In this document: piece by piece, positions 1 to 64,000 of the stretch | How positions within the stretch are numbered: position 1 is the stretch's first letter | How the letters are laid out: each line of letters opens with the position of its first letter | Source: Acetobacteraceae bacterium | GTDB taxonomy: Bacteria; Pseudomonadota; Alphaproteobacteria; Acetobacterales; Acetobacteraceae | Direction of reading: 5' to 3' | DNA length: 64,000 nt | Assembly: GCA_965199345.1 (NCBI GenBank) | Contig: CBDARA010000002.1 | Location: forward strand, 984,019 to 1,048,018 | Translations under genes and position numbers: made by a program | The notes under the pieces: model-generated | Told to the model about the DNA's origin: nothing | The model's database searches: none | Seen by the model: the letters and a program-made list of their open reading frames with translations, nothing else

Positions 1-193
1 ACCGTGTTCTGAACGCGCTCACGACGCGTCCCTGTCATGCGCCGGGGACCGGCCGTTGATCAGCCTGCGGGGACCGCGGAAGAGGCACTCGGGCGTGCCT
101 TCCTCGGCCCGCCGGGCACGCGGCCGCGAGACGTCGAGCTGCGGGCGTCTCGGCGGCGGGCGAGACGCGACGCCGGACCGTCGAGGTTCGGGG

Positions 194-2026
194 TCACGCG
201 CGGCCCGCGTCGATCGCCTCGCGCTTGATTTCGAGCTCGAGCCAGCGCTCCTCGGCGCCGGCGAGCGAGGCGTTGGTCCGGCCCAGTCGCGCCGTCCGTT
301 CGGCGAAGCCGGCCGGGTCGCGGCGGAACAGGTCCTGGTCGGCGAGCGACGCTTCGAGGCGCGCGATCTCGCCCCTCAGCCGCTCCAGCTCGCGCGGCAG
401 GTTGGCGAGGTCGCGGGTGTCCTTGAACGACATCTTCCGGGGCGCGTCGCGACGCGCGGGATCGGCGCCCGCCCCGCCCGACCGGCCCGGGTCGCCGCGA
501 CCGCGTGCCCCGCCCGCCGGCGCGAAGGGCGAGCGGCCGCCGCGCTGCGCCAGCATGTCGGACCAGCCGCCCGCATACTCGATCCAGCGACCGTCGCCTT
601 CGGCGAGCAGCACCGAGGTCGCGACGCGGTCGAGGAAGTCGCGGTCGTGGCTCACGAGCAGCACGGTGCCGGCATAGGACGACACCAGCTCCTCGAGCAG
701 GTCGAGCGTCTCGAGGTCGAGATCGTTGGTCGGCTCGTCGAGCACCAGGAGGTTCGACGGACCGAGCAGCGCGGTCGCGAGTGCCAGCCGGCCGCGCTCG
801 CCGCCCGACAGGATGCCGACCGGCGTGCGCGCCTGCTCGGGACGGAACAGGAAATCCTTCATCACCCCGATCACGTGCCGCTTCTCGCCGGCGACCTCGA
901 CGGTGTCGCCGCGCCCGCCGGTGAGCGTGTCGGCGAGCGTCGCCGCCGGATCGAGCGCGCGCCGCTGCTGGTCGAGCGTCGCGAGCGCGAGCGAGGCGCC
1001 GCGCACGACCGTGCCGGCCTCGGGCGCGATCAGTCCGGTGAACAGCCCGAGCAGCGTCGACTTGCCGGCGCCGTTCGCGCCCACGATGCCGAGGCGATCG
1101 CCCCGCAGCACGCGAAGCTCGAGGTCGCGGACCAGCGGTGCGGCGCCGGGCCAGGCATGCGTCACGTGCTCGGCGACCACGACCTGCCGGCCGGAAAGCC
1201 CGGCGTCGAGGCTCGTAATCGAGGCGACGCCGGCCCGCGCGGTGGCATCGCGCCGTCTCGCGCGGAGGCCCGCGAGTTCGGCGACCCGGCGCACGTTCCG
1301 CTTGCGGCGCGCCGTCACACCGTAGCGCATCCAGTCCTCCTCGCGGACGATCTGGCGGTCGAGCTTGTGTCGCGCGAGCTCCTCCTCGGCGACCAGCGCG
1401 TCGCGCCACGGCTCGAAATGGGCGAAGCCGCGGTCGAGCCGGCGCGTGCGGCCGCCGTCGAGCCACACGGTCGCGCGGCCGACAGTCGCGAGCAGGCGAC
1501 GATCATGGCTGATCAGGACGAGGCCGGCGCGCATGCCCGCGAGCGTCCGTTCCAGCCATTCGATCGCCGGCAGGTCGAGATGGTTGGTCGGCTCGTCGAG
1601 CAGCAGCAGGTCGGGTTCCGGCGCGATCACCCGGACCAGCGCGGCCCGGCGCGCTTCGCCCCCGGACAGCCCGTCCGGCGTGCGCTCCGGATCGAGGCCG
1701 AGCTCGTCCAGCAGGAGGCGGGCGCGATGGCGGTCGCCGTCCGGTCCTAGCCCGGCCTCGACATAGGCGCCGACCGAAGCGTGGCCGGCCAGGTCCGGCT
1801 CCTGCTGCAACACGCTGACCGTGGTGCCCGGCTGCAAGAAACGTTTGCCGCCGTCGATCGCGACCGTGCCGGCGGCGACGCGAAGGAGGGTCGACTTGCC
1901 GCTGCCGTTGCGGCCCACGAGCGCGATCCGCTCGCCGCTGCCGACCTGAAGGTCGGCGCCGTCGAGGAGCGGGGCGCTGCCGAGGGATAGACGGATGTCT
2001 TGGAGCTGGAGAAGAGGCGGCATCAC
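194..2026 (-). CDS. uup: ABC-F family ATPase, Uup-like (two ABC domains, no TM, helical charged C-terminal tail)
   Basis: 610-aa ORF. Two Walker A motifs (GRNGSGKST, GANGAGKST) and two signatures (LSGGEARR, LSGGERGR). Coiled-coil-like C-terminus (LRGEIARLEASLADQDLF...). Confidence 0.85.
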   Translation of the reverse strand: MMPPLLQLQDIRLSLGSAPLLDGADLQVGSGERIALVGRNGSGKSTLLRVAAGTVAIDGGKRFLQPGTTVSVLQQEPDLAGHASVGAYVEAGLGPDGDRHRARLLLDELGLDPERTPDGLSGGEARRAALVRVIAPEPDLLLLDEPTNHLDLPAIEWLERTLAGMRAGLVLISHDRRLLATVGRATVWLDGGRTRRLDRGFAHFEPWRDALVAEEELARHKLDRQIVREEDWMRYGVTARRKRNVRRVAELAGLRARRRDATARAGVASITSLDAGLSGRQVVVAEHVTHAWPGAAPLVRDLELRVLRGDRLGIVGANGAGKSTLLGLFTGLIAPEAGTVVRGASLALATLDQQRRALDPAATLADTLTGGRGDTVEVAGEKRHVIGVMKDFLFRPEQARTPVGILSGGERGRLALATALLGPSNLLVLDEPTNDLDLETLDLLEELVSSYAGTVLLVSHDRDFLDRVATSVLLAEGDGRWIEYAGGWSDMLAQRGGRSPFAPAGGARGRGDPGRSGGAGADPARRDAPRKMSFKDTRDLANLPRELERLRGEIARLEASLADQDLFRRDPAGFAERTARLGRTNASLAGAEERWLELEIKREAIDAGRA

Positions 2027-2099
2027 TCACGGGAGGTCGGGCATGGCGCAGGCCCCGCCGGGCGGCGGCCGCCTCGGCGACGGGGTTCGCGTTCGGACG

Positions 2100-3518
2100 C
2101 TACTCGATATCGGCCGACGCGTGCAGCACCCGCGGGCTCGGCGCCGCCGCGCCCATCCGGGTGAGCGCCGTGACGAACGAACGCCCCCAACCGAGCGTCG
2201 ACGTGTCGGCGAGCGCCTTGGACAGCGTCTTCCAGCGATCCTGCCGCTCGGGGCGGGTCATCCGGAGCGCGACGTGGAGCGCGTCCGCCATCTCGTCGGC
2301 GTCGTAAGGATTGACCAGCACCGCCGCGCCGAGCTGCCGCGCGGCGCCGGCGAAACGCGACAGCACCAGCACGCCGGGATCCTGCGGATCCTGGGCGGCG
2401 ACGTATTCCTTGGCGACGAGGTTCATGCCGTCGCGAAGCGGCGTGACCAGCCCGACCCGCGCCTCGCGCATGTAGCCGGCGATCGCCTCGCGCGAGACGC
2501 CGCGGGCGAGCAGGCGCACCGGGATCCAGTCGGCCTCGCTCCACTCGCTGTTGATCGCGCCCGAGCGCATGTCGAGTTCCTCGCGAAGCTCGCGATAGGC
2601 CTCGACCTCGGTGCGCGACGAGGCGGCGATCTGCAGGAAGGTGGTGCGCCGGCGCCAGTCCGGGCGTGTCTCGAGCAATCGGCGGAAGCCGGCGAGGCGG
2701 TGCGGCAGACCCTTGGTCGGGTCCATCCGTTCGGCACCGAAGATCAGGGTCTGACCCTGCAGGCTGCGACGGAGCCGTTCCGTCTCGGGCGAGTGCCAGG
2801 CGCTCGCCGCCATGTCGCGGAACTCGGCGAAGTCGATCTCGACCGGATAGCTGCCCAGCCGCACGCGGCGGCCGCCATAGAGCAATCCGCCGCCCGGTTG
2901 GCGCGACGCACCGGCGAAGCGCGACGCCGCGGCGGCGAAATTCTCGACGTCGTTGGCGGTCTGGAAACCGATCAGATCGGCGGCGAGCAGGTCGCGCACC
3001 AGTGCGCTGCCCTCCGGCACCGAACTCAGGATGTCGGGCGACGGGAACGGCACGTGCAGGAAGAAGCCGATCGGGCCCCGGAACCCGCCGTGCCGGAGCG
3101 AGGCGGCCATCGGGACCAGGTGGTAGTCGTGCACCCAGACGATGTCGGTCGGACGCAGCAGCGGCGCGAGCGTGTCGGCCATCCGCTCGTTGACCATGCG
3201 GTAGGTCTGCAGGTTGCGGCGCTCGTAGCTCATGTATTCGAGCAGCGAATGGAGCAGCGGCCAGAGCGTGGTGTTCGAGAAGCCGGTGTAGTAGCGCTCG
3301 TGCTCCTCGCGGGTGAGATCGATCGTCGCGTATTCGACGCCGTCCTGCGCGCGCGTGTGCACCTGGTGGACGTTGCCGTCGGCGGCGATGTTGCCGCTCC
3401 AGCCGAACCAGAGACCGCCGCGCTGCTCCATCAGGGCCTGCAGCGCGACCGCGAGGCCGCCCGCCTTGGCGGCGCCGGCGGCCGGCACGCGGTTCGACAC
3501 CACGACCAGACGCGACAT
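2100..3518 (-). CDS. otsA: alpha,alpha-trehalose-phosphate synthase (GT20)
   Basis: Starts at ATG 3518 ([12 protein letters not shown]...GGLAVAL...LWFGWSG...FLHVPFPS...VNPYD). The upstream part of the 1057-aa track ORF is Arg-rich junk. 472 aa, the normal OtsA length. Confidence 0.9.
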
Positions 3519-3637
3519 CGGGTTGTCGCTCGCCGGCGCGATGCCCGGCACGTCCGGCTGTCCAGCTGCCCGCATGTCCGGCGCTCCGCCCCTGGCCGAC
3601 GCAACGTGAGCCTGCCGGTCCGGTTCCAAACGCCCGC

Positions 3638-5641
3638 TCACGCGCCGGTCCGGCGTGTCGCGTCGAGCAGCGCGAGGCGCCTGGTCACGTGCTCGCTGTC
3701 GAGCAGCGTCTCGGCGTCGCCCGGCAGGCGTCGGCGCCAGTTCGGATGCTCGGTGGTCGTTCCGGGCAGGTTCGGAGCCTCCTCGAGTGCCAGCGCGTCC
3801 TCGATCGGCAGCATCGCCAGTTCGCACGCGGTGCGTCCGAGGAAGGAGACCGCCGCGTCGGCGACGCGATGGCCGTCCCATTCCGCGGGCAGCGTGCCTT
3901 CGGCCGCCTCGTTCTCGCACATCGCGCCCCAGATCGCCTCCCGCGCGCTCGCGCGCTCGGCACGCGCGCCCTCGACGTCGCGGCCGAGTTTCTCGTTCCA
4001 GTCGATGTCGCGGCCGCGCCACCAGCCCGACACGGTCGCGAGGTCGTGGGTGCTGGTCATTGCCGAGGCCTGACGCGGCCAGTCGCGCGGCGCCCTGAAG
4101 CGGCCGGACGTCTCGTGCTCGAACCAGAGCACGCGCATGCCGTCGATGCCGGCGGCGCGAAGCCGGTCGGAGAACCCTTCCGGCACCGTGCCGAGATCCT
4201 CGGCCAGCACGATGCCCTGGTGGCGTTGCGATTCGATGCGCAGCAGCCGCATCAGATCGGCCTCGGGCATCGCGAGATAGGTGCCGTCCGCCGAGGAGTG
4301 GCCGTTCGGCACGACCCAGAGCCGGTTCAGGCCCATCGCATGGTCGATGCGGACGCCGCCCGCGTTGCGGAGGGCGGCGCGCACCATCTCGATGAAGGCG
4401 CGGAAGCCGTGCGCGCGGAGCCCGTGCGGCGAGAACGCGGTGATGCCCCAGTCCTGCCCTTCCGGCGCGAGCAGGTCGGGGGGTGCGCCGACCGTGAGCC
4501 CGAGCAGCGTCTCGGCCGGCCGGCTCCAGCAGTGCGAACCGCCGGAATCCGCGCCCACCGCGAGATCCGACACCAGGCCGACCGCCATGCCGGCGCGTCG
4601 TGCCTGCTCCTGGGCGGCGTCGAGACCGTGCTCGATCCGGTACTGCATCCAGGCGTGCAGCGCGACCTCGTCGGCGTGCTCGCGCGCGAACGACGCGACG
4701 GCCGCGGACGCGTGGACGCGGTGCGCGTCCGGCCAGTCGCGCCAGTGCCACGGCCCGTGCCCGCCTGCGAAATGATGCCGGTGCAGCGTCTCGAAGCGGG
4801 CGTGCAGCTCGACGCTGTCGTCGGCCGTGCGGCGCCAGGCCAGGAACGCGGGGTCGTCGCGTCCGGCGCGCTCGAACTCGCGCCGGAGTGCCGCGAGGCG
4901 GAGCCGGCCGGCGCGCGGCCAGTCGACGAGTGCTGCGCCTTCGAGCTCGGCCGCCTCCTCGCCCTCGAGCTCGACCGCCGCGTGCAGCACGTTCCGGAGC
5001 ACCCGCGACGACGGCGCGTAGGGGCTGAAGCGATCGGGATCGGCGGAGAACTGGGCGTGGACCGGGCTGATCGAGAGCGCGTCCGCCCCGCGCGAGGCGG
5101 CGGCGCGCGCGAACCGCGCCAGTGCCTCGACATCGCCGAGACCGCCGTCGCCCGGGCGGCGGAGCGCGTAGAGCTGCGCCGACAGACCCCAGCAGCGCGT
5201 GTCCGTGCGGCCGGCCCGGCGCAGCGCGTCGGCGATGGTGAAGCAGGCGGCCGGCGCGATCGCGAGGATGCATTCCTCGCCGCCCGTCTCGAGCCGGTGG
5301 TAACCGGTCGTCGCGGGCGCCTCGAAGCCGGCACCGCCGGCGCCGTCCGAGAGCACGCCCTCGACCCGCTCGAAACTGTCGAGATGGACGACGTAGGCCT
5401 GGCCGACCGCACCGTCCGGCACGGGCGTGTGGCCGCCGGCATCGGCGGTCAGCAGCGGCGGCAGCCCGTCCGCGCCGCCGAGACCGCCGTCCTCCGGCGC
5501 GGCCGACCCCGCCAGTCCGAGCGCGTCGAGCACGAGCCGAAGCGTGTCGACGGTCACGTGCTTGGTCTTGCCGAACGCGTCGGTCCAGTTGGACGCAAGC
5601 CCCGCGGCGCGGGCCCGCGATCGTGTCTCGTCGTCGTTCAT
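3638..5641 (-). CDS. malQ: 4-alpha-glucanotransferase (amylomaltase, GH77)
   Basis: 667-aa ORF with a GH77-like core (ISPVHAQFSADPDRFSPYAPSSR, DLAVGADSGGSHCW, RIDHAMGLNRLWVVP, LAEDLGTVPEGF). Confidence 0.9.
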   Translation of the reverse strand: MNDDETRSRARAAGLASNWTDAFGKTKHVTVDTLRLVLDALGLAGSAAPEDGGLGGADGLPPLLTADAGGHTPVPDGAVGQAYVVHLDSFERVEGVLSDGAGGAGFEAPATTGYHRLETGGEECILAIAPAACFTIADALRRAGRTDTRCWGLSAQLYALRRPGDGGLGDVEALARFARAAASRGADALSISPVHAQFSADPDRFSPYAPSSRVLRNVLHAAVELEGEEAAELEGAALVDWPRAGRLRLAALRREFERAGRDDPAFLAWRRTADDSVELHARFETLHRHHFAGGHGPWHWRDWPDAHRVHASAAVASFAREHADEVALHAWMQYRIEHGLDAAQEQARRAGMAVGLVSDLAVGADSGGSHCWSRPAETLLGLTVGAPPDLLAPEGQDWGITAFSPHGLRAHGFRAFIEMVRAALRNAGGVRIDHAMGLNRLWVVPNGHSSADGTYLAMPEADLMRLLRIESQRHQGIVLAEDLGTVPEGFSDRLRAAGIDGMRVLWFEHETSGRFRAPRDWPRQASAMTSTHDLATVSGWWRGRDIDWNEKLGRDVEGARAERASAREAIWGAMCENEAAEGTLPAEWDGHRVADAAVSFLGRTACELAMLPIEDALALEEAPNLPGTTTEHPNWRRRLPGDAETLLDSEHVTRRLALLDATRRTGA

Positions 5642-5666
5642 CGGCCGCTCACCCGCAACTGGACTG

Positions 5667-7868
5667 TCATCCGCCTCGCACGAGTATGAGTGTCGACAAA
5701 GGCGGCAGCGTCAACGACACGCTGTGCGGCAGTTCGTGGCTCGGCACGTCGACGGCGTGGACGCCGCCATTGTTGCCGACGTTCGAGCCGCCGTAGCCGC
5801 CCGCGTCGGTGTTGATGATTTCGCTCCAGAAACCCGGCTCGGGCACGCCGAGGCGATACTCGTGCCGCGGCACCGGCGTGAGGTTGCAGACGACGAGGGC
5901 GGGCGGCGCCTCGGGTGCGGTGCGGAGCCAGGCGTAGACGCTCTGATCGGCATCGTGCAGCACCACCCAGCGAAACCCGTCCGGCTCGGCGTCGCGCGCG
6001 TGCAGCGCGCGATGGTGGCGGTAGGTGTGGTTCAGATCGGCGACGAGCCGCTGCACGCCCTGCCGCGCGGGATCGTCGAGCGAGAACCAGTCGAGCCCGC
6101 GGTCATGGTTCCACTCGCGCTCCTGCGCGATCTCGCCGCCCATGAACAGCAGCTTCTTGCCCGGATGCCCCCACATGAAGCCGTAGTAGGCGCGAAGATT
6201 GGCGAAACGCTGCCAGGCATCGCCCGGCATCTTGCCGATCATCGAGCCTTTTCCGTAGACGACCTCGTCGTGCGACAGCGGCAGCACGAAGCGTTCCGAG
6301 AAGGCGTAGACGAGACCGAACGAGATCTCGCCGTGATGCCAGCGCCGATGGACCGGTGCCTCCTCGAAATAGTGCAGCGTGTCGTGCATCCACCCCATGT
6401 TCCACTTGAAGTCGAAGCCGAGCCCGCCCTCGTCGGCCGGGCGCGTGACGCCGGGGAAGGCGGTGCTCTCCTCGGCGACCAGGATCGCGCCGGGAACCCG
6501 CGCGCGCACCGCTCGCGACAGATCCTGCAGGAACGAGATCGATTCGAGGTTCTCCCGGCCGCCGTACTGGTTCGGGATCCATTCGCCGTCCTTGCGGGAA
6601 TAGTCGCGGTAGAGCATGGACGCGACCGCGTCGACGCGGAGACCGTCGACGTGCCAGAACTCGAGCCAGTGCAGGGCCGAGCCGATCATGAAGTTTCGCA
6701 CCTCATGACGGCCGAGATTGAAGATGTAGGTGTTCCAATCCTGGTGGAATCCCTCGCGCGGGTCCTCGTGCTCGTAGAGCGCGGTGCCGTCGAAACGGGC
6801 GAGGCCGTGCGCGTCGGTCGGAAAATGCGCCGGCACCCAGTCGAGCAGCACGCCGATGCCGGACCGATGGCATCGATCGACGAAGCGGCCGAAACCTTCG
6901 GTCGGCCCGAGGCGTGCCTGCGGCGCGAATTGTCCGAGCGGCTGGTAGCCCCATGAGCCACCGAACGGGTGCTCCATGACCGGCATCAGCTCGAGATGGG
7001 TGAAGCCCATCGCCGACGCGTAGGCGACCAATCGGTCGGCGAGGTCGTCCCAACCGATATTGCCGCCCTCGGACGCGGGCAGCCACGACGTCGCATGGAC
7101 CTCGTAGATGCTGATCGGCGCGTCGGCGGCCTGACGTGCCGCGCGACCGGCGAGCCAGCCGCTATCCGACCAGGTGGGATGCGGATCGGCGACGATCGAC
7201 GCGGTCGCCGGCGGCACTTCGGCGGCCCAGGCGCAGGGATCGGCACGGAGCGGCAGCAGCTCGCCCCAGGGGCCGATCAGCTCGTATTTGTAGGCGACAC
7301 CGACACCGATCCTCGGGATGAAGAGCTCCCAGACGCCGCCGATGCCGCGTCGACGCATCGGGTGGCAGCGTCCATCCCAGCCGTTGAACGGCCCGACGAC
7401 GGAGACGCGCCGCGCGTTCGGTGCCCACACCGTGAAGCGAACGCCGTCGATGCCGTCGACCGCCATCACGTGCGCGCCCATGACGCCGGCGTAGTCGAGA
7501 TGACGTCCTTCGCCGAGAAGGTGAAGGTCGAGATCTCCCAGGATGGGACCGAAGGCGTAGGGGTCTTCGGTCTCGATCGTCTCGCCGTTCGAGACGATGC
7601 GGAGCAGGTAGGCATCATCCGACGCGAGCAGGGCGCTCCAGAGCCCGTCGGCGTGGACGCGTGCCATGCGCGCGAGCACGAGGCCCGAAGCGCGGCCGAC
7701 GATCTCGACCTGCTCGGCGCGCGGCACGAAGCACCGGACGACCAGGCCTTCGGGGCCGTGATGCGGACCGAGCAGCGAGAACGGGTCGCCGTGGCGGGCC
7801 GCGAGCAGGCTCGCGACCGCGTTCGGGTCCGGTGCCGGGCCGGAAGGGGAGGAAACCACCTGATCCAT
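5667..7868 (-). CDS. glgB: 1,4-alpha-glucan branching enzyme (GH13)
   Basis: 733 aa. Motifs [46 protein letters not shown]. Confidence 0.95.
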
Positions 7869-7880
7869 GTCTCACCCGTC

Positions 7881-10800
7881 CTATGCGCGCGCGGGAAGCA
7901 GGCGGTCGACGATCGCCGCCAATCCCCGAAGCGGGATGGGCAGCCAGGCCGGCCGGTTGCTCGCCTCGTAGCGGATTTCGTAAGCAGCCTTCTCGATCAG
8001 GAACAGATCGAGCAGCTTGGCCTCGTTCGTCGGCCCGACCCAGGGGTTCCGGCTCGCGGCGAGGACGGCCTGGTAGCTGTCGCGGAAGACGGTGACCGAG
8101 ACGTCCCGGAACGCCGCCAGCAACTGCGCCTTGCGCTCGGCGCCGAGCGCGGTCGTCGCTTCGGCGCGCATGTCCGCCGATGCCGCCGCGTAATCGAGCG
8201 AGCGCAGCATGCCGGCGACGTCCCGCAGCGGGCAGGAATGCGCGCGCCGCTCGTCCATCGTCTTCGCGGGCTCGCCCTCGAAATCGATCAGGTAGGCGTC
8301 GGAGCCCGTCACCAGGACCTGACCGAGATGGAAGTCGCCGTGCACGCGGGTCGCGAGCGCGCCGTCGGCCTCGCGGGCGAGTTGACGCAGAAGATCGCGG
8401 ATCGCGGCGGCACGCGCGATCAGCGCGGTCGCGATGTGGCGGTCGTCGTCGCCGATCGGGCCTTCCCGCTCCAGCAAGCGCGCGAGTTGCACCATCGCGC
8501 CGTCGACCTGCGCCACCGCGCCGTCCGCCCATTCCTCGCGTTCGGCGAGACCGGCGACGCGAGGCGCGAAATCGACCTGATCGGTCGGCGACGACAGGAT
8601 GTCGTGCAGCTCGGCGAGGCGTCGGCCGACCGCGGCGATGAACGGCTGGTAGCCGTCGAATGCTTCGGCGGCGACGATGGCGTTCTCTTCCGGGGATTGC
8701 GGGCCGTGATCGTCGGCGACGCGCGCGATGTAGTCGAGCGTCCAGCCCCAGCCGTCGCCCTGGTTGCGGACGAAGCCCTGCAACAGGATCACCGTGTGCG
8801 GCACGCCGTCCGGGCCGATCCGCACGACATCGCCGAACAGCGGCGCCGTGTTGCCGAAGCCACGCTCGGTCAGGTAGCGGGTGATCTCGCCCTCGGGGTG
8901 GACGCCCGCCAGCACCTTCCGGATCACTTTCAGCACGATCAGGTCGTCAATGATTTCCGAGCTGTTCGACTGCTCGGCCGACAATCGGCGGATGGTCGGC
9001 TGGTCGCTCAGCTCCACCGCGTCGAAGGTTGGTCCCTTGCGGAACACGAGCTCGCCGCCGGATGGAAGCGCGTAACGCTCCTCGCGCCGCATCGCGTCGA
9101 GGATGGCGAGCGTGAAGTCGTCGGACGCGAACCCGTCGGTGAGGAAGCCCACCAGGGCCACGCGGCGGATCCGGCTCAGCGCCAAATTGTGCACGAGCGG
9201 ATCGTTGACCGTTTCGGCGACCGCGCCGAGCGGCAGCACGTAGTGCTCGATCCGCTCGCCGACCCGCACCTCGATCTCGGTCAGCACGGTGCGGTTGTTC
9301 CGCCGCCGATCGAGCGTCACCGCGTAGGCGAAGCGCGCGAGCTCGATCCGCTCGCCCTTCGAGCCGAACCAGCGGCGCTTGCCGAGATATTCCGGCAGGA
9401 CGTTCTGCAGCATGTCGCGCTGGCGAGGGTTTTCGAAGATCTCGCCGACCGACGACCGCACGACCAACGTCTGCAGGTCGGGCAGCGGCTCGGGCGCGGA
9501 CGCGTGCCACTCCGGCATGTCCTCGCGTGCGGCGAGCAGGAACCAGTAGAACGCGTAGGGCGGCAGCGTGAGCAGGTAGTGGAGCTGACCGATCGGCGGG
9601 AAGATCGAGCCACCGACCACGTCGACCGGTACGCGACCCTCGAACTCGCGCAGGTCGAGCTCGACCGCCTGCGCGGTGCGCGAGATGTTCGACACGCAAA
9701 GGATCACCTCGTGCGTCGCGCCGCTGTCATACTCGCGGAGATAGGCGAGGACCTTGCGGTTCGACGGGTAAAGGAAGCGTTGCGCGCCGCGTCCGAACGC
9801 GATGTGGCGGCGGCGGACGGCGAGCATCCGGCGCATCCAGTTCAGCAGCGAGTGACTGTCGGCGGACTGCGCTTCGACGTTGACGGCCATGTAGCCGTAG
9901 ATCGCGTCCATGATCGGCGGCAGCACGAGGCTTGCGGGGTCGGCACGCGAGAAACCGCCGTTGCGATCGATCGACCACTGCATGGGCGTCCGCACGCCGT
10001 CGCGGTCGCCGAGATGGATGTTGTCGCCCATCCCGATCTCGTCGCCGTAATAGATGACCGGCGTGCCGGGCATCGAGAGCAGCATGCCGTTCATCAGCTC
10101 GACGCGGCGTCGGTCACGCTGCAGCAGGGGCGCGAGACGCCGGCGGATGCCGAGATTGATCCGGGCGCGCTTGTCGGACGCGTAGGTCTCCCAAAGGTAG
10201 TCGCGCTCCGACGAGGTGACCATCTCGAGCGTCAGCTCGTCGTGGTTGCGGAGGAAGATCGCCCATTGGCAGTTGTCGGGGATTTCCGGCGTCTGGCGCA
10301 TGATGTCGGTGATCGGAAACCGGTCCTCCCGGGCGATCGCCATGTACATGCGCGGCATCAGCGGAAAATGGAACGCCATCTGGCATTCGTCGCCTTCGCC
10401 GAAATAGTACTGCACGTCCTCCGGCCACATGTTGGCTTCGGCGAGCAGCATCACGCCGGGTGCCGACACGTCGAGCTCGGCACGGATCTTCTTGATGATC
10501 GCATGGGTCTCGGGAAGGTTCTCGTTCGTGGTGCCGTCGCGCTCGACCAGGTAGGGCACGGCATCGAGCCTGAGGCCGTCGACACCGAGGTCGCACCAGA
10601 ACCGCATCACCGAAAGGACTTCGTCGAGCACGTGAGGATTGTCGAAGTTGAGGTCCGGCTGATGGCTGTAGAAACGATGCCAGTAGTAGGCCCCGGCGAC
10701 GTCGTCCCACGCCCAGTTCGACTTCTCGGTGTCGAGGAAAATGATACGCGTCTCGTTGTATTTGTCGTCGGTGTCGGACCAGACGTAGAAATCGCGCTCG

Positions 10801-11213
10801 GGCGAGCCCTGCGGCGCATGGCGCGCGCGCTGGAACCACGGATGCTGGTCGGAGGTGTGGTTGATGACGAGTTCGGTGATCACTCGCAAGCCGAGTTCGT
10901 GGGCTTTCTCGATAAACTCCCGCAGCTGCTCGATCGTGCCGTAGTCGTCCGACACGCCGCGGTAATCCGAGATGTCGTAGCCGTCGTCGCGTCGTGGTGA
11001 GGGATAGAACGGCAGCATCCAGATCGCGGTGACACCGAGTTCGGCGATGTAGTCGAGCTTCGCCAGCAATCCCGAGATGTCGCCGATGCCGTCGTTGTTG
11101 CCGTCAAAAAACGATTTTACGTGCACCTGATAGATGATCGCGTCCTTGTACCAGAGCGGATCGTCGATGTTGGTCGGGTGACGTGGAACGGTCGTCGTCG
11201 TCGTGATGCTCAT
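7881..11213 (-). CDS. treS: fused trehalose synthase / maltokinase (TreS-Pep2)
   Basis: 1110 aa. N-terminal GH13 TreS (WYKDAIIYQVHVKSFFD...GYDISDYRGV...LRLDAVPYL). C-terminal kinase-like maltokinase (HGDFHLGQVLV...IDFEGEP). Confidence 0.92.
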   Translation of the reverse strand: MSITTTTTVPRHPTNIDDPLWYKDAIIYQVHVKSFFDGNNDGIGDISGLLAKLDYIAELGVTAIWMLPFYPSPRRDDGYDISDYRGVSDDYGTIEQLREFIEKAHELGLRVITELVINHTSDQHPWFQRARHAPQGSPERDFYVWSDTDDKYNETRIIFLDTEKSNWAWDDVAGAYYWHRFYSHQPDLNFDNPHVLDEVLSVMRFWCDLGVDGLRLDAVPYLVERDGTTNENLPETHAIIKKIRAELDVSAPGVMLLAEANMWPEDVQYYFGEGDECQMAFHFPLMPRMYMAIAREDRFPITDIMRQTPEIPDNCQWAIFLRNHDELTLEMVTSSERDYLWETYASDKRARINLGIRRRLAPLLQRDRRRVELMNGMLLSMPGTPVIYYGDEIGMGDNIHLGDRDGVRTPMQWSIDRNGGFSRADPASLVLPPIMDAIYGYMAVNVEAQSADSHSLLNWMRRMLAVRRRHIAFGRGAQRFLYPSNRKVLAYLREYDSGATHEVILCVSNISRTAQAVELDLREFEGRVPVDVVGGSIFPPIGQLHYLLTLPPYAFYWFLLAAREDMPEWHASAPEPLPDLQTLVVRSSVGEIFENPRQRDMLQNVLPEYLGKRRWFGSKGERIELARFAYAVTLDRRRNNRTVLTEIEVRVGERIEHYVLPLGAVAETVNDPLVHNLALSRIRRVALVGFLTDGFASDDFTLAILDAMRREERYALPSGGELVFRKGPTFDAVELSDQPTIRRLSAEQSNSSEIIDDLIVLKVIRKVLAGVHPEGEITRYLTERGFGNTAPLFGDVVRIGPDGVPHTVILLQGFVRNQGDGWGWTLDYIARVADDHGPQSPEENAIVAAEAFDGYQPFIAAVGRRLAELHDILSSPTDQVDFAPRVAGLAEREEWADGAVAQVDGAMVQLARLLEREGPIGDDDRHIATALIARAAAIRDLLRQLAREADGALATRVHGDFHLGQVLVTGSDAYLIDFEGEPAKTMDERRAHSCPLRDVAGMLRSLDYAAASADMRAEATTALGAERKAQLLAAFRDVSVTVFRDSYQAVLAASRNPWVGPTNEAKLLDLFLIEKAAYEIRYEASNRPAWLPIPLRGLAAIVDRLLPARA

Positions 11214-11227
11214 GGACTACCAGTTGA

Positions 11228-14200
11228 TCAGGAGGAGAGCGGAGCGGCGAGACGCCAGATCGAGTAGGGCCGCTCGGGCGCGAGGCGGAGGGTCTGCTGC
11301 TTGCCCGCCAGCGCGAAGCGCCGGTCGTCGAGCAGGTCTTCGAACTGCAGCGTGCCGTGATCGGGCAGGCCGGAGCGCCATAGCGGCAATTCGATGGCGC
11401 TCTCGTGCGCCTGAAGCGGATCGAGGCTGACGGCGATGAGCAGGACGTTGCTGCGGTCCGTCGTCGCCTTCTCGTAGACGAGCACCGCATCGCTCGATGA
11501 CGGCAGGAACTTGACGCCGAGATGCGTCTGCAACGCCGGGTTCGCGCGCCTGATCGCGTTCAGGCGCGTGATCTCGGGCACGATGTTCCCCGAACGGTTC
11601 CAATCCCAGGCGCGCAGCTGGAACTTTTCGCTGTCGAGATATTCCTCCTTGCCCGGCGCCAGTGGGGTGCCTTCGCAGAGTTCGAACCCGTTGTAGACGC
11701 CCCAGAGGCCCGACAGCGTCGCGGCGAGCGCCGCCCGGATCAGGAAGCCGGGCCGTCCGCTGTCCTGCAGGAAGAACGGGTTGATGTCCGGCGTGTTGAC
11801 GAAGAAATGAGGCCGGAAGAACTCGCGGAGCGGCCCGTCGGCGAGCTCCTCGAGATACGCCGCGAGCTCCGCCTTGTCGTTCCGCCAGGTGAAGTAGGTG
11901 TAGGATTGCGAGAAGCCGACCTTGGCGAGCCGCGCCATCACCTTCGGCCGCGTGAACGCCTCGGCGAGGAACACGGCATCCGGATAGCGCTGCCGGATCT
12001 CACCGATCATCCACTGCCAGAACGGGAATGGCTTGGTGTGCGGGTTGTCGACCCGGAACAGGCGGATGCCCCGCTCGCACCAGAACATGACCACCTGCGC
12101 GAGCTCGAGCCAGAGGCCCGGCACCGAACCGGCCGCGTAGAAATCGACGTTGACGATGTCCTGGTACTTCTTGGGCGGGTTCTCGGCGTAGCGAATGGTG
12201 CCGTCGGGACGCCAGACGAACCAATCCTTGTGCTCGGTGAGCCATGGATGGTCGGGCGAGCACTGGATCGCGAAATCGATCGCGATCTCCAGCCCGTGCG
12301 ACGCGGCGGCCCCGAGCAGATGCTCGAAATCGTTGAAGCTGCCGAGTTCCGGATGCAGCGCGTCGTGGCCGCCATCATCGGAGCCGATCGCGTAGGGCGA
12401 TCCGGGATCCGTCGCCGAGGGGGTGAGGGTGTTGTTCGGCCCCTTCCGGTTGGTGCGTCCGATCGGATGGATCGGTGGGAAGTAGAGCACGTCGAAACCC
12501 ATGTCGCGGATCCGAGGCAGGTGCCGCTCGACGTCCCTGAAGGTGCCGTGACGGCCGACATCGTCGGAAAGCGACCGCGGAAACACCTCGTACCAGGAGG
12601 CGAAGGCGGCGCCCGTCCGCTCGGCGTCGACCGGCATCGGGGCGGTCGAGACGGCGTGCGGCCGCGGGTCGGCCCGCATCATCGCGGCGTTGAGCGCGTC
12701 GTCGAGCAGGATGGCGCGTCGAGCATCGTCGTCGTCGGCGGCCTCGAGCCGTCCGACGAGCGATCGCGCACCCGGTTCGGCGCTGCCGCCGAGCTGCTCG
12801 ACCACCAGCGCCGTGCCCTCGCGGATCTCGAGCGCGGTCGGCACACCCGCGTTGTGCTTCTTGGCGAGCTCGTCGCGGAACGTCGCGAACGCGTCGCGCC
12901 AGGCGACCACGCGGTAATGGTGCATGCCGACGATCGCGATCGGGAATGCGGCCTGCCAACGATCGTTGCCGAGCGGCGCGAGGCGCGTCTCTGACCAGTC
13001 GGGGTCGCCGGGCCCTCGCCATTGCAGCGCCGCGCCGAGCTTGTCGTGGCCGTCGCCGATGATGTCGATCTCGACGGTGACCGTCTCCCCGGCGCGGCGC
13101 TTGACCGCGAACTGACCGCCATCGACGGCGGGCGTCGGGTTCTCGAGCGCGAGGCGCGGCATCGTGGCCGCCGCCTGGCGCGCGGCTTCGGGGTCGAGCG
13201 GCGCCGGCGAGGTGCTCCGCTCGGCGCGCTCGGCCTGGAACAGGCGGAAGGCGCCCGCCGCGAGCGTGATGCCGTGGCCGGGCACCAGCCGCTCGCCTTC
13301 CCCTGGGTGGGTCGCGGTGAAAGGGCCGAACAGGCCGCCGACGGAGGGCAGGAACTGCGCCGGATCGATCGTCGCCTCGCTCCGCGCGCTGGTGTTGAGC
13401 AGCGCGAGGAACGCCATGCGGGCGCCGCGCGGGTCGGGCTCGGCCGTGCGCAGCGACGCGAGCACCGGGGCGTGGATGCCGTTCAGCAGCGCGACCCCCG
13501 CGCCGGAGGCGAGTGCCGCCGCCGCCGGCCCGTCGAACAGCGCGTTGGTCTCGCGCAGCAGGCGGCGGACCGTGTCGTCGGTCGCGATGGTGGCGGCCGG
13601 CAGGATCCAGCCGCTGCCGAGCGACAGCGCGAGGCCGAGATCGCGCGTGAGCCCGGCCTGCGACGACACGGTCCCGGATTGCCGCGCGAGACTGACGGCG
13701 GGCACCAGGACGGGCGCGATCCGCCGCAGATGGTCGAGTTCGGAGAAGAACCAGTCATCCGCCCAGTTCCACCACGCGCTCGACGCGACCACGTGGTCGA
13801 GCAATCCGGCCGGGATCCTTTCGAGCTGGTCCCACGGCAAACCGGCGGTGTCGGCGATGACGATGAAGCCGGGCAGCCGCTCGCGAACCGCCCGTGCGAT
13901 CGCATGCACGGTCGCACCGTCCGCGCGGGCGAGGCGACGGAGGCGGACGCCGTCGAGGCCGGCGCGCGCGAGCGCTTCGGCGAGATCCGCGACGAGGCCG
14001 GCGAGCGAGGCGGCGCCCGCCTCGCCCTGCGGTGGCGCGCGCTCGGGCTCGAGCACGCGGCGGGGGTCGAACAGACCCGACGTATCGGGCTCGGCGAAGG
14101 CGCTGCGGTTCGCGCGATGGAGCGGCGAATGGGCTGCGACCCCGTCGACCGGCAGGTCGGCGATCAGCGCGATCGGCGTGCCGGCGCGCGCCCGCGCGAG

Positions 14201-14446
14201 TGTCGCGAGCCCTTCCTCGATCGTCCCGCCGCCGAACACGGCTGCGGCTCGCGACCCGTCGGCGAGCAGGCCGTCGCGCGTCTCGAAGGGTGTCGGCAAC
14301 AGTGCCGCGTCGAAGCCGAGCCCGCTCGCCTCGGCCAGCGCCGCGCGAAGATCGAGCCCTTCCGTGTCGGGGATCTCGCGCAGGCGGAACGGTCGCTTCG
14401 CGGCTTGGTTCTCGCGGGTCGCGCCCACCGGTTGGAGCGTGTCCAT
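11228..14446 (-). CDS. glgE: alpha-1,4-glucan:maltose-1-phosphate maltosyltransferase with an N-terminal extension of about 428 aa
   Basis: The GlgE-type region starts near internal Met 13162 (MPRLALENPTPAVDGGQFAVKR...) and contains a GH13 core (RVDNPHTKPF, FLAEAFTRP). The frame stays protein-like up to ATG 14446, which is preceded by GGGGGAGAG. Further upstream the frame is junk. Confidence 0.82.
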   Translation of the reverse strand: MDTLQPVGATRENQAAKRPFRLREIPDTEGLDLRAALAEASGLGFDAALLPTPFETRDGLLADGSRAAAVFGGGTIEEGLATLARARAGTPIALIADLPVDGVAAHSPLHRANRSAFAEPDTSGLFDPRRVLEPERAPPQGEAGAASLAGLVADLAEALARAGLDGVRLRRLARADGATVHAIARAVRERLPGFIVIADTAGLPWDQLERIPAGLLDHVVASSAWWNWADDWFFSELDHLRRIAPVLVPAVSLARQSGTVSSQAGLTRDLGLALSLGSGWILPAATIATDDTVRRLLRETNALFDGPAAAALASGAGVALLNGIHAPVLASLRTAEPDPRGARMAFLALLNTSARSEATIDPAQFLPSVGGLFGPFTATHPGEGERLVPGHGITLAAGAFRLFQAERAERSTSPAPLDPEAARQAAATMPRLALENPTPAVDGGQFAVKRRAGETVTVEIDIIGDGHDKLGAALQWRGPGDPDWSETRLAPLGNDRWQAAFPIAIVGMHHYRVVAWRDAFATFRDELAKKHNAGVPTALEIREGTALVVEQLGGSAEPGARSLVGRLEAADDDDARRAILLDDALNAAMMRADPRPHAVSTAPMPVDAERTGAAFASWYEVFPRSLSDDVGRHGTFRDVERHLPRIRDMGFDVLYFPPIHPIGRTNRKGPNNTLTPSATDPGSPYAIGSDDGGHDALHPELGSFNDFEHLLGAAASHGLEIAIDFAIQCSPDHPWLTEHKDWFVWRPDGTIRYAENPPKKYQDIVNVDFYAAGSVPGLWLELAQVVMFWCERGIRLFRVDNPHTKPFPFWQWMIGEIRQRYPDAVFLAEAFTRPKVMARLAKVGFSQSYTYFTWRNDKAELAAYLEELADGPLREFFRPHFFVNTPDINPFFLQDSGRPGFLIRAALAATLSGLWGVYNGFELCEGTPLAPGKEEYLDSEKFQLRAWDWNRSGNIVPEITRLNAIRRANPALQTHLGVKFLPSSSDAVLVYEKATTDRSNVLLIAVSLDPLQAHESAIELPLWRSGLPDHGTLQFEDLLDDRRFALAGKQQTLRLAPERPYSIWRLAAPLSS

Positions 14447-14493
14447 CTCTCCCCCTTCGCCTCGACCGCCAGCCTGCGCGAGCGTGATGGAGG

Positions 14494-14519
14494 AACGTCG
14501 GTTTCGGTTGCTTGGTTGC
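14494..14519 (-). promoter_or_regulatory. candidate EcfG-type (general stress) promoter upstream of glgE
   Basis: The minus strand reads GCAAC-N17-CGTT about 48 nt upstream of the glgE ATG. The consensus I recall is GGAAC-N16-17-CGTT, so there is one mismatch in the -35 box. Confidence 0.25.
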
Positions 14520-14589
14520 CCGCCGCGGGACGATCGTCCACGCGGCGTCGGGGGTGGTGGTCGCGGGTCCGGCCCTCGTCGGGCGGTGG

Positions 14590-15336
14590 TCAGGCGATGG
14601 TGACGCCGCCGGTCACCGCCTGGTAGGTCGCGATCGCGAGCGTCAGCGGTTCGAAGGGTTTCGTGATGACGAAGGCGGGTTCGAGCGCGTCCCCGGTCAG
14701 CAGGCGCTCCGGGTAGGCGGTGACGAAGATCACGGGCGCACGGTGGTGTCGCATGATCCGGCTGATCGCGTGCGCGCCGTCGCCGCCCGCGCCGAGGTTG
14801 ATGTCGGCGAGGATCAGCCCCGGGCGGGCGTCGGCGGCGATCCGCACGGCGTCCGCCTCCGTCGCGGCGACGCCGACGACGCGGTGGCCGCAGTTCTGGA
14901 CCAGCTCCTCGATGTCCATCGCGATGATCGGCTCGTCCTCGATGATCAGCACGTCGGCCGACGCCGCCGAGCGGAGCTGCTCGCGGGCGACGCCGAGCGC
15001 GGCCGACGCCTCTGCTTCGTCGAGGCCGGTGATGCCGGCCGCCTGCGCCGACGAGCAATCCTCGAGCGTGGTGAGCAGCAGCAGTTGGCGCTGCTTGTGG
15101 CTGAGGCCGACCGGCGTCTCGCCGCTCACGTCGGCGTCGAACCGCCGGGTCAGCCACCGGTAAAGCGTCAGGCGAGCGTCCGCGGCGGTGGCGTCGCGTC
15201 CCTGTGGCAGCATCTGGCGCAGGCCCTCGGCGACCAGGAGGTCGCCGCGAGGTTGGCTGCCGGTCAGAGCACGGGCATACCGGCGGCCATACGGAAGGGC
15301 CCGGATCAGGTCGTTGCGCCAGGAGTCCATCATCAT
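14590..15336 (-). CDS. phyR: PhyR anti-anti-sigma response regulator (sigma-like N-domain plus receiver)
   Basis: 248 aa. The N-terminus resembles ECF sigma regions 2/4 (YGRRYARALTG..., LSHKQRQLLLLTTLE). The C-terminus is a receiver domain (VLIIEDEPIIAMD...LILADINLG...VIFVTAYPE). Confidence 0.9.
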   Translation of the reverse strand: MMMDSWRNDLIRALPYGRRYARALTGSQPRGDLLVAEGLRQMLPQGRDATAADARLTLYRWLTRRFDADVSGETPVGLSHKQRQLLLLTTLEDCSSAQAAGITGLDEAEASAALGVAREQLRSAASADVLIIEDEPIIAMDIEELVQNCGHRVVGVAATEADAVRIAADARPGLILADINLGAGGDGAHAISRIMRHHRAPVIFVTAYPERLLTGDALEPAFVITKPFEPLTLAIATYQAVTGGVTIA

Positions 15337-15402
15337 TCCAGCTTCCCTTGCTCCCGCCGACCGTTCTCCGTGGCGGGATGGACATCCGTCGGACGCGAGG
15401 TC

Positions 15403-15960
15403 GTGAGCGACCCGAATGTCGGTCCGAGCAACGTGGCCCCGGACATCGCAGCCCTACGACGCGACCTTACATCCCTGTTGCCCGACCTGCGCGCCTTCGC
15501 ACGTTTCCTGGCACGCGACCCTGTGGCCGCGGACGATCTCGTGCAGGACACGGTCGTAAGGGCGCTGGGCGCCCTTGGTCAATTCCGGCCCGGGACGAAC
15601 CTCAAGGCCTGGTTGTTCACGATCGAGCGAAACGCCTTCTACGAACAGGCGCGGCGACGGCGGCGCGAGGACCGCCTGCTGCGCGAGCAGGACCGGTCGG
15701 AACGCGCGCAGCCGCCGTCGCAGGTCGGGCGGACCGAACTCACCGACCTGCAGAAACTGCTGTTCTCGTTGCCGCCGCTGCTGCGTGAAGCCCTCGTGCT
15801 GGTCGGCGCGCAGGAAATGAGCCACGAGGCCGCGGCGTCGATCTGTGGCGTGCCGGTCGGCACGATGAAGGCTCGCGTGTCGCGCGCGCGGAGCGCGCTC
15901 GCCCGTCTCGCGGGGGGCGGCGAGGGCGCCGATCCGGGAGATGCGTCCGCGTCGAGATGA
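15403..15960 (+). CDS. ECF sigma factor, EcfG-like paralogue 1
   Basis: GTG 15403 is in frame with DDLVQDTVVRAL...FRPGTNLKAWLFTIERNAFYEQARRRRRE...LREALVLVGAQEMSHEAAASICGVPVGTMKARVSRAR. Divergent from phyR. Start uncertain (alternative GTG 15433). Confidence 0.8.
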   Translation: MSDPNVGPSNVAPDIAALRRDLTSLLPDLRAFARFLARDPVAADDLVQDTVVRALGALGQFRPGTNLKAWLFTIERNAFYEQARRRRREDRLLREQDRSERAQPPSQVGRTELTDLQKLLFSLPPLLREALVLVGAQEMSHEAAASICGVPVGTMKARVSRARSALARLAGGGEGADPGDASASR

Positions 15961-16056
15961 TCCGCCGATCCATTGCTCTCGTTCACGTGATCGATCCGAC
16001 GCAACGTCGGGCCGCGGCGTTCATTGGTAAGTCACTATCGGTGAGCAGGAGCGACG

Positions 16057-16623
16057 ATGAGCGCGACGACGGATTTCCACGATCAGGTGATCGGCATCCT
16101 GCCGAAGCTTCGGGTGCAGGCGCTGGCTCTGACCCGCAACCGCGCTGCGGCCGAGGATCTGGTTCAGGATGCCGTCTGCAACGCGCTGTCGGCGCAGTCG
16201 TCGTTCATACCCGGCACGAACTTCTCGGCCTGGATGCACCGCATCCTCCGTAACCGCTTCATCTCGAACCTGCGGAAGCGCCGCGACACCACCGATATCG
16301 ACGATGTGCCGGCGTCGACCTTCGCGAGCGACGCGCCGCACGAGGATCGTCTCGCCCTGAAGGATCTCGGCAAGGCGATGACGCGGCTTCCGGCCGATCA
16401 GCGCGAGGCGCTGGTCATGGTGGTGGTGCACGGCATGAGCTACGAGGCTCTCGCCGAGGCGACGGGCTGCGCGGTCGGGACCGCGAAGAGCCGCGTCTTC
16501 CGGGCGCGGCGTCAGCTGGAAGCCTGGCTGATGGGCGAGAAGCCGCAGATCTCCTCGGGTGCGCGCCGCGCCCGCCCTGCGGCGGTCGTGACCGATGATG
16601 CGCTACGCCAGATCGTGGCCTGA
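16057..16623 (+). CDS. ecfG: ECF sigma factor, EcfG-like paralogue 2
   Basis: 188 aa. EDLVQDAVCNAL...FIPGTNFSAWMHRILRNRFISNLRKRRD...QREALVMVVVHGMSYEALAEATGCAVGTAKSRVFRARRQL. Confidence 0.85.
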   Translation: MSATTDFHDQVIGILPKLRVQALALTRNRAAAEDLVQDAVCNALSAQSSFIPGTNFSAWMHRILRNRFISNLRKRRDTTDIDDVPASTFASDAPHEDRLALKDLGKAMTRLPADQREALVMVVVHGMSYEALAEATGCAVGTAKSRVFRARRQLEAWLMGEKPQISSGARRARPAAVVTDDALRQIVA

Positions 16624-16699
16624 TCCGGTTCGTCACCTGGGCTCTCGTCCCGAATGCACGGCGCGCCACTCGCATGGCGCGACCGTCGGGTCCCCGGCG

Positions 16700-16909
16700 A
16701 TGAACTTTTCGAGGATGCCGACATCGAAGGACAAGGTCGCTGCACCGGCGCCGAAATCGCCTCGTAAGGGCGATCAGGCGTTCGACCTCTGGCTGCAGCG
16801 TGGCTTGCATCAGATGTTCGACGATGTGGCCAGCGAGCCGGTGCCGGAAGACCTGCTGCGCCTCATCGAAGAGGACAGGCAGCGCTCCGCACCGTCCGAG
16901 AAGGAGTAG
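16700..16909 (+). CDS. nepR: NepR anti-sigma factor
   Basis: 69 aa from ATG 16700. Carries the NepR-type core DLWLQRGLHQMFDDVASEPVPEDLLRLIEE. The longer track ORF from 16595 overlaps the sigma gene. Confidence 0.75.
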   Translation: MNFSRMPTSKDKVAAPAPKSPRKGDQAFDLWLQRGLHQMFDDVASEPVPEDLLRLIEEDRQRSAPSEKE

Positions 16910-16954
16910 GCGTTCCGTTCACGCGAGGCGCCCGGACTGTCTTGGCTTCCATGT

Positions 16955-18766
16955 TTGCCGCTCGTGAGCGGGACCTCTCCGGGACGGGACGTGGCGCTCG
17001 TGCGGTTCAGGCTGTCTCCCGCGTCGGTCCGCTCGCGATTGATCATCGTGATCCTGCTCGCCGTGTTTCCACTCACGGCCAGCGCGGCCTTTCTGGCCTG
17101 GCGAGGCTACGAGGAGGCGCTCGGACACAGTGCCCGGCGAACCGAAACCGCGCTGATCGGCTTCCTCGCCGATCAGGATGAGGCCGTGCGCGAGGCGGCC
17201 GCGGGCCTGCGGGCGCTTGGGACGCTCCCCGGCATCGCCGCGCCGGGAACCTGTCCCGCGCTGGCGGCGATCGCGTTGCGCCTGTCGGGCGGCCATCTCG
17301 AGGCGATCGCGGTGCGGGATGGCGACGGTCATCTCGTCTGCTCGTCCGGTGACGGCCTGCCTGATCTCGACGGTGTCGCGACCGTTCCGCTTGGTGGCAC
17401 GGCGAGCGTTCCGCCCGGTGCGGTCGCGAGCGTTCCGCTCGGTGCGGTCGCGAGCGTTCCGCTCGACGGCACGCCGTCGGTACGGCTCGCCCGCATCGCG
17501 CCACTGCCCCATGGGCGCTGGGCCATCCCGATCCGGGTCTCTCCGACGGCCGGCATCCGCATCGACGCCGATGTCGCGGTCGACCTTGCCGCGCTCGGAC
17601 GACAGCGCACCGGTGCGGTGATCGGGGCGACCTGGACCCAAACGGACACCGGGCCCGAGCTCCTGGCCGGGGACGCGGCCGTGCTGCCGCCCTCGTCGGG
17701 CGTGCTCGCCGCTCTCGCATCGGGGGACCGATCGACACTCGCGACCGATGCCGCGGGCCGCCTGCACGCCTACAGCATCGGTGCCTTGCCGGAGGGCACG
17801 CGCGTCGTCTCGGGCGACTTCGCCAATGACGACGAGTCTCACGCGACGATCCTGCTGGTCCGCCGCTTCGTGGCCATCGCGCTGCTGCTGCTGCTCGAAC
17901 TGGTGATCGTGGCGGTCGGCGCTCACGTGACCGTTGCGGCACCGATCCGTGCTCTCACCCGGCGCGTCACGCGCTGGCAGTCCGGGGGCGGTTTCGACAC
18001 CGGCCACATGCGGTTCGTTCCGAGCGAACTCGCGGCGCTCATCCTGGTATTCGGTCAGGCGACGGCGGCGCTCGCCGAGCGGGAACGACAGCTCGAGCGG
18101 GCGACAAGCGAGCAGGAACTCCTGATCAAGGAGATCCATCATCGCGTGAAGAACAACCTCCAGATCATCGCCTCGCTGCTGAACCTGCAGGCAAATCGCA
18201 TCCGCGCGCCCGAAGCCAAGGCGGAGTTCGGTGCCGCACGCGACCGCGTGCGGGCGCTCGCGACGCTGCATCGTCACCTTTACTCGGAGGGCGGCCTGCA
18301 CACGATCGCCATGCGGCCCTTCATCCTCGAACTTTGCGGCCAGCTGCTGGAGGCTATGGGCGAGCGCGAAGGTCGCCGGATCCAGCTCGAGGTCGAGGCG
18401 CCGGAAATCGAGATGTCGAGCGATCAGGCCGTGCCGCTCGCACTGGTGGTGACCGAGGCGGTGAGCAACGCCATCAAATATGCGTTTCCGAACGGGCGTT
18501 CCGGTCACGTGGCGGTCCGTCTCACGCGCAGCGGCGCGAACACGCTCGAGTTGGTCGTGCAGGACGACGGCATCGGCATTCCGGCGGGTCGCGCCGAAAC
18601 CGAGACCGGCATACGCGACGGGCTCGGCATCCAGCTGATACGCGGCTTCGCGCGCCAGCTCGGCGCGACGCTCACGATCACCGAGGACAACGGCACCCGC
18701 TACCACCTCGTGCTCGAACGGCAGACGTCGCGCAGCGACCCGGCGCGCGCAGTCTCCGTCGCGTAA
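16955..18766 (+). CDS. sensor histidine kinase, HisKA_2/HWE type (PhyK-like position)
   Basis: H-box EIHHRVKNNLQIIASLLNLQ. ATPase domain (VTEAVSNAIKYAF...QDDGIGIP...GLGIQLIRGFARQLGA). N-terminal TM segment (LIIVILLAVFPL). Start uncertain (TTG 16955, GTG 16991 or GTG 17000). Confidence 0.8.
   Translation: MPLVSGTSPGRDVALVRFRLSPASVRSRLIIVILLAVFPLTASAAFLAWRGYEEALGHSARRTETALIGFLADQDEAVREAAAGLRALGTLPGIAAPGTCPALAAIALRLSGGHLEAIAVRDGDGHLVCSSGDGLPDLDGVATVPLGGTASVPPGAVASVPLGAVASVPLDGTPSVRLARIAPLPHGRWAIPIRVSPTAGIRIDADVAVDLAALGRQRTGAVIGATWTQTDTGPELLAGDAAVLPPSSGVLAALASGDRSTLATDAAGRLHAYSIGALPEGTRVVSGDFANDDESHATILLVRRFVAIALLLLLELVIVAVGAHVTVAAPIRALTRRVTRWQSGGGFDTGHMRFVPSELAALILVFGQATAALAERERQLERATSEQELLIKEIHHRVKNNLQIIASLLNLQANRIRAPEAKAEFGAARDRVRALATLHRHLYSEGGLHTIAMRPFILELCGQLLEAMGEREGRRIQLEVEAPEIEMSSDQAVPLALVVTEAVSNAIKYAFPNGRSGHVAVRLTRSGANTLELVVQDDGIGIPAGRAETETGIRDGLGIQLIRGFARQLGATLTITEDNGTRYHLVLERQTSRSDPARAVSVA
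17369..17488 (+). repeat. in-frame 24-bp (8-aa) tandem repeat inside the kinase sensor region
   Basis: Two perfect copies of GGTGCGGTCGCGAGCGTTCCGCTC (17417-17440 and 17441-17464) are flanked by three degenerate copies. Protein: GVATVPL GGTASVPP GAVASVPL GAVASVPL DGTPSVRL. Confidence 0.85.
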
Positions 18767-18910
18767 AAGCGCGCAGTCTCCGTCGCGTGAGCACGCGCAA
18801 TGTGCGTCACGTGAGCACGCGCGCTGTCCGTCGCTTGAGCAAGCGCGCTGTCCGTCACGTGAGCACGCGCGCTGTCCGTCGCGGGGCACGCGCGCTTCCC
18901 GTCGCGTGAC
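18743..18910. repeat. seven phased 24-bp tandem units spanning the kinase stop codon and the kinase-cydD spacer
   Basis: The unit is approximately GCACGCGCGCTGTCCGTCACGTGA. In the kinase frame, stop codons fall at 18764, 18788, 18812, 18836 and 18860, exactly 24 nt apart. Confidence 0.85.
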
Positions 18911-18991
18911 GTGACGATGCGTCCACGCAGGCGGACCGACGCTCGACGGCGGCCCGTGCGGGATTAGATTGGCCGTGACCGAGGGGGGCGG

Positions 18992-20740
18992 ATGACGCGA
19001 TCGAGACGGGTGCCGACCGACGCCGAACGCGCCGCGGCGGATTGGACGAAGGCCGAGAAACGCGCCGGAAAACACGCCGCGCGTCGCGTCGTCGCCCTCG
19101 GGACGGTCGGGGTCGTACTGGCGCTCGCCCAGGCCTGGTGCATCGCGCTCGTGCTCGGGCCGCTGGTCGCGTCGCTGACCACCGCGCCGCGGGCGGCCGC
19201 GCTCGCGCATCCCTGGGCGCCGCTGTTCGGCTTCACGGTCGCGGCGCTGCTGCGGGCCGCGGTGCAGTTCGCGGGCGCGACCGCCGCCGCGTCGCTCGGC
19301 GCCGACGCGCGCCGGCGCCTCCGCACCGACGGGTTGGGACGCGTGCTCGCGGCCGGCCCCGCCGCACTCCGCGGCCGCGCGACCGGGGACCTCGTCACGC
19401 TGCTGGTCGACGGGGTGGAAGGCCTCGACGGCTTCTACGCGCGCTGGCTGCCGTCCGCCGGGCTCGCGATCGCCGGCCCGTTGATCGTGCTGCTCGCCGT
19501 CCTGCTGGTCGACTGGCGGGCGGCCCTGGTGCTGCTCGCGGCCGGCCTGCTGGTGCCGTTTCTGCAGGCGGTGTTCGGGATCGGCGCGGCGCAGGCCTCG
19601 CGTCGCCAGTTCACCGCGCTTTCGCGCCTGCAGGTGCGCTTCCTCGACCGCATGCGCGGCATCGGCACGCTGGTGCTCTCGGGGGCGGAGGCGCGCGAGG
19701 CGGCGTCGCTCGGGCGCGCCGCCGACGAGCTCCGGATGCGGACGATGCGGATCCTGCGGGTCGCCTTCCTGTCCTCGACCGCGCTCGACCTCGCGCTCGT
19801 CGCCTCCCTCGTCGCCATCGCGCTGCTCGACCGGCGCGCGCTGCTCGGGCATCCGGGCCCGATGCGGGCGGCGTCCGCGCTGTTCGCGCTGATCGCCGTG
19901 CCGGAGTTCTTCGCGCCGCTGCGCGCCTTCGCGCTCGCCTACCAGGACAAGCACCGGCTCTCGACGGCGGCCGAGCAGATGGCGCTGCTTCCCGAGGCCG
20001 AACTCGCGGCCGCGGCCCTCGCGACGCCCGCGATCCGGACCGTCGAGGCGCGTGGCGTGAGCGTCGCGTTCGACAAGGTCGGGTTCGCGTGGGACGCCTC
20101 GCGCGGCCGCGTTCTCGACAATCTGAGCTTCCGGGTGCCGAGCGGCGAGACGGCGCTGCTGGTGGGACCGTCGGGCGCGGGCAAATCGACCGTCATCGAG
20201 ATGCTGCTCGGCTTCGTGCGGGCGTCGGAAGGCAGCATCACCCTGAACGGGGCGCCGATCGAGACGATCGTGCCGCAGGCGCTGTCGCGCCTCACCGCCT
20301 GGATCGGCCAGCATCCGGTGCTGTTCGCCGGCACGATGGGGGAGAACATCCGCTTCGCCCGTCCGGACGCGAGCGAGGCGGAGTTCGCCGATGCGCTTCG
20401 CGCGGCGAGGCTCGACACGCTGATCGCGTCCCTGCCGGACGGGCTCGACACCCGTCTCGGCGACGGCGGCTACGGCCTGTCCGGTGGCCAGGCGCAGCGG
20501 GTCGCGGTGGCGCGCGCCTTTCTCAGGAACGCGCCGTTGCTGCTGCTCGACGAGCCGACCGCGCATCTCGACCCGGCGACGGAGGGTGAGCTGCTCGAGA
20601 GCCTGCGGCGTCTCGCGCTCGGCCGCACGGTGATCCTCGCGAGCCATTCCGCGGCGGCGCACGCGTTCGCCGGCCGGCGGATCGAGCTCGCGGCGCCGTC
20701 CCGCGCGCGCGCGGCGACGCCGGCGACGGTCGGCGCATGA
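18992..20740 (+). CDS. cydD: thiol-reductant ABC exporter subunit CydD
   Basis: 582 aa. TM domain plus NBD (GPSGAGKSTVIEML, LSGGQAQRVAVARAF, LLLLDEPTAHLD). ATGA overlap with the next gene. Confidence 0.85.
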   Translation: MTRSRRVPTDAERAAADWTKAEKRAGKHAARRVVALGTVGVVLALAQAWCIALVLGPLVASLTTAPRAAALAHPWAPLFGFTVAALLRAAVQFAGATAAASLGADARRRLRTDGLGRVLAAGPAALRGRATGDLVTLLVDGVEGLDGFYARWLPSAGLAIAGPLIVLLAVLLVDWRAALVLLAAGLLVPFLQAVFGIGAAQASRRQFTALSRLQVRFLDRMRGIGTLVLSGAEAREAASLGRAADELRMRTMRILRVAFLSSTALDLALVASLVAIALLDRRALLGHPGPMRAASALFALIAVPEFFAPLRAFALAYQDKHRLSTAAEQMALLPEAELAAAALATPAIRTVEARGVSVAFDKVGFAWDASRGRVLDNLSFRVPSGETALLVGPSGAGKSTVIEMLLGFVRASEGSITLNGAPIETIVPQALSRLTAWIGQHPVLFAGTMGENIRFARPDASEAEFADALRAARLDTLIASLPDGLDTRLGDGGYGLSGGQAQRVAVARAFLRNAPLLLLDEPTAHLDPATEGELLESLRRLALGRTVILASHSAAAHAFAGRRIELAAPSRARAATPATVGA

Positions 20741-22506
20741 GCGCCGCATCGCCGGACGCGGCGCCGGCCGGCCTTCCTGCCGAGCCGGGCACGATGCCGG
20801 GCACGATCGCCGCCCTCCGGGTCATCCTCGGCCTGTGGCGGCCGCGCGCCGGCCGCCTCGCCGCCGGCGCCGCCCTCTCGGTCGCCTCCGTCCTCGTCGG
20901 CGTCGCCCTGCTCGCGCTGGCCGGCGGCACGACGGTCGCGAGCGCCGGCGGCGGTTCCGGCGCGGCTCCGCACGCGGTGCTCCGGATCGCCGGCATCGTC
21001 CTCCTCGCCGGGGCGAGCCTGCGGGCGCTCGGCCTGCTCCGCCTGCTGCTCCGCTACGTGGATCGCCTCGCGACGCACGACGCCACCTTCCGCGCGCTCG
21101 CCGACACCCGCGTCTGGTTCTTCCGGCGGGTCGCCGCCAGCGCCGCCTCCGGCCTCGGCTACCGGCGCTCGGCGGACCTGCTGTCGCGGCTGGTCGCCGA
21201 CGTCGAGGTGCTCGACTCGCTCTTTCTCCGCATCACCGTGCCGCTGCTCGGCGCGCTCGCGGTGCTGCCGTTCCTGGTCTGGATGCTGGCGCGGCGGGAT
21301 CTCGCGCTCGCGCTGGTCGTGGGGGCGCTGTTCCTCGCCGCCGCGGCGGTCGTGCCGGCGGTGGCCGCTCGCCTGGCGGGGCGCGCCGGCGAGCGTCTCG
21401 GCGCCCGCAGGAGCGCGTTGCGGGTGGCGGTGCTCGACGCGGTCGCGGGACTGCGCGAGGTGCGGGCCTTCGGCGCCGAGGGCCGCGTGCTCGCGTCGGC
21501 CCAGGCGCGCGAGGCGGTCCTGATCACGACGCAGCTCGAAGCCGCGCGCCGTTCGGCGATCGCCGACGCAGCCGGCTTCCTGCTCGGCCAGGCGGCGCTG
21601 CTCGCGGTGCTGGCCGCGATCGCGACCGGGCTCGCCGCCGGTGGCGCGCCCGGCCTGAGCTTCGCCGTGATCGCGGTGTTCATCGTGCTCGCGTCGTTCG
21701 AGACGGCGACGCCGCTGCCGCGCGCGGGCGTGCTCGCGGGCGAGGCGGCGGCGGCGGCGCGGCGGGTGGTCGCGGCGGCGGCGCCTCCTGCCGATCCGGG
21801 CACCCGGCCGCGCGGCGGGGCGATGCGAGCGGTGCCGGACGACCACCTTCTCCGGTTCGAGCATGTCCGTTTCGGCTGGACCCCTGGCCGGCCGGTGCTC
21901 GACGGCGTGACGTTCGAGGTGCCGGCCGGCAGCCGCGTCGCCATCCTCGGTCCGTCCGGCGCCGGCAAGAGCACGATCGCGTCGCTTGCCCTCGGCCTTG
22001 CCGGCGCCGACGCGGGACGCGTGACGCTGGGCGGCGTCGACGTCTCGACGATCGAGCCGCTCGCGCTCCGGCGCACCATCACGCTGCTGAACCAGGCGAG
22101 CCACCTGTTCGCCGACTCGATCAGGGCCAATCTCCTGATCGGCCGCCCGGAGGCGACCGACGAGGAGATCTGGGCGGCGCTCGAGCAGGCCGCGATCGGG
22201 CGCTGGGTGCGATCGCTTCCGGACGGGCTGTCGACCTGGCTCGGCGAAGGGGGGCACACGGTGTCCGGCGGGCAGGGGCGCCGGATCGCGCTCGCGCGCG
22301 CGCTGCTCGCGACGGCGCCGATCCTGATCCTCGACGAGCCCGCCGCCGGGCTCGACGCCGAGGCCGAGGCGGCGTTCTTCGGGGCGCTGAACGAGGGTGC
22401 GTCGGGCCGGACCGTCATCCTGATCGCGCATCGTCTCACCGGCGTCGAGCGGATCGACCGGATCTGGCGCCTGGCGGGCGGCAAGGCGGCCGCCGCGGCC
22501 GCCTGA
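20737..22506 (+). CDS. cydC: thiol-reductant ABC exporter subunit CydC
   Basis: 589 aa. TM domain plus NBD (GPSGAGKSTIASL, VSGGQGRRIALARAL, ILILDEPAAGLD). Confidence 0.85.
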   Translation: MSAASPDAAPAGLPAEPGTMPGTIAALRVILGLWRPRAGRLAAGAALSVASVLVGVALLALAGGTTVASAGGGSGAAPHAVLRIAGIVLLAGASLRALGLLRLLLRYVDRLATHDATFRALADTRVWFFRRVAASAASGLGYRRSADLLSRLVADVEVLDSLFLRITVPLLGALAVLPFLVWMLARRDLALALVVGALFLAAAAVVPAVAARLAGRAGERLGARRSALRVAVLDAVAGLREVRAFGAEGRVLASAQAREAVLITTQLEAARRSAIADAAGFLLGQAALLAVLAAIATGLAAGGAPGLSFAVIAVFIVLASFETATPLPRAGVLAGEAAAAARRVVAAAAPPADPGTRPRGGAMRAVPDDHLLRFEHVRFGWTPGRPVLDGVTFEVPAGSRVAILGPSGAGKSTIASLALGLAGADAGRVTLGGVDVSTIEPLALRRTITLLNQASHLFADSIRANLLIGRPEATDEEIWAALEQAAIGRWVRSLPDGLSTWLGEGGHTVSGGQGRRIALARALLATAPILILDEPAAGLDAEAEAAFFGALNEGASGRTVILIAHRLTGVERIDRIWRLAGGKAAAAAA

Positions 22507-22639
22507 GAACCCGATCCGCGCGTCGCATCCCCGCGCGTGCCGCCCCGGGACGGCGCCTCGCGTGGCCGCCGCTCACGCCACCCGATTGACGGACGCCGCA
22601 GGGCTGGCGCACCAAGCGCTCGGTCTTGAAGGAACAGTC

Positions 22640-23023
22640 ATGCGCCGCACCCTGTTCGTCGTGTTCGGTGGCCTGCTCGCCGCCGCCTGCGTTCCCACGA
22701 CGTCGCCGAGCCCGAAGATCGTGATCTTCTTCGGCCATGCCAGCGCGGCCCTGGATCAGCCCGCCCTGAGCCTGGTCACGGAGGCGGCGAAGCGGGCGGC
22801 GGCCGATCCGGCCTCCCTGGTGACGGTCGCCGGCTATGCCGCCAACAACGGCGACACCGATGCCGACGAGATGCTGGCGGCCAAGCGCGCGCAGGTCGTC
22901 GCCGCCCTGCTCGAGCAGGACGGCGTGGCCCCGAGCCGCGTGTCGATCGTGCCGCGCGCGCCGAACAACGAGAACCCGCCGATCGCCTCGCGTCGGGTCG
23001 AGATCACGGTCGGCGGCTCCTGA
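22640..23023 (+). CDS. OmpA-domain lipoprotein
   Basis: ATG 22640 follows GAAGGAA. Signal peptide with lipobox (MRRTLFVVFGGLLAAAC). OmpA_C-like region (VTVAGYAANNGDTDADEMLAAKRAQVV...RRVEI). Confidence 0.75.
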   Translation: MRRTLFVVFGGLLAAACVPTTSPSPKIVIFFGHASAALDQPALSLVTEAAKRAAADPASLVTVAGYAANNGDTDADEMLAAKRAQVVAALLEQDGVAPSRVSIVPRAPNNENPPIASRRVEITVGGS

Positions 23024-24858
23024 ACACCGCGCCGCGCGGGACGCCGCTCGAAATCCTTCGCTCGGTCTTCGGCTTCCCGGCCTTCCGGGGGCTGCAGGCC
23101 GACGCGGTCGAGCGCGTGATGGCGGGCGGCGACGCGCTGGTGCTGATGCCGACCGGCGGCGGCAAGAGCCTCTGCTATCAGTTGCCGGCGCTCTGCCGGG
23201 ACGGCATGGGCCTCGTCGTGTCGCCGCTGATCGCGTTGATGGACGACCAGGTCGCCGCCATGCGCCAGCTCGGCGTGCGCGCCGCGGCACTGCACTCGGA
23301 GCTGGACGAGGACGAGCTCGCCGGCACGCGGGACGCCATGGCGGCGGGACGTCTCGAGCTGCTGTACGTGTCGCCCGAGCGCCTGCTCGGCGGCAACCTG
23401 CTCGAACGCCTGTCGCGGCGCACGCTGTCGCTGATCGCCATCGACGAGGCGCATTGCGTGTCGGCCTGGGGTCACGAGTTCCGTCCCGAATACCGCGCGC
23501 TCGCCTGCCTGCCGGAACGGCTGCCCGGCGTGCCGCGGATCGCGCTGACCGCGACCGCCGACGAGCGGACGCGCGCCGACATCATCGGCGCGCTGGCGAT
23601 GCCGGACGCCGCCGTGTTCGCCGCGAGTTTCCACCGCGCGAACCTCCACCTCACGGCCGTCCCGAAGGAGCGCGAGGCACGCCAGCTCGAGGTGTTCCTC
23701 GCGCGTCACGAGGGTTCGGCCGGGATCGTCTATTGCGGCTCGCGCGAGAAGACGGAGCGGATCGCGGCGGGGCTGCGCGGACAGGGACGGAACGCGGTGC
23801 CGTTCCATGCCCGCCTCTCGCCAGGCGAGAAGCGCGCGGCGCTCGACCGCTTCCGTTCGGGCGAGATGATCGTGATCGTCGCGACCATCGCCTTCGGCAT
23901 GGGGGTCGACCGTCCGGACGTCCGCTTCGTCGTGCATCTCGACATGCCGGACAGTCCGGAAGCCTATTACCAGCAGATCGGCCGCGCCGGACGTGACGGG
24001 CTGCCGGCCGAGACCTTGCTCCTGCACGGCGCCGACGACATCGCGCGCGCCCGCTACTGGCTCGACCAGAGCCAGGCGCCGGAAACCGAGAAGCGGGTGA
24101 TGGCGTCGCGCCTCGAAGGCATGATCGGGCTGTCGGAAACGGCCGGCTGCCGCACCGGCGCGCTGCTCGCCTGCTTCGGCGAGCAGCTCGGCGGGCCTTG
24201 CCAGCACTGCGACAACTGCGCGTCTCCGGTCGCGCTGCTCGACGGCACGATTGCCGCCCAGAAGGTGCTGTCGGCGGCGTGGCGCACCGGCCAGCGTTTC
24301 GGGGCCGGTCACCTCGTCGACGTGCTGCGCGGCAAGGACACCGAGGCGGTGCGTCGGCACGGGCATGACGCGCTGCCGACGTTCGGGATCGGGCGCGCGG
24401 AGCCGGAACGGTTCTGGCGCGGCGTCGTGCGCGCGCTCCTCGCGCGCGGGGCGCTGCGGCGCGACCCGGAACATGGCGGCTTGCAGTTCGACGGCGACGC
24501 GCGCGCCCTGCTCAAGGGCGAGCGCACGCTGATGCTGAAGGAGGAGCGTGCGGCCATCCCCACGGCCACGCGGACCGGTGCCGGCGGGGTGGCCGAGCCG
24601 CTCGCGCCCGATGCCGAGCGCCTGTTCGAGCAGCTGCGGAGCTGGCGGGCAGGCGAGGCGCGCGCGCAATCGGTGCCGCCCTACGTCATCTTCCACGACA
24701 GCGTGCTGCGCGAGATCGCCGAGCGGCGGCCGGCAGGTCGCGACGGGCTCGCGAGCGTCCGCGGCGTCGGCACCTCGAAGCTCGACCGTTACGGCACCGC
24801 CCTGCTCGGGATCCTCGCCGACAGCGCCGCGCGTGCCGACCTGCCGGCCTCGTCCTGA
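23020..24858 (+). CDS. recQ: ATP-dependent DNA helicase RecQ (5' end unresolved; CTG 23020 proposed)
   Basis: Motif 0/I (FGFPAFRGLQADAV...LMPTGGGKSLCYQLPA), DEAH box (IAIDEAHCVS), Zn-finger Cys cluster (CRTGALLACFGE...CQHCDNC) and HRDC tail. The first ATG/GTG/TTG (23116) lies after motif 0. Confidence 0.85.
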   Translation: MNTAPRGTPLEILRSVFGFPAFRGLQADAVERVMAGGDALVLMPTGGGKSLCYQLPALCRDGMGLVVSPLIALMDDQVAAMRQLGVRAAALHSELDEDELAGTRDAMAAGRLELLYVSPERLLGGNLLERLSRRTLSLIAIDEAHCVSAWGHEFRPEYRALACLPERLPGVPRIALTATADERTRADIIGALAMPDAAVFAASFHRANLHLTAVPKEREARQLEVFLARHEGSAGIVYCGSREKTERIAAGLRGQGRNAVPFHARLSPGEKRAALDRFRSGEMIVIVATIAFGMGVDRPDVRFVVHLDMPDSPEAYYQQIGRAGRDGLPAETLLLHGADDIARARYWLDQSQAPETEKRVMASRLEGMIGLSETAGCRTGALLACFGEQLGGPCQHCDNCASPVALLDGTIAAQKVLSAAWRTGQRFGAGHLVDVLRGKDTEAVRRHGHDALPTFGIGRAEPERFWRGVVRALLARGALRRDPEHGGLQFDGDARALLKGERTLMLKEERAAIPTATRTGAGGVAEPLAPDAERLFEQLRSWRAGEARAQSVPPYVIFHDSVLREIAERRPAGRDGLASVRGVGTSKLDRYGTALLGILADSAARADLPASS

Positions 24859-24861
24859 CGC

Positions 24862-25350
24862 CTACGCGGTCGCGAGCAGGCCCTCGATCGCCGATCTGAG
24901 GCGGGCGGGCTTGATCGCCGGGGCGTAGCGGGCGCGGACCACGCCGGCACGGTCGACGAGGAACTTCGTGAAGTTCCATTTCACCGCCGCCGAGCCGAGC
25001 AGGCCGGGCTTCTCGTCCTTGAGGTGGCGGAACAGCGGATGCGCGCCCGCGCCGTTCACCTCGACCTTGGCGAAGACGGGGAAGGTGACGTCGTAGCGGG
25101 TCTGGCAGAAACTCTGGATGGCGCCGTCTTCGCCCGGTTCCTGGTTCGCGAACTGGTTGCATGGAAAGCCGAGCACCGAGAAGCCGCGCGCGCCGTATTC
25201 GCGCTGCAACGCCTCGAGCCCCTCGTATTGCGGCGTGAAGCCGCAGCGGCTCGCGGTGTTGACGACGAGCAGCACCTGCCCGCGGAACTGCGCGAGCGCC
25301 AGGTCCTGTCCGTCCACGGTCTTCGCGGTGAACTCATGGACGCCGGTCAT
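24862..25350 (-). CDS. gpx: glutathione peroxidase
   Basis: 162 aa from ATG 25350 (RBS GAGGAGAG). Motifs VNTASRCGFTPQY, GFPCNQF, KWNFTKFLV. Confidence 0.9.
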   Translation of the reverse strand: MTGVHEFTAKTVDGQDLALAQFRGQVLLVVNTASRCGFTPQYEGLEALQREYGARGFSVLGFPCNQFANQEPGEDGAIQSFCQTRYDVTFPVFAKVEVNGAGAHPLFRHLKDEKPGLLGSAAVKWNFTKFLVDRAGVVRARYAPAIKPARLRSAIEGLLATA

Positions 25351-25435
25351 CGCGTGCTCTCCTCGGCAGGCAGGTGCGGAACGATCCGCCGGGCCGCGCG
25401 ATGTCGGATTTCCACGCGGCGAGCGGAGATGCAAG

Positions 25436-25648
25436 GTGGCCAAGAAGGAACTCAAGCCGGGCGAGACGGTGACCTGGGGGACGTCGCAGGGCGAGACCCA
25501 CGGGAAGGTCGAGAAGAAGATCACCTCGACGACCAAGATCAAGGGACACACGGCGAAGGCGTCCAAGGACAATCCGGAATACGTCGTCAAGAGCGACAAG
25601 ACCGGGGCGAAGGCCGCGCACAAGCCGGAAGAGCTGAAGAAACGCTAG
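25436..25648 (+). CDS. DUF2945 (HVA tudor-like) small protein
   Basis: GTG 25436 follows GGAG. Sequence VAKKELKPGETVTWGTSQGETHGKVEKKITSTTKIKGHTAKASKDNPEYVVKSDKTGAKAAHKPEELKK matches the family as I remember it. Confidence 0.75.
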   Translation: MAKKELKPGETVTWGTSQGETHGKVEKKITSTTKIKGHTAKASKDNPEYVVKSDKTGAKAAHKPEELKKR

Positions 25649-25715
25649 AGCAATCCGCCTGAGACAAGTTTTTAGGCTGGATCGCGACCGACGGTCCGAC
25701 CGGCATCGAACTCGG

Positions 25716-26036
25716 TCAACCGTGGCCGAGCAGGGTCGCGCGCAACCGCCGGCACGCCCGCAGGTCGCGCTCGTCGCAATGCGATCGGTCGCGTTCGATC
25801 TCGGCGCGGGACAGGCGGACCTCGCCTCGCCCTTCTCTCGGGTGGCGGCGATGGTGGGCGATCCATCGGGCATGGGCGCGACGGACGCGAGCGTGCCGAT
25901 GATCATGCGAGGAGGACAGATCGAAGGCGACGACCAGGGGAGCGCAGGCAGGCGCGGGCTTGGCTTCGCGGGCGCAGCTGCTCAACGCGACGACGGTCAG
26001 CGCGGTCGCGAAACGCAGCGCCTGCGTCCGCATCAT
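25716..26036 (-). CDS. hypothetical lipoprotein, His/Arg-rich
   Basis: MMRTQALRFATALTVVALSSC has a lipobox-like signal. Third-position GC is very high in this frame. No family recognised. Confidence 0.4.
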   Translation of the reverse strand: MMRTQALRFATALTVVALSSCAREAKPAPACAPLVVAFDLSSSHDHRHARVRRAHARWIAHHRRHPREGRGEVRLSRAEIERDRSHCDERDLRACRRLRATLLGHG

Positions 26037-26407
26037 GATCGGACCGGATGACGATGGAATCGCATTCGTTGCAACACGAATGCGAACCCGTGTCGCGGTC
26101 AACCCCCGCTGGCCTTCGGCCCCGCGAGCGCGCGCCCGATGTGCCGGACGGACGCGCCCGGCCCGGGCCGATCCGGTCCGGTCGACGTCGGGCGATCGAC
26201 CGCCTGTTCGCAGCTTGCGGCGGCATCTTCGCCGGAAAGACCGAGGACAGGAGCAGGCACGTCGGTGTCCGCGCGCCGATCCTCGATCGCCGATGGCAGC
26301 GGCATCCGATGTTTTGGGTCCGGACGACCGGCAGGCCTACCGCGCGTCGCTGATCATCGGGAGCGGCGAGCCGGCGCGGCGCAGGACCTTGACGGGCCGC
26401 GCGCGCG

Positions 26408-26860
26408 TCAGTCGCGATGGAGCGGATCGATCCATCGCACCGCTTCCGGCGGTTCGGCGGGCGTGATGTCGAGGTTCACCACGGTCGCCGTGCTGTCGGA
26501 GCGGACGAGAACGCATTCGAGCGTCTCGTGCGCCGAGGCGTTGATCTCCTGGTGCGGCACGAAAGGCGGCACGTAGATGAAGTCGCCCGGTCCGGCTTCG
26601 GCGACGAACTCGAGCTGCTCGCCCCAGCGCATCCTGGCGCGACCCCGGATCACGTAGATCACGCTCTCGAGCGCGCCGTGGTGGTGCGCGCCGGTCTTGG
26701 CGTCGGGATGGATGTGGACGGTCCCCGCCCAGAGCTTCCGCGCGCCGGTTCGCGCGAAGTCGATCGCGACCGCACGGTCCATCCCGGCGGTCTGGGCGGT
26801 CGCTTCGGAAAGCTGGCCCGCCCCGATCACGCGAACGCCGTCGTTGCGCCAATCCGTCAT
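26408..26860 (-). CDS. cupin domain protein
   Basis: 150 aa from ATG 26860 (RBS GAGGGAAG). Cupin motifs (GAHHHGALESVIYVIRG..., GDFIYVPPFVPHQE). Confidence 0.8.
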   Translation of the reverse strand: MTDWRNDGVRVIGAGQLSEATAQTAGMDRAVAIDFARTGARKLWAGTVHIHPDAKTGAHHHGALESVIYVIRGRARMRWGEQLEFVAEAGPGDFIYVPPFVPHQEINASAHETLECVLVRSDSTATVVNLDITPAEPPEAVRWIDPLHRD

Positions 26861-27029
26861 AAGTCTTCCCTCGATCGCGGCGGCCCGGCGACCGCGCCGC
26901 GCGGCCGTTTCAGTCTCGCCCAAGCCGTCGACACCGCCGAGCGGCGCCGACGGCGGCGATGTGCCGGGATGCGGGAGCTGTCGCGATCTCGGGGAAGCGC
27001 GCCGTGCGCGGCGCCGACACCGCGGACGC

Positions 27030-27803
27030 TCACCAGCAGGTGTAGCCGCCATCGGCGAGTACGATCGATCCCGTCATCAGGCTCGACGCGTCGGACGCGA
27101 GGAACAGCACCACGGACGCGATCTCGTCGGGTTGTCCCACCCGGCCCATCGGCGTCATCTCGAGCCAGGTGTCGCGCATCGCCTGGTCCTGCATGCCGAA
27201 CAGGGTGAGCGGCGTCTCGACATAGGTCGGCGCGACCGCGTTGACCCTGACGCCGCGCGACGCCCACTCCGCCGCGAGGCTCCGCGTCAGATGGTGCACG
27301 CCCGCCTTGGCGGCGTTGTAGGACGCCTGCTGCTGCGGCCTGACGCAGATCTCGCCCGACATCGAGCCGACGTTGACGATCACGCCGCGTCCGCGCCCGA
27401 GCATCGCGCGGCCGAAGGCGCGGCAGCACCAGAAGACACCGTCGAGGTTGACGTCGAGGACCGCGCGCCAGTCGGCGTCGCTCACGGTCTCGGCCGGGAT
27501 GCCGCTTTTGGCGATCCCGGCGTTGGCGACCAGGATGTCGACCGCGCCGAAGCGCGTTTCGAGCGCGGCGGCGGCGCGCTCGACCTGCTCGGCGTCCGTG
27601 ACGTCGAGCGCGATCGCGTCGGCGTCGGCGCCGCTCGCGCGCAGTCGCGCGGCCGCCGTCTCGGCGGCCGGGCCGTCGCGATCGGCGAGCACCACGCGCG
27701 CGCCGGCCTCGGCGAGCGCTTCGGCGCACGCCAGACCGATGCCGCGGGCGCCGCCCGTGACGATCGCGGTGCGGCCCCGAAGGCTGAATTTCTGCAGATA
27801 CAC
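27030..27803 (-). CDS. SDR family oxidoreductase
   Basis: 257 aa. Motifs TGGARGIG, NAG, and the catalytic YNAAK. Confidence 0.9.
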   Translation of the reverse strand: MYLQKFSLRGRTAIVTGGARGIGLACAEALAEAGARVVLADRDGPAAETAAARLRASGADADAIALDVTDAEQVERAAAALETRFGAVDILVANAGIAKSGIPAETVSDADWRAVLDVNLDGVFWCCRAFGRAMLGRGRGVIVNVGSMSGEICVRPQQQASYNAAKAGVHHLTRSLAAEWASRGVRVNAVAPTYVETPLTLFGMQDQAMRDTWLEMTPMGRVGQPDEIASVVLFLASDASSLMTGSIVLADGGYTCW

Positions 27804-27894
27804 GACGCGCCTCCTTCACTCGACCTGGTGCAGCGGGGTGACCGCCGATCGTCTCCGGTCGCGCGGATCGGCGCCGGCAGGGTCGGCGCGGCGT

Positions 27895-28398
27895 TTAACG
27901 CGACCAGGCGGCGATCTGGTCGGCGACGGCCTGCGCCGTCATCGATCGGTCGTTGGCCAGCGCCGTCGGGTCGGACGGGTTCAGCAGCGTGCCGTCGGGG
28001 GCGATGGCGAGCACCGTCGGGACGGCCGCGATCTTGATGCCCCAACGTTCGGCGATGTCGAGATTGCGGTCGAACCGCCCGATATCGATCGACGCGGTCA
28101 CGACGTGAGCCGTGAGCCAGGTGTGCATGGCCGGTTCCGCGAACACGCCCGCCAGCATGCGGCAGTCCGGGCACCAGTTGCCGCCGAAGGCGAGCAGCAC
28201 CGTCCGGTGTTCCTGCCGGCCGCGCGCGAGGGCGGCGTCGGTCACGGCCCGGGCGTCGGCGTTCGTGTCGTAAGGGTGAGCCGCGGGTGGCGCGAGACCG
28301 GCCGGCAGCATCGGCGGTGGCACGGACGCGCGCGACGCCGATCCGGCGAGGCAGCACAGCAGCAGCGGGAGGGCCGGCAGGACATGTCGAGGGCGCAT
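27895..28398 (-). CDS. secreted thioredoxin-fold protein (WCPDC)
   Basis: 167 aa from ATG 28398. Signal peptide (MRPRHVLPALPLLLCCLAGSA). Active site GGNWCPDCR. Confidence 0.8.
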   Translation of the reverse strand: MRPRHVLPALPLLLCCLAGSASRASVPPPMLPAGLAPPAAHPYDTNADARAVTDAALARGRQEHRTVLLAFGGNWCPDCRMLAGVFAEPAMHTWLTAHVVTASIDIGRFDRNLDIAERWGIKIAAVPTVLAIAPDGTLLNPSDPTALANDRSMTAQAVADQIAAWSR

Positions 28399-28687
28399 GA
28401 CGACCGGTTTGTCGTGGGACCGGGACACTGTCCAGTCCGAACGCGAGGGATCGGGCCGGATCGGAGCGCCCACCCGAGCGCGGCCGAGACGGCTCTGACG
28501 GAGCGATCGCCGTTCGATCGGACGCGCGTCGCGCTCGGACGTATGACGCAACCTGATGCGCGTTCCCGCGGCCGGTCGGCCAAAGGAGGACGGACGCCAC
28601 CTTCTGCGACAACGATCGCCTCGGACCGGTGTCCACCCCGGCGCCGTCGCGTATGAGCACGCGGCTGCGCGCGTTCGTCGGCGGGTC

Positions 28688-28764
28688 TGGCGCGCCCTGG
28701 TGGATTCGAACCACCGACCCACAGCTTAGAAGGCTGTTGCTCTATCCGACTGAGCTAAGGGCGC
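28688..28764 (-). tRNA. tRNA-Arg(TCT)
   Basis: The reverse complement folds as a cloverleaf: acceptor GCGCCCT/AGGGCGC, anticodon loop CTTCTAA, T-arm GGTGG-TTCGAAT-CCACC, encoded CCA. Confidence 0.95.
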
Positions 28765-28782
28765 CGCGTCCGGGTCCGGACC

Positions 28783-29094
28783 TCAGTGGGTCCAGTTCAT
28801 CAGCCGCGTGTATTTGAAATTGTCGGCGTAGGCCTTCGGCTTCTGCACCCGCGGCGGCACGATCTCGACCTCGACCTCGAGGCCCTCGCGCTTGGCGTAG
28901 GCCTCGGCCTCCTCCCGGTTGTCGAAGCGAAGCCGCAGCTGCGAGCGGGTGTCGCCGCTGCCCCACCAGCCCATGATCGGGTCGGCCTGCTTCCGCTCGG
29001 TCTTTTCCCACTCGAGGATCCAGTCGTCGGTGTTGGCGTGCCCCGACTGCATGGCCGATTTGCGCTGCTTGAAGATCCGTGCCCTCGCCGCCAT
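28783..29094 (-). CDS. ETC complex I subunit-like protein (NDUFS4 family)
   Basis: 103 aa from ATG 29094 (RBS AGGAAAGGA). Motifs AMQSG...WILEWE, DPIMGWWGSGDT, FDNREEAEAYA. The longer ORF to 29115 would abut tRNA-Pro (3' end at 29116). Confidence 0.85.
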   Translation of the reverse strand: MAARARIFKQRKSAMQSGHANTDDWILEWEKTERKQADPIMGWWGSGDTRSQLRLRFDNREEAEAYAKREGLEVEVEIVPPRVQKPKAYADNFKYTRLMNWTH

Positions 29095-29115
29095 CGCCTC
29101 GTCCTTTCCTCGCAC

Positions 29116-29192
29116 TGGTCGGGGCGGCCGGACTCGAACCGGCGGCCTCCTGTACCCAAAACAGGCGCGCTACCAGGCTGCGCCACGCCCCG
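29116..29192 (-). tRNA. tRNA-Pro(TGG)
   Basis: Acceptor CGGGGCG/CGCCCCG, anticodon stem CCTGT/ACAGG, loop TTTGGGT, T-loop TTCGAGT, encoded CCA. Confidence 0.95.
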
Positions 29193-29205
29193 CCAAAGGC
29201 GGAAG

Positions 29206-30129
29206 CTATGAGGGGCCCTCGGCTTCTGCAAGCGCGCGGCGGAGAATGCCACCGGCGCGCGCCAGCGCCTCGATCGCCTGCGACGCCGTGAGGCCGCGCG
29301 CCAGCAGGATCGCGCGCTTCACGTCGCCGTCGGCGGCGTCGAGACACGCGCTCGCCCGCGCCGGGTCGACGCGGCCGAACTCGACCACCATCGCCTGCGC
29401 CCGCCGCCGGAGCTTGGCGTTGCGCGGCCGCATGTCGACCATCCGGCCGCCATGGACGCGGCCGAGGCCGACCATCACCGCGGTCGACAGCATCGTCAGC
29501 GCGATCTTCTGCGCGGTGCCGGCCTTCATGCGGGTCGAGCCCGCGATCGGCTCGGCGCCGGTGGCGATCGCGACCGGGTGCTCGGCGGCGTCGAGCAGCG
29601 GACTGCCGGGACTGTTCGCGAGGCCGACCGTGAGCGCGCCGGCCGCGCGTGCCCGCGCCACCGCCTCGACCGTGAACGGCGTGGCACCGCTCGCGGCGAC
29701 GCCCACGAGCACGTCGAGCGGCCCGAGCGCGTGCCGTCGGACCGCCTCGGCCGCCGCCGCGCGGTCGTCCTCGGCGTTCTCGACCGCGTGCGCGAGTGCC
29801 GCCGTGCCGCCGGCCGGCAGCAGCAGCAGGCGCGCTTCGGGCCAGTCGAAAGTGGGCGCGAGCTCCGCGCCGTCGCCGGCGGCGAGCCGCGCCGACGTGC
29901 CGGCGCCCGCGTAGGCGAGACGGCCGGTGGCGCTCGCGCGAAGCCGCGCGGTCGCCGCCTCGGCTGCGCGCGCGAGCGCCGGCAAGGCCGGTCCGATCGC
30001 CGCCACGGCCGCGAGCTGGCCCTCCCACAGCGCCTGCAGCACGAGCGGCGCCGGCCAGGTGTCGAGCGCCGCGAGGCGCGGGTCGAACGCCTCCGTCTCG
30101 GGCGCGTTCGCGGCGTCCGGCTCGGCCAC
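29206..30129 (-). CDS. murQ: N-acetylmuramic acid 6-phosphate etherase
   Basis: 307 aa. SIS domain with GSTRMKAGTAQKIALTMLST and RLAYAGAGTSARL. Confidence 0.9.
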   Translation of the reverse strand: MAEPDAANAPETEAFDPRLAALDTWPAPLVLQALWEGQLAAVAAIGPALPALARAAEAATARLRASATGRLAYAGAGTSARLAAGDGAELAPTFDWPEARLLLLPAGGTAALAHAVENAEDDRAAAAEAVRRHALGPLDVLVGVAASGATPFTVEAVARARAAGALTVGLANSPGSPLLDAAEHPVAIATGAEPIAGSTRMKAGTAQKIALTMLSTAVMVGLGRVHGGRMVDMRPRNAKLRRRAQAMVVEFGRVDPARASACLDAADGDVKRAILLARGLTASQAIEALARAGGILRRALAEAEGPS

Positions 30130-30140
30130 GCGCGTCCGCC

Positions 30141-30626
30141 TCAGACCGTCCGCGCGAGCGGCGGCACGAACAGCGGCGCGGTGTCCCAGGGAAACAGGAT
30201 CCAGGTGTCCTGGCTCACCTCGGCGACGAAGCTGTCGGTGGCGGCCTTGCCGGCGGGCTTGGCGTAGAGGCAGGCGAAGGTGGCGCGCGGCAGATGTCTC
30301 CTCACCACGGCGGCCGTGTCACCGGTGTCGACGAGGTCGTCGATCACCAGGAACCCGTCGCCGTCGCCGGCGGCGGCCGCCGGCTTGACCAGCACCGGCT
30401 CGGATCGTGCCTCCTCGGCCTGGCCCTCCTGCCCGTAGCTCACGACCGAGACGCTCTCGACCAGCCTGATCTCGAGCTCGCGGGCGATGATCGCGGCCGG
30501 GATCAGGCCGCCGCGCGTCACCGCGACGATGCCGCGGAACGGACCTCGGGCGATCAACTGGCCCGCGAGCGCGCGGGCATCGCGGTGAAGCTGGTCCCAG
30601 GTCACGGTGGCGTAGGCGATCGGCAT
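30141..30626 (-). CDS. gpt: xanthine-guanine phosphoribosyltransferase
   Basis: 161 aa from ATG 30626. VTWDQLHRDARALA...IVAVTRGGLIPAAIIARELEIR...FLVIDDLVDTGDTA...AKPAG...QDTWILFPWD aligns along its length with E. coli Gpt as I remember it. Confidence 0.9.
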   Translation of the reverse strand: MPIAYATVTWDQLHRDARALAGQLIARGPFRGIVAVTRGGLIPAAIIARELEIRLVESVSVVSYGQEGQAEEARSEPVLVKPAAAAGDGDGFLVIDDLVDTGDTAAVVRRHLPRATFACLYAKPAGKAATDSFVAEVSQDTWILFPWDTAPLFVPPLARTV

Positions 30627-30961
30627 CAGGAAAGCGTCCCGCCGTTCGGCACCGGGCGTTCCGGCCCCGCGAGCGCGATCAGACCGCCCGCGTCCGGCAC
30701 GCCGAGGCAGAGCACCTCGCGCGTAGACCGGCCGATGCGGCGGGACGGCAGCGCGACCACCAGCGCCGGCCGTCCGACCAGCGCCTCCGGTGCGTGGAGC
30801 GCGGTCAGCTGCGCCGAGGAGCGGCGGAGGCCGAGCGCCGCGCCGAGATCGACCGTGAGCTTGGACGCGGCTTGCCGCGTCTCTGGAAACGCGTGTGCGG
30901 CGACCACCGTGCCGACGCGGATGTCGAGCTTCGCGAAATCGTCGATCGTCGCCTCGGCCAT
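30626..30961 (-). CDS. csaA: tRNA-binding domain protein (CsaA-like)
   Basis: 111 aa from ATG 30961 (IDDFAKLDIRVGTVVAA...KLTVDLGA...SSAQLT). TGATG overlap with gpt. Confidence 0.85.
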   Translation of the reverse strand: MAEATIDDFAKLDIRVGTVVAAHAFPETRQAASKLTVDLGAALGLRRSSAQLTALHAPEALVGRPALVVALPSRRIGRSTREVLCLGVPDAGGLIALAGPERPVPNGGTLS

Positions 30962-31031
30962 TGCTGCTTGTCGCCTGCCGTTCCCCTGTTGCCAAGCGCG
31001 GCCGCCGTCCGTAGAACGGCGCGGCTTGCTG

Positions 31032-31390
31032 GTCGGGCGTAGCTCAGCGGTAGAGCAACCGGCTGTTAGATTTGACACTTCGGCGGGTAACCGTCGTCGC
31101 TTATTCGGGTGAATTCGGTGAAACCCCATCCCGCCGCGTGGCGGAAGGGCAATGCCGAGCCAAGCCGGAGGCAGGGTCGTCCGACGGGTCACGCCGCCTG
31201 ACGTCGCTTCCGGAAGGTGTAGAGACTAGGCGGTGAGGGACCCTTCCGATAACCCGCCCTAGAGCGCCCGACACCCTCCCGGCCCTGTCTCGGCAGTGCG
31301 TCGCGGGTGAAGACATAGTCCGACACCGCCAGGAATGGCGGCAACGGTTGAACCGGTTGGTCGTAGGTTCGAATCCTACCGCCCGAGCCA
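31032..31390 (+). tRNA. tRNA-Asn(GTT) interrupted by a 284-nt intron (exons 31032-31066 and 31351-31390)
   Basis: The joined exons give a 75-nt cloverleaf: TCGGGCG TA GCTC AGCGGTA GAGC A ACCGG CTGTTAA CCGGT TGGTC GTAGG TTCGAAT CCTAC CGCCCGA G CCA. Confidence 0.88.
31067..31350 (+). ncRNA. group I intron (IC3-like ribozyme, no ORF)
   Basis: Follows exon U and ends in G. The core blocks GGCAATGCCGAGCCAAGC (31147-31164) and GAAGGTGTAGAGACTAG (31212-31228) nearly match the Azoarcus tRNA-Ile intron as I remember it. Also has a GNRA hairpin at 31080-31095 and a candidate guide GACA at 31073-31076. Confidence 0.85.
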
Positions 31391-31409
31391 CAAGCACCCC
31401 CGATCCGCG

Positions 31410-32423
31410 ATGACGAACGAGACCGGGCGCCCGATCCGACGTCGATCCGCGCTTGCCGGCGGCGGCACGTGGCTCGTGCTCGGCCGGGCGGCGGACGCCG
31501 CCGACCCGCACGCCGCCGATGCGTCGCGCCCGTTCGTGCTCGGCTGGCGCGAGGTCTCGCCTTCCGGCGTGATCGTTCTGGCGGCCGAGCAGGAGGGCCT
31601 GTTCGCCAAATACGGCGTGTCGGTGACGTTGCGGGCCGAGCGGACCGGCGATCCGCCGTTCGCGTCGCTGCTGGCGTCCGGCACCCTCGACGGGGCCGTC
31701 GCGCCGGCGCCGTTGCTGCTCGACCCGCTCCGGCGCGGCCTCGACGCGAGGTTCACCGCCGGTCTCTCGGGCGGCGGGCTCCGATTGCTGGCCGGCCGCC
31801 ACCCCCGTCTGCGCCACATCGAGGACATGAAGGGACGCAGGATCGGGATCGCGAACCCGGACGGGCCGGCGCGCCTGTTCTTCTCGGTCATGCTGCGACG
31901 GAAGGGCATCAACCCGTTCGCCGAGGTGACCTGGGTCACGGTCCCGACCAGCTCCATGGACGCCGCACTCGGGGCGGGGACGATCGACGCGATCGCGGTG
32001 TCCGATCCGGACGCCTTCCGGCTGATGCGGGCGGGGCGGCTGACCGCCGTCGCGACCAACGTGTCGGGTTCGTATCGCGATCGCACCTACGCCGCGCTGA
32101 TCCTGCGCGGCCCCTGCTTGCGGGGCGAGGCGCGGGTTCGCGCGGCCGGGCTCACGCGCGCGCTGCTCGACGGTGCCCGTTTCGTGGCGACCAGGACCGC
32201 GGCGGCGGCCGACCTCGCCGGCACGATCGCGCCCGACCTCCCGCCGGAGGCCCGCCGCGCCATGCTGGGCGGCGAGGCGCCCGACCGGCACCCGACCGGC
32301 GACGCGCTCGTCGACGACATCGCTGCCTACACCGACGAACTCAGGCTGCTGGGCACGATGCCATTCGAGCTCAACGCCGGACGCTTCGCGCGCGGCGTCT
32401 GCGACGACGTGCTGAAGACGTAG
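31410..32423 (+). CDS. periplasmic substrate-binding protein, NMT1/SsuA-TauA-like, Tat signal
   Basis: ATG 31410 lies just after the tRNA exon. Twin-arginine signal (GRPIRRRSALAGGG...AADA). SBP-like body (GIANPDGPARLFFSVMLRRKGINP...). Confidence 0.78.
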   Translation: MTNETGRPIRRRSALAGGGTWLVLGRAADAADPHAADASRPFVLGWREVSPSGVIVLAAEQEGLFAKYGVSVTLRAERTGDPPFASLLASGTLDGAVAPAPLLLDPLRRGLDARFTAGLSGGGLRLLAGRHPRLRHIEDMKGRRIGIANPDGPARLFFSVMLRRKGINPFAEVTWVTVPTSSMDAALGAGTIDAIAVSDPDAFRLMRAGRLTAVATNVSGSYRDRTYAALILRGPCLRGEARVRAAGLTRALLDGARFVATRTAAAADLAGTIAPDLPPEARRAMLGGEAPDRHPTGDALVDDIAAYTDELRLLGTMPFELNAGRFARGVCDDVLKT

Positions 32424-32462
32424 CACCGTCCGCCGCGGCGCCCGGGCTGCCGTCCGTCAATG

Positions 32463-32485
32463 GCGCGCCATTCGGCGTGCTTTTT
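32463..32485 (+). terminator. intrinsic terminator after the SBP gene
   Basis: GCGCGCC-ATTC-GGCGTGC is a 7-bp stem (one G.U pair) with a 4-nt loop, followed by TTTTT. Confidence 0.55.
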
Positions 32486-32551
32486 GAAACACCCGCTTAT
32501 CGAGCGTGTCATGCTCTATATACCGCACCCCTGGGGCGGGCGGAGAAGCAC

Positions 32552-33292
32552 ATGCGAGGTCTGGCATTCCCGGCGTCCGACGCACCGCGGGAGGACCCGC
32601 GCCGACGCGCGCGCCAGACGGAGATCCGCGACGCGCTGACCCGCTCGGGCCTCGACGGCGAGGCGCTGTTGGCGCGCGCACTGACCCGGGATCTGGCGGG
32701 CGACGTCGCCGTGATGTCGTCGTTCGGCGCGGAGTCGGTGCTGCTGCTGGCGATGGTCGCCGCGGTGGCGCCGTCGACGCCGGTGCTCTTCCTAGAGACG
32801 CGACGTCACTTCGCCGAGACGCTACGATACCGGAACGATGTTGTCGAACGGCTGGGATTGTGCGACGTGCGCGATGTCGAGCCCGACCCGCTCGACGCCG
32901 AGCGGGAGGATCCGGCCGGGGAGCTTTGGTATTTTGATCCGGATGCCTGCTGCGGATTGCGCAAGGTGCGTCCTCTCGCGTCCGCCCTGGCGCCGTTCGG
33001 CGCGTGGGTGACGGGGCGGAAGCGGCACCAGGCCGGCACGCGCGCCGGCCTCGGCCTCGTGGAGATCGTCGACGGGCGCATCAAACTGAACCCGCTCGCC
33101 CATTGGTCGGCGTCCGACGTCGCGGCCGAGCGCGCGCGTCGCGACCTGCCCGGGCATCCCCTGACGGCCTCCGGTTACATATCGATCGGTTGTGCACCTT
33201 GCACCCGACCCGTGATCGCGGGTGAAGATGACCGGGCCGGACGCTGGCGCGGTTCGGCCAAAACGGAATGCGGCATACACGGTTCGACCTGA
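32552..33292 (+). CDS. cysH: adenylylsulfate (APS/PAPS) reductase, Fe-S type
   Basis: 246 aa from ATG 32552 (RBS GGAG). Motifs SFGAESVLLL, CCGLRKVRPL, GCAPCT, KTECGIH. Confidence 0.9.
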   Translation: MRGLAFPASDAPREDPRRRARQTEIRDALTRSGLDGEALLARALTRDLAGDVAVMSSFGAESVLLLAMVAAVAPSTPVLFLETRRHFAETLRYRNDVVERLGLCDVRDVEPDPLDAEREDPAGELWYFDPDACCGLRKVRPLASALAPFGAWVTGRKRHQAGTRAGLGLVEIVDGRIKLNPLAHWSASDVAAERARRDLPGHPLTASGYISIGCAPCTRPVIAGEDDRAGRWRGSAKTECGIHGST

Positions 33293-33321
33293 TTTCTCTC
33301 GCCTTCAAGGCATTTGACAGC

Positions 33322-34116
33322 ATGGATGATCTCGACGCGCTCGAAGCCCAAAGCGTCTACGTGCTTCGGGAAGCCTATCGTCGTTTGCAGCCGCTCGCGA
33401 TGTTGTGGTCGCTCGGCAAGGACAGCAACGTCATGCTGTGGCTGGCGCGGAAGGCGTTCCTCGGCCGCGTGCCGTTTCCGGTGCTGCATGTCGACACCGG
33501 CCGCAAGTTTCCGGAGATGTACGCCTTCCGCGAACGTTACGCGCGGGAGTGGGATCTCGATCTCGTGATCGGCGACTGCCCGCCGATCGAGACGATCGAT
33601 CCGACGCTGCCGCCCGCGGCGCGGTCTGCGGCACGCAAGACGAGCGGTCTCGCGGCACTGATCGAGCAACGTGCTCTCGCGGGCGTGATCGCGGGGATCA
33701 GGCGCGACGAGCAGGCCACGCGCGCGAAGGAGCGCGTGTTCAGTCCGCGCGCCGCCGGCCATCGCTGGGACGTCCGCAACCAGCCGCCGGAGTTCTGGGA
33801 CCAGTTCGCCGTTCCCTTCGAGCCGGGCGCGCATGTCCGCGTCCACCCGCTGCTCGCCTGGACCGAACTCGACGTGTGGCGCTACATCGAACGCGAGAAG
33901 ATCCCCGTGGTCGACCTTTACTTCGCCCGCGACGGCCTGCGTTACCGCTCGCTCGGCGACCGCGACATCACGAGCCCGGTGCCGAGCGAGGCATCGACCA
34001 TCGCCGAGATCGTCGCCGAACTCCGCGAGACCCGCACGTCGGAGCGCGCCGGCCGAGCGTCCGACAACGAGACCGAGGACGCCTTCGAGCGGCTTCGCGT
34101 CGCCGGGTATCTCTGA
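33322..34116 (+). CDS. cysD: sulfate adenylyltransferase subunit 2
   Basis: From ATG 33322 (MDDLDALEAQSVYVLREAY...SLGKDSNVMLWL...HVDTGRKFPEMY). The earlier start at 33268 would overlap cysH. Confidence 0.9.
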   Translation: MDDLDALEAQSVYVLREAYRRLQPLAMLWSLGKDSNVMLWLARKAFLGRVPFPVLHVDTGRKFPEMYAFRERYAREWDLDLVIGDCPPIETIDPTLPPAARSAARKTSGLAALIEQRALAGVIAGIRRDEQATRAKERVFSPRAAGHRWDVRNQPPEFWDQFAVPFEPGAHVRVHPLLAWTELDVWRYIEREKIPVVDLYFARDGLRYRSLGDRDITSPVPSEASTIAEIVAELRETRTSERAGRASDNETEDAFERLRVAGYL

Positions 34117-35996
34117 TGCCGGACGCGTTCGAGACGTTCGACCCGCGTCCGGCAACGGATCGCCCGCCGACCCCGATCGTGTTCGTGGGGCATGTTGATC
34201 ACGGTAAGTCGACGCTGATCGGCCGGCTCCTGCACGACACCGGCAACCTCCCCGAGGGCCGCCTCGAAGCCGCAAGGCTGTCGAGCGAGCGGCGCGGGCA
34301 CGCGATCGAGTGGTCGTTCCTGCTCGACAGCCTGCAGGCCGAGCGCGATCAGGGCGTCACCATCGATGCGACGCGCCTGCCGTTCGCGCTCGGCGGACGG
34401 CCTTTCGTGATCATCGACGCGCCGGGTCACCGCCAATTCCTGCGCAACATGGTGACCGGTGCGGCCGATGCCTCGGCCGCGGTGCTGGTGGTCGATGTCG
34501 CCGAGGGCGTGCGCGAGCAGACGCGGCGCCACGCCGTCATGCTTCGCCTCATCGGCATCCGGCACGTCATCGTGCTGATGAACAAGGCCGATCTGCTCGA
34601 CTTCGACGAGGATCGCATCGGGACCGCCTCGGGCGCGATCACGTCGTTCCTCGCCGAGCAGGGCCTCGCGCCGGCGTCGATCATTCCCGCGTCCGCGCGC
34701 GACGGCGACAACATCGCCGCGGCCTCGGCGCGCGCGGCCTGGTATGACGGACCGACGCTCGCCGGCGCGATCGCCGCGGTCCCGCATGCCGCCGGCCGCG
34801 CCGACCGGCCGTTCCGCATGCCGGTCCAGGACGTGTATCGGCTTGGCGACCGGCGGGTCGTCGTGGGGCGCATCGAGAGCGGCCGTCTGGCCGTCGGCGA
34901 CACGGTCGCGATCGGCGCCGGCGCGACCGAAGCGCGCGTCGCCACCTTCGAGACCTGGGCCGCGCCGATGCGCCGCTCGGCCGAGGCAGGCGCATCGGTC
35001 GCGCTGGTGCTCGAGCCCGAGATCGTCGTCGAGCGCGGCGAGACGCTCGCGGCGCCCGACGCGAGGCCGCTCGCCGCCTCGCGGGTTCGGGCGCGCGTGT
35101 TCTGGTTGCGCGGCGACGCGCTCCGCCTCGGCGAGAGCCTCCGCCTCAGGGTTGCGACGGCGGAATACGCGGTCACCGTCGCCGCGATCGAGCGCGTGGT
35201 GCCGATCGACGCGCTCGCGGCCGAGGCCAGCGCGTCGCACGAGGTGCCGCCCGAAGGCTTCGCCGAGATCGTGCTCGTGGCCGACCGGCTGATCACGTTC
35301 GATCCGTTCGAGCCCGGCGCGCATGGCGGGCGAGGCGTGCTGGCCGACGTCTACGGACGCATCGTCGGCGGCGCACCGTTGCTGGCGCCGGTGGCGATCG
35401 CGCCGGACCAGTCGATCCACCCCGTCGCGTCCACCGTCACGCCGGACCAGCGCGCCCGGCGCCGCGGTCACGCCGCCCGCGTGTTCTGGCTCACCGGCCT
35501 GCCAGGCAGCGGCAAGAGCACGCTCGCGCACGCGGTCGAGCGGGAGCTGTTCGGGCGTGACATCGACGTCGCGGTGCTCGACGGCGACACGCTGCGGGCG
35601 CGGCTGAACGGCGATCTCGGCTTCTCGGATGCAGACCGGACCGAGAACGTCCGTCGCACCGCCTCGGTCGCGCGATTGATGGCCGATGCCGGGCTGGTGG
35701 TGTTGGTCGCGTTGATCTCGCCGCTCCGGGCGCAGCGCGCGCTGGCGCGCGACGTGATCGGGAGCGCGTTCCACGAGGTGTTCGTCGACGCCGATCCGGC
35801 GGTCTGCGCGGCGCGCGATCCGAAGGGGCACTGGGCCGCGGCGGCGGCCGGCAGGCTCCCGGGCTTCACCGGCCAGGGTGGCGCCTACGAGGCGCCGGAA
35901 GCGCCCGCGCTGCGGCTCGAGACGGGCGCGATGGCGATCGAGCAGGCGACCGATGCGCTCGTCGCGTTCATCGCCGCCCGCATACGGCTCGACTGA
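34116..35996 (+). CDS. cysN: bifunctional sulfate adenylyltransferase subunit 1 / APS kinase
   Basis: 626 aa. GTPase domain (GHVDHGKSTLIGRL, DAPGH, NKADL). C-terminal APS kinase (WLTGLPGSGKSTLA, LDGDTLR). TGATG overlap with cysD. Confidence 0.9.
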   Translation: MPDAFETFDPRPATDRPPTPIVFVGHVDHGKSTLIGRLLHDTGNLPEGRLEAARLSSERRGHAIEWSFLLDSLQAERDQGVTIDATRLPFALGGRPFVIIDAPGHRQFLRNMVTGAADASAAVLVVDVAEGVREQTRRHAVMLRLIGIRHVIVLMNKADLLDFDEDRIGTASGAITSFLAEQGLAPASIIPASARDGDNIAAASARAAWYDGPTLAGAIAAVPHAAGRADRPFRMPVQDVYRLGDRRVVVGRIESGRLAVGDTVAIGAGATEARVATFETWAAPMRRSAEAGASVALVLEPEIVVERGETLAAPDARPLAASRVRARVFWLRGDALRLGESLRLRVATAEYAVTVAAIERVVPIDALAAEASASHEVPPEGFAEIVLVADRLITFDPFEPGAHGGRGVLADVYGRIVGGAPLLAPVAIAPDQSIHPVASTVTPDQRARRRGHAARVFWLTGLPGSGKSTLAHAVERELFGRDIDVAVLDGDTLRARLNGDLGFSDADRTENVRRTASVARLMADAGLVVLVALISPLRAQRALARDVIGSAFHEVFVDADPAVCAARDPKGHWAAAAAGRLPGFTGQGGAYEAPEAPALRLETGAMAIEQATDALVAFIAARIRLD

Positions 35997-36097
35997 CGGG
36001 CGCCTCGAACGACCTCCGTCGCCGGCGGGTCGACCCGCCTTACCCGTGTCCCGGCGCTTCCCGGCCGCGCATGCCGCTGCTATGGCGGGTTTCCCGC

Positions 36098-36178
36098 GCG
36101 AGAGTGACGGAACGGTAGACGTAGTCGGCTCAAAATCGACCGCCGCAAGGCATGGGGGTTCGAGTCCCCCCTCTCGCA
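36098..36178 (+). tRNA. tRNA-Leu(CAA), CCA not encoded
   Basis: GCGAGAG TG ACGGAACGGTAGACGT A GTCGG CTCAAAA TCGAC, a long variable arm (GCC-GCAA-GGC), GGGGG TTCGAGT CCCCC CTCTCGC A. Confidence 0.85.
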
Positions 36179-36244
36179 TCGCCTGCGCCCTGACGGCGCG
36201 CCTGCCCACGCGCGCCAACCGCGCGCCGCCCCGAACGGTGTCCG

Positions 36245-37414
36245 ATGTCAGCCCGATCGAAGCCGGCCCTGCTGCCGGACCGGCCTTTCTTCTCGTCCGG
36301 TCCCTGCGCCAAGCGTCCGGACTGGTCGCTGTCGGCGCTCGAGGGCGCGCTGCTCGGGCGCTCGCACCGCGCGCCGCCCGCGCGCGCGCGGTTGCGCGCG
36401 GTGATCGACCGTTCGCGGCGCCTGCTCGGCATGCCGGACGACTGGCGGCTCGGGATCGTGCCGGGATCCGACACCGGCGCGGTCGAGATGGTGCTCTGGT
36501 CGCTCGCCGGCGCCCGCCCGCTCGACGTGCTCGCCTTCGAAAGCTTCACGCGCGCCTGGGCGTACGACCTCGCTGCCGAGCTGCGCCCCGAGGCGGGCGT
36601 GCGCGTGCTCGACGCCGCCTACGGAACGCTGCCCGACCTCGCCGCGGTGGACTGGTCGCGCGACGTGGTGTTCGCCTGGAACGGCACCACGTCCGGCGTG
36701 CGGATGCCCGATGCCGACTGGATCGACCGCGATCGCGGCGGCCTCGCGATCTGCGACGCGACCTCGGCGGCCTTCGCGATGCGGTTGCCATGGGACCGGC
36801 TCGATGTCGTCACCTGGTCCTGGCAGAAGGCGCTGGGCGGCGAGGCGGCGCACGGCATGCTGGCGATCTCGCCGCGTGCCGCGTCACGTCTCGCGGACCG
36901 GCCGGCGCCGCGGCCGCTGCCGAAACTGTTCCGGCTGGCCGGGCCCGACGGCTTGTTCGAGGGCATCTTCGAAGGCGACACGATCAACACGCCTTCGATG
37001 CTGTGCGTCGAGGACGCGCTCGACGGGCTGGTCTGGGCCGAGCGGATCGGCGGCCTCGACGCGCTGGTGCGGCGGAGCGAGGACAATCTGGCGATCGTGG
37101 CCGATTGGGTCGCGTCGAGCGACTGGGCGGAGTTCCTGGCCGCCGATCCGGCGACGCGCTCCTCGACTTCGATCTGCGTGGCACTCCGGGGTCCGCGCGT
37201 CGCGCGTCTCGACGAGGCCGCGCGCCGGCGCGTCGTCGCCTCGGCTGCGGCGTTGCTGGAGGCCGAGCGCGCCGCGTTCGACGTCGCCGCCTATCGCGAC
37301 GCGCCGCCCGGCTTCCGCCTCTGGGGTGGCGCGACCGTCGATGCCGAGGATCTGCGTCGCGTGCTGCCCTGGCTCGACTGGGCCGTCGCCGGCGCGATCG
37401 AGGCCGCCTCGTGA
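36245..37414 (+). CDS. serC: phosphoserine aminotransferase (short alphaproteobacterial type)
   Basis: 389 aa. Motifs [32 protein letters not shown]. Confidence 0.9.
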
Positions 37415-38681
37415 CCCGCGATGGTCCGGGCGACCGTACGCCCGCCGACATCGTCGGCGATCGTCTCGGCGCACGGCCGAACCCGGCGCTGCTGCCGGCC
37501 GGTCTCCGCGACCTGCTGCCGCCCGAGGCCGAGGCCGAGGCGGAGGCGTTCGCCGCGATTGCGACCTGCTTCGCGGGCCACGGCTACGAGCGGGTCGAGC
37601 CGCCGCTGCTGGAGTTCGAGGACACGCTGCTCGCGGGCGCCGGCGCCGCGGTCGCCGAGGCGGTGTTCCGCACGGTGGATCCGGAAAGCCACCGGATGAT
37701 GGGGCTCCGCCCCGACATGACGCCGCAGGTCGCGCGCATCGCGGCGACGAGGATGGCGTCCGCGCCGCGACCGCTCCGGCTCGCCTATGCGGGCCAGTGC
37801 GTGACGCTGCGGGCGGGACAGCTCACGTCCGACCGGCAGATCCCGCAGGCCGGCATCGAGCTGATCGGCGTCGACCGGCCGGATGCCGACGCCGAGGTGA
37901 TCACCGTCGGCGCCGAGGCGCTGGCCGCACTCGGGGTCGAGCGCGTGAGCTTCGATCTGACCATGCCGCCGCTGGCGCCGGCGCTGATCGCCGAGGGCGG
38001 CGTGGCACCCTCGGCACGGGAAGGGCTGCTGCGCGCGCTCGATCGCAAGGACGTCGCGGCGGTGCGTCACCACGGCGGCGCGCTCGCCGACACGCTGGAG
38101 CGCCTGCTGCTCGCGGCCGGTCCGGCGCCGCGCGCGCTCGCGGTGATGGCCGCGGCGGAGCTGCCGTCGGGGTCGCGCGCTCTCTGCGAGCGTCTCCGCG
38201 CGACCGTCGACGCGGTGCTGCGGCGCGCGCCCGCGCTGCGCCTCACGATCGATCCGCTCGAGTTCCGCGGCTGGCGCTACCACACCGGCGTGCACGTCGC
38301 GATCTACGCACCGGGTCGTGCCGAGGAGCTCGGTCGCGGCGGGCGCTATGGCGGCGGCGACAGCGGCGGCGAGCCGGCCTGCGGCCTGACCCTGTTCCCG
38401 GCCGCTATCCTGCGGGCGGCGCCGATCCCGCCGAGGCGGCGGCGGGTGTTCCTGCCGGCCGGCACGCCGCACGCGGTCGGTGCCGGATTGCGGCGGATCG
38501 GTTTCGCGACCGTCGCCTCCCTTGGCGAGGACGCGGCTGTCGCCTCGCCCGGCGCGGGCGCGACTGCGGCTTCGCCCGGCGCGGGCGCGGGCGCCGGGGC
38601 CGCTGCGGTGGCCGAAGCGCGCCGGCTCGGCTGCACCCACGTGTTGAAGGGCCGCGAGCCGGTCGCGATCGGGGAGACATA

Positions 38682-38682
<1 letters not shown>
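37411..38682 (+). CDS. hisZ: ATP phosphoribosyltransferase regulatory subunit
   Basis: GTG 37411 overlaps the serC stop (GTGA). HisRS-like core ([14 protein letters not shown]..., [33 protein letters not shown]). Confidence 0.85.
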
Positions 38683-39971
<1,289 letters not shown>

Positions 39972-40184
39972 ACGATCGCGGGGCCGACCACGGCGCGGCG
40001 CCGTTACCGACGACGCGAAAGGTCCCGAGCCGCCCGATCGCCGGCGGGGACGTCGCGGGCGAGGGAGGCCGCCGGGCCGGGCGAGTTCACGCGCCGATGT
40101 GGTGGCCACCCTGACGCGTCGACCTTTCCTCGCGCGGGCGCCCCCGCGACCCGGCTGGGTCGCGGGGCGCATCCTCTCCTGGTC

Positions 40185-42260
40185 ATGCGGCCGATCGTCG
40201 CGACCGCCCGCCGCGTGGCCGAGCGGATGGGCACGCTTCATCGTTTGTTCACCGGCGGCGCGCGATGGTGGCAGCGGGCTTCGGAGCGTGCGGCCAGGAT
40301 GGCGGGATTGTCTGACCCGAACGCTGCCGGCAAGGGTTCGTCGCGCTTCAGCGTCGCCGCCGGCGACGAGGCCGCGTCGCCATTCGGCTCGCTCGTCGAG
40401 GGCGTCCGCCTCGCGCGCGACGACGGGCCGCCCGAGCGCACGGCGCATGGGCGGCTCTGGGCGCTGCCGGTCGCCTTCGAGCGCGTGCCGCATCCGCGTC
40501 TCGACACGCTTTGCCGCACGGAACTGCCTGGCGTGGTGATGCCGGTTGGACGCGTGGGCGCGCATGGGCGCGACTGGATCATCTCGCGCGAACCCGCCGG
40601 GCCGCCGCTCGCGATCGGCGCGGCGGCGCCGCTCACCGAAGCCGACGTGATCGGCCGGGTGCTGCGGCCGGCGGCGAAGACGCTGCGCGCGCTCGAGGCC
40701 ATGGCGTTGACGCACCGGGCCATCCGGCCCGGAAACGTCTTTCTCGCGCCCGAGGGCGGGGTCACGCTCGGTCCGTTCTGGCTGGCGCCACCGGCTTTCG
40801 GTCAGCCAGCGACGTTCGAGACACCCTGGAGTGCCGGCTGCCTCCCCGAGGGCCGCGGCGCCGGCGATGTGTCCGACGACGTCTACGCGCTCGGCGTGCT
40901 GGTGCTCGCGCTGCTCATCGGCGAGGTGCCGCTCGCAGGTTTGCCGCAGGCGGAGATCCTCGATCGCAAGATCCGCCTCGGCAGCCTGTCGGCCCTGCTC
41001 GGCGAGAAGCGCCTGCCGCCCACGCTGCACGACGTGCTCTCGGCGATGCTCGCGGATGAACCGTCGCAACGGCCGTCGCCCGAGCGACTGTGCGAAAGTC
41101 GCGCGATCGTCGGGCCGAAGATGACGTCGCGCCGGCGCGTCAGCGCCGCCGTGCCGCTGCTCGTCGGCGAGCGAGCGGTCTGGACGACGCCGCAGCTCGC
41201 CTCCCTGGTCGCGACGGATCCGGACGCGGTCAGGCGGGGTCTCCTGCTCGGTCAGGTCGATCACTGGCTGCGACGATGCGTCAACGAGATCGTGCTCGCC
41301 GAGCGGATCGAGGCGATCGTCCGGCCGGCGCATGGCCCGAAGCTGCTCGACAGCAAGGATGCGAACGTGGTCGCGACCGCGATGCTGCGGATCTCGCGCC
41401 TGCTCGATCCCGGCGCGCCGCTGGTCTGGCGCGGCCTGCAGCTCATGCCGGATGCGATCGGCGCCGTGCTCGCGACGCTCGACGTGCGCGGTCGGAGCGA
41501 ACGCGACACCCTGCTCGCGCTGCTGGGAAGCGACGCGTTCGAGATCTATGCCGAGACGCTTGAACAGGGCCCGGCGCGGGAGGCCACTTGCGCGCTGGCG
41601 GGCCGCCTGAGGAGCACGGCGAGGAGCGCGCTCGACCTGCTGTTCGTCACCTACGAGCTCAACCCGTCGCTCGCCTGTCGGTCGCCCCTGCTCGATGGCC
41701 GACCGGTCGTCACGCTGCCGCAGCTGCTCCCAGCGTTGGAGGAGGGCTTGAGCAGGAGCGGGCCGTCCACCGCGGCGTTCTCGCTCGACCACCATCTCCT
41801 CGCCTTCATCGCCGCACGCCGGCGTCCGCCGCGAGCACCGCACCGGATCGCGGGCGGTGCCGATCAGCTCCGTCTGCTGGCGTCGATCGCGCAGGAGACG
41901 CGGTCAGCGCGCTCGCCGTCGCTCGCGCGGCGTCTCGCCGAGTACGCGGTGACGACACTCCCGGAGTGGCCTGGCAAGGCGCAGCGGGCGCGCCGGGCGG
42001 CGGCACTCGAGGCACTGATCACCCGTGGCGACCTCGCGCCGCTTCATCTCATGCTGTCCGACGAGGGTGCGCTCCGGCGCGACCAGGCCGCGGCATCGGA
42101 GGCGCATGCGCGGATCGACGCCCTCGTCGCGGAACGGACGGCCATCGTTGCCGGTGACGCTCGCCGCCATGAGATCGCGCGCCGGTTCGGGCGCGAGGCG
42201 ATGGCCACAACCGGCGTCGCCGCGGTCGGGCTTGCCCTGCTGGCCGCGGTGATCCCGTGA
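40185..42260 (+). CDS. protein-kinase-like domain protein (predicted pseudokinase) with a C-terminal TM anchor
   Basis: Recognisable kinase C-lobe: LTHRAIRPGNVF (HRD Asp replaced by Ala), DVYALGVLVLALLIGEVP, MLADEPSQRPS. No GxGxxG or VAIK motif. Hydrophobic tail GVAAVGLALLAAVIP. Start uncertain (alternative ATG 40299). Confidence 0.6.
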   Translation: MRPIVATARRVAERMGTLHRLFTGGARWWQRASERAARMAGLSDPNAAGKGSSRFSVAAGDEAASPFGSLVEGVRLARDDGPPERTAHGRLWALPVAFERVPHPRLDTLCRTELPGVVMPVGRVGAHGRDWIISREPAGPPLAIGAAAPLTEADVIGRVLRPAAKTLRALEAMALTHRAIRPGNVFLAPEGGVTLGPFWLAPPAFGQPATFETPWSAGCLPEGRGAGDVSDDVYALGVLVLALLIGEVPLAGLPQAEILDRKIRLGSLSALLGEKRLPPTLHDVLSAMLADEPSQRPSPERLCESRAIVGPKMTSRRRVSAAVPLLVGERAVWTTPQLASLVATDPDAVRRGLLLGQVDHWLRRCVNEIVLAERIEAIVRPAHGPKLLDSKDANVVATAMLRISRLLDPGAPLVWRGLQLMPDAIGAVLATLDVRGRSERDTLLALLGSDAFEIYAETLEQGPAREATCALAGRLRSTARSALDLLFVTYELNPSLACRSPLLDGRPVVTLPQLLPALEEGLSRSGPSTAAFSLDHHLLAFIAARRRPPRAPHRIAGGADQLRLLASIAQETRSARSPSLARRLAEYAVTTLPEWPGKAQRARRAAALEALITRGDLAPLHLMLSDEGALRRDQAAASEAHARIDALVAERTAIVAGDARRHEIARRFGREAMATTGVAAVGLALLAAVIP

Positions 42261-42739
42261 GCGGGGCCACGGCCGTGATCAATCGGCGATCGCCCGCGCG
42301 TCGCCGGTCGTCGCTGGTCTGGATCACCGGGCTCGCCTCCGGCGCGGTGCTCGCGCTCAATCCAGCGACGGTCCTGCTGCTCGCGGTTCTGTTCGCGCCG
42401 GCCGTGCTGATGCGCGTGCTAGACGGGAGGGACGAGGGTGCGGCAGGTCGCGCGGTGCTGCTCTGCGACGCGGCGGCGAGTATCGCGCCGATGATCGCGG
42501 CGTGGCGATCGGGGCCGCCGACGTTCGCGGCGATATTGGCCACGCTGACGTCGACGCCGATCGTGGTACTGCCCTGGTTGGCGGCTTCGGGCGCGTGGCT
42601 CGCCAGCGAGACCTTCGGCCTACTCGTCTATCGCTCGCTCACGATCCGCGCCCGCCTCGCGACGGCGCGGCTCGATGCGGAGATCGGCGCGCTGCGGGAG
42701 GAGTGGGGCGCAGAGACAAAGCCCGGGTCCGATCGCTGA
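42257..42739 (+). CDS. hypothetical polytopic membrane protein, translationally coupled to the kinase-like gene
   Basis: GTG 42257 overlaps the upstream stop (GTGA). Has 3-4 hydrophobic segments and a helical charged C-terminus. No family recognised. Confidence 0.5.
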   Translation: MSGATAVINRRSPARRRSSLVWITGLASGAVLALNPATVLLLAVLFAPAVLMRVLDGRDEGAAGRAVLLCDAAASIAPMIAAWRSGPPTFAAILATLTSTPIVVLPWLAASGAWLASETFGLLVYRSLTIRARLATARLDAEIGALREEWGAETKPGSDR

Positions 42740-42841
42740 TCGGGCCGGCCCTGCGACTGCGTTCCGGAGCACGTTCAGCTGGACCGGAACCGGTCTGGCT
42801 GAAGGTCGTGCTCCATAAACTTAGTATTGAGAGTAACTTGT

Positions 42842-42882
42842 CTCGTATGGACCGGACCACGACATGGACCGGTCCATACGAG
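42842..42882. terminator. 14-bp perfect inverted repeat between convergent genes (possible bidirectional terminator)
   Basis: CTCGTATGGACCGG (42842-42855) and CCGGTCCATACGAG (42869-42882) with a 13-nt loop, next to an AT-rich patch. No clear U-tract. Confidence 0.35.
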
Positions 42883-42903
42883 GTTGCTCTATGAACTCCG
42901 GCT

Positions 42904-43788
42904 TCAGGCGGCTTCGGCAGTCCGCCGCTCGGCGACCTCGGTCTTCATCGCCTTCTGCAGCTTCTCGAACGCACGCACCTCGATCTGACGGACGCGCTCG
43001 CGGGAAATGCCGTATTGCTGCGACAGCTCTTCGAGTGTGGTCGGGTTCTCCTTCAGGCGCCGCTCGATCAGGATGTGGCGCTCGCGATCGTTCAGGGTGC
43101 GAAGCGCACCACCGAGCAGCGCACGGCGCCCGGTCAGCTCCTCGTGCTGCGCGAGCACCTGCTCCTGGCTTTCGCCCTCGTCGATCAGCCAGTCCTGCCA
43201 CTCGCCCTCGCTGTCGGCGCGAACCGGAGCGTTGAGGCTGTGATCAGGCGCGGCGAGGCGCCGGTTCATGCTGATCACGTCCTGCTCGGGCACGTCGAGC
43301 GCCTTCGCAATGCGGCCGACATGTTCGGGACGCAGGTCACCGTCCTCGATCGCCTGCATCTGCCCCTTGAGGCGCCGAAGGTTGAAGAACAGCTTCTTCT
43401 GCGCCGCGGTGGTGCCCATTTTCACCAGCGACCAGGAATGGAGGATGTATTCCTGGATCGCCGCGCGGATCCACCACATGGCGTACGTGGCGAGGCGGAA
43501 GCCGCGGTCCGGATCGAACCGCTTGACCGCCTGCATCATGCCGACATTGCCTTCGCTGATCAGCTCGCCGAGCGGCAGGCCATAGCCGCGATAGCCCATG
43601 GCGATCTTGGCGACGAGGCGGAGATGCGACGTGACGAGCTTGTGCGCGGCTTCCGAGTCTTCGCTGTCACGCCAGCGGCGCGACAGGGCGAGTTCCTCCT
43701 CGGGGGCCAGCATCGGGAATTTGCGGATGTCTTGAAGGTAACGGGAGAGGTTGCCTTCGGGGGCGACGTTGATCACGCTGGCGGCCAT
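42904..43788 (-). CDS. rpoH: RNA polymerase sigma-32 factor
   Basis: 294 aa from ATG 43788 (RBS AAAGGAG). Motifs RLVAKIAMGYRGYGLPLGELISEGNVGMMQAVKRFDP and the RpoH box QKKLFFNLR. Confidence 0.92.
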   Translation of the reverse strand: MAASVINVAPEGNLSRYLQDIRKFPMLAPEEELALSRRWRDSEDSEAAHKLVTSHLRLVAKIAMGYRGYGLPLGELISEGNVGMMQAVKRFDPDRGFRLATYAMWWIRAAIQEYILHSWSLVKMGTTAAQKKLFFNLRRLKGQMQAIEDGDLRPEHVGRIAKALDVPEQDVISMNRRLAAPDHSLNAPVRADSEGEWQDWLIDEGESQEQVLAQHEELTGRRALLGGALRTLNDRERHILIERRLKENPTTLEELSQQYGISRERVRQIEVRAFEKLQKAMKTEVAERRTAEAA

Positions 43789-44006
43789 CGACAAGGCTCC
43801 TTTCGCCTGCACCAACTCGGTCGGTTCGCGTCCCATAAGGTTCGCTCGACGATGCGGTTGCGCGGTGCAGCAACAGTGGGCGCAGAAGAGAGATCACGTC
43901 ACGGCGACCGGTTCGCACGACGGCGAGCCAATCACGGGACGGCAACCGGCGGCGTGCGCCCTTGTCGTCGGATAGAGCGCGTTCATACAGGACCGGTCCG
44001 GTCCTG

Positions 44007-45032
44007 TCAAACCTCATGTTGCAGTGCGGCATCGGCAAGCCCGGCGGCGCGGAGCAGAGAGAAGAGATCGGCAGGCGGAGGTGTCGCGAAGCGGAGCGCC
44101 TCGCCGGTGATCGGGTGGCGGAACCCGAGCGTCGCCGCGTGCAGCGCCTGGCGCGGGAAGTCCAGCAAGGTCGCGCGAAGGCCGGGCTCGAGCGCCGCGG
44201 CGGCACCTGGGCGGCGTCGGAGATAGACCGGGTCGCCGACCAGCGGGTGTCCCGCCGCCGCGGCATGCACGCGGATCTGGTGCGTGCGTCCGGTCTCGAG
44301 CCGGCAGTTGAACAGGCTGACGGCGCGACCGGCCGCGAGGCGCCGCCAGTGGGTTCTGGCCTGCTTGCCGCCTCCGTCGAGCACCGCCATGCGTTTCCGG
44401 TCGCGCGGATCGCGTCCGATCGAGCCCTCCCAGACGCCTTCGCTCGCGGCGGTCAGGCCCCAGGCCAGCGCAAGGTAGCTGCGCTCGGTGCGGCGGGCGG
44501 CGATGTCGGCCGACAATCCGGCCAGCGCCGCCGCGGATTTCGCGACGACCATGACCCCCGAGGTCTCCTTGTCGAGGCGATGGACGATGCCGGGCCGCTT
44601 CTCGCCGCCGATTCCGGGCAGGGTGTCGCCGCAATGGGCGAGCAGCGCGTTCACCAGCGTCCCGTCCTGGTTGCCCGGCGCGGGATGCGTGACCAGGCCG
44701 GCCGGCTTGTCGAGCACGATGAGATCGTCGTCCTCGAACAGGATCGACAGCGCGATCGCCTCGGGCCGTGGCCGGGCATCGGTCGGCGGCGGCTCCTCGA
44801 CCCGATAGGCCGCGCCGATCCGCACCGGTGCGGCGGCATCGCGGAACACCGCGCCGTCCAGCGTGACGTGGCCGGTCTCGATCAGCGCCTTGACGCGCGA
44901 GCGCGACAGCGTGCCGATGCGGTTGGCGAGGAAGCGGTCGAGCCGGACGCCCCCGTCATCGGCCGCGGCGACGGCGAGGTGTCCGGAGGCGGCGATGTCG
45001 GGGTCCGTGTCGTGATCGGGCGCGTCTCCCAT
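44007..45032 (-). CDS. rluD: RluA/RluD-family 23S rRNA pseudouridine synthase
   Basis: 341 aa. S4 domain (RLDRFLA...SRSRVKALI). Catalytic motif HRLDKETSGVMVVAK. Also GRTHQIRVH. Confidence 0.9.
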   Translation of the reverse strand: MGDAPDHDTDPDIAASGHLAVAAADDGGVRLDRFLANRIGTLSRSRVKALIETGHVTLDGAVFRDAAAPVRIGAAYRVEEPPPTDARPRPEAIALSILFEDDDLIVLDKPAGLVTHPAPGNQDGTLVNALLAHCGDTLPGIGGEKRPGIVHRLDKETSGVMVVAKSAAALAGLSADIAARRTERSYLALAWGLTAASEGVWEGSIGRDPRDRKRMAVLDGGGKQARTHWRRLAAGRAVSLFNCRLETGRTHQIRVHAAAAGHPLVGDPVYLRRRPGAAAALEPGLRATLLDFPRQALHAATLGFRHPITGEALRFATPPPADLFSLLRAAGLADAALQHEV

Positions 45033-45055
45033 CGGGGCCGTTTAGGAGCTTGCGG

Positions 45056-45439
45056 ATGCGCGTGGAAGGCCGGCCGGGGCCAGCGAAGGGAACGCGTGGC
45101 CTGCTCGCGCTGGTGGTGGCGCTCGGGTTGCTGATCGCGGTCGGCACCGCGGTGGTCCTGATCACCATTCTCCATCGCGCCTTGGCGCCGGCGCCCCGTC
45201 GCGAGCCGGTGATCGCGGCCGGGCCGCGACGCACGCAGGTTTCCGGCGTCCTCCCGGTGCCGCCCGGGACGCGGATCGGCGGGCTCGCGCTTGCCGGCTC
45301 GGGCGACTGGCTCGCGGTGCTGCTGCAGGGTGGCGGCGAGCCGGACCGGGTCGTGTTCGTCGACCCGCGGGACCCCGGACGGACGCTGGGCATGCTCTCG
45401 CTCGCGTCGCCTCCGGCACCGGCGCGGACGGCACCCTGA
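45056..45439 (+). CDS. hypothetical membrane-anchored protein
   Basis: ATG 45056 lies 7 nt after GGAG. One TM segment (LLALVVALGLLIAVGTAVVLITIL). Divergent from rluD. No family recognised. Confidence 0.45.
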   Translation: MRVEGRPGPAKGTRGLLALVVALGLLIAVGTAVVLITILHRALAPAPRREPVIAAGPRRTQVSGVLPVPPGTRIGGLALAGSGDWLAVLLQGGGEPDRVVFVDPRDPGRTLGMLSLASPPAPARTAP

Positions 45440-45491
45440 GCGATCGGGCTTGCGCCTGGTAGCGCGGTCGCGTATCCGACCCGCCGGCTTC

Positions 45492-45567
45492 GTCCCGTTC
45501 GTCTAGAGGCCCAGGACACCGCCCTCTCACGGCGGTAACAGGGGTTCGAATCCCCTACGGGACGCCA
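45492..45567 (+). tRNA. tRNA-Glu(CTC)
   Basis: GTCCCGT TC GTCTAGAGGCCCAGGAC A CCGCC CTCTCAC GGCGG TAACA GGGG TTCGAAT CCCC T ACGGGAC G CCA. Confidence 0.95.
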
Positions 45568-46065
45568 GTGCCTCGGAGGCACCGGGCGAGAGCGACGACG
45601 CACATACAGACCCGTCGCTATTCGAATTTCTTACGGCAACGGCGGCCTTGATCCAGCCCGCGAATATCGGGGGCGGCGGGCGGTCCGCAGGCGAAGTTCG
45701 TTGCCGCCGACGCGAGTGCGCCGCCGGCGAAGGGGCCGGGGGCGGTCGTGCAATGCTGGCGACGGCCGGGACGTTCTCACCGGTGTTTCAGATCGCCGAC
45801 GCGGACCGTGCGCTCGCTGGTCGCCGCGCCCGTCGCGCCCACGGGACCCTCCGCAGGCAGGCGGCGGGGCGGCGTCCTCACGAAACGACTGCGCTGTACG
45901 GGGGCAATCGGACCGCGACGGCGCGTGCTCTGGCGAGGCGAACAGAGCGACGCACCGCTCGCTGCCGCTCGAGTGGGTCTCGATCGACCGAGCCTAGGCT
46001 GTGCGCCATCGAGACTTCGTCAGAAAGGCACCGCGCGACCGCGGCGCTCGGTCGAATCGACGGGT

Positions 46066-46968
46066 TCACGCGACCGGTCGATCATTCCTACGGCGCAGCT
46101 CGCGGATCAGCGCGCTGTGGTCGAGCTCGCCGTCGCCATGCCGCACGAGGTCGGTGAACAGATCGTGCACCAGGGATGCGGCGGGGAGCTCGAGCCCGAG
46201 CGACGCCGCGAGCGAGAGCGCGGCGGCGCTGTCCTTGATCTGATACTTGGCCGGGCCGCCCGGCACGAAGTTGCCGGTGATCATCCGCTCGCCGTGCCGC
46301 TGCAGGATCACGCTGTCTGCGAAGCCGCCTTCCAGCGCCCGGCGAAGCTGCATCAGGTCGACGCCGCCTTCGCCCGCCAGCATCATCGCTTCCGCGACCA
46401 GCACGATGGTGCCGGCGACGATCATCTGGTTCGCGAGCTTGGCGAGCGCGCCCGTGCCCGCGCCGCCGACATGGACCGGACGGCCCATGGCGCGGAGCAA
46501 CGGCGCGGCCGCCTCGAAGGCCTCCGACGAGCCGCCTGCCATGATCGCGAGCGTGCCCGCTGCCGCGCCCGCCACGCCGCCGGAGACCGGCGCGTCGAGA
46601 TAGAGGACGCCGTGGCGCCGGGCGGCATCGGCCTCGGCGCGCGCCGTCTCGACCGGGATCGAGCTCATCACGATCAGCGTCGCCCCGGGCGTCATCGCCG
46701 CGAGCGCGCCGTCCGGGCCGAGCAGCACCTCGTCGCAAACCGGCCCCGACGACAGCATGCAGACGACCGAGGATGCGCCGCGGACCGCGCTCGCGGGATC
46801 CCCCGCCGCCTCCATGCCGTCGGCGGCAAGCGGCAGCGCCTTCTCGGGGGAGCGGTTCCAGACGGTGACGGCGTGACCAGCCGCGGCGAGGCGCCGCGCC
46901 ATCGGCGCGCCCATCAGCCCGGTGCCGAGGAACCCGACCTGCGTCGGCGGCACCGCGGCGTCGCTCAC
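46066..46968 (-). CDS. NAD(P)-dependent 3-hydroxyisobutyrate dehydrogenase-family oxidoreductase
   Basis: 300 aa from GTG 46968. Motifs GFLGTGLMGAPMA, DAPVSGG, ALAKLANQ. Confidence 0.88.
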   Translation of the reverse strand: MSDAAVPPTQVGFLGTGLMGAPMARRLAAAGHAVTVWNRSPEKALPLAADGMEAAGDPASAVRGASSVVCMLSSGPVCDEVLLGPDGALAAMTPGATLIVMSSIPVETARAEADAARRHGVLYLDAPVSGGVAGAAAGTLAIMAGGSSEAFEAAAPLLRAMGRPVHVGGAGTGALAKLANQMIVAGTIVLVAEAMMLAGEGGVDLMQLRRALEGGFADSVILQRHGERMITGNFVPGGPAKYQIKDSAAALSLAASLGLELPAASLVHDLFTDLVRHGDGELDHSALIRELRRRNDRPVA

Positions 46969-47024
46969 GCGACCCGCGCCCGCATCGGCACCGCGGCGTC
47001 GCTCACGCGACCCGCGCCCGCATC
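46949..47024. repeat. perfect 38-bp tandem duplication (2 copies) across a gene junction
   Basis: GGCACCGCGGCGTCGCTCACGCGACCCGCGCCCGCATC occurs at 46949-46986 and again at 46987-47024. I verified this base by base. Confidence 0.97.
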
Positions 47025-48475
47025 GGGATCGCCGTTTCCGCCGATCGGGCCGGCCTGCCGATCGCGGCGAGACGACCGGCGAGAAACTCCGCCTGGTGTC
47101 GGATGTCGGGCACCGCGGTCATCTCCCAGAACGTGCCGCGCGTGACCGGGCCGATCGCGAACAGGCGGCGCGAGATCGCGCCCTCGCGGTCGAGCAGCGC
47201 GCAGTTCGCGGTGACGTCGAGACCGAGCGACAGCGCGTCGGGTCGCACCAGTCCTCTGCTCAGCAGCGAACGGATCAGCCCGTCGCGGATGCGGCCGTAG
47301 TCGGCGTTCGGGCCGGCGCAGTTGATCACCCGACCCGCCACGACGCGCTCGAGCCCGTCCCGGCCGCGCGGCCGGTAGGCGATCGTGACCTGCCGCCCGA
47401 GGATCTCGTAACCGGCGATGTGACCGGCCAGCACGCCGAGCTGGCGGCGGCGTCGCGCGTCGTCGATCCGGTCGGCGACCGGTCCCGAGAGGCGATGGCG
47501 GTGGACGTCCCACCAGGGCCGGACGTGGCGCAGGAACCGTCGCCGCTCGGCGGTCGGCATCGCCTGCCAGATCTCGGTCGTGAACGGGCGAAGCTCGTCG
47601 ATGATCGCCTGCCAGCTGCCGCCCTGGCGCATGTTCTGCGCGCAGCGGGCGCGGAGCGTGCGGGCGAGCGCCGCGGCGCCGGTCGGACATGATGGCGGCT
47701 CCGGCAGCGTGCCGCCCCCGGGGGCCGCGTGCCGGTTCGGCAGCAGACCGCGACGGGAGAGTGCCACGATCGGACCCTGGTGGTTCCCATCGAGCAGCGA
47801 AATCACGGTGTCGACCATCGTCAGGCCGGTTCCGATCAACAGCACCGGCGTGTCGGGATCGAGACCGTCGAGCGCGTCGGCCGCCCAGGGATCGGGCTTG
47901 TAGAAGGCCGTGTCGTAGAAGCGGCGATCCTCGATCGGTGGCGGTGCCGGCGGGAAGTTGCCGACCGCGAGCACGGCGCGGTCGGCACGCAGCGCGCGTC
48001 CGCGATCGAGCGACAGGCACAACCCTCGCGCATCCGGCGAGATATCGATCACGTCACCGCGCACCAGCGTCAGGCGGTCGAGCGTGTCGCCCCTGATCTC
48101 CGCGTGCAGGAGGTGGCGCACGTAGCGGCCGAACATGTGACGCGGCACGAAGGTGTCGCCGCACGGCGGTTCGGCGTCCGCATTCGCGCGCAACCAGTCG
48201 AGAAAATGCAGCGGCTCGCCATGGAAGGCGCTCATCTTGGCCGCCGGTACGTTCAGCAGGTGCGACGAGTTGCCGGCCGCGTAGGCGGGGCCGCGGCCGA
48301 ATTGCGCATTCCGCTCGATCAGCACGACCCTGACCTGCATGTCCGCTCGCCGCAGCAGATGGAGCGCGAGCAACGTGCCGCTGAAGCCCGCGCCCACGAT
48401 CGCCACCGTCTGTCGGCCGTCCGTGTCGAGCGGGACGAGTTCGGCCGCGGCGTCGGGCCCGAGTGTGTCCGGCAT
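47003..48475 (-). CDS. FAD/NAD(P)-binding domain protein
   Basis: 490 aa. N-terminal dinucleotide fold (VAIVGAGFSGTLLALHLL) and a second fold (VLLIGTGLTMVD). Confidence 0.8.
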   Translation of the reverse strand: MPDTLGPDAAAELVPLDTDGRQTVAIVGAGFSGTLLALHLLRRADMQVRVVLIERNAQFGRGPAYAAGNSSHLLNVPAAKMSAFHGEPLHFLDWLRANADAEPPCGDTFVPRHMFGRYVRHLLHAEIRGDTLDRLTLVRGDVIDISPDARGLCLSLDRGRALRADRAVLAVGNFPPAPPPIEDRRFYDTAFYKPDPWAADALDGLDPDTPVLLIGTGLTMVDTVISLLDGNHQGPIVALSRRGLLPNRHAAPGGGTLPEPPSCPTGAAALARTLRARCAQNMRQGGSWQAIIDELRPFTTEIWQAMPTAERRRFLRHVRPWWDVHRHRLSGPVADRIDDARRRRQLGVLAGHIAGYEILGRQVTIAYRPRGRDGLERVVAGRVINCAGPNADYGRIRDGLIRSLLSRGLVRPDALSLGLDVTANCALLDREGAISRRLFAIGPVTRGTFWEMTAVPDIRHQAEFLAGRLAAIGRPARSAETAIPMRARVA

Positions 48476-48578
48476 GGTCGGTCAGGTCCTGGCGTGGAAG
48501 TCTGGCAACGCCCTAGCCTAAACGGAGGGGGCGGGGGCCGGAAGCGGGATCTCCCCCGCATGACCGAGGAGGTGCGCG

Positions 48579-49973
48579 TTGCCGTCAGCCGAGCCGAAGA
48601 AGCTGCACGTGAACCTGTTCGAGATGGGTTGCGTCGGGCACATCGTGCACGGGCTTTGGCGGGCACCGGGAAACCTCCGTCATCGCTACGCCGAGCCGGC
48701 GTTCTGGACGGAGCTCGCCGGGCTGGCGGAAGCGGGCGCGCTGGACGCGATCTTCCTCGCCGACGTGATCGGCGCCTACGACCGGTTCGGCGACGGCCTC
48801 GCGCCGGCCCTGCGGCAGGCGGTGCAGATCCCGAACCTCGATCCCCTGCTGCTGGTGCCGCTGATGGCGGCGACGACGCGCGGCATCGGCTTCGGGGTCA
48901 CGTTCTCGACCACCTACGAACCGCCCTTCGCGTTCGCACGCCGCATGTCGACGCTCGACCACCTGACGCGAGGCCGCATCGGCTGGAACATCGTCACGTC
49001 CTATCTGCCGAACGCCGCGCGGAATTTCGGCCACCAGGGGGAAGTGCCGCATGCCGAACGCTACGCGCGTGCCGAGGAATATCTGGACGTGCTCTACAAG
49101 CTCTGGGAAGGGTCGTGGAATGACGGCGCCGTTCGACGCGACCACGCGGCCGGCCTCTACACCGATCCCTCATCCGTGCGCCCGATCGATCATCACGGCA
49201 CGTTCTTCGACGTCGCCGGGCCGCACCTCGTCGAGCCCTCGCCGCAGCGGACGCCCGTGCTGTTCCAGGCGTCCGCGTCCGAGACGGGCCTGGGCCTCGC
49301 CGCGCGTCACGCCGAACTGGTGTTCATCGGCGGCCAGACGCAGGACGACGTGCGGCGCAACATCTCGGCAACGCGACACGCCGCGCGCGAGGCGGGGCGC
49401 GATCCTGCCGGTCTGAAATTCATCGTCATGGCCGGCATCGTCACCGCACGCACCGACGGGTTGGCGCAGCGGAAGCTCGACTCCTATCGCAGGTTCTACA
49501 GCATCGAAGGGGCGCTGGTGCATGCGCAGGCCGAGATCGACCTGCGGGCCTGCGCGCCCGACGAGACGATCGAGGCGGCACTTCGACGCACCGGACGCGG
49601 CTTCGGCAACATGGGACGCCGGTTCCGCCCCGACCAGACGGTCGCGAGCGCGCTCGACCAGATCGGCCGCTTCGACGAGGAGCGCTTCTTCGTGTGCGGT
49701 ACGCCGCCGCAGGTGGTCGACCAGATCGAGACCTGGCTCGACGAGGACGGCATCGACGGCATCAATCTCCGCCAATACATGTCGTTCGAGACGCTGACGG
49801 ATTTCGTCGAGCTGGTGGTGCCGGAACTTCGTCGGCGTGGCCGGTTCCGCGAGGCCTACGCGCCCGGCGAGACGCTGCGCGAGCGCTTCTTCGGGCCGGG
49901 CGGGCCGATTTTGCCGGCGGACCATCCCGCCGCGTCGCGGCGGCATGGGGGAGCGGCCAGGGTTCTGCCCTAG
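48579..49973 (+). CDS. LLM-class flavin-dependent monooxygenase (NtaA/SnaA/DszA family)
   Basis: 464 aa from TTG 48579 (RBS GAGGAGG). LHVNLFEMGCVGHIVHGLWRAPG...GWNIVTSY... is typical of the family. Confidence 0.88.
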   Translation: MPSAEPKKLHVNLFEMGCVGHIVHGLWRAPGNLRHRYAEPAFWTELAGLAEAGALDAIFLADVIGAYDRFGDGLAPALRQAVQIPNLDPLLLVPLMAATTRGIGFGVTFSTTYEPPFAFARRMSTLDHLTRGRIGWNIVTSYLPNAARNFGHQGEVPHAERYARAEEYLDVLYKLWEGSWNDGAVRRDHAAGLYTDPSSVRPIDHHGTFFDVAGPHLVEPSPQRTPVLFQASASETGLGLAARHAELVFIGGQTQDDVRRNISATRHAAREAGRDPAGLKFIVMAGIVTARTDGLAQRKLDSYRRFYSIEGALVHAQAEIDLRACAPDETIEAALRRTGRGFGNMGRRFRPDQTVASALDQIGRFDEERFFVCGTPPQVVDQIETWLDEDGIDGINLRQYMSFETLTDFVELVVPELRRRGRFREAYAPGETLRERFFGPGGPILPADHPAASRRHGGAARVLP

Positions 49974-50007
49974 ACAGGCTCCGGCCGCGCGGGCGCGAAC
50001 GACACCG

Positions 50008-51312
50008 TCAGGGGGCGTTCCGGGCCGCTGACACGGCTTCGCGGCGCATCGGAGCGCCGGAGCGTGGCCGGTCCGATCGCTCGACGATCCGGTCGGCCAG
50101 GAAGGCGGCGTCGCGGGCTACGCCGGAGAACCGTCCCGAGCCCCAGCTGTGCAGCCAGGGCAGGCCCAGGAACATCAGCCCGTCCATGTCGGGAGACACG
50201 CCCCGGCTGTGCGCGGGCCGTCCGCTCGCGTCGAGCGGCAGGCCCTCGATCCAGCTCATGTCCATGGCGAAGCCGGTGGCCCAGATCACCGTGCGGATCC
50301 TGGCCGCCTCGAGATCGAGCACGGTGTCGTGGTCCGCGGGCGGCGTCCACACCGGACGATAAGGCGCCTCGGCGGGTGCCGCGACGCCGTTCTCCGCGAT
50401 CCAGCGATCGATCGAGCGCTTGATCGCCTCGTTGGCGGCGTCCGCCCGGTCGAGATTTCCAGCGAGATCGGGCGCGAAATGCAGGCGATTGCCGTCGAGC
50501 GACAGCATGCGGCCGTGAAGATGCATGCCGGCCGCCGCATGCGCGCGCAGATCGATGTCGCGGCCGCCGTCGCGTCCGGTCACGTAGTGGTTGGTGTTGT
50601 CGCGCACGCCGAGGCCGAGCGGATGCTGCTCGACCGGGAGATCGTAGAACTTCATCAGGTCGAGCCAGGCGACGACGTCGCGGCCGCGATAGAAGCGCGA
50701 CACGCGCGGCGCGCGACCGACCGCGAGATGGACATCGCGGCCGCCGAGCAGGAGATCCTCGGCGATCTGCGCGCCCGACTGGCCGCTGCCGACCACCAGG
50801 ATCCCGCCATCGCGGATCTCGCGCGGGTTCCGATATCGGAACGGATTGATCTGTTCGATGTCGGGCGGCAATTCCGCCGCGATCGCCGGCAGGCGCGGCC
50901 GGTGATAGCCGCCGGTGGCAACGACGACGCACCCGGCGCGGATCGTGCCGGATTCGGTGCGGACGTCGAAACGGCCTTCGACCTGCCGCACGCCGGTGAC
51001 CTCGACCCCCGTCACCAGGGGAGCGCCGAACGAGCCGGCATAGTCCGACACGTAGCGGACGATCTCGTCGCGACGCATGAAGCCGTCCGGATCCGATCCG
51101 GCATAGGGGAACCCGGGCAGGCGGCACTGCCAGTTGGGCGTGACGAGGCAGAAACTGTCCCAGCGCTCCCGGTGCCACGCATGGCCTGGTGCGTGCCGCT
51201 CCACCACGACATGCGGGATGCCGCGATCGACCAGATGCCAGCTCATCGAAAGGCCAGCTTGGCCGCCGCCGATGACGACGATGTCGGTCGCGTCTGGAAG
51301 GCTCTGGTTCAT
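50008..51312 (-). CDS. flavin-dependent oxidoreductase, MSMEG_0569-like (Nit1C cassette)
   Basis: 434 aa. Motifs DIVVIGGGQAGLS and VVGSGQSGAQIAEDL. Position and context match the Nit1C cassette. Confidence 0.82.
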   Translation of the reverse strand: MNQSLPDATDIVVIGGGQAGLSMSWHLVDRGIPHVVVERHAPGHAWHRERWDSFCLVTPNWQCRLPGFPYAGSDPDGFMRRDEIVRYVSDYAGSFGAPLVTGVEVTGVRQVEGRFDVRTESGTIRAGCVVVATGGYHRPRLPAIAAELPPDIEQINPFRYRNPREIRDGGILVVGSGQSGAQIAEDLLLGGRDVHLAVGRAPRVSRFYRGRDVVAWLDLMKFYDLPVEQHPLGLGVRDNTNHYVTGRDGGRDIDLRAHAAAGMHLHGRMLSLDGNRLHFAPDLAGNLDRADAANEAIKRSIDRWIAENGVAAPAEAPYRPVWTPPADHDTVLDLEAARIRTVIWATGFAMDMSWIEGLPLDASGRPAHSRGVSPDMDGLMFLGLPWLHSWGSGRFSGVARDAAFLADRIVERSDRPRSGAPMRREAVSAARNAP

Positions 51313-51605
51313 GATCGGTCCCGCTCGAAGGCGACGACGGTGACGCGTCCGGGGTCGTCGGCGCCGAACGCCCCCGCGCGGCGTCGGATCGCGTCCGACT
51401 GCGTTCGCGCCCGCGCGCAGGGCGTGCCGTATTTCGCCGCCACGCGATCGCTCGCGATCGCCAGCGCCGCGGTCGCTCGCGCGACGAAGTCGGCGACCTC
51501 GTAGGTGGCGCCCTCGTCGAGATGGTCCGCGATGACGAGCGACGGAGAATAGCAGACCATGTCGGCGCCATCCGGCCAGCGCACGCGAAAATGCATCTCA
51601 GGCAT
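51309..51605 (-). CDS. MSMEG_0570-like small protein (Nit1C cassette)
   Basis: 98 aa from ATG 51605 (MPEMHFRVRWPDGADMVCYSPSLVI...). Overlaps both neighbouring genes. Confidence 0.72.
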   Translation of the reverse strand: MPEMHFRVRWPDGADMVCYSPSLVIADHLDEGATYEVADFVARATAALAIASDRVAAKYGTPCARARTQSDAIRRRAGAFGADDPGRVTVVAFERDRS

Positions 51606-52737
51606 GATGACGCTCACCCGCGTAGAGTTCGAGATGACGGTGCGCGACCGCCGACCAATCGAACCGTGCGGCCACCGCGTCACCGGACGCGCCGTAGCGT
51701 GCCGCGCACGGTGCCGAGACGGCGTCCCGCATCGCCGTCGCGATCGACCCGACATCGTCGGGATCTGCCCAAAGACAATCGTCGACGTCGAAATGCTCGG
51801 TGAACGGCGGGATCGCCGACACGATCACCGGACGCCCGCTCGCCATCGCCTCGAGCGGACACAGGCCGAAGCCTTCCGCGCGCGACGGGAACACGAGCGC
51901 ATCGGCGAGCCGGTAAAGCGCCGGCATGTCGTCGTCGTCCACCACGCCGGCCCGGATCACCGCCGCCGCCGCCGTGCTGGCCGAGAGCATGCGCTCGAAG
52001 GCGGCGCGCGCCGGCGCGTGGTCGAGCAGGCTCGCGCCGCCGGCAATCACCAGCCGGGCGGAAGGCCGCTCGGCGTGGATGCGGATGAAGGCGTCGAGGA
52101 TGGCGACGCTGTTCTTGCGATGCTCGATGCCGCCGATCGAGAGAAAGATCGGACCTGCCGCGGCGGCGAGGCCGAGGCGTGCCGCCAGCGCTGCGTCACG
52201 GGCATCGGCGTGCGGGCTGAAGCGCGTCCGGTCGACGCCGTTGCCGACGATGTCGGCCTCGGCGCCGTGTCGCTCGCGGAGGATGGTGCGCCAGAGCCGG
52301 CTGACGCAGAAGAGGCGCGACGCGTCGGCGATGCCGGCCCGCTGCCAGGCATCGAGTTGCGGATCGCCATGGGTGTCGACGTGATGGACGGTGCGGACGA
52401 AGCCCGCGATGCGCCCGCGCGCCCGGAGGCGGGACAGGGCGTTGGCGGAGATCGGGTCCTGCGCGTGCCAGACATCGAAGCAGTCCGCGTCCCGCGACGC
52501 GAAGGCACCGGCGATCGCCTCGATCCGGTGCGCGACATCCTCGGCAAGGTCGCGGCCTCGCGTCACGCCGACGATCCGTCGGCTGGCAGGACCGTCGCGA
52601 AAGAAGGCGCTGCCCTCCCGACCGGGCGCGATCACGGTGGCGTCATGGCCGAGCGCCGCGAGGCGATCGGCGAGTTCGACCGCGTGCACGACGCCGCCGC
52701 GCGGGATGGTGGAATGGGTGAAAATGCCGATCCGCAC
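51598..52737 (-). CDS. GT4 glycosyltransferase, MSMEG_0565-like (Nit1C cassette)
   Basis: 379 aa. Starts MRIGIFTHSTIPRGGVVH and contains the E-x7-E region (FPSRAEGFGLCPLEAMASG). Confidence 0.85.
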   Translation of the reverse strand: MRIGIFTHSTIPRGGVVHAVELADRLAALGHDATVIAPGREGSAFFRDGPASRRIVGVTRGRDLAEDVAHRIEAIAGAFASRDADCFDVWHAQDPISANALSRLRARGRIAGFVRTVHHVDTHGDPQLDAWQRAGIADASRLFCVSRLWRTILRERHGAEADIVGNGVDRTRFSPHADARDAALAARLGLAAAAGPIFLSIGGIEHRKNSVAILDAFIRIHAERPSARLVIAGGASLLDHAPARAAFERMLSASTAAAAVIRAGVVDDDDMPALYRLADALVFPSRAEGFGLCPLEAMASGRPVIVSAIPPFTEHFDVDDCLWADPDDVGSIATAMRDAVSAPCAARYGASGDAVAARFDWSAVAHRHLELYAGERHHA

Positions 52738-52747
52738 GCGAGTTCGC

Positions 52748-53722
52748 TCAGCCGAGCAGCGCGTGGCGGGAAAGGTCGCGGATCGTGACGTCGCCGAGCG
52801 CGGGCGAGCCGAGCCGCACCTGTCGCGAGGCGTCGCAGCGCCCGATCGCCGCCGCCGCGATGCCGCGGGCGGCGAAGCGCGCGACCACGGTCGCCGTGTC
52901 CGCCGGCGCGGTCGCGAGCAGGAAGCCGTAGCTTGGAAAGGCGGTGAGCCAGAGCGCGAGGTCGATGCCGTCCGGCCGCGGCACTGCCAGTGGGTCGATC
53001 GTGCAGCCGATCCCGGACGCGTCGGCCAGCATCGCCGCGGTGCCGATCAGCCCACCCATGCTGATGTCCTTCGCGACCCGGCAGAGGCCCTCCTCGGCGA
53101 GCGCGGGCAGCAGCGCGAGGTCGCCGCGCAGGCGTTCGGCCTCGCCGTCGCTTGCGGCGGCCGAACTCGCGTCCCACCACGGGCTCGGCAGCCGCATGGT
53201 GCCGCGGAGGTCGATCGCGGCGACCAGATCGTGCCCGGGGCGTGCATCGAACGAGGTGAGCAGCGCGCGGGCGCGGCCGAGGATGGCGACCGCGAACTGG
53301 CTGCCGGAGGCGTTCCGGGTGTTGGTGTGTCCGCCGGCGACCGGGATGCCGTAGGTCTCGGCGGCCGCGCGCAGCCCGTCGAGCAGCGAGGCGGCGGCGG
53401 CGTCCCCGTCGGTCCAGACCGCGTCGACGATCGCGATCGCGCGGCCGCCCATGGCGGCGACGTCGCTCGCATTGACCATCACGCCGCACCAGCCGGCGAA
53501 GAATGGGTCGGCCGCGACGAACTCGTTGAGGAAGCCCTCGATCGCGAACAGCAGGTGACCGTCGCCGTCCGGGATCGCGGCGCAGTCGTCGCCCGCGTCG
53601 CGCGACGCGAGATCGAGGCCGAGCCGCTGCAACACGGGTCCGATGTCGCCCTTGTGCGCGAGACCGCGACCGGCGCGGAGCGTGTCGGCGAGGTTTTCGA
53701 GACCGGCGGCGTCGAGCGGCAT
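52748..53722 (-). CDS. AIR-synthase (PurM)-related protein, Sll0787-like (Nit1C cassette)
   Basis: 324 aa from ATG 53722. PurM-like motifs (GDDCAAIPDG, VNASDVAAMGG, VAGGHTN, KDISMGGLIGT). Confidence 0.8.
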   Translation of the reverse strand: MPLDAAGLENLADTLRAGRGLAHKGDIGPVLQRLGLDLASRDAGDDCAAIPDGDGHLLFAIEGFLNEFVAADPFFAGWCGVMVNASDVAAMGGRAIAIVDAVWTDGDAAAASLLDGLRAAAETYGIPVAGGHTNTRNASGSQFAVAILGRARALLTSFDARPGHDLVAAIDLRGTMRLPSPWWDASSAAASDGEAERLRGDLALLPALAEEGLCRVAKDISMGGLIGTAAMLADASGIGCTIDPLAVPRPDGIDLALWLTAFPSYGFLLATAPADTATVVARFAARGIAAAAIGRCDASRQVRLGSPALGDVTIRDLSRHALLG

Positions 53723-54303
53723 CAGGACGAAAGCCGCGCGCGCGCGGCGCCGGCGCGATCGTGCGCGACGGGTGCGATGTGGAGGATGTCGGGCCCGGCG
53801 AGCGGCGGGTAGAAGGCGAGGTCGGCCTCCATGCGCGCGTGCGGGCGACCGTGCAGGGTCGCCTCGCCGAGGACGCGCCAGTGCAGGTGCTCGAACATCG
53901 CCACGTTCTGGACCTGCACATGCGCGTGGAAACGGCTGCAGCCTTCGGCGGCGGCGGTCGACACCGCGAACCGGATCAGCTCGGCGCCGATGCGTCCGGC
54001 GCCGCGCATCGCGCGCGAGACGCAGAGCCGCGAGCCCCACCAATGCCCTTCGGCCGCCTCGTGGATCCGCACCGCGCCGACCACCGCGTCACCCTGGCCG
54101 AGCAGGCACGACACCGCGACGATCGGGATGGCGGTGCCGTCATCGAGCGCGTCCCGGTCGCTCGCTGCGAAGACCTGCTGTTCGACGCAGAAGGCTTCCC
54201 GGCGGCACCGATGGTGGCCGAGCACCTCGTAGGGGAGCGTCGCGCGCCGGATGCGGAATTCGGACGGTCGGAACTCCCGTGGCGCGTCCTGCCAGAGGTT
54301 CAT
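53722..54303 (-). CDS. GNAT N-acetyltransferase, MSMEG_0567/Sll0786-like (Nit1C cassette)
   Basis: 193 aa from ATG 54303. GNAT-like core (VGAVRIHE...WWGSRLCVSRAMRGAGRIGAELIRFAV). Confidence 0.8.
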   Translation of the reverse strand: MNLWQDAPREFRPSEFRIRRATLPYEVLGHHRCRREAFCVEQQVFAASDRDALDDGTAIPIVAVSCLLGQGDAVVGAVRIHEAAEGHWWGSRLCVSRAMRGAGRIGAELIRFAVSTAAAEGCSRFHAHVQVQNVAMFEHLHWRVLGEATLHGRPHARMEADLAFYPPLAGPDILHIAPVAHDRAGAARARLSS

Positions 54304-55433
54304 GCGGCCTGCTCGGCGCGCTCGTAGGCCGACAGCGTCGAGCAGGCGCCGCAGCGGCCGCAGCCCGCCTTGGCCCGGTCGGCGGTGAGCTCCGCTTGCC
54401 GCAGCATCGCGCCGAGCGGCGCCAGCACGCGACGCATGAAGGCGGCGTCCGGCGATGGGTGCTGCTCGAGCGGCGTGCCGGAGATCGGCACGAACGGCAC
54501 GACGAACGGGTAGACGCCGAGCCCGATCAGCGTGCGCGACAGATCGAGGATCTCGTCCTCGGTGTCGCCGAGCCCGGCGAGGATGTAGGTGCTGACCTGC
54601 CCGCGGCCGAACACGGCGACGGCGTCGGCGAAGGCGTCGAGATAGCGTGCGACCGGAACGTTGGCCTTGCCCGGCATGATGCTCCGGCGCACCCGGTCGG
54701 TCGCCGCCTCGAGATGCATGCCGAGCGTGTCGACGCCGGCGTCGCGAAGCCGCCGGAACCAGGCGTGATCGCGAGGCGGTTCGCATTGCGCCTGGATCGG
54801 CAGCGGAACCGCCGACTTCACCGCGAACGCGCTTTCCGCCAGCACGGCGGCGCCGCGATCGGTCGTGTTGGGGGTGCCGGTCGTCATGACCATGTGGCGC
54901 ACGCCATCAAGCAGCATCGCGGCGCGCGCGACCTCGGCGAGCTGCTCGGGGCTCTTGCGGGCGATGGTGCGGCCGGCGGCGAGACTCTGCCCGATGGCGC
55001 AGAACTGGCATGCGGTGCGGCTGTCGCGCATGCGCACGCACTCCTGCAGCACGGTGGTCGCGAGCACGTCGCGACCGTGCAGCAGCGCGATCTTCCAGTA
55101 GGGCACGCCGTCGAGGGTGGAGAGCGCGTAGAATCGCGGCGCCTGCGGGAACACGATGCGGCCGACCGTCTCGCCGTCGCGCTCGAGCGTGCTCGCTCCG
55201 TTTCCGTCGGGCGGCGCCGCGGCGAACGGCGAGTGCCGCGCGTTCGCGGTGTGGATCGGGACCATGATCGTCTGGCCCGCCACCGTCACGGCGCGATGAT
55301 CCGACGGACCCGCGCCGCCCCGCCTCCCGCCGCGCGCGGCATCGTCAGTCAGCCGCATCCCGAGCGATTGCAGCTCCGTGATCAGCGTTCGGCTCGACAG
55401 CGGTAGCGATGCGGGGAGGGTCATCGAGTGCAA
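54300..55433 (-). CDS. radical-SAM-family protein, MSMEG_0568-like (Nit1C cassette)
   Basis: 377 aa. N-terminal [12 protein letters not shown]. Cys cluster [16 protein letters not shown]-terminal GCGRCGAC. The TIM-barrel-like middle and the context support the call. Confidence 0.78.
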
Positions 55434-56394
55434 TTCCCGTGGGCTTGGCGCGCGTCCAGACCGTTCGGGCCGGCTGCGCGTCGTGCAGGAGGGACAGGAG
55501 TTCGGGTCGCGCGTAATGGCCGACGCTGTCCATCATGCGTTTGCGCTTGGTCACGAGGTCGAGGTCGAGATCGGCGATGACGCTGCCTTCGCCCTCGGTG
55601 ACCGGCGTGCCGAGGATCTGTCCTTCCGGCGAGACGATGGCGGTGAACGAGCCGCCGCGCAGCGCCCGGGTGAGCGCCGGACGGTCGCGATCGGAGAAGT
55701 CGCGCGCGAGTTCCGTGACCTGCTCGTCGTGCAGCCAGCCGGTCGCGTTGACGACGAAGCAGCCGGCCTCGAGCGCATGGTGACGGAGGGTCACCTCCAT
55801 CTGATCGGCGAAGATCTGCCCGACCAGCGATCCCGGGAACTGCGCGCAATGGATCTCCTCGTGCTGCGCCATCAGGGCGTAGCGGGCGAGGGGATTGTAG
55901 TGCTCCCAGCAGGCGAGCGCGCCGACGCGGCCGCAGGCGGTCTCGACGACCTTCAGCCCGGCGCCGTCGCCCTGACCCCAGATCATCCGCTCGTGGTAGG
56001 TCGGCGTGATCTTGCGACGCTTCAGGCACAGCGTGCCGTCGGCATCGAACACCAGCTGGGTGTTGTAGAGCGACCCGTGGTCGCGCTCGTTGACGCCGAG
56101 CACGACCACCATGCCGTGACGCCGGGCCGCCTCGGACACGGCGTCGGTGACCGGACCGGGCACGCTCGGCGCGTTCTCGTAGAGGCGGAGATGTTCCGCG
56201 CCGATCGAGGCGGGCGGCCGGACGAAGGCGAAGTAGGGATAATAGGGAACGAACGTTTCCGGGAACACGGCGAGCTCGACACCTTGCGAGGCGAGATCGC
56301 CGAGGGTCGCGAGAACCTTCGCGACCGTGCCGGTCGCGTCGGTCAGCACGGGGCAGAGCTGCACCGCGGCGGCGCGGACCGTCCGTCCCGCCAT
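55345..56394 (-). CDS. nitrilase (Nit1C / Sll0784-type)
   Basis: 349 aa. Catalytic Glu-Lys-Cys triad ([26 protein letters not shown]). Confidence 0.9.
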
Positions 56395-56397
56395 CGG

Positions 56398-56880
56398 TCA
56401 GACCGTCCAGCTGTCCAGCACGAAGGCATTGTCGCGCTTGTGCAGCAGGATGCAGTCGAGGACGTCGAGCGGATTGATCGGCTTGATCCCCTCCATGAGC
56501 GACGGCTCGCCATGGCCGTAGAGGGCCTGCAGCGAGAAGCGGCAGGCATAGACCTTGCCACCCTCCTCCATGAATTTCCGGATCTGGTTGTTGAAGTTCT
56601 GATGCCCCGGAAACGCCTCGTCGCCGAGACGCGGGAAGCCCCGCAACACGCCGAGCGTCACGCCGGGACCGTAGAGAAGGATGCTCGTTTCGAACCCTTT
56701 TCGCTGCAACCGGGTTGCCTGCAGCAGGTTCACGAGGCCGATCGAGCCTTCGAAGGCGACGGTGTGGAAGGTGACGAGCGCCTTCTGGCCGGGCTCGGCC
56801 TTGACGTCCTCGAAGACCTTTTCTTCGTAGTCGACGAGGGCGTCGCCGACCTTGTGCTTGGGATATTCGACCGGCGGCAT
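56398..56880 (-). CDS. Sll0783/MSMEG_0572-like nitrogen-starvation-response protein (first gene of the Nit1C cassette)
   Basis: 160 aa from ATG 56880 (RBS GGAG). [13 protein letters not shown]...[18 protein letters not shown]...[16 protein letters not shown]. Confidence 0.8.
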
Positions 56881-57182
56881 CGCGTCACTCCGGTTTTGCG
56901 CTGTTCGGCGTTGACGGGCGGATTGCCCGGACACGCGATCTTGGCGCTTTCGGCGCCAGTGCCTCAAGGCCAACAATGACAGCCGGCATCGTGCGGAGCC
57001 GATGCGCACGATCCGGACGCTTATGGCCAAATACCAGACATCCGAGCAGCGTGGCGACCAGATCCTTGCGCTATGCCTTAGACACAGGCGGTTCATGCAC
57101 GCGAAACGTGCATCCGCCCGGGAACACGCGAACTCGGCGCTCGAAGGCTTGATATCACAAAACCGTGTGCTTACAATCGCGA

Positions 57183-58598
57183 TCAGACAATCTGGCCACG
57201 ACCCTCCGGGAGTTTGCCTTCGATCGCCGTCGCCAACGCCGACACCGCGGTTTCCAATTGCGCGCGACTGGACGCGGCGCCGAGCGCGAGGCGAACCGCG
57301 TTTGCCGTCTCGCGGCCGACGCGGAAGACGTCGTCGGCGACGAGTGCGAGACCGTGGTGCCGCACGACGTCGACGAAATCGGCCGCTTTCCAGATCGACG
57401 GCAGACGCAGCCAGACATGCAGCCCTTCGGGATGAGCGACGATGTCGTAGCGGGAGAGTGCGGCCGCGGCGATCGACTGGCGCGTGGTCGCTTCCTTGCG
57501 GATCGCGTCGAGCAACAGTCCCGCGTCACCCGAGCGGATCAGGGTGGTCGCGAGCCCGGTGAGCAGACCCGATCCCATCTGCACGCTGCCGCGAACGGCA
57601 GCGGTGAAGCGCTCTCGCTCGGTCTTGCTCGGGCTCACGAGATAGGCGACACGCAGGCCCGGCGTCAGTGCCTTGGCGGTGGTCGCCAGATAGAAGACGA
57701 GCTCGGGCGCGAACGAGGCGAGTGCGGGATACGGATCGCTCGGCAACAGACCGTAGGCGTCGTCTTCGAGAATGGGTGTGCCGTAGACGCGGGCGACGGC
57801 GACGATGTCGCGGCGACGCGCGAGCGACATGGTCGCCGTGGTCGGGTTCTGTATCGTCGGATTGCAGTAGATCAGCCGCGGGCGCAACTCGCGGCACATG
57901 CGATCGAGTTCGTCGGGAACGAAGCCTTCGTCGTCGATCGGCACGCCCGCGAGCGTCACGTCGAACTGGGCGGCAAGAGCCCGTATTCCCGGGTAGGTGA
58001 CGCTTTCGGTGAGCACGACGTCGCCGGGCCGCGTGAGGCTCGAGACCACTGCCAGCATGCCGCTCTGCGCGCCGGGGCAGACCAGGATCCGCTGCGGATC
58101 GATGCGATCGAGACACGGCCTGAGCCAGGCGGCGCCTGCGGTGCGGTCCTCCGCGCTGCCGGTGTCCCAGTGATAGGTCATCATCGCCGCCAGGTCCTGC
58201 CGGCGCAGCACGCGATCGAGCCCTTCGCGCAGGATGGTCCGAAGGCTCGGGTCTTCCGGCACGGGCGGCAAATTCATCGACAGGTCGACGATCGGTCCGT
58301 GCCGGCGACGCGATTGCAGCAGCGGCGCCTCGGCGCGGATGAAGGTGCCGCGACCGACATGGCTCTCGATCAGGCCCTGTCGCTGGGCTTCGGCATAGGC
58401 GCGCGTCGCCGTGGTGACGTCGATCGAGAGCAGCCTGGCCAACAGCCGATGCGGCGGCAGGCGATCGCCGGCGAGAAGATCGCCGTCACGCACGGCATCG
58501 GCGATCGCGGTCGCGATGCCCTGATAAAGCGGTCCCGTACGGCCCTCGAGAGCCGGCAGCCACCATTCGCAGGTCGTTTCGGCCGTTGATCTCGCCAA
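57183..58598 (-). CDS. MocR/GntR-family PLP-dependent transcriptional regulator
   Basis: 471 aa. N-terminal wHTH ([41 protein letters not shown]) fused to a class I aminotransferase-like domain ([23 protein letters not shown]). Confidence 0.88.
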
Positions 58599-58759
58599 GG
58601 TCGGAGAGTCCGCAATCGATTGTCTGGGCTTTGAATGTCACAGCGTCCAGCAAAGCTCATGCCGCGGCGTCCGACGGGATTGTCAGACCACACGGCGTGC
58701 GGAACATTCCGATCAGAACACAGCGCCAGCGTGCGGGGCCCCTGCCGGAGACCCTTCTC

Positions 58760-59932
58760 GTGAAAAAATGTTTCGGTATCATCGCCTTCGCGTCTGCCCT
58801 GTCGGGTGCGGGTGCTGCGCTCGCGCAGCAGCCCGCACGGCCGGCCTCGGGATCGTTCATGGACGGCTTCTCGGGCGGGACGCCGTATGTCGGCCTCGCC
58901 GGCGGCTACTCGATCCTGCAGAATATTGCCGTCAATCCGCAGGATGGACCGCTCGGTCCGGGGCCGGCGACGGAACGCTGGACCGACGGCTTCATCAGCG
59001 CCGCCGCGGTCGGTTGGGCGTTCACCAACGGCTTCCAGGTCGACGTTCTCGGCGCTTACGACTACAACAACGTCAACAACATCGTAAAGCTGCCGGTGCC
59101 GTCGGTGCAGACGGGACATCAGGACAGCTATGGCGCCTTCCTCGAAGAACTCTACGCGTTCAAGCTGCCGAACTTCGGGATGAATATCACGGCGTTCAGT
59201 CCCTACATCGGCGTCGGCGAAGGCGCGCTCTGGACCCACGTCAACCTACCGGTCATGCTCTCGAACGGTGATCTGCATCACATCGGCGGCACATCGGGCG
59301 CCAATTTCGCCTACGAGGGCATCGTCGGGGCGGCCTTCCCGATCGCGGCGATCCCGGGTCTCGCGTTCACCGCGGACTACCGCATCGTCGGCATCCACGA
59401 CCCCGGCGACCTGAACAGCGTCTTCTACAACCGCGTCGCGGGCGCCATCGTCAAAGGACCGATCGGCCTGCAGAAAGACGATTTCGTGCATCTGTTCACG
59501 GTCGGCGTCGCCTACGCGTTCAACGCCGCGCCGCCGCCGCCGCCGTCGGCCCCCGCGCCGGTCGTGGCGCCCGCGCCGGCGCCCGCCCGCACCTATCTCG
59601 TGTTCTTCGACTGGGACAAGTCGTACCTGACGCCACGCGCGCGCCAGATCGTCGCCGAGGCCGCCCAGAACTCGACCCGCGTGCAGACCACGCAGATCGA
59701 GGTCAACGGCTACGCCGACACCTCGCACGCGCTCCCCGGCCGTCGCGGCCAGGAGTACAACCTCCGCCTCTCGATCCGACGCGCCGACAGCGTCCGGGCC
59801 GAGCTCGTGCGGGACGGCGTGCCGACCGGCGCGATCGACGTGCACGGCTACGGCGACACGCACCTCCTCGTGCCCACCGGCCCGAACGTGCGCGAGCCGC
59901 AGAACCGCCGCGTCGAGATCATCCTGCACTGA
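58760..59932 (+). CDS. OmpA-family outer membrane protein (beta-barrel, Pro-rich hinge, OmpA_C)
   Basis: From GTG 58760 (VKKCFGIIAFASALSGAGAALAQQ signal). Hinge APPPPPSAPAPVVAPAPAP. C-terminus VNGYADTS...NLRLSIRRADSV...NRRVEIIL. Confidence 0.82.
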   Translation: MKKCFGIIAFASALSGAGAALAQQPARPASGSFMDGFSGGTPYVGLAGGYSILQNIAVNPQDGPLGPGPATERWTDGFISAAAVGWAFTNGFQVDVLGAYDYNNVNNIVKLPVPSVQTGHQDSYGAFLEELYAFKLPNFGMNITAFSPYIGVGEGALWTHVNLPVMLSNGDLHHIGGTSGANFAYEGIVGAAFPIAAIPGLAFTADYRIVGIHDPGDLNSVFYNRVAGAIVKGPIGLQKDDFVHLFTVGVAYAFNAAPPPPPSAPAPVVAPAPAPARTYLVFFDWDKSYLTPRARQIVAEAAQNSTRVQTTQIEVNGYADTSHALPGRRGQEYNLRLSIRRADSVRAELVRDGVPTGAIDVHGYGDTHLLVPTGPNVREPQNRRVEIILH

Positions 59933-59998
59933 TCTCGACGCGTTCCTGCGTGCCCGGATCGCGTCGCGGACCCCCCGCGCGTCGGTCCGGGCGCCGCG

Positions 59999-60874
59999 TC
60001 AGCGCGCCTGCCACCGCCCTGCCAGCCCGGACGCGAGCTTGCTGCCGGCGGCGCTGGCGACATCGATCAGTCCGCGTCTGAGGAACAGGTCGATCAGCAC
60101 CAGGTTGACGTTGAACTTGAACGCCTCCCCGTCGCGCACGGCGACGAACACGCGCGGCAGTGGCCACAGCTCGAAGGCCTCGACCTCGCCGTCGCGGGCC
60201 TCCGGACGCCAGGCCTCCGGCAGCACGACGTCGAAGCACCGCAGCGTGTCGCGCCGCAGGCCTTCGGGGCGGTCCATGGCATAGCGGATGGTCGCGACCT
60301 CGTCGGCGCCGGCGAGCAGGTCGGCGTCCAGGCCGCATTCCTCCTCGGCCTCCTTGGCGAGCGTCTCGCGCGGTCCGAGCCCGGCCGGCACGCCGCCTGC
60401 GGCCAGATGGTCGAGCTTGCCCGGGTCGAGCAGCTTGTCGGCGGCGCGGCGCGCGACCCAGAGGAAGGTGCCGTCGTGGCGTTCCACCAGGCCGTTGAGG
60501 TGGACGCCGGTGGCCGTGATGCCGAACTCGGGCAGCGCGCCGCGGTCGAGCGTCGCGATGACGCTGCCGGTGTCGTCGCGACGCACGTCGAAATCCTCCG
60601 ATCGCCAGCGGATCCGTCCCGCTTCGGCGAGACGCCGCGCGGCGGCCTCGAGCGCGGCGGCCTCGATCCGGACCGAGGCGGCGTCCGGGCCGGGGCCGAA
60701 CAGGTCGGCCACCAGCGGGTCCGACGGGAACTGCGGCGGCACGAAGCCGATCGGCGCGTCTCCAAGGAGGAGGCGGAGGCGGCCGCCGGGCAGGATCGCG
60801 CTGTTGCAATGATCGAGGTGACGGCCGAAGCCGAGGAGCTGTTCGTCGTCCACGAGGAGGTCGCTCCTTTGCAA
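59999..60874 (-). CDS. NUDIX hydrolase domain protein
   Basis: Nudix box GGVPAGLGPRETLAKEAEEECGL. Start uncertain: TTG 60874, or GTG 60853, which lies 10 nt after AAGGAG. Confidence 0.78.
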   Translation of the reverse strand: MQRSDLLVDDEQLLGFGRHLDHCNSAILPGGRLRLLLGDAPIGFVPPQFPSDPLVADLFGPGPDAASVRIEAAALEAAARRLAEAGRIRWRSEDFDVRRDDTGSVIATLDRGALPEFGITATGVHLNGLVERHDGTFLWVARRAADKLLDPGKLDHLAAGGVPAGLGPRETLAKEAEEECGLDADLLAGADEVATIRYAMDRPEGLRRDTLRCFDVVLPEAWRPEARDGEVEAFELWPLPRVFVAVRDGEAFKFNVNLVLIDLFLRRGLIDVASAAGSKLASGLAGRWQAR

Positions 60875-60893
60875 GCACGCGCGCTAGGGCCAA

Positions 60894-62771
60894 ATGCGCC
60901 GCATGCGCAGGGATGGTAGGGGGCACGAGCCTCGAACGGGCTATGCGACCGGCGGCCGGGCGATCCCTGCGTCGGCCGGCGCGGCGCTGCGGCATCTGCT
61001 GCCGTATCTGTGGCCGCGAGGCGATTGGGGCACGCGGTCCCGTGTCGTCCTCGCGATGGTCTTCCTGCTCTCGGCGAAGCTCGCGACCGTCATCGTGCCG
61101 CTGGTCTACTCCCGCGCGGTCGACCGGTTGTCGCACCATCACGGCGTCGGCGGCGTGCTCGCGGTGCCGATCGGGCTGATCGTCGCCTATGGCGGGCTCC
61201 GGATCGCGTCCGGCGCCTTCGGCGAGCTGCGCGACGCTGTGTTCGCGCGGGTCAAGCAGCGGATCATCCGGCGCGTGTCGGTCGAGACGTTCCGCCACCT
61301 GCACGCGCTGTCGCTGCGTTTCCACCTCGATCGCCAGACGGGCGGCATCAGCCGCGCGATCGAGCGCGGCCAGGTGGCGATCGAGGCGACGCTGCGGCTC
61401 GGCGTGTTCAACATCGTGCCGACGCTGGTCGAAGCGCTGCTCGTCACCGGTTTCATCTGGTTCAACACCGATTGGCGGTTCGCCGCGGTCTCGCTCGGCG
61501 CGGTCGCCTCCTATGTCGGTTTCACGGTCGGCTTCACGACGTGGCGGATGAAGATCCGGCGCGCGATGAACGAGGTCGACAGCGAGGCGAGCTCGAAGGC
61601 GATCGACAGCCTGCTGAACTACGAGACGGTCAAGTATTTCGGCAACGAGCTGCACGAGGAGCGCCGGTTCGACGACGCCCAGGCGCGTTACGAGCGCGCC
61701 GCCGTGCGGACGCAGGTGTCGCTGAACGCGCTCAACATCGGACAGGCGGTGATTATCTCGCTGGCTCTCGCCGTCGTCATGCTGATGGCCGCCGACGGCG
61801 TGGTCGCAGGCCGGCTGAGCGTCGGCAAGTTCGTGCTCGTCAACACCTATTTGATGCAGCTCTACCTGCCGCTCAACTTCCTCGGCTTCGTCTACGCGAC
61901 GCTGCGCCAGAGCGTGGTCGACATGGAGCAGATGTTCCGGCTGCTCACGGAACATCGCGAGATCGAGGACCGGCCGGCCGCGCGCACGCTCTCGCCGAGC
62001 CTGAGTTCGGCGCCGCCGGCGGCGCTCCGTTTCGAGAACGTCCGCTTCGGTTACCGGCCGGACCGCGAGATCCTGAAGGACGTGTCGTTCGCCGTGCCGC
62101 CAGGCGGCAAGGTCGCGATCGTCGGCCCGACCGGCGCCGGCAAGTCGACGATCAGCCGGCTGCTGTTCCGCTTCTACGATGTGTCCGAAGGCGCGGTCGA
62201 GGTGGACGGGCTCGATGTCCGGGACTGCGTGCAGGCGAGCCTGCGGGCGGCGATCGGGGTCGTGCCGCAGGATACCGTGCTGTTCAACGACACCATACGG
62301 TACAACATCGCCTACGGGCGGATCGGGGCGTCGCAGGACGAGATCGAGGCTGCGGCGCGGCTCGCGCAGGTCCACGACTTCGTGGTCACTTTGCCGGACG
62401 GCTACGACACGCGGGTGGGCGAGCGCGGGCTGAAGCTTTCGGGCGGCGAGAAGCAGCGCGTCGCGATCGCGCGGACGATCCTGAAGGATCCGCGCATCCT
62501 GGTGCTCGACGAGGCCACCAGCGCGCTCGACACCGCGACCGAGCGCGAGATCGCGGCGGCGCTCGCGGCGGTTTCGGCGCGGCGGACGACGCTGGTGATC
62601 GCGCACCGCCTGTCGACGGTCGTCGATGCCGACGAGATCATCGTCCTCGACGGCGGACAGATCGTCGAGCGCGGTTCGCATGCCTCGTTGCTGGCCGCCG
62701 ACGGCCTGTATGCGGGAATGTGGCGGATCCAGGCCGAGGCCGCCCAGATCGGCGACAGCGTGCTGGCCTGA
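60894..62771 (+). CDS. Atm1/HMT1-type ABC exporter (fused TMD-NBD)
   Basis: 625 aa. Motifs LLPYLWP..., YETVKYFGNE, GPTGAGKSTISRLLFRFYD, LSGGEKQRVAIART, LVLDEATSALD. Confidence 0.88.
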   Translation: MRRMRRDGRGHEPRTGYATGGRAIPASAGAALRHLLPYLWPRGDWGTRSRVVLAMVFLLSAKLATVIVPLVYSRAVDRLSHHHGVGGVLAVPIGLIVAYGGLRIASGAFGELRDAVFARVKQRIIRRVSVETFRHLHALSLRFHLDRQTGGISRAIERGQVAIEATLRLGVFNIVPTLVEALLVTGFIWFNTDWRFAAVSLGAVASYVGFTVGFTTWRMKIRRAMNEVDSEASSKAIDSLLNYETVKYFGNELHEERRFDDAQARYERAAVRTQVSLNALNIGQAVIISLALAVVMLMAADGVVAGRLSVGKFVLVNTYLMQLYLPLNFLGFVYATLRQSVVDMEQMFRLLTEHREIEDRPAARTLSPSLSSAPPAALRFENVRFGYRPDREILKDVSFAVPPGGKVAIVGPTGAGKSTISRLLFRFYDVSEGAVEVDGLDVRDCVQASLRAAIGVVPQDTVLFNDTIRYNIAYGRIGASQDEIEAAARLAQVHDFVVTLPDGYDTRVGERGLKLSGGEKQRVAIARTILKDPRILVLDEATSALDTATEREIAAALAAVSARRTTLVIAHRLSTVVDADEIIVLDGGQIVERGSHASLLAADGLYAGMWRIQAEAAQIGDSVLA

Positions 62772-62865
62772 GGCAGGCCACCCGAGGGAGCCTCGAGCCG
62801 GGCCGCGGGGATTGGATCGTCCGTCCTCGCGCCCATGTTTCGTTGATGGAAACCGGGATTGACAC

Positions 62866-63150
62866 ATGATCGGGGCTGGACGGGCGGGGCAGGTGTCGAG
62901 CGAGACGGAGGCCTTGCCGCAGGAACTCGAACAGGCCGGCAAGATGGTCGATCAGCTGATCCGTCACCTGATGGACAAGGATCTGCCGCCGCTCGCGATC
63001 GCCTCCGCGCTGCTCGGCGGCTCGATGGGCCTGCTCAGCCGGACGCTCGGCAAGCGTGCACTGCTCGGCGTGCTCGGCCAGGCGACCGACGCGGTGCGGT
63101 CCGGACAGTTCGAGGATCTGTCGGACGAGGAACCAGCGTCGCGCGCGTGA
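62866..63150 (+). CDS. hypothetical small protein
   Basis: 94-aa ORF with protein-like composition and acidic ends. No family recognised. Alternative start ATG 62944. Confidence 0.4.
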   Translation: MIGAGRAGQVSSETEALPQELEQAGKMVDQLIRHLMDKDLPPLAIASALLGGSMGLLSRTLGKRALLGVLGQATDAVRSGQFEDLSDEEPASRA

Positions 63151-63240
63151 CGCGACGGACCGGCCCGCGCCCGACCTTGACGAGGCGGCGGCGGAGCCCG
63201 CATAAGCCGTTTTTCTTCGCGCTCTCCCGGGGTATAGACA

Positions 63241-63546
63241 ATGTCACGCCGCTGCCAGATCACGGGCAAGGGTGTGCTGACCGGCAACAATGTCAGCCAC
63301 GCCAACAACAAGTCCCGTCGCCGTTTCCTGCCCAACCTGCAGGAGGCGTCTCTGGTCTCGGATGCGCTCGGCGGTCAGGTGCCGCTGCGTCTGACCACCA
63401 ACGCGCTCCGGACGATCGAGCACAATGGCGGACTTGACGCCTACCTGCTCGGCATGTCGAACCTCAAGCTCCCGGTCGAGGCGCGTGCGCTCAAGCGCCG
63501 CATCGAGAAGGCTCGGGCACGCAAGGCCGCCACCGCCGCAGCCTGA
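63241..63546 (+). CDS. rpmB: 50S ribosomal protein L28
   Basis: [34 protein letters not shown]... is a canonical L28 N-terminus. Confidence 0.95.
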
Positions 63547-63736
63547 GCGGCGGCTCGCGATCCGCTTGCAATCCGGCGTCGCCTCACGCATGTGAGGCCC
63601 GACGTCGAAATCGTTGATCTCTCGTCCGGTGGGTTGCCGGCGCGCCTCGTCCTCGAACCATCCGGGCGTTGACCCTTGATGTGAGGCAGGAGGCGCGCTC
63701 CTCGGCGTTCGCCGGTCCGCCCCTGGAGGATTACCC

Positions 63737-64000
63737 GTGTCCGGCCACTCCGAACTCTCGAAGATCCGCAACATCGGTATCACCGCGCATATCGATGCGG
63801 GCAAGACCACGACGACCGAGCGGATCCTGTTCTACACCGGCGTGTCGCACAAGATCGGCGAGGTGCACGACGGCAACACCACGACGGACTACATGGAGCA
63901 GGAGCGCGAGCGCGGCATCACGATCACCTCGGCCGCGGTCACGTGCGAGTGGAAGGACCACCGCATCAACATCATCGACACGCCCGGCCATATCGATTTC
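63737..64000 (+). CDS. fusA: elongation factor G family GTPase (5' fragment; runs off the window)
   Basis: GTG 63737 follows GGAGGA. Motifs [26 protein letters not shown] and [11 protein letters not shown]. Confidence 0.88.

Follow-up and report, generated by a model that had tools for sequence, protein, structure and literature searches.

Among the group I introns described in bacterial tRNA genes, the one in the pre-tRNA-Ile(CAU) of Azoarcus sp. BH72 ("Ile2.5Ug"), reportedly an IC3 intron described by Reinhold-Hurek and Shub in 1992, is a close reference for the locus studied here. An intron type in tRNA-Asn itself, Asn.4Ug, is already listed in a preprint (Williams, bioRxiv 2020), whose seed alignment also has a P7.1 hairpin in Pam37.Asn.4Ug, Dba165.Lys.2Ug and Mba55.Phe.2Ug and supplies the Azoarcus sequence used for comparison (Aol6.Ile2.5Ug). 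That preprint is the only source on tRNA-Asn group I introns that our literature search found; a cyanobacterial tRNA paper with many matches to "group I intron" and "tRNA-Asn" was irrelevant. Our locus lies in a 64,000-nucleotide stretch of an Acetobacteraceae genome assembly (GCA_965199345.1, contig CBDARA010000002.1), hereafter the window, in which an initial annotation made from the letters alone had proposed an IC3-like intron inside tRNA-Asn(GUU).

We consider it probable, at roughly 0.84, that the locus holds an expressed tRNA-Asn(GUU) gene in which an ORF-less 283-nt group I ribozyme splits the anticodon loop at U36/A37 (Table 1). ARAGORN reads the joined halves as tRNA-Asn(gtt), the 75-nt cloverleaf with encoded CCA that had been predicted, and returns tRNA-Asn i(36,283) from the genomic sequence when introns are allowed; anticodon GUU, discriminator G73 and U1-A72 are all present. 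In E. coli tRNA-Asn such features serve as identity elements. The intron follows U36, the third anticodon base, and precedes A37, and its last base is a G followed by AACCGG, as initially annotated; CUGUU/...G/AA is the sole register that leaves the loop intact while providing U(−1) and a terminal G, and its predicted ligated exons read ...GGCUGUUAACCGG... across the junction GGCUGUU/AACCGG. The only ORFs over the intron are mechanical ones of 51–54 aa, in agreement with the earlier reading of a bare ribozyme. Each string quoted in the initial annotation occurs exactly once in the window and its 3′ half (31351–31390) was placed correctly, but five of its six coordinate pairs were one base too low: the 5′ half (given as 31032–31066) and the GNRA hairpin are real at the positions in Table 1, the guide GACA does pair with exon TGTT in 7/7 orthologues but lies at 31074–31077, and the intron has 283 rather than 284 nt.

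Table 1. Features of the interrupted tRNA-Asn gene and elements of the intron fold (window coordinates)
Feature	Position	Strand	Remarks
Promoter-like motif	TTGCCA 30989-30994; TAGAAC 31012-31017	+	17-nt spacer; ends 15 nt upstream of tRNA 5′ end
tRNA-Asn 5′ exon	31033-31067	+	Acceptor 5′ strand, D arm, anticodon-stem 5′ strand, C32 U33 G34 U35 U36; ARAGORN
Group I intron, 283 nt	31068-31350	+	No homing-endonuclease ORF; terminal (omega) G = 31350
P1	31064-31077	+	Exon UGUU + intron A (31064-31068) with UGACA (31073-31077); read from sequence
P1 wobble at 5′ splice site	U36 (31067)•G31074	+	Invariant in 7/7 orthologues
Guide UUGACA	31072-31077	+	Complements ligated UGUU/AA; first two 3′-exon bases AA = P10
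P2 hairpin CGGCGG-GUAA-CCGUCG	31081-31096	+	GNRA loop; GAAA in other orthologues
P3 5′ strand UCGGGUG	31105-31111	+	Pairs with 31265-31271
P4	31115-31120 with 31153-31158	+	Encloses J4/5 AAA, P5, P5a
P5	31124-31126 with 31147-31149	+	
P5a	31131-31135 with 31140-31144	+	Window sequence only; length varies among orthologues
P6	31159-31161 with 31216-31218	+	
P6a	31165-31172 with 31206-31213	+	Variable tip
P7 5′ strand G-(A bulge)-GACUA	31222-31228	+	Pairs with 31316-31321; pseudoknot with P3
P7.1-like hairpin	31229-31258	+	Stem GGCGG/CCGCC; conserved loop UGAGG..CC.AUAA
Small inner stem in P7.1 loop	31237-31240 with 31244-31247	+	
P3 3′ strand CGCCCGA	31265-31271	+	Conservation, covariation
P8	31272-31276 with 31305-31309	+	
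P8a	31280-31283 with 31300-31303	+	Variable tip
J8/7 AAGACA	31310-31315	+	Aligned to Rfam consensus gAAGAUAUAGUC
P7 3′ strand UAGUCC	31316-31321	+	Aligned to Rfam consensus gAAGAUAUAGUC
P9 hairpin CCGCCA-GGAA-UGGCGG	31326-31341	+	GNRA loop
Tail CAACGGUUG, 9 nt, 3′ of P9		+	Ends in terminal G
tRNA-Asn 3′ exon	31351-31390	+	A37 A38, anticodon-stem 3′ strand, variable loop, T arm, acceptor 3′ strand; ARAGORN
Discriminator G + encoded CCA	31388-31390 (CCA)	+	End of tRNA-Asn 3′ exon

In the pathway that we propose, the precursor would be transcribed from the conserved promoter-like motif ~40 nt upstream; the guide UUGACA would pair with exon U33–U36 to form P1 with its U36•G wobble; exogenous guanosine in P7, the presumed guanosine-binding helix by homology and from general knowledge of group I introns, would attack the 5′ splice site; the terminal G (31350) would take the guanosine's place in the binding site while the guide holds A37–A38 (P10); and the freed U36 3′-OH would attack the 3′ splice site to yield mature 75-nt tRNA-Asn and the excised intron. 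A functional tRNA-Asn would then probably require splicing. Both promoter-like hexamers are invariant in 7/7 loci save for the final position of TAGAAC, which is C or G, and the surrounding flank is unalignable; because a strict sigma-70 scan found no site at the locus, we infer the motif from its conservation only. A terminator scan gave a single terminator-like match, inside the intron and on the wrong strand.

The scan with Rfam Intron_gpI (RF00028) that had been suggested as a check matched the intron over the full model (1–253) with 48.8 bits and E=2.2e-11 (601-nt stretch searched), 1.2 bits below the gathering score of 50; among the orthologues, one (L040) reaches 55.4 bits, above 50, and the four others listed score 42.4–43.5. 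None of 100 shuffles of the window matched a 24-base core pattern, and a chance origin of the match is excluded. The locus was found only with introns allowed in ARAGORN or with Rfam in E-value mode; default ARAGORN and Rfam at its gathering threshold both miss it, so that a genome of this clade could appear to lack tRNA-Asn, and standard annotation overlooks an apparently working tRNA-Asn gene. The intron calls of ARAGORN are unreliable for isotype and position (orthologue L041 was called tRNA-His; CAU.5Ug introns of Burkholderiales were called Gln, with non-U/G boundaries), and we therefore replaced them by explicit tests of stem, loop, U(−1) and terminal G, which are themselves permissive. 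The minimum-free-energy (MFE) fold of 31056–31362 is non-native and not better than shuffles (z=−1.17), as expected because the RNA is GC-rich and pseudoknotted; it gives the intron no support.

That non-native MFE fold of a very GC-rich 283-nt RNA suggests a risk of misfolding, and protein dependence in vivo is common among group I introns. It is thus conceivable, if improbable, that the intron is real and removed in vivo but that efficient splicing needs an RNA chaperone or a tRNA-binding protein, for which the Trbp111/CsaA-like tRNA_bind ORF that adjoins the locus immediately upstream on the opposite strand would be a candidate. However, this ORF and the xanthine phosphoribosyltransferase gene also form a pair in relatives that lack the intron and in others that have no tRNA at the locus, so the linkage is not intron-specific; P2 and P9 both end in GNRA loops, which speaks for self-contained tertiary packing; and self-splicing in vitro has been seen, to our knowledge, in each of the small bacterial tRNA introns assayed (Azoarcus, Anabaena, Agrobacterium).

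We found seven distinct orthologous introns at this one locus, in the window and in six further uncultured Acetobacteraceae, all from metagenome assemblies rather than cultures. The exons are 100% identical in 7/7, compared with 77–81% identity of the neighbouring xanthine phosphoribosyltransferase in the loci with a figure, and the U•G wobble, the terminal G and the guide UUGACA are invariant; in one further case a contig of 98.1% overall identity (L001) carries an intron of 100% identity. No mobile vector came to light in BLAST searches of plasmids with the locus and of phages with the intron, and within this clade of uncultured Acetobacteraceae the intron appears to have descended vertically at a single locus. 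In intronless relatives this intergenic gap also holds a tRNA-Asn gene, which argues for a working tRNA-Asn locus; compared with the intronless loci of Acetobacteraceae KSS8 and Rhizosaccharibacter radicis, the orientation is flipped.

The P1–P9 structure, drawn by hand as had also been suggested, has standard pairs in 98.9% of 476 cells across the seven orthologues, against 33–45% in slid controls. Pairing is complete in P1 (35/35 pair cells, with TTTGACA invariant), P2 (with G•U/G-C alternation at one pair), P4, P7, P8 and P9, and reaches 98% in P3; J8/7 and the P7 3′ strand (31310–31321) are invariant but for one base. Five pairs are changed on both sides (three in P6a, one in P4, and one in P9, A-U to G-C), compared with at most two in the slid controls, a modest covariation within seven orthologues from one of which the structure was drawn. 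In 124 distinct members of the intron subclass, aligned without reference to structure, pairing is 98.6% in P3, 97.9% in P4, 98.1% in P6, 98.6% in P6a, 93.5% in P8 and 86.6% in P9 and falls to 27–60% upon a one-column slide. Wherever a position varies, several Watson-Crick pair types occur (UA/CG/GC in the outer pairs of P3, AU/GC/CG in P4, 3–7 types per position in P8 and 4–7 in P9), and P7 is invariant and 100% paired, an invariance that the search pattern imposes in part. Between P7 and P3′, 34 nt (31229–31262) that include P7.1 are an insertion in the Rfam alignment; P7.1 occurs in 110 distinct versions, and in RNAfold most of those inspected are closed by a stem, of widely differing sequence.

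These data make it quite unlikely that the tRNA gene is a pseudogene, with an intron that is decaying and no longer splices, and that another gene supplies tRNA-Asn. Decay might be read from the Rfam score just below the gathering score, from a U-C mismatch in P3 of one orthologue and from G·A mismatches in P6a of two, but a relic would hardly keep its pairing while the flanks diverge beyond alignment, nor identical exons in seven lineages, compensatory changes in P4, P6a and P9, a conserved promoter-like motif, and J3/4, J4/5, P7, J8/7, guide and terminal G invariant or nearly so. Splicing in a different register, giving a tRNA with another anticodon, can practically be dismissed: the enumeration of U(−1) and terminal G yields formal alternatives in the window (CU/...G/UUGAA, which would give Gln(UUG)), L040 and L041, the last called tRNA-His(GUG) by the ARAGORN miscall, but these alternatives vary by orthologue whereas the Asn register after U36 is open in 7/7. 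U36 is the one base that faces the G of the guide, whose complementarity to UGUU/AA is exact, and the tRNA does not differ in D arm or T stem from its intronless tRNA-Asn counterparts in Acetobacteraceae KSS8 and Rhizosaccharibacter radicis.

How, then, does the tRNA-Asn intron of the window compare with its Azoarcus counterpart? Relative to the Azoarcus sequence in the seed alignment, two core blocks, GGCAATGCCGAGCCAAGC (31148–31165; J5/4-P4′-P6) and GAAGGTGTAGAGACTAG (31213–31229; P6′-J6/7-P7), show 1 and 0 differences; the resemblance had been recognised initially, within one base for each block, but the blocks had been labelled as P7 and J8/7 and misplaced by a base. The compact P7-P3′ region expected of IC3 is here occupied by the conserved P7.1. 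Judged by sequence, the designation "IC3-like" holds in part: the core strands are similar to those of Azoarcus, yet the intron is not plain Azoarcus-type and belongs to a widespread bacterial tRNA intron subclass with a conserved P7.1 hairpin. The two introns share insertion after nucleotide 36 and before A37, a 5-bp P1 with a 4-nt loop, GNRA loops L2 and L9, the lack of P2.1 and P5abc, and the blocks GGCAAYGCCGAGCCAAGC and GAAGGUGUAGAGACUAG (1 and 0 differences in the seed-alignment sequence). They differ in host (tRNA-Ile(CAU) vs. tRNA-Asn(GUU)) and in periphery: the Azoarcus intron (about 205 nt in the seed alignment) has a shorter P8 and lacks a hairpin between P7 and P3′, whereas in ours P7.1 adds a 30-nt hairpin and P5a, P6a and P8 are extended. 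The 3′ region is indeed longer than in Azoarcus, as had been remarked, in large part because of P7.1 and the long P8. Splicing of the Azoarcus intron has been shown experimentally; that of ours is predicted.

The earlier impression that Asn is a novel host does not hold, since Asn.4Ug is listed in the preprint and tRNA-Asn is the commonest host among the 120 matches listed for the subclass (about 48 of 120 genomes, ~40%, with insertion after U35). Within those 120 matches Asn.4Ug is spread over many phyla and the U36 version occurs in Acetobacteraceae only. Host tRNA, anticodon loop, intron subclass and the lack of an ORF are common to Asn.4Ug and our intron, as are P3 UCGGGUG followed by AAUUC, P3′ AGCGCCCGA, the P7.1 loop GAGG..CC.AUAA and the GNRA-capped P2 and P9. 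Asn.4Ug, however, is inserted one base upstream (U35/U36) and its guide GCAGC pairs with GCUGU, whereas our intron lies between U36 and A37, position 5 in the Williams nomenclature, and its guide (UU)GACA pairs with UGUU; the core distance of the U36 group from Asn.4Ug is at least 0.32, compared with 0.05–0.17 within the group. While tRNA-Asn as a host is not new, insertion after U36 may be unlisted, judging from the accessible parts of the preprint.

Among Proteobacteria, further tRNAs with A37 host introns that are likewise inserted at U36/A37, namely Arg(CCU).5Ug (Agrobacterium), Thr.5Ug and Met/Ile2(CAU).5Ug (Burkholderiales); their host tRNAs and guides are different. The nearest non-orthologue by core distance (0.325) is an intron in tRNA-Thr(UGU) of a Proteobacteria MAG (L066), which shares the P2 sequence CUUCGGCNGGURACNGYCGUCG with ours, and a metagenome scan for further U36-site Asn introns returned only two tRNA-Thr introns. 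We tentatively suggest, as a reading somewhat less probable than its alternatives taken together, that "Asn.5Ug" is an unlisted type confined to an uncultured Acetobacteraceae clade, re-targeted or slid, and interrupting the only tRNA-Asn of these genomes. It would have arisen either from a proteobacterial position-5 intron (Thr or Ile2-like) re-targeted to tRNA-Asn, or by a one-base slide of the widespread Asn.4Ug with its guide re-written; the core-distance analysis does not separate the two origins, and the divergence of about 33–38% in the core from position-5 introns means that no direct donor can be named. If the sole tRNA-Asn is interrupted, ribozyme activity would be a prerequisite for reading AAC/AAU codons and for the subsequent modification of the loop at Q34 and t6A37.

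In conclusion, the window intron leaves our knowledge of group I introns and of their host range unchanged and adds U36/A37 of tRNA-Asn as an insertion site beside the common U35/U36; set side by side with Asn.4Ug, it offers a natural case of a guide re-specified for the adjacent phosphodiester bond.

Two segments of the window join into a cloverleaf of 75 nt, identified by ARAGORN as tRNA-Asn(gtt), in keeping with the initial annotation, which had taken them for halves of one tRNA; on genomic DNA with introns allowed, ARAGORN reports tRNA-Asn i(36,283). The six strings quoted in that annotation each occur once in the window, with five of the six coordinate pairs one base low. The splice register is unambiguous in the window: only with CUGUU/...G/AA does the 5' exon end in U (U(-1)) and the intron in a terminal G with the loop left intact, and the Asn register after U36 is the sole register common to all orthologues. 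As both default ARAGORN and Rfam at gathering thresholds leave the locus unreported, routine annotation would miss the gene; in practice, genomes of this kind would be annotated as being without this tRNA-Asn gene.

The claim of a group I intron is supported by Rfam, which in E-value mode over 30900-31500 matches RF00028 (Intron_gpI) at 31056-31342 (model 1-253; 48.8 bits vs. a gathering score of 50; E=2.2e-11). The alignment assigns the exon-intron junction to P1, AAUUCGGUGAAA to J3/4-P4-J4/5, GAAGGUGUAGAGACUA to P6'-J6/7-P7 and GAAGACAUAGUCC to J8/7-P7', includes a P9 with a GNRA cap, and handles 34 nt between P7 and P3', hairpin included, as an insertion. We drew the full fold from this alignment and the consensus structure of the Williams 2020 seed alignment. 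The guide UUGACA (31072-77) complements the ligated junction UGUU/AA and is thus able to bind the two exons (P1 together with a 2-bp P10). The intron has no endonuclease ORF and is overlapped only by mechanical ORFs of 51-54 aa, in agreement with the earlier description of a bare ribozyme. The 3' tail of the intron, CAACGGUUG, is similar to how the 3' exon begins, AACCGGUUGG (31351-31360), and could replace the exon as partner of the anticodon stem's 5' strand (AACCG), with a potential of 3-5 bp that differs among orthologues.

Features of the intron-containing tRNA-Asn gene, with helix pairing in the subclass, and intronless counterparts
Feature	Position	Detail	Cells paired, 124 subclass members
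tRNA 5' half	31033-31067		
Intervening sequence	31068-31350	283 nt	
tRNA 3' half	31351-31390	encoded CCA included	
P1	31064-68 / 31073-77	U31067•G31074 wobble	
P2	31081-96	GUAA loop	
P3	31105-11 / 31265-71		98.6%
P4	31115-20 / 31153-58		97.9%
P5, P5a	inside 31124-31149		
P6, P6a	31159-31218		P6 98.1%; P6a 98.6%
P7	31222-28 / 31316-21	bulged A; pseudoknot with P3	
P7.1 (extra hairpin)	31229-58		
P8, P8a	31272-31309		P8 93.5%
P9	31326-41	GGAA loop	86.6%
Tail	31342-31350	9 nt; last base G31350	
Intronless tRNA-Asn, KSS8	L125:2499-2573	+ strand	
Intronless tRNA-Asn, Rhizosaccharibacter radicis	L126:2472-2546	+ strand	

Orthologues, all from MAGs or metagenome contigs, were reached via the neighbouring xanthine phosphoribosyltransferase and via scan matches, and were traced to the syntenic locus (NMT1-type binding protein, tRNA, tRNA_bind ORF plus phosphoribosyltransferase). 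Six more distinct introns of 278-295 nt occupy the same site in that tRNA (loci L040, L041, L124, L128, L130 and L133); those of L131 and L132 are identical to that of L130, and contig L001, 98.1% identical to the window, carries an identical intron. Among orthologues the exons are 100% identical and the intergenic flanks unalignable, the neighbouring phosphoribosyltransferase is 77-81% identical where a figure exists, and an upstream TTGCCA-N17-TAGAAC/G is retained in 7/7 loci. In the catalytic strands the orthologues are invariant or nearly so; at the tips of P5a, P6a and P8 they differ in both length and sequence. Across the seven orthologues, 98.9% of 476 cells of the drawn structure are in standard pairs and five pairs (in P4, P6a and P9) are changed on both sides, whereas a control with partners slid 1-3 columns gave 33-45% paired and at most two both-side changes. 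In 124 subclass members aligned with MAFFT without use of the structure (see table), as many as seven pair types occur at the variable positions, and a one-column slide leaves 27-60% paired. Rfam scores of the orthologues are 42.4-55.4 bits, with L040 above the gathering score. Taken together, the fold, exon identity, conservation, covariation and Rfam scores are strong sequence-based evidence that the tRNA gene is a working one and that the ribozyme inside it is constrained and presumably active; the main interpretation of the initial annotation, a group I intron in tRNA-Asn, is right and the finding genuine.

ENA sample ERZ25067524 contains two different Acetobacteraceae genomes, each with a U36-site tRNA-Asn intron (L001, 283 nt, on a contig labelled 194x, and L128, 292 nt, on one labelled 3x).

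With a probability of roughly 0.84, the conserved upstream motif would direct transcription of a precursor from which the intron would excise itself through the usual two-step pathway initiated by guanosine, the ligated product serving as the cell's tRNA-Asn. That splicing requires a protein helper in vivo is unlikely: the adjacent Trbp111-like ORF is suggestive of one, but is just as present where the intron is absent. Less probable still is a dead relic in a cell supplied by another tRNA-Asn gene, a reading at odds with the identical exons, the invariant core and the compensatory changes. An alternative splice register producing another anticodon is highly improbable, as such registers are not conserved among orthologues.

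The ORF in question (111 aa, 30626-30961, minus strand) lies directly upstream of the tRNA in divergent orientation and weakly matches tRNA_bind (PF01588; 22.8 bits, the cut-off being 27); precomputed tables list this domain for its homologues in relatives, and the Trbp111/CsaA-like gene and the xanthine phosphoribosyltransferase gene (30141-30626) form a pair at loci with and without the intron. Elsewhere in the window, a segment of ~2.4 kb (26219-28614) is missing from L001, stops ~70 nt short of tRNA-Arg(tct) (28688-28764) and has one recognisable feature, an ORF with a cupin domain (26408-27052, minus strand); possibly the segment is an islet specific to the strain, beside a tRNA gene. ARAGORN also places a tRNA-Ser(tga) at 395-480; Rfam at gathering threshold matches four tRNAs, of which this is not one.

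Core distances on 212 well-occupied columns set the seven U36-site introns apart as a tight group (0.05-0.17), with all others compared at 0.28 or more. Nearest to the window among the other introns compared is L066, a position-5 intron of tRNA-Thr(UGU) from a Proteobacteria MAG (0.325) with the same P2 sequence; also among the nearest are Asn.4Ug introns (after U35) of Nitrospirota and Rokubacteria and CAU.5Ug introns of Burkholderiales. The intron could have originated either by a one-base slide from Asn.4Ug or by re-targeting of another position-5 intron. The window phosphoribosyltransferase is 75% identical to that of KSS8, 72% to that of Rhizosaccharibacter radicis and 71-74% to those of Kozakia, Asaia and Acetobacter, which assigns the window to Acetobacteraceae. 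Both sister genomes, KSS8 and R. radicis, have an intronless tRNA-Asn in the equivalent intergenic gap on the opposite strand, differing from the window in 5/7 acceptor pairs and most anticodon-stem pairs, and no tRNA was found at the locus in more distant relatives; the intron was thus gained together with a rearrangement at the locus, in which the tRNA gene was inverted or replaced. Intron carriers with a figure show 77-81% identity to the window phosphoribosyltransferase and the two relatives keeping an intronless tRNA-Asn 72-75%; the correlation is not strict, as L127 reaches 78% with no tRNA at the locus. These data still fit a single gain with vertical inheritance thereafter; searches of plasmids and phages found no copy of the intron.

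A core pattern of 24 bases (AGAGACTA..AGCGCCC..GANATAGTCC) was run against GTDB genomes, one for each species; it matched 0/100 shuffles of the window and returned at least 120 matches from many phyla. Among the matches listed (L002-L121), the P7.1-bearing subclass is very widespread (Cyanobacteria, Patescibacteria, Nitrospirota, Acidobacteriota, Planctomycetota, Burkholderiales, Myxococcota and others), mainly in tRNA-Asn (after U35) and tRNA-Phe (before G34). An explicit Asn test (5-bp anticodon stem, loop CUGUUAA, U at position -1, terminal G) identified ~48 introns after U35 among the 120 genomes listed, these genomes spanning Cyanobacteria, Nitrospirota, Acidobacteriota, Patescibacteria, Firmicutes and others; only L040 and L041 of the 120 have the intron after U36. 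Looser versions of the test place ~27 of the other listed introns in tRNA-Phe and ~17 in CAU tRNAs. Seven Burkholderiales loci (L010, L012, L013, L054, L078, L082 and L088; Comamonas testosteroni and Giesbergeria sinuosa among them) were called tRNA-Gln by ARAGORN with non-U/G intron ends; by the U(-1)/terminal-G test the hosts are instead tRNAs with a CAU anticodon (Met or Ile2) and the intron follows U36, which fits the mention of Ile2 introns for Acidovorax and Burkholderia in the tRNAscan-SE 2.0 paper. Many Asn.4Ug loci (L002, L008, L019, L033, L039, L052, L056, L063 and others) can also be read, two bases upstream, in another U(-1)/terminal-G register, with which the loop would resemble that of tRNA-Thr (CUUGUAA or CUCGUAA); this is probably only a formal ambiguity from intron ends ..GUG or ..GCG, by which the isotype is easily miscalled.

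The novelty of an Asn host implied by the initial annotation does not hold, as Pam37.Asn.4Ug is in the seed alignment of Williams (bioRxiv 2020), which raises bacterial tRNA host types from four classical ones (Leu.3Ug, Arg.5Ug, fMet.2Ug and Ile2.5Ug) to 21. Guides differ between the sites: GCAGC vs. GCUGU in U35-type Asn introns, GACA vs. UGUU in the window intron. Because Asn.5Ug is absent from the type labels in that alignment, its data set dates from January 2017, and the assemblies carrying the U36-site intron appear, by accession series, to be more recent, this site is probably, though not certainly, unlisted so far. The locus is an added member of a known, recently broadened class, with neither host nor mechanism new; U36/A37 of tRNA-Asn is possibly a new insertion-site type.

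The window intron has in common with that of Azoarcus the U36/A37 insertion site, a 5-bp P1 and GNRA loops on P2 and P9. Two blocks likened earlier to the Azoarcus core indeed show one and zero differences from Aol6.Ile2.5Ug, but correspond to J5/4-P4'-P6 and P6'-J6/7-P7 rather than to 'P7 and J8/7'. Since the P7.1 hairpin between P7 and P3' is absent from Azoarcus, the designation 'IC3-like' is only partly right, fitting the core sequence; together with a long P8, P7.1 makes up much of the 3' region noted as unusually long. P7.1 has 110 distinct sequences in the 121 loci listed, with a variable closing stem and a conserved loop (UGAGG..CC.AUAA), and is also found in Pam37.Asn.4Ug, Dba165.Lys.2Ug, Mba55.Phe.2Ug and Mga42.Leu.1Ug of the Williams alignment.

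Follow-up and report, generated by a model that had tools for sequence, protein, structure and literature searches.

A complete Nit1C nitrilase/radical-SAM cluster and its MocR-type regulator gene in an uncultured Acetobacteraceae bacterium

The eight genes at positions 50008-56880 of the window (the whole 64,000-nucleotide stretch of DNA analysed here) are an intact copy of the long-known and widespread Nit1C nitrilase/radical-SAM cluster, and the MocR gene that precedes them is the cluster's usual, already catalogued partner, no local oddity. I propose that the locus is a functional chromosomal Nit1C operon of an uncultured member of the Acetobacteraceae, served by a cognate MocR of clade YrdX3 and devoted to salvaging nitrogen from cyanide or nitriles. 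Taken as a whole this reading is probable, though well short of certain.

All eight open reading frames lie on the minus strand and run in the same direction, in the order nitB-nitC-nitD-nitE-nitF-GT-nitG-nitH by NCBIfam assignment, with mocR 5' of the cassette on the same strand (Table 1). Families were called by NCBIfam profile scores set against curated (equivalog) cut-offs, and all eight proteins exceed theirs. The initial annotation had described eight co-directional genes making up a complete Nit1C cluster; its gene limits and junctions came out identical on recomputation, and the profile search bears out its content and order. The monooxygenase gene that it saw converging on the 3' end of the cassette belongs to the NtaA/DmoA family.

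Table 1. Features of the Nit1C locus, from the regulator gene to the convergent neighbour.
Feature	Family or type	Position	Strand	Length	Profile match (cut-off)
mocR	MocR/GntR-type PLP-dependent transcription factor	57183..58598	- (cassette direction)	471 aa	Pfam GntR + Aminotran_1_2
Leader	between mocR and gene 1	56881..57182	-	302 nt	
Candidate operator	perfect 8-bp inverted repeat ATCGTGCG-N9-CGCACGAT (repeat search)	56988..57012	-		
Gene 1 (nitB-like)	MSMEG_0572/Sll0783 family	56398..56880	-	160 aa	TIGR04044, 277 bits (110)
Gene 2 (nitC-like)	Nit6803-family nitrilase	55345..56394	-	349 aa	TIGR04048, 543 bits (503)
Gene 3 (nitD-like)	MSMEG_0568-family radical SAM	54300..55433	-	377 aa from TTG 55433	TIGR04043, 573 bits (304)
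Gene 4 (nitE-like)	MSMEG_0567/Sll0786-family GNAT N-acetyltransferase	53722..54303	-	193 aa	TIGR04045, 197 bits (68)
Gene 5 (nitF-like)	sll0787-family AIR-synthase/PurM-like	52748..53722	-	324 aa	TIGR04049, 398 bits (321)
Gene 6	MSMEG_0565-family GT4 glycosyltransferase	51598..52737	-	379 aa	TIGR04047, 427 bits (260)
Gene 7 (nitG-like)	MSMEG_0570 family	51309..51605	-	98 aa	TIGR04042, 117 bits (80)
Gene 8 (nitH-like)	MSMEG_0569-family flavin oxidoreductase	50008..51312	-	434 aa	TIGR04046, 585 bits (498)
Monooxygenase	NtaA/DmoA family	48579-49973	convergent with cassette		TIGR03860, 465 bits

Genes 1 and 2 are parted by 3 nt and genes 5 and 6 by 10 nt; genes 3 and 4 (54300-54303) and genes 7 and 8 (51309-51312) overlap in ATGA, genes 4 and 5 meet in TGATG with base 53722 common to both, and gene 6 overlaps gene 7 by 8 nt (51598-51605). 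How far gene 2 overlaps gene 3 depends on where the latter begins: 89 nt from TTG 55433, 80 nt from the alternative start ATG 55424, 14 nt from ATG 55358. The 89-nt overlap is plausible. The NCBIfam model alignment begins already at residue 19 of the long open reading frame, tblastn alignments with homologues begin at residues 1-17 in all loci except one, and PGAP likewise annotated an 89-nt overlap in the Acidisoma Nit1C cluster; the 14-nt version is the one picked by a metagenome gene caller. The locus is taken to be chromosomal because a 98%-identical counterpart sits on a 3.07-Mb contig. Compared with metagenome contig L081 (98.1% identical), the nine genes differ by 85 synonymous and 24 non-synonymous codons, which means that purifying selection acts on all nine.

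Aligned to Nit6803 (PDB 3WUY, 479 bits), the nitrilase retains the catalytic residues E46, K128 and C162, the Glu-Lys-Cys triad that had been called intact, together with E135. Among 76 homologues of the radical-SAM protein, each of the cysteines C132-X9-C142-X2-C145, C217 and C358/C361/C364 is kept in 96% or more. The product of gene 1 is DsrE/TusD-like in its predicted fold: every one of the ten best PDB matches to its AlphaFold2 model (pLDDT 78) is DsrE/DsrF/TusD-like, with E-values as low as 2e-6, and its Cys113 is invariant (100% of 81 sequences). Gene 7 has a modelled alpha/beta fold (pLDDT 93) for which Foldseek found no match among solved PDB structures (best E=0.78, TM<=0.38); C63 is invariant and C18 almost so among its homologues. 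Gene 4 carries the Pfam domain Acetyltransf_1, gene 5 AIRS and AIRS_C, and gene 8, of the FMO/N-hydroxylating monooxygenase type, Pyr_redox_3 and Lys_Orn_oxgnase. The glycosyltransferase is the mark of the eight-gene as against the seven-gene form of Nit1C; it is present in most of the related loci from alpha- and betaproteobacteria and absent from the gammaproteobacterial ones.

There is, then, the regulator. As first described, a MocR/GntR-PLP gene lies upstream on the cassette strand; its product joins a GntR helix-turn-helix to an aminotransferase-like domain and keeps the PLP lysine (K309, by alignment with MppQ). It is a member of the clade catalogued as YrdX3. Its identity to the co-directional MocRs preceding Nit1C in Acetobacteraceae is 45-75%, and it falls within an Acetobacteraceae subclade of an NJ tree that carries no support values. 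The view of this gene as a local peculiarity does not survive a tabulation of regulators over 76 related loci, from a sample heavy in Methylobacterium: a full-length MocR homologue stands directly upstream of gene 1 in 54, and a further six have one at another place in their flanks. Annotated plasmids of Klebsiella, Agrobacterium, Acetobacter and Acidisoma likewise have MocR as the direct neighbour of Nit1C, those of the last two genera with the same co-directional architecture as the window. The linkage is conserved across Proteobacteria. It had been catalogued, moreover, by Suvorova & Rodionov (2016; PMC5320631), in whose supplement the predicted regulon of MocR groups YrdX and YrdX3 is exactly the Nit1C gene families and the listing takes in Acetobacter pasteurianus and Gluconacetobacter diazotrophicus. 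The eight-gene form with its glycosyltransferase had been described earlier still, in Burkholderia and Rubrivivax (Podar, Eads & Richardson 2005, PMC1199592), and the novelty implied by the initial annotation falls away.

What the cluster does is suggested by analogy, which points to cyanide or nitriles as a source of salvaged nitrogen. Pseudomonas needs Nit1C to grow on cyanide (PMC11049912, PMC7815647). MpaR is a MocR-type, cyanide-dependent activator whose PLP lysine is essential (PMC10790758), and the cio-nit4 cluster is derepressed in a MocR mutant (PMC8567248). In Roseomonas, the MocR before cioAB is the second-closest plasmid homologue of the window MocR (49% identity); a 43% homologue adjoins cydAB/cioAB in Aminobacter, and ccoG is preceded by a 40% homologue in Azospirillum. 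MocRs that flank cioAB/cydAB or ccoG interleave with those linked to Nit1C in the same support-free tree, and cioAB and/or ccoG lies within 10 kb of Nit1C in five related loci (L028, L036, L064, L058, L062). This linkage fits an MpaR-like, cyanide-responsive, PLP-dependent regulator. MpaR (PA4132) is filed in YdcR, not in YrdX or YrdX3, and the analogy in cyanide sensing therefore links related groups, not orthologues.

The earlier statement that no substrate, intermediate or product has been established holds for the pathway product, which is undefined in the searchable literature, as are the functions of the genes other than the nitrilase (PMC1199592, PMC7815647, PMC11049912). For the substrate it needs qualifying: the Cordoba group gives NitC the task of hydrolysing the cyanohydrin that cyanide forms with oxaloacetate (PMC6627978, PMC11049912). 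The Kunz group found that the purified P. fluorescens Nit1C nitrilase acts poorly on cyanide and not at all on beta-cyanoalanine or on several cyanohydrins, acetone cyanohydrin among them; it called the physiological role of the enzyme unclear and doubted that providing nitrogen is the main one. The clusters of Synechocystis and M. smegmatis answer starvation for nitrogen (NtcA, GlnR) and influence NADPH and resistance to peroxide, and cyanide is not involved.

An alternative view, possible but on the unlikely side, is that the cluster is biosynthetic, producing a small N- or S-containing metabolite or cofactor, maybe glycosylated and N-acetylated, that tunes redox (NADPH) under nitrogen stress, with the nitrilase a C-N hydrolase, or a scaffold, inside a metabolon. 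The gene set has a tailoring look (a radical SAM with a second Cys cluster, GNAT, PurM-like, GT4, FMO), PGAP puts the GO term 'biosynthetic process' on four Nit1C families, and in many genomes the cluster is followed by accessory genes of the AMP-binding or Pnap_2097 family. In M. smegmatis the gpr cluster increases NADPH/NADP and peroxide resistance, an NADPH/PHB phenotype is reported for the sll0783 mutant, and the Kunz group has suggested a biosynthetic metabolon on nitrilase filaments. Yet some 20 years have passed with no product reported in the searchable literature, only in Pseudomonas is there a clear growth phenotype, namely that cyanide can no longer be used, and the recurrent linkage to cioAB/ccoG and to the MocRs of that clade is more easily explained by a response to cyanide. 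The two views are compatible and not mutually exclusive.

The 302-nt leader has no consensus sigma-70 promoter on the cassette strand, and it contains neither a terminator nor a member of any Rfam family; its identity to L081 is 88% as against 98-99% for the genes. The candidate operator sits in the best-conserved block of the leader alignments, and the ATCGTGCGCAT within it resembles the clade box ATTGTnCGCAT. Elsewhere a different box prevails: ATTGATCGCAT occurs in 40 of 54 MocR-linked upstream regions and in one of 21 without MocR (Fisher p=3e-8), against 3/73 coding controls. Its weight matrix gives no significant hit in the window leader (best 3.4; 95th percentile of shuffles 9.5).

It is improbable that the main control is instead nitrogen limitation, acting through sigma-54 and an NtrC- or NitA-type activator as in most Proteobacteria, with MocR minor or reserved for an ompA-like neighbour or for itself. 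To be sure, TGGCAC-N5-TTGC stands 53-118 nt upstream of gene 1 in 66 of 80 related loci (coding controls 0/69), mostly those with divergent mocR and repeated ATTGATCGCAT boxes; a GAF/sigma-54-activator/HTH_8 gene adjoins the Myxococcota loci, and Pseudomonas uses NitA. But the box is absent, as had been reported for the leader, from the 450 nt upstream of gene 1 in the window even with two mismatches allowed, and equally from all co-directional-mocR relatives (L001, L003, L005, L007, L081, Acidisoma, Acetobacter). The window has no sigma-54 activator gene, and MocR stays beside Nit1C while other neighbours change. Co-directional mocR and a missing sigma-54 box are specific to one clade (the window, several Acetobacteraceae MAGs, and the Acidisoma and Acetobacter plasmids), which has lost an otherwise common element. 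That this MocR is an EhuR/EnuR-type regulator of ectoine catabolism, beside the cassette by chance, is very improbable: EhuR is its top NCBIfam model, but at 404 bits under a curated cut-off of 480, ten Nit1C-linked MocRs all score similarly (331-437 bits) and under that cut-off, no ehu or eut genes were found within the window, and MocR-Nit1C synteny is kept across classes.

In the proposed model of cyanide or nitrile salvage, the eight genes would be translationally coupled in one transcription unit, begun at a non-consensus promoter within the leader or by read-through out of mocR. MocR would bind the conserved block around 56988-57012, and its PLP site would sense a cyanide-derived signal (either an adduct of PLP with cyanide or a cyano/amino compound) and switch the operon, on the model of P. 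aeruginosa MpaR and of the MocR (BN5_1899) that belongs to the cio cluster in P. pseudoalcaligenes. The operon would then detoxify cyanide or nitriles and salvage their nitrogen, which the nitrilase would release as ammonia. The remaining proteins (the DsrE-like Cys protein, two-cluster radical SAM, GNAT, PurM/HypE-like ATP enzyme, glycosyltransferase, small Cys protein and flavin monooxygenase) may make ready or process the true nitrile substrate.

How does the locus compare with known systems? MpaR and the MocR BN5_1899 share with the window MocR the HTH and the PLP-binding aminotransferase-like domain, but the cyanide-inducible genes they control (ccoN4/ccoG/nirA and cioAB-nit4, respectively) are unlike its presumed targets, and the MpaR motif ATCTGAT is unlike the boxes at Nit1C loci. 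The gpr cluster of M. smegmatis (MSMEG_0565-0572) and sll0783-sll0787 of Synechocystis PCC 6803, source of the NCBIfam names, hold the same families in a different order, GNAT and AIRS-like being fused in M. smegmatis; their regulators are GlnR/SoxR or NtcA, and their phenotypes are described not through cyanide but through nitrogen starvation, NADPH, PHB and peroxide. The nitABCDEFGH clusters of Pseudomonas pseudoalcaligenes/oleovorans CECT5344 and P. fluorescens NCIMB 11764 have orthologous nitB-nitH and a Nit6803-family nitrilase, but they comprise seven structural genes, none for a glycosyltransferase, under the Fis-type sigma-54 activator NitA, whereas the window combines a glycosyltransferase gene with mocR and lacks the sigma-54 box; Pseudomonas alone has been shown to grow in a cyanide-dependent way. 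The predicted YrdX3/YrdX regulons (PMC5320631) pair a MocR with PF02635, COG388, COG2516, COG3153, COG2144, COG2072 and COG438, Gluconacetobacter diazotrophicus PAl 5 being one example and Acetobacter pasteurianus IFO 3283-01 another. The latter has the window's co-directional mocR and eight genes, but on a plasmid, not the chromosome, and with a MocR only 45% identical. Finally, Burkholderia xenovorans LB400 and Rubrivivax (PMC1199592) differ from this uncultured Acetobacteraceae host in their divergent mocR, the window being co-directional and lacking the sigma-54-type box. They share with it the seven core families in identical order, the glycosyltransferase between ORF5 (AIRS-like) and ORF6, and the flavoprotein in last place, all on one strand with few or zero intergenic bases.

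The eight genes on the minus strand of the window (g1 to g8, g1 being the 5'-most) each encode a member of a different Nit1C family, as judged by NCBIfam profiles scoring above their curated cut-offs (see table) and by Pfam, which is consistent wherever Pfam models exist. The initial annotation had called a complete Nit1C cassette and recommended this profile search, and the search bears the call out: all six further conserved families accompany the nitrilase. The gene order, ORF1-nitrilase-rSAM-GNAT-AIRS-(GT)-ORF6-flavoprotein, agrees with the proteobacterial order in Podar 2005 and is the same in most of 80 related loci. These loci are the top 80 by similarity to g1 in a scan that covered a single genome for each species, a sample rich in Methylobacterium; the closest come from uncultured Acetobacteraceae, with g1 up to 94% identical.

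Features of the window and of related loci (L numbers, loci from other genomes); junctions are to the next gene, as recomputed, with other g3 starts in brackets
Feature	Position	Strand	Family or description	Junction
Four very large co-directional ORFs	3638-15385	-	667, 733, 1110 and 1385 aa	
FAD-NAD(P)-binding protein gene	47003-48475	-	NAD_binding_9; adjoins FMN monooxygenase gene	
FMN monooxygenase gene	48579-49973	+	NtaA/DmoA family; converges on g8	34 nt between stop codons
g1 to g8	56880 to 50008	-	Nit1C	
g1		-	MSMEG_0572/Sll0783 family, TIGR04044, above cut-off	3-nt gap
g2		-	nitrilase, TIGR04048, 543 bits (cut-off 503)	89-nt overlap with g3 start TTG 55433 (ATG 55424, 80 nt; ATG 55358, 14 nt)
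g3		-	MSMEG_0568 radical SAM, TIGR04043, above cut-off	ATGA overlap, 54300-54303
g4		-	MSMEG_0567 GNAT, TIGR04045, above cut-off	TGATG, base 53722 shared
g5	start 53722	-	sll0787 AIR-synthase-like, TIGR04049, above cut-off	10-nt gap
g6		-	GT4, TIGR04047, above cut-off	8-nt overlap
g7		-	MSMEG_0570 family, TIGR04042, above cut-off	ATGA overlap, 51309-51312
g8		-	MSMEG_0569 flavoprotein, TIGR04046, above cut-off	
Ms_AS-1 match	55889-55968	-	inside g2	
Leader	56881-57182		between mocR and g1	
Conserved leader block	56960-57020			
Candidate operator	56988-57012		perfect palindrome	
sigma-70-consensus match	57149-57177	+	TTGATA-17-TACAAT, 10/12	
mocR	57183-58598	-	MocR regulator	
OmpA-family gene	58586-59932	+	proline-rich linker; divergent from mocR	
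cioAB and/or ccoG near Nit1C	L028 5166-7590; L036 4130-6554; L064 3457-7228; L058 2373-3755; L062 19673-20407			
AMP-binding (adenylating) enzyme gene	L003, L005, L007, L018, L040, L085, L088		after g8	
Pnap_2097-family gene	L022, L028, L051, L058, L062-L064, L074, L090		after flavoprotein gene	

The genes are packed as Nit1C genes are, all in one direction with junctions of -89 to +10 nt, and recomputing every junction reproduced those first read from the sequence. The region is about 70% GC. The longest overlap depends on where g3 begins. A long g3 is plausible, because the alignment to the NCBIfam model starts at residue 19 of the long ORF, because in tblastn the alignments to homologues start somewhere in residues 1-17 at every locus but one, and because the PGAP annotation of Acidisoma has the identical 89-nt overlap; a metagenome gene caller chose the 14-nt version. 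Translational coupling suggests that g1 to g8 form a single predicted transcript.

The nitrilase, g2, aligns with Nit6803 (PDB 3WUY) at 479 bits and conserves E46, K128, E135 and C162; it is a member of the Nit6803 family (subfamily 1) whose catalytic triad is, as had been claimed, intact. In the radical SAM protein, a variant C-X9-C-X2-C motif (C132/C142/C145) is retained across 76 homologues. C217 is retained as well, together with C-X2-C-X2-C at the C-terminus (C358/361/364), and g3 may therefore carry a second Fe-S cluster. PDB sequence searches with g1 and g7 gave zero hits. The predicted model of g1 (pLDDT 78) has a DsrE/DsrF/TusD-like fold, its top ten PDB matches all belong to that family, in line with earlier published assignments, and its Cys113 is invariant among homologues. 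The model of g7 is confident (pLDDT 93), has two conserved cysteines, and found no credible match among solved structures. A 3.07-Mb metagenome contig (L081) is 98.1% identical to the window and laid out in the same way. Between the two, g1 to g8 and mocR differ by 85 synonymous and 24 non-synonymous codons, and by this count all nine genes are under purifying selection. Rfam gives a sub-threshold match to Ms_AS-1 (RF02463; 28.5 bits against a gathering threshold of 37, E=0.025), probably coding sequence conserved with the M. smegmatis cluster and not an RNA gene.

An NtaA-type monooxygenase had been reported to converge on the 3' end of the cassette, and it does. Conservation of the monooxygenase and NAD_binding_9 genes stops at the nearest relatives (L001, L081-L083) and does not extend to other Nit1C loci, which makes the two genes neighbours of the cluster and not part of it. 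Two accessory genes found elsewhere, one for an AMP-binding enzyme (7 loci) and one of the Pnap_2097 family (9 loci), are absent from the window. On the far side of mocR, the longest ORF of the OmpA-family gene shares 13 nt with the start of mocR; its true start is probably downstream, since the gene caller on L081 chose a shorter version of 390 aa. Remote from the cassette, the four very large ORFs carry a strong GC3 coding signal.

Then there is the regulator. A ninth minus-strand ORF, upstream of the other eight, encodes a protein of 471 aa with the two domains that define the MocR subfamily, GntR (residues 24-87) and Aminotran_1_2 (residues 104-455) in Pfam. In alignment with MppQ its K309 falls on the Schiff-base lysine motif, so the PLP-binding lysine is kept. 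No homologue of a sigma-54 activator occurs in the window, and the upstream neighbour is, as first described, a MocR rather than such an activator. It is not EhuR: the EhuR model (NF052286) gives 404 bits where the cut-off is 480, and ehu and eut genes are absent nearby. The same model is the best for all ten Nit1C-linked MocRs scored, at 331-437 bits, and since it scores best yet below its cut-off, these proteins form, by profile score, a distinct EhuR-like group.

The initial annotation took the MocR to be a local peculiarity. That view is refuted by the tabulation of synteny and regulator type that it had itself proposed. In 54 of the 76 loci with enough flank, tblastn places a full-length MocR homologue, complete with its HTH, directly upstream of g1 (50 divergent, 4 co-directional), and 6 further loci have one elsewhere within 10 kb. 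Annotated plasmids of Acidisoma and Acetobacter pair a co-directional mocR with the eight-gene form, and plasmids of Klebsiella pneumoniae and the pAt plasmid of Agrobacterium pair a divergent mocR with a seven-gene form. Homologues of the window MocR are contained in 369 Klebsiella plasmid records; in the one opened (L088, pFRPDR_1, IncFIB/IncHI1B), mocR diverges from a seven-gene Nit1C followed by an AMP-binding gene. Moreover, the supplement of Suvorova & Rodionov 2016 (PMC5320631) contains two MocR groups, YrdX and YrdX3, whose predicted regulon is exactly the Nit1C families; A. pasteurianus IFO 3283-01 and G. diazotrophicus are among the organisms listed. The window MocR is 45-75% identical to the co-directional MocRs of Acetobacter, Acidisoma and metagenome-assembled genomes, with which it shares one neighbor-joining (NJ) subclade, and it belongs to the Acetobacteraceae pre-Nit1C clade, that is, to the YrdX3 type (Nit1C-linked, Rhodospirillales). 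The adjacency, the plasmid pairs and the published listing together argue that the pairing is neither local nor new, and that the usual local regulator of Nit1C is a MocR/PLP protein.

What sets the clade of the window apart is the control region. Of the 80 loci, 66 have a sigma-54 box 53-118 nt upstream of g1 (TGGCAC-N5-TTGC, with up to two mismatches allowed outside the fixed GG and GC); among coding controls the count is 0/69. None occurs within 450 nt upstream of g1 in the window even with two mismatches, which upholds the earlier description of the leader as box-less, and the window has neither the adjacent activator nor the -24/-12 box of the Pseudomonas-type nit regulon (NitA/sigma-54). 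Among related loci an activator gene adjoins Nit1C only in four from Myxococcota, so the box-bearing loci elsewhere presumably use a distant activator such as NtrC. The box is missing from every locus with a co-directional mocR, namely the window, L001, L003, L005, L007, L081 and the plasmids of Acidisoma and Acetobacter; in L002, L004, L006 and L009, also from Acetobacteraceae, it is present and mocR is missing upstream.

An operator for MocR may be sought in repeats. The spacers between divergent mocR and g1 contain repeated ATTGATCGCAT boxes, found in 40/54 MocR-linked upstream regions, 1/21 MocR-less ones (p=3e-8, uncorrected for kinship) and 3/73 coding controls. In the window and L081, two strains of one population, the leader is fast-evolving: it is 88% identical to L081 4424-4725 (34 mismatches, 2 gaps), and the flanking genes are 98.2-99.0% identical. 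Two parts are spared, the Shine-Dalgarno region and a block containing the perfect palindrome ATCGTGCG-N9-CGCACGAT. In the co-directional clade this block is an ATTGTnCGCAT-like version of the majority box. A weight matrix built from that majority box gives no significant score on the window leader, so the palindrome is called a candidate operator only, tied to ATTGATCGCAT by alignment within the co-directional clade alone. No Rfam element was found in the leader. Scans of 49800-59000 for consensus sigma-70 promoters on the coding strand and for intrinsic terminators found neither, scans that are uninformative in an alphaproteobacterium of 70% GC; the sole sigma-70-consensus match there lies at the mocR stop and leader start, antisense and pointing into mocR.

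The relatives of this MocR may say something about its signal; several adjoin respiration genes with a link to cyanide, such as cioAB for the cyanide-insensitive oxidase. The second-best plasmid homologue, from Roseomonas mucosa (49% identity), precedes cioAB, a 43% homologue in Aminobacter flanks cydAB/cioAB, and a 40% homologue in Azospirillum precedes ccoG. In an NJ tree without support values, the MocRs flanking cioAB or ccoG interleave with those linked to Nit1C, well apart from other paralogues. Furthermore, several unrelated Proteobacteria (Methylorubrum, Marinobacterium, Sphaerotilus and Methyloversatilis) have cioAB and/or ccoG no more than 10 kb from Nit1C, often with a second MocR paralogue, an arrangement suggestive of a "cyanide island". 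A mechanism can be drawn, by analogy, from two published MocRs. P. aeruginosa MpaR, a MocR-type activator of ccoN4, ccoG and nirA, requires endogenous cyanide and its PLP lysine, the residue that the window MocR keeps as K309, and has been proposed to sense a PLP-cyanide adduct (PMC10790758). The MocR beside the P. pseudoalcaligenes cio-nit4 cluster acts as a repressor of those cyanide-induced genes (PMC8567248). A caveat to the analogy with MpaR (PA4132) is that, unlike the YrdX/YrdX3 proteins, it is filed in group YdcR, although the regulon of YdcR has CysI/COG3749 and oxidase genes in common with YrdX3 regulons (PMC5320631). Since relatives of the usual Nit1C MocR control genes of cyanide-insensitive respiration, this genomic context suggests cyanide, or an amine derived from it, as the signal.

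I propose that the Nit1C operon of the window would be MocR-controlled and sigma-54-independent, that it would respond to a cyanide-derived signal, and that it would salvage nitrogen from cyanide or nitriles. For the regulation and the physiology in this model, the chances of being right are about even. In Pseudomonas, the seven-gene cluster with its sigma-54 activator NitA is needed for growth on cyanide (PMC11049912, PMC7815647). The purified Nit1C nitrilase prefers vinylic nitriles and takes cyanide poorly, and its authors call the physiological role unclear (PMC7815647). The main rival gives the cluster a biosynthetic or redox role, which is compatible with cyanide or nitrile salvage. In M. 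smegmatis, GlnR induces the gpr cluster >500-fold under nitrogen starvation, and the cluster increases NADPH and peroxide resistance.

A bolder extension, which I consider rather unlikely, is that the MocRs of the YrdX/YrdX3 clade flanking Nit1C are, as a family, cyanide sensors based on PLP, that Nit1C, cioAB and ccoG make up a single widespread MocR-controlled cyanide stimulon, and that the window's Acetobacteraceae lineage lost the ancestral sigma-54 (nitrogen-limitation) input and flipped mocR into operon orientation. The cyanide signal would then be left as sole control, and the two Cys proteins, the DsrE-like one and the small one, would process cyanide for the nitrilase, as protein-bound thiocyanate or nitrile intermediates. 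Cultivable Acetobacter strains with the same sigma-54-free, co-directional architecture would offer a simple system in which to study regulation and function.

Nit1C, present in thousands of genomes, plasmids of Klebsiella pneumoniae and of vinegar bacteria among its hosts, ranks with the better-known conserved clusters whose biochemistry is unknown. That earlier characterization stands, for the literature, searched under several vocabularies, yields no defined pathway product. Among the genes of nitrogen starvation in Synechocystis is sll0783. The window contributes no new component to Nit1C; its cassette is, with essential certainty, a known system correctly annotated in a new host. Podar et al. 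2005 (PMC1199592), who defined Nit1C, described a variant in Burkholderia and Rubrivivax in which a glycosyltransferase separates ORF5 from ORF6 and the flavoprotein comes last, and the layout of the cassette is identical to it.
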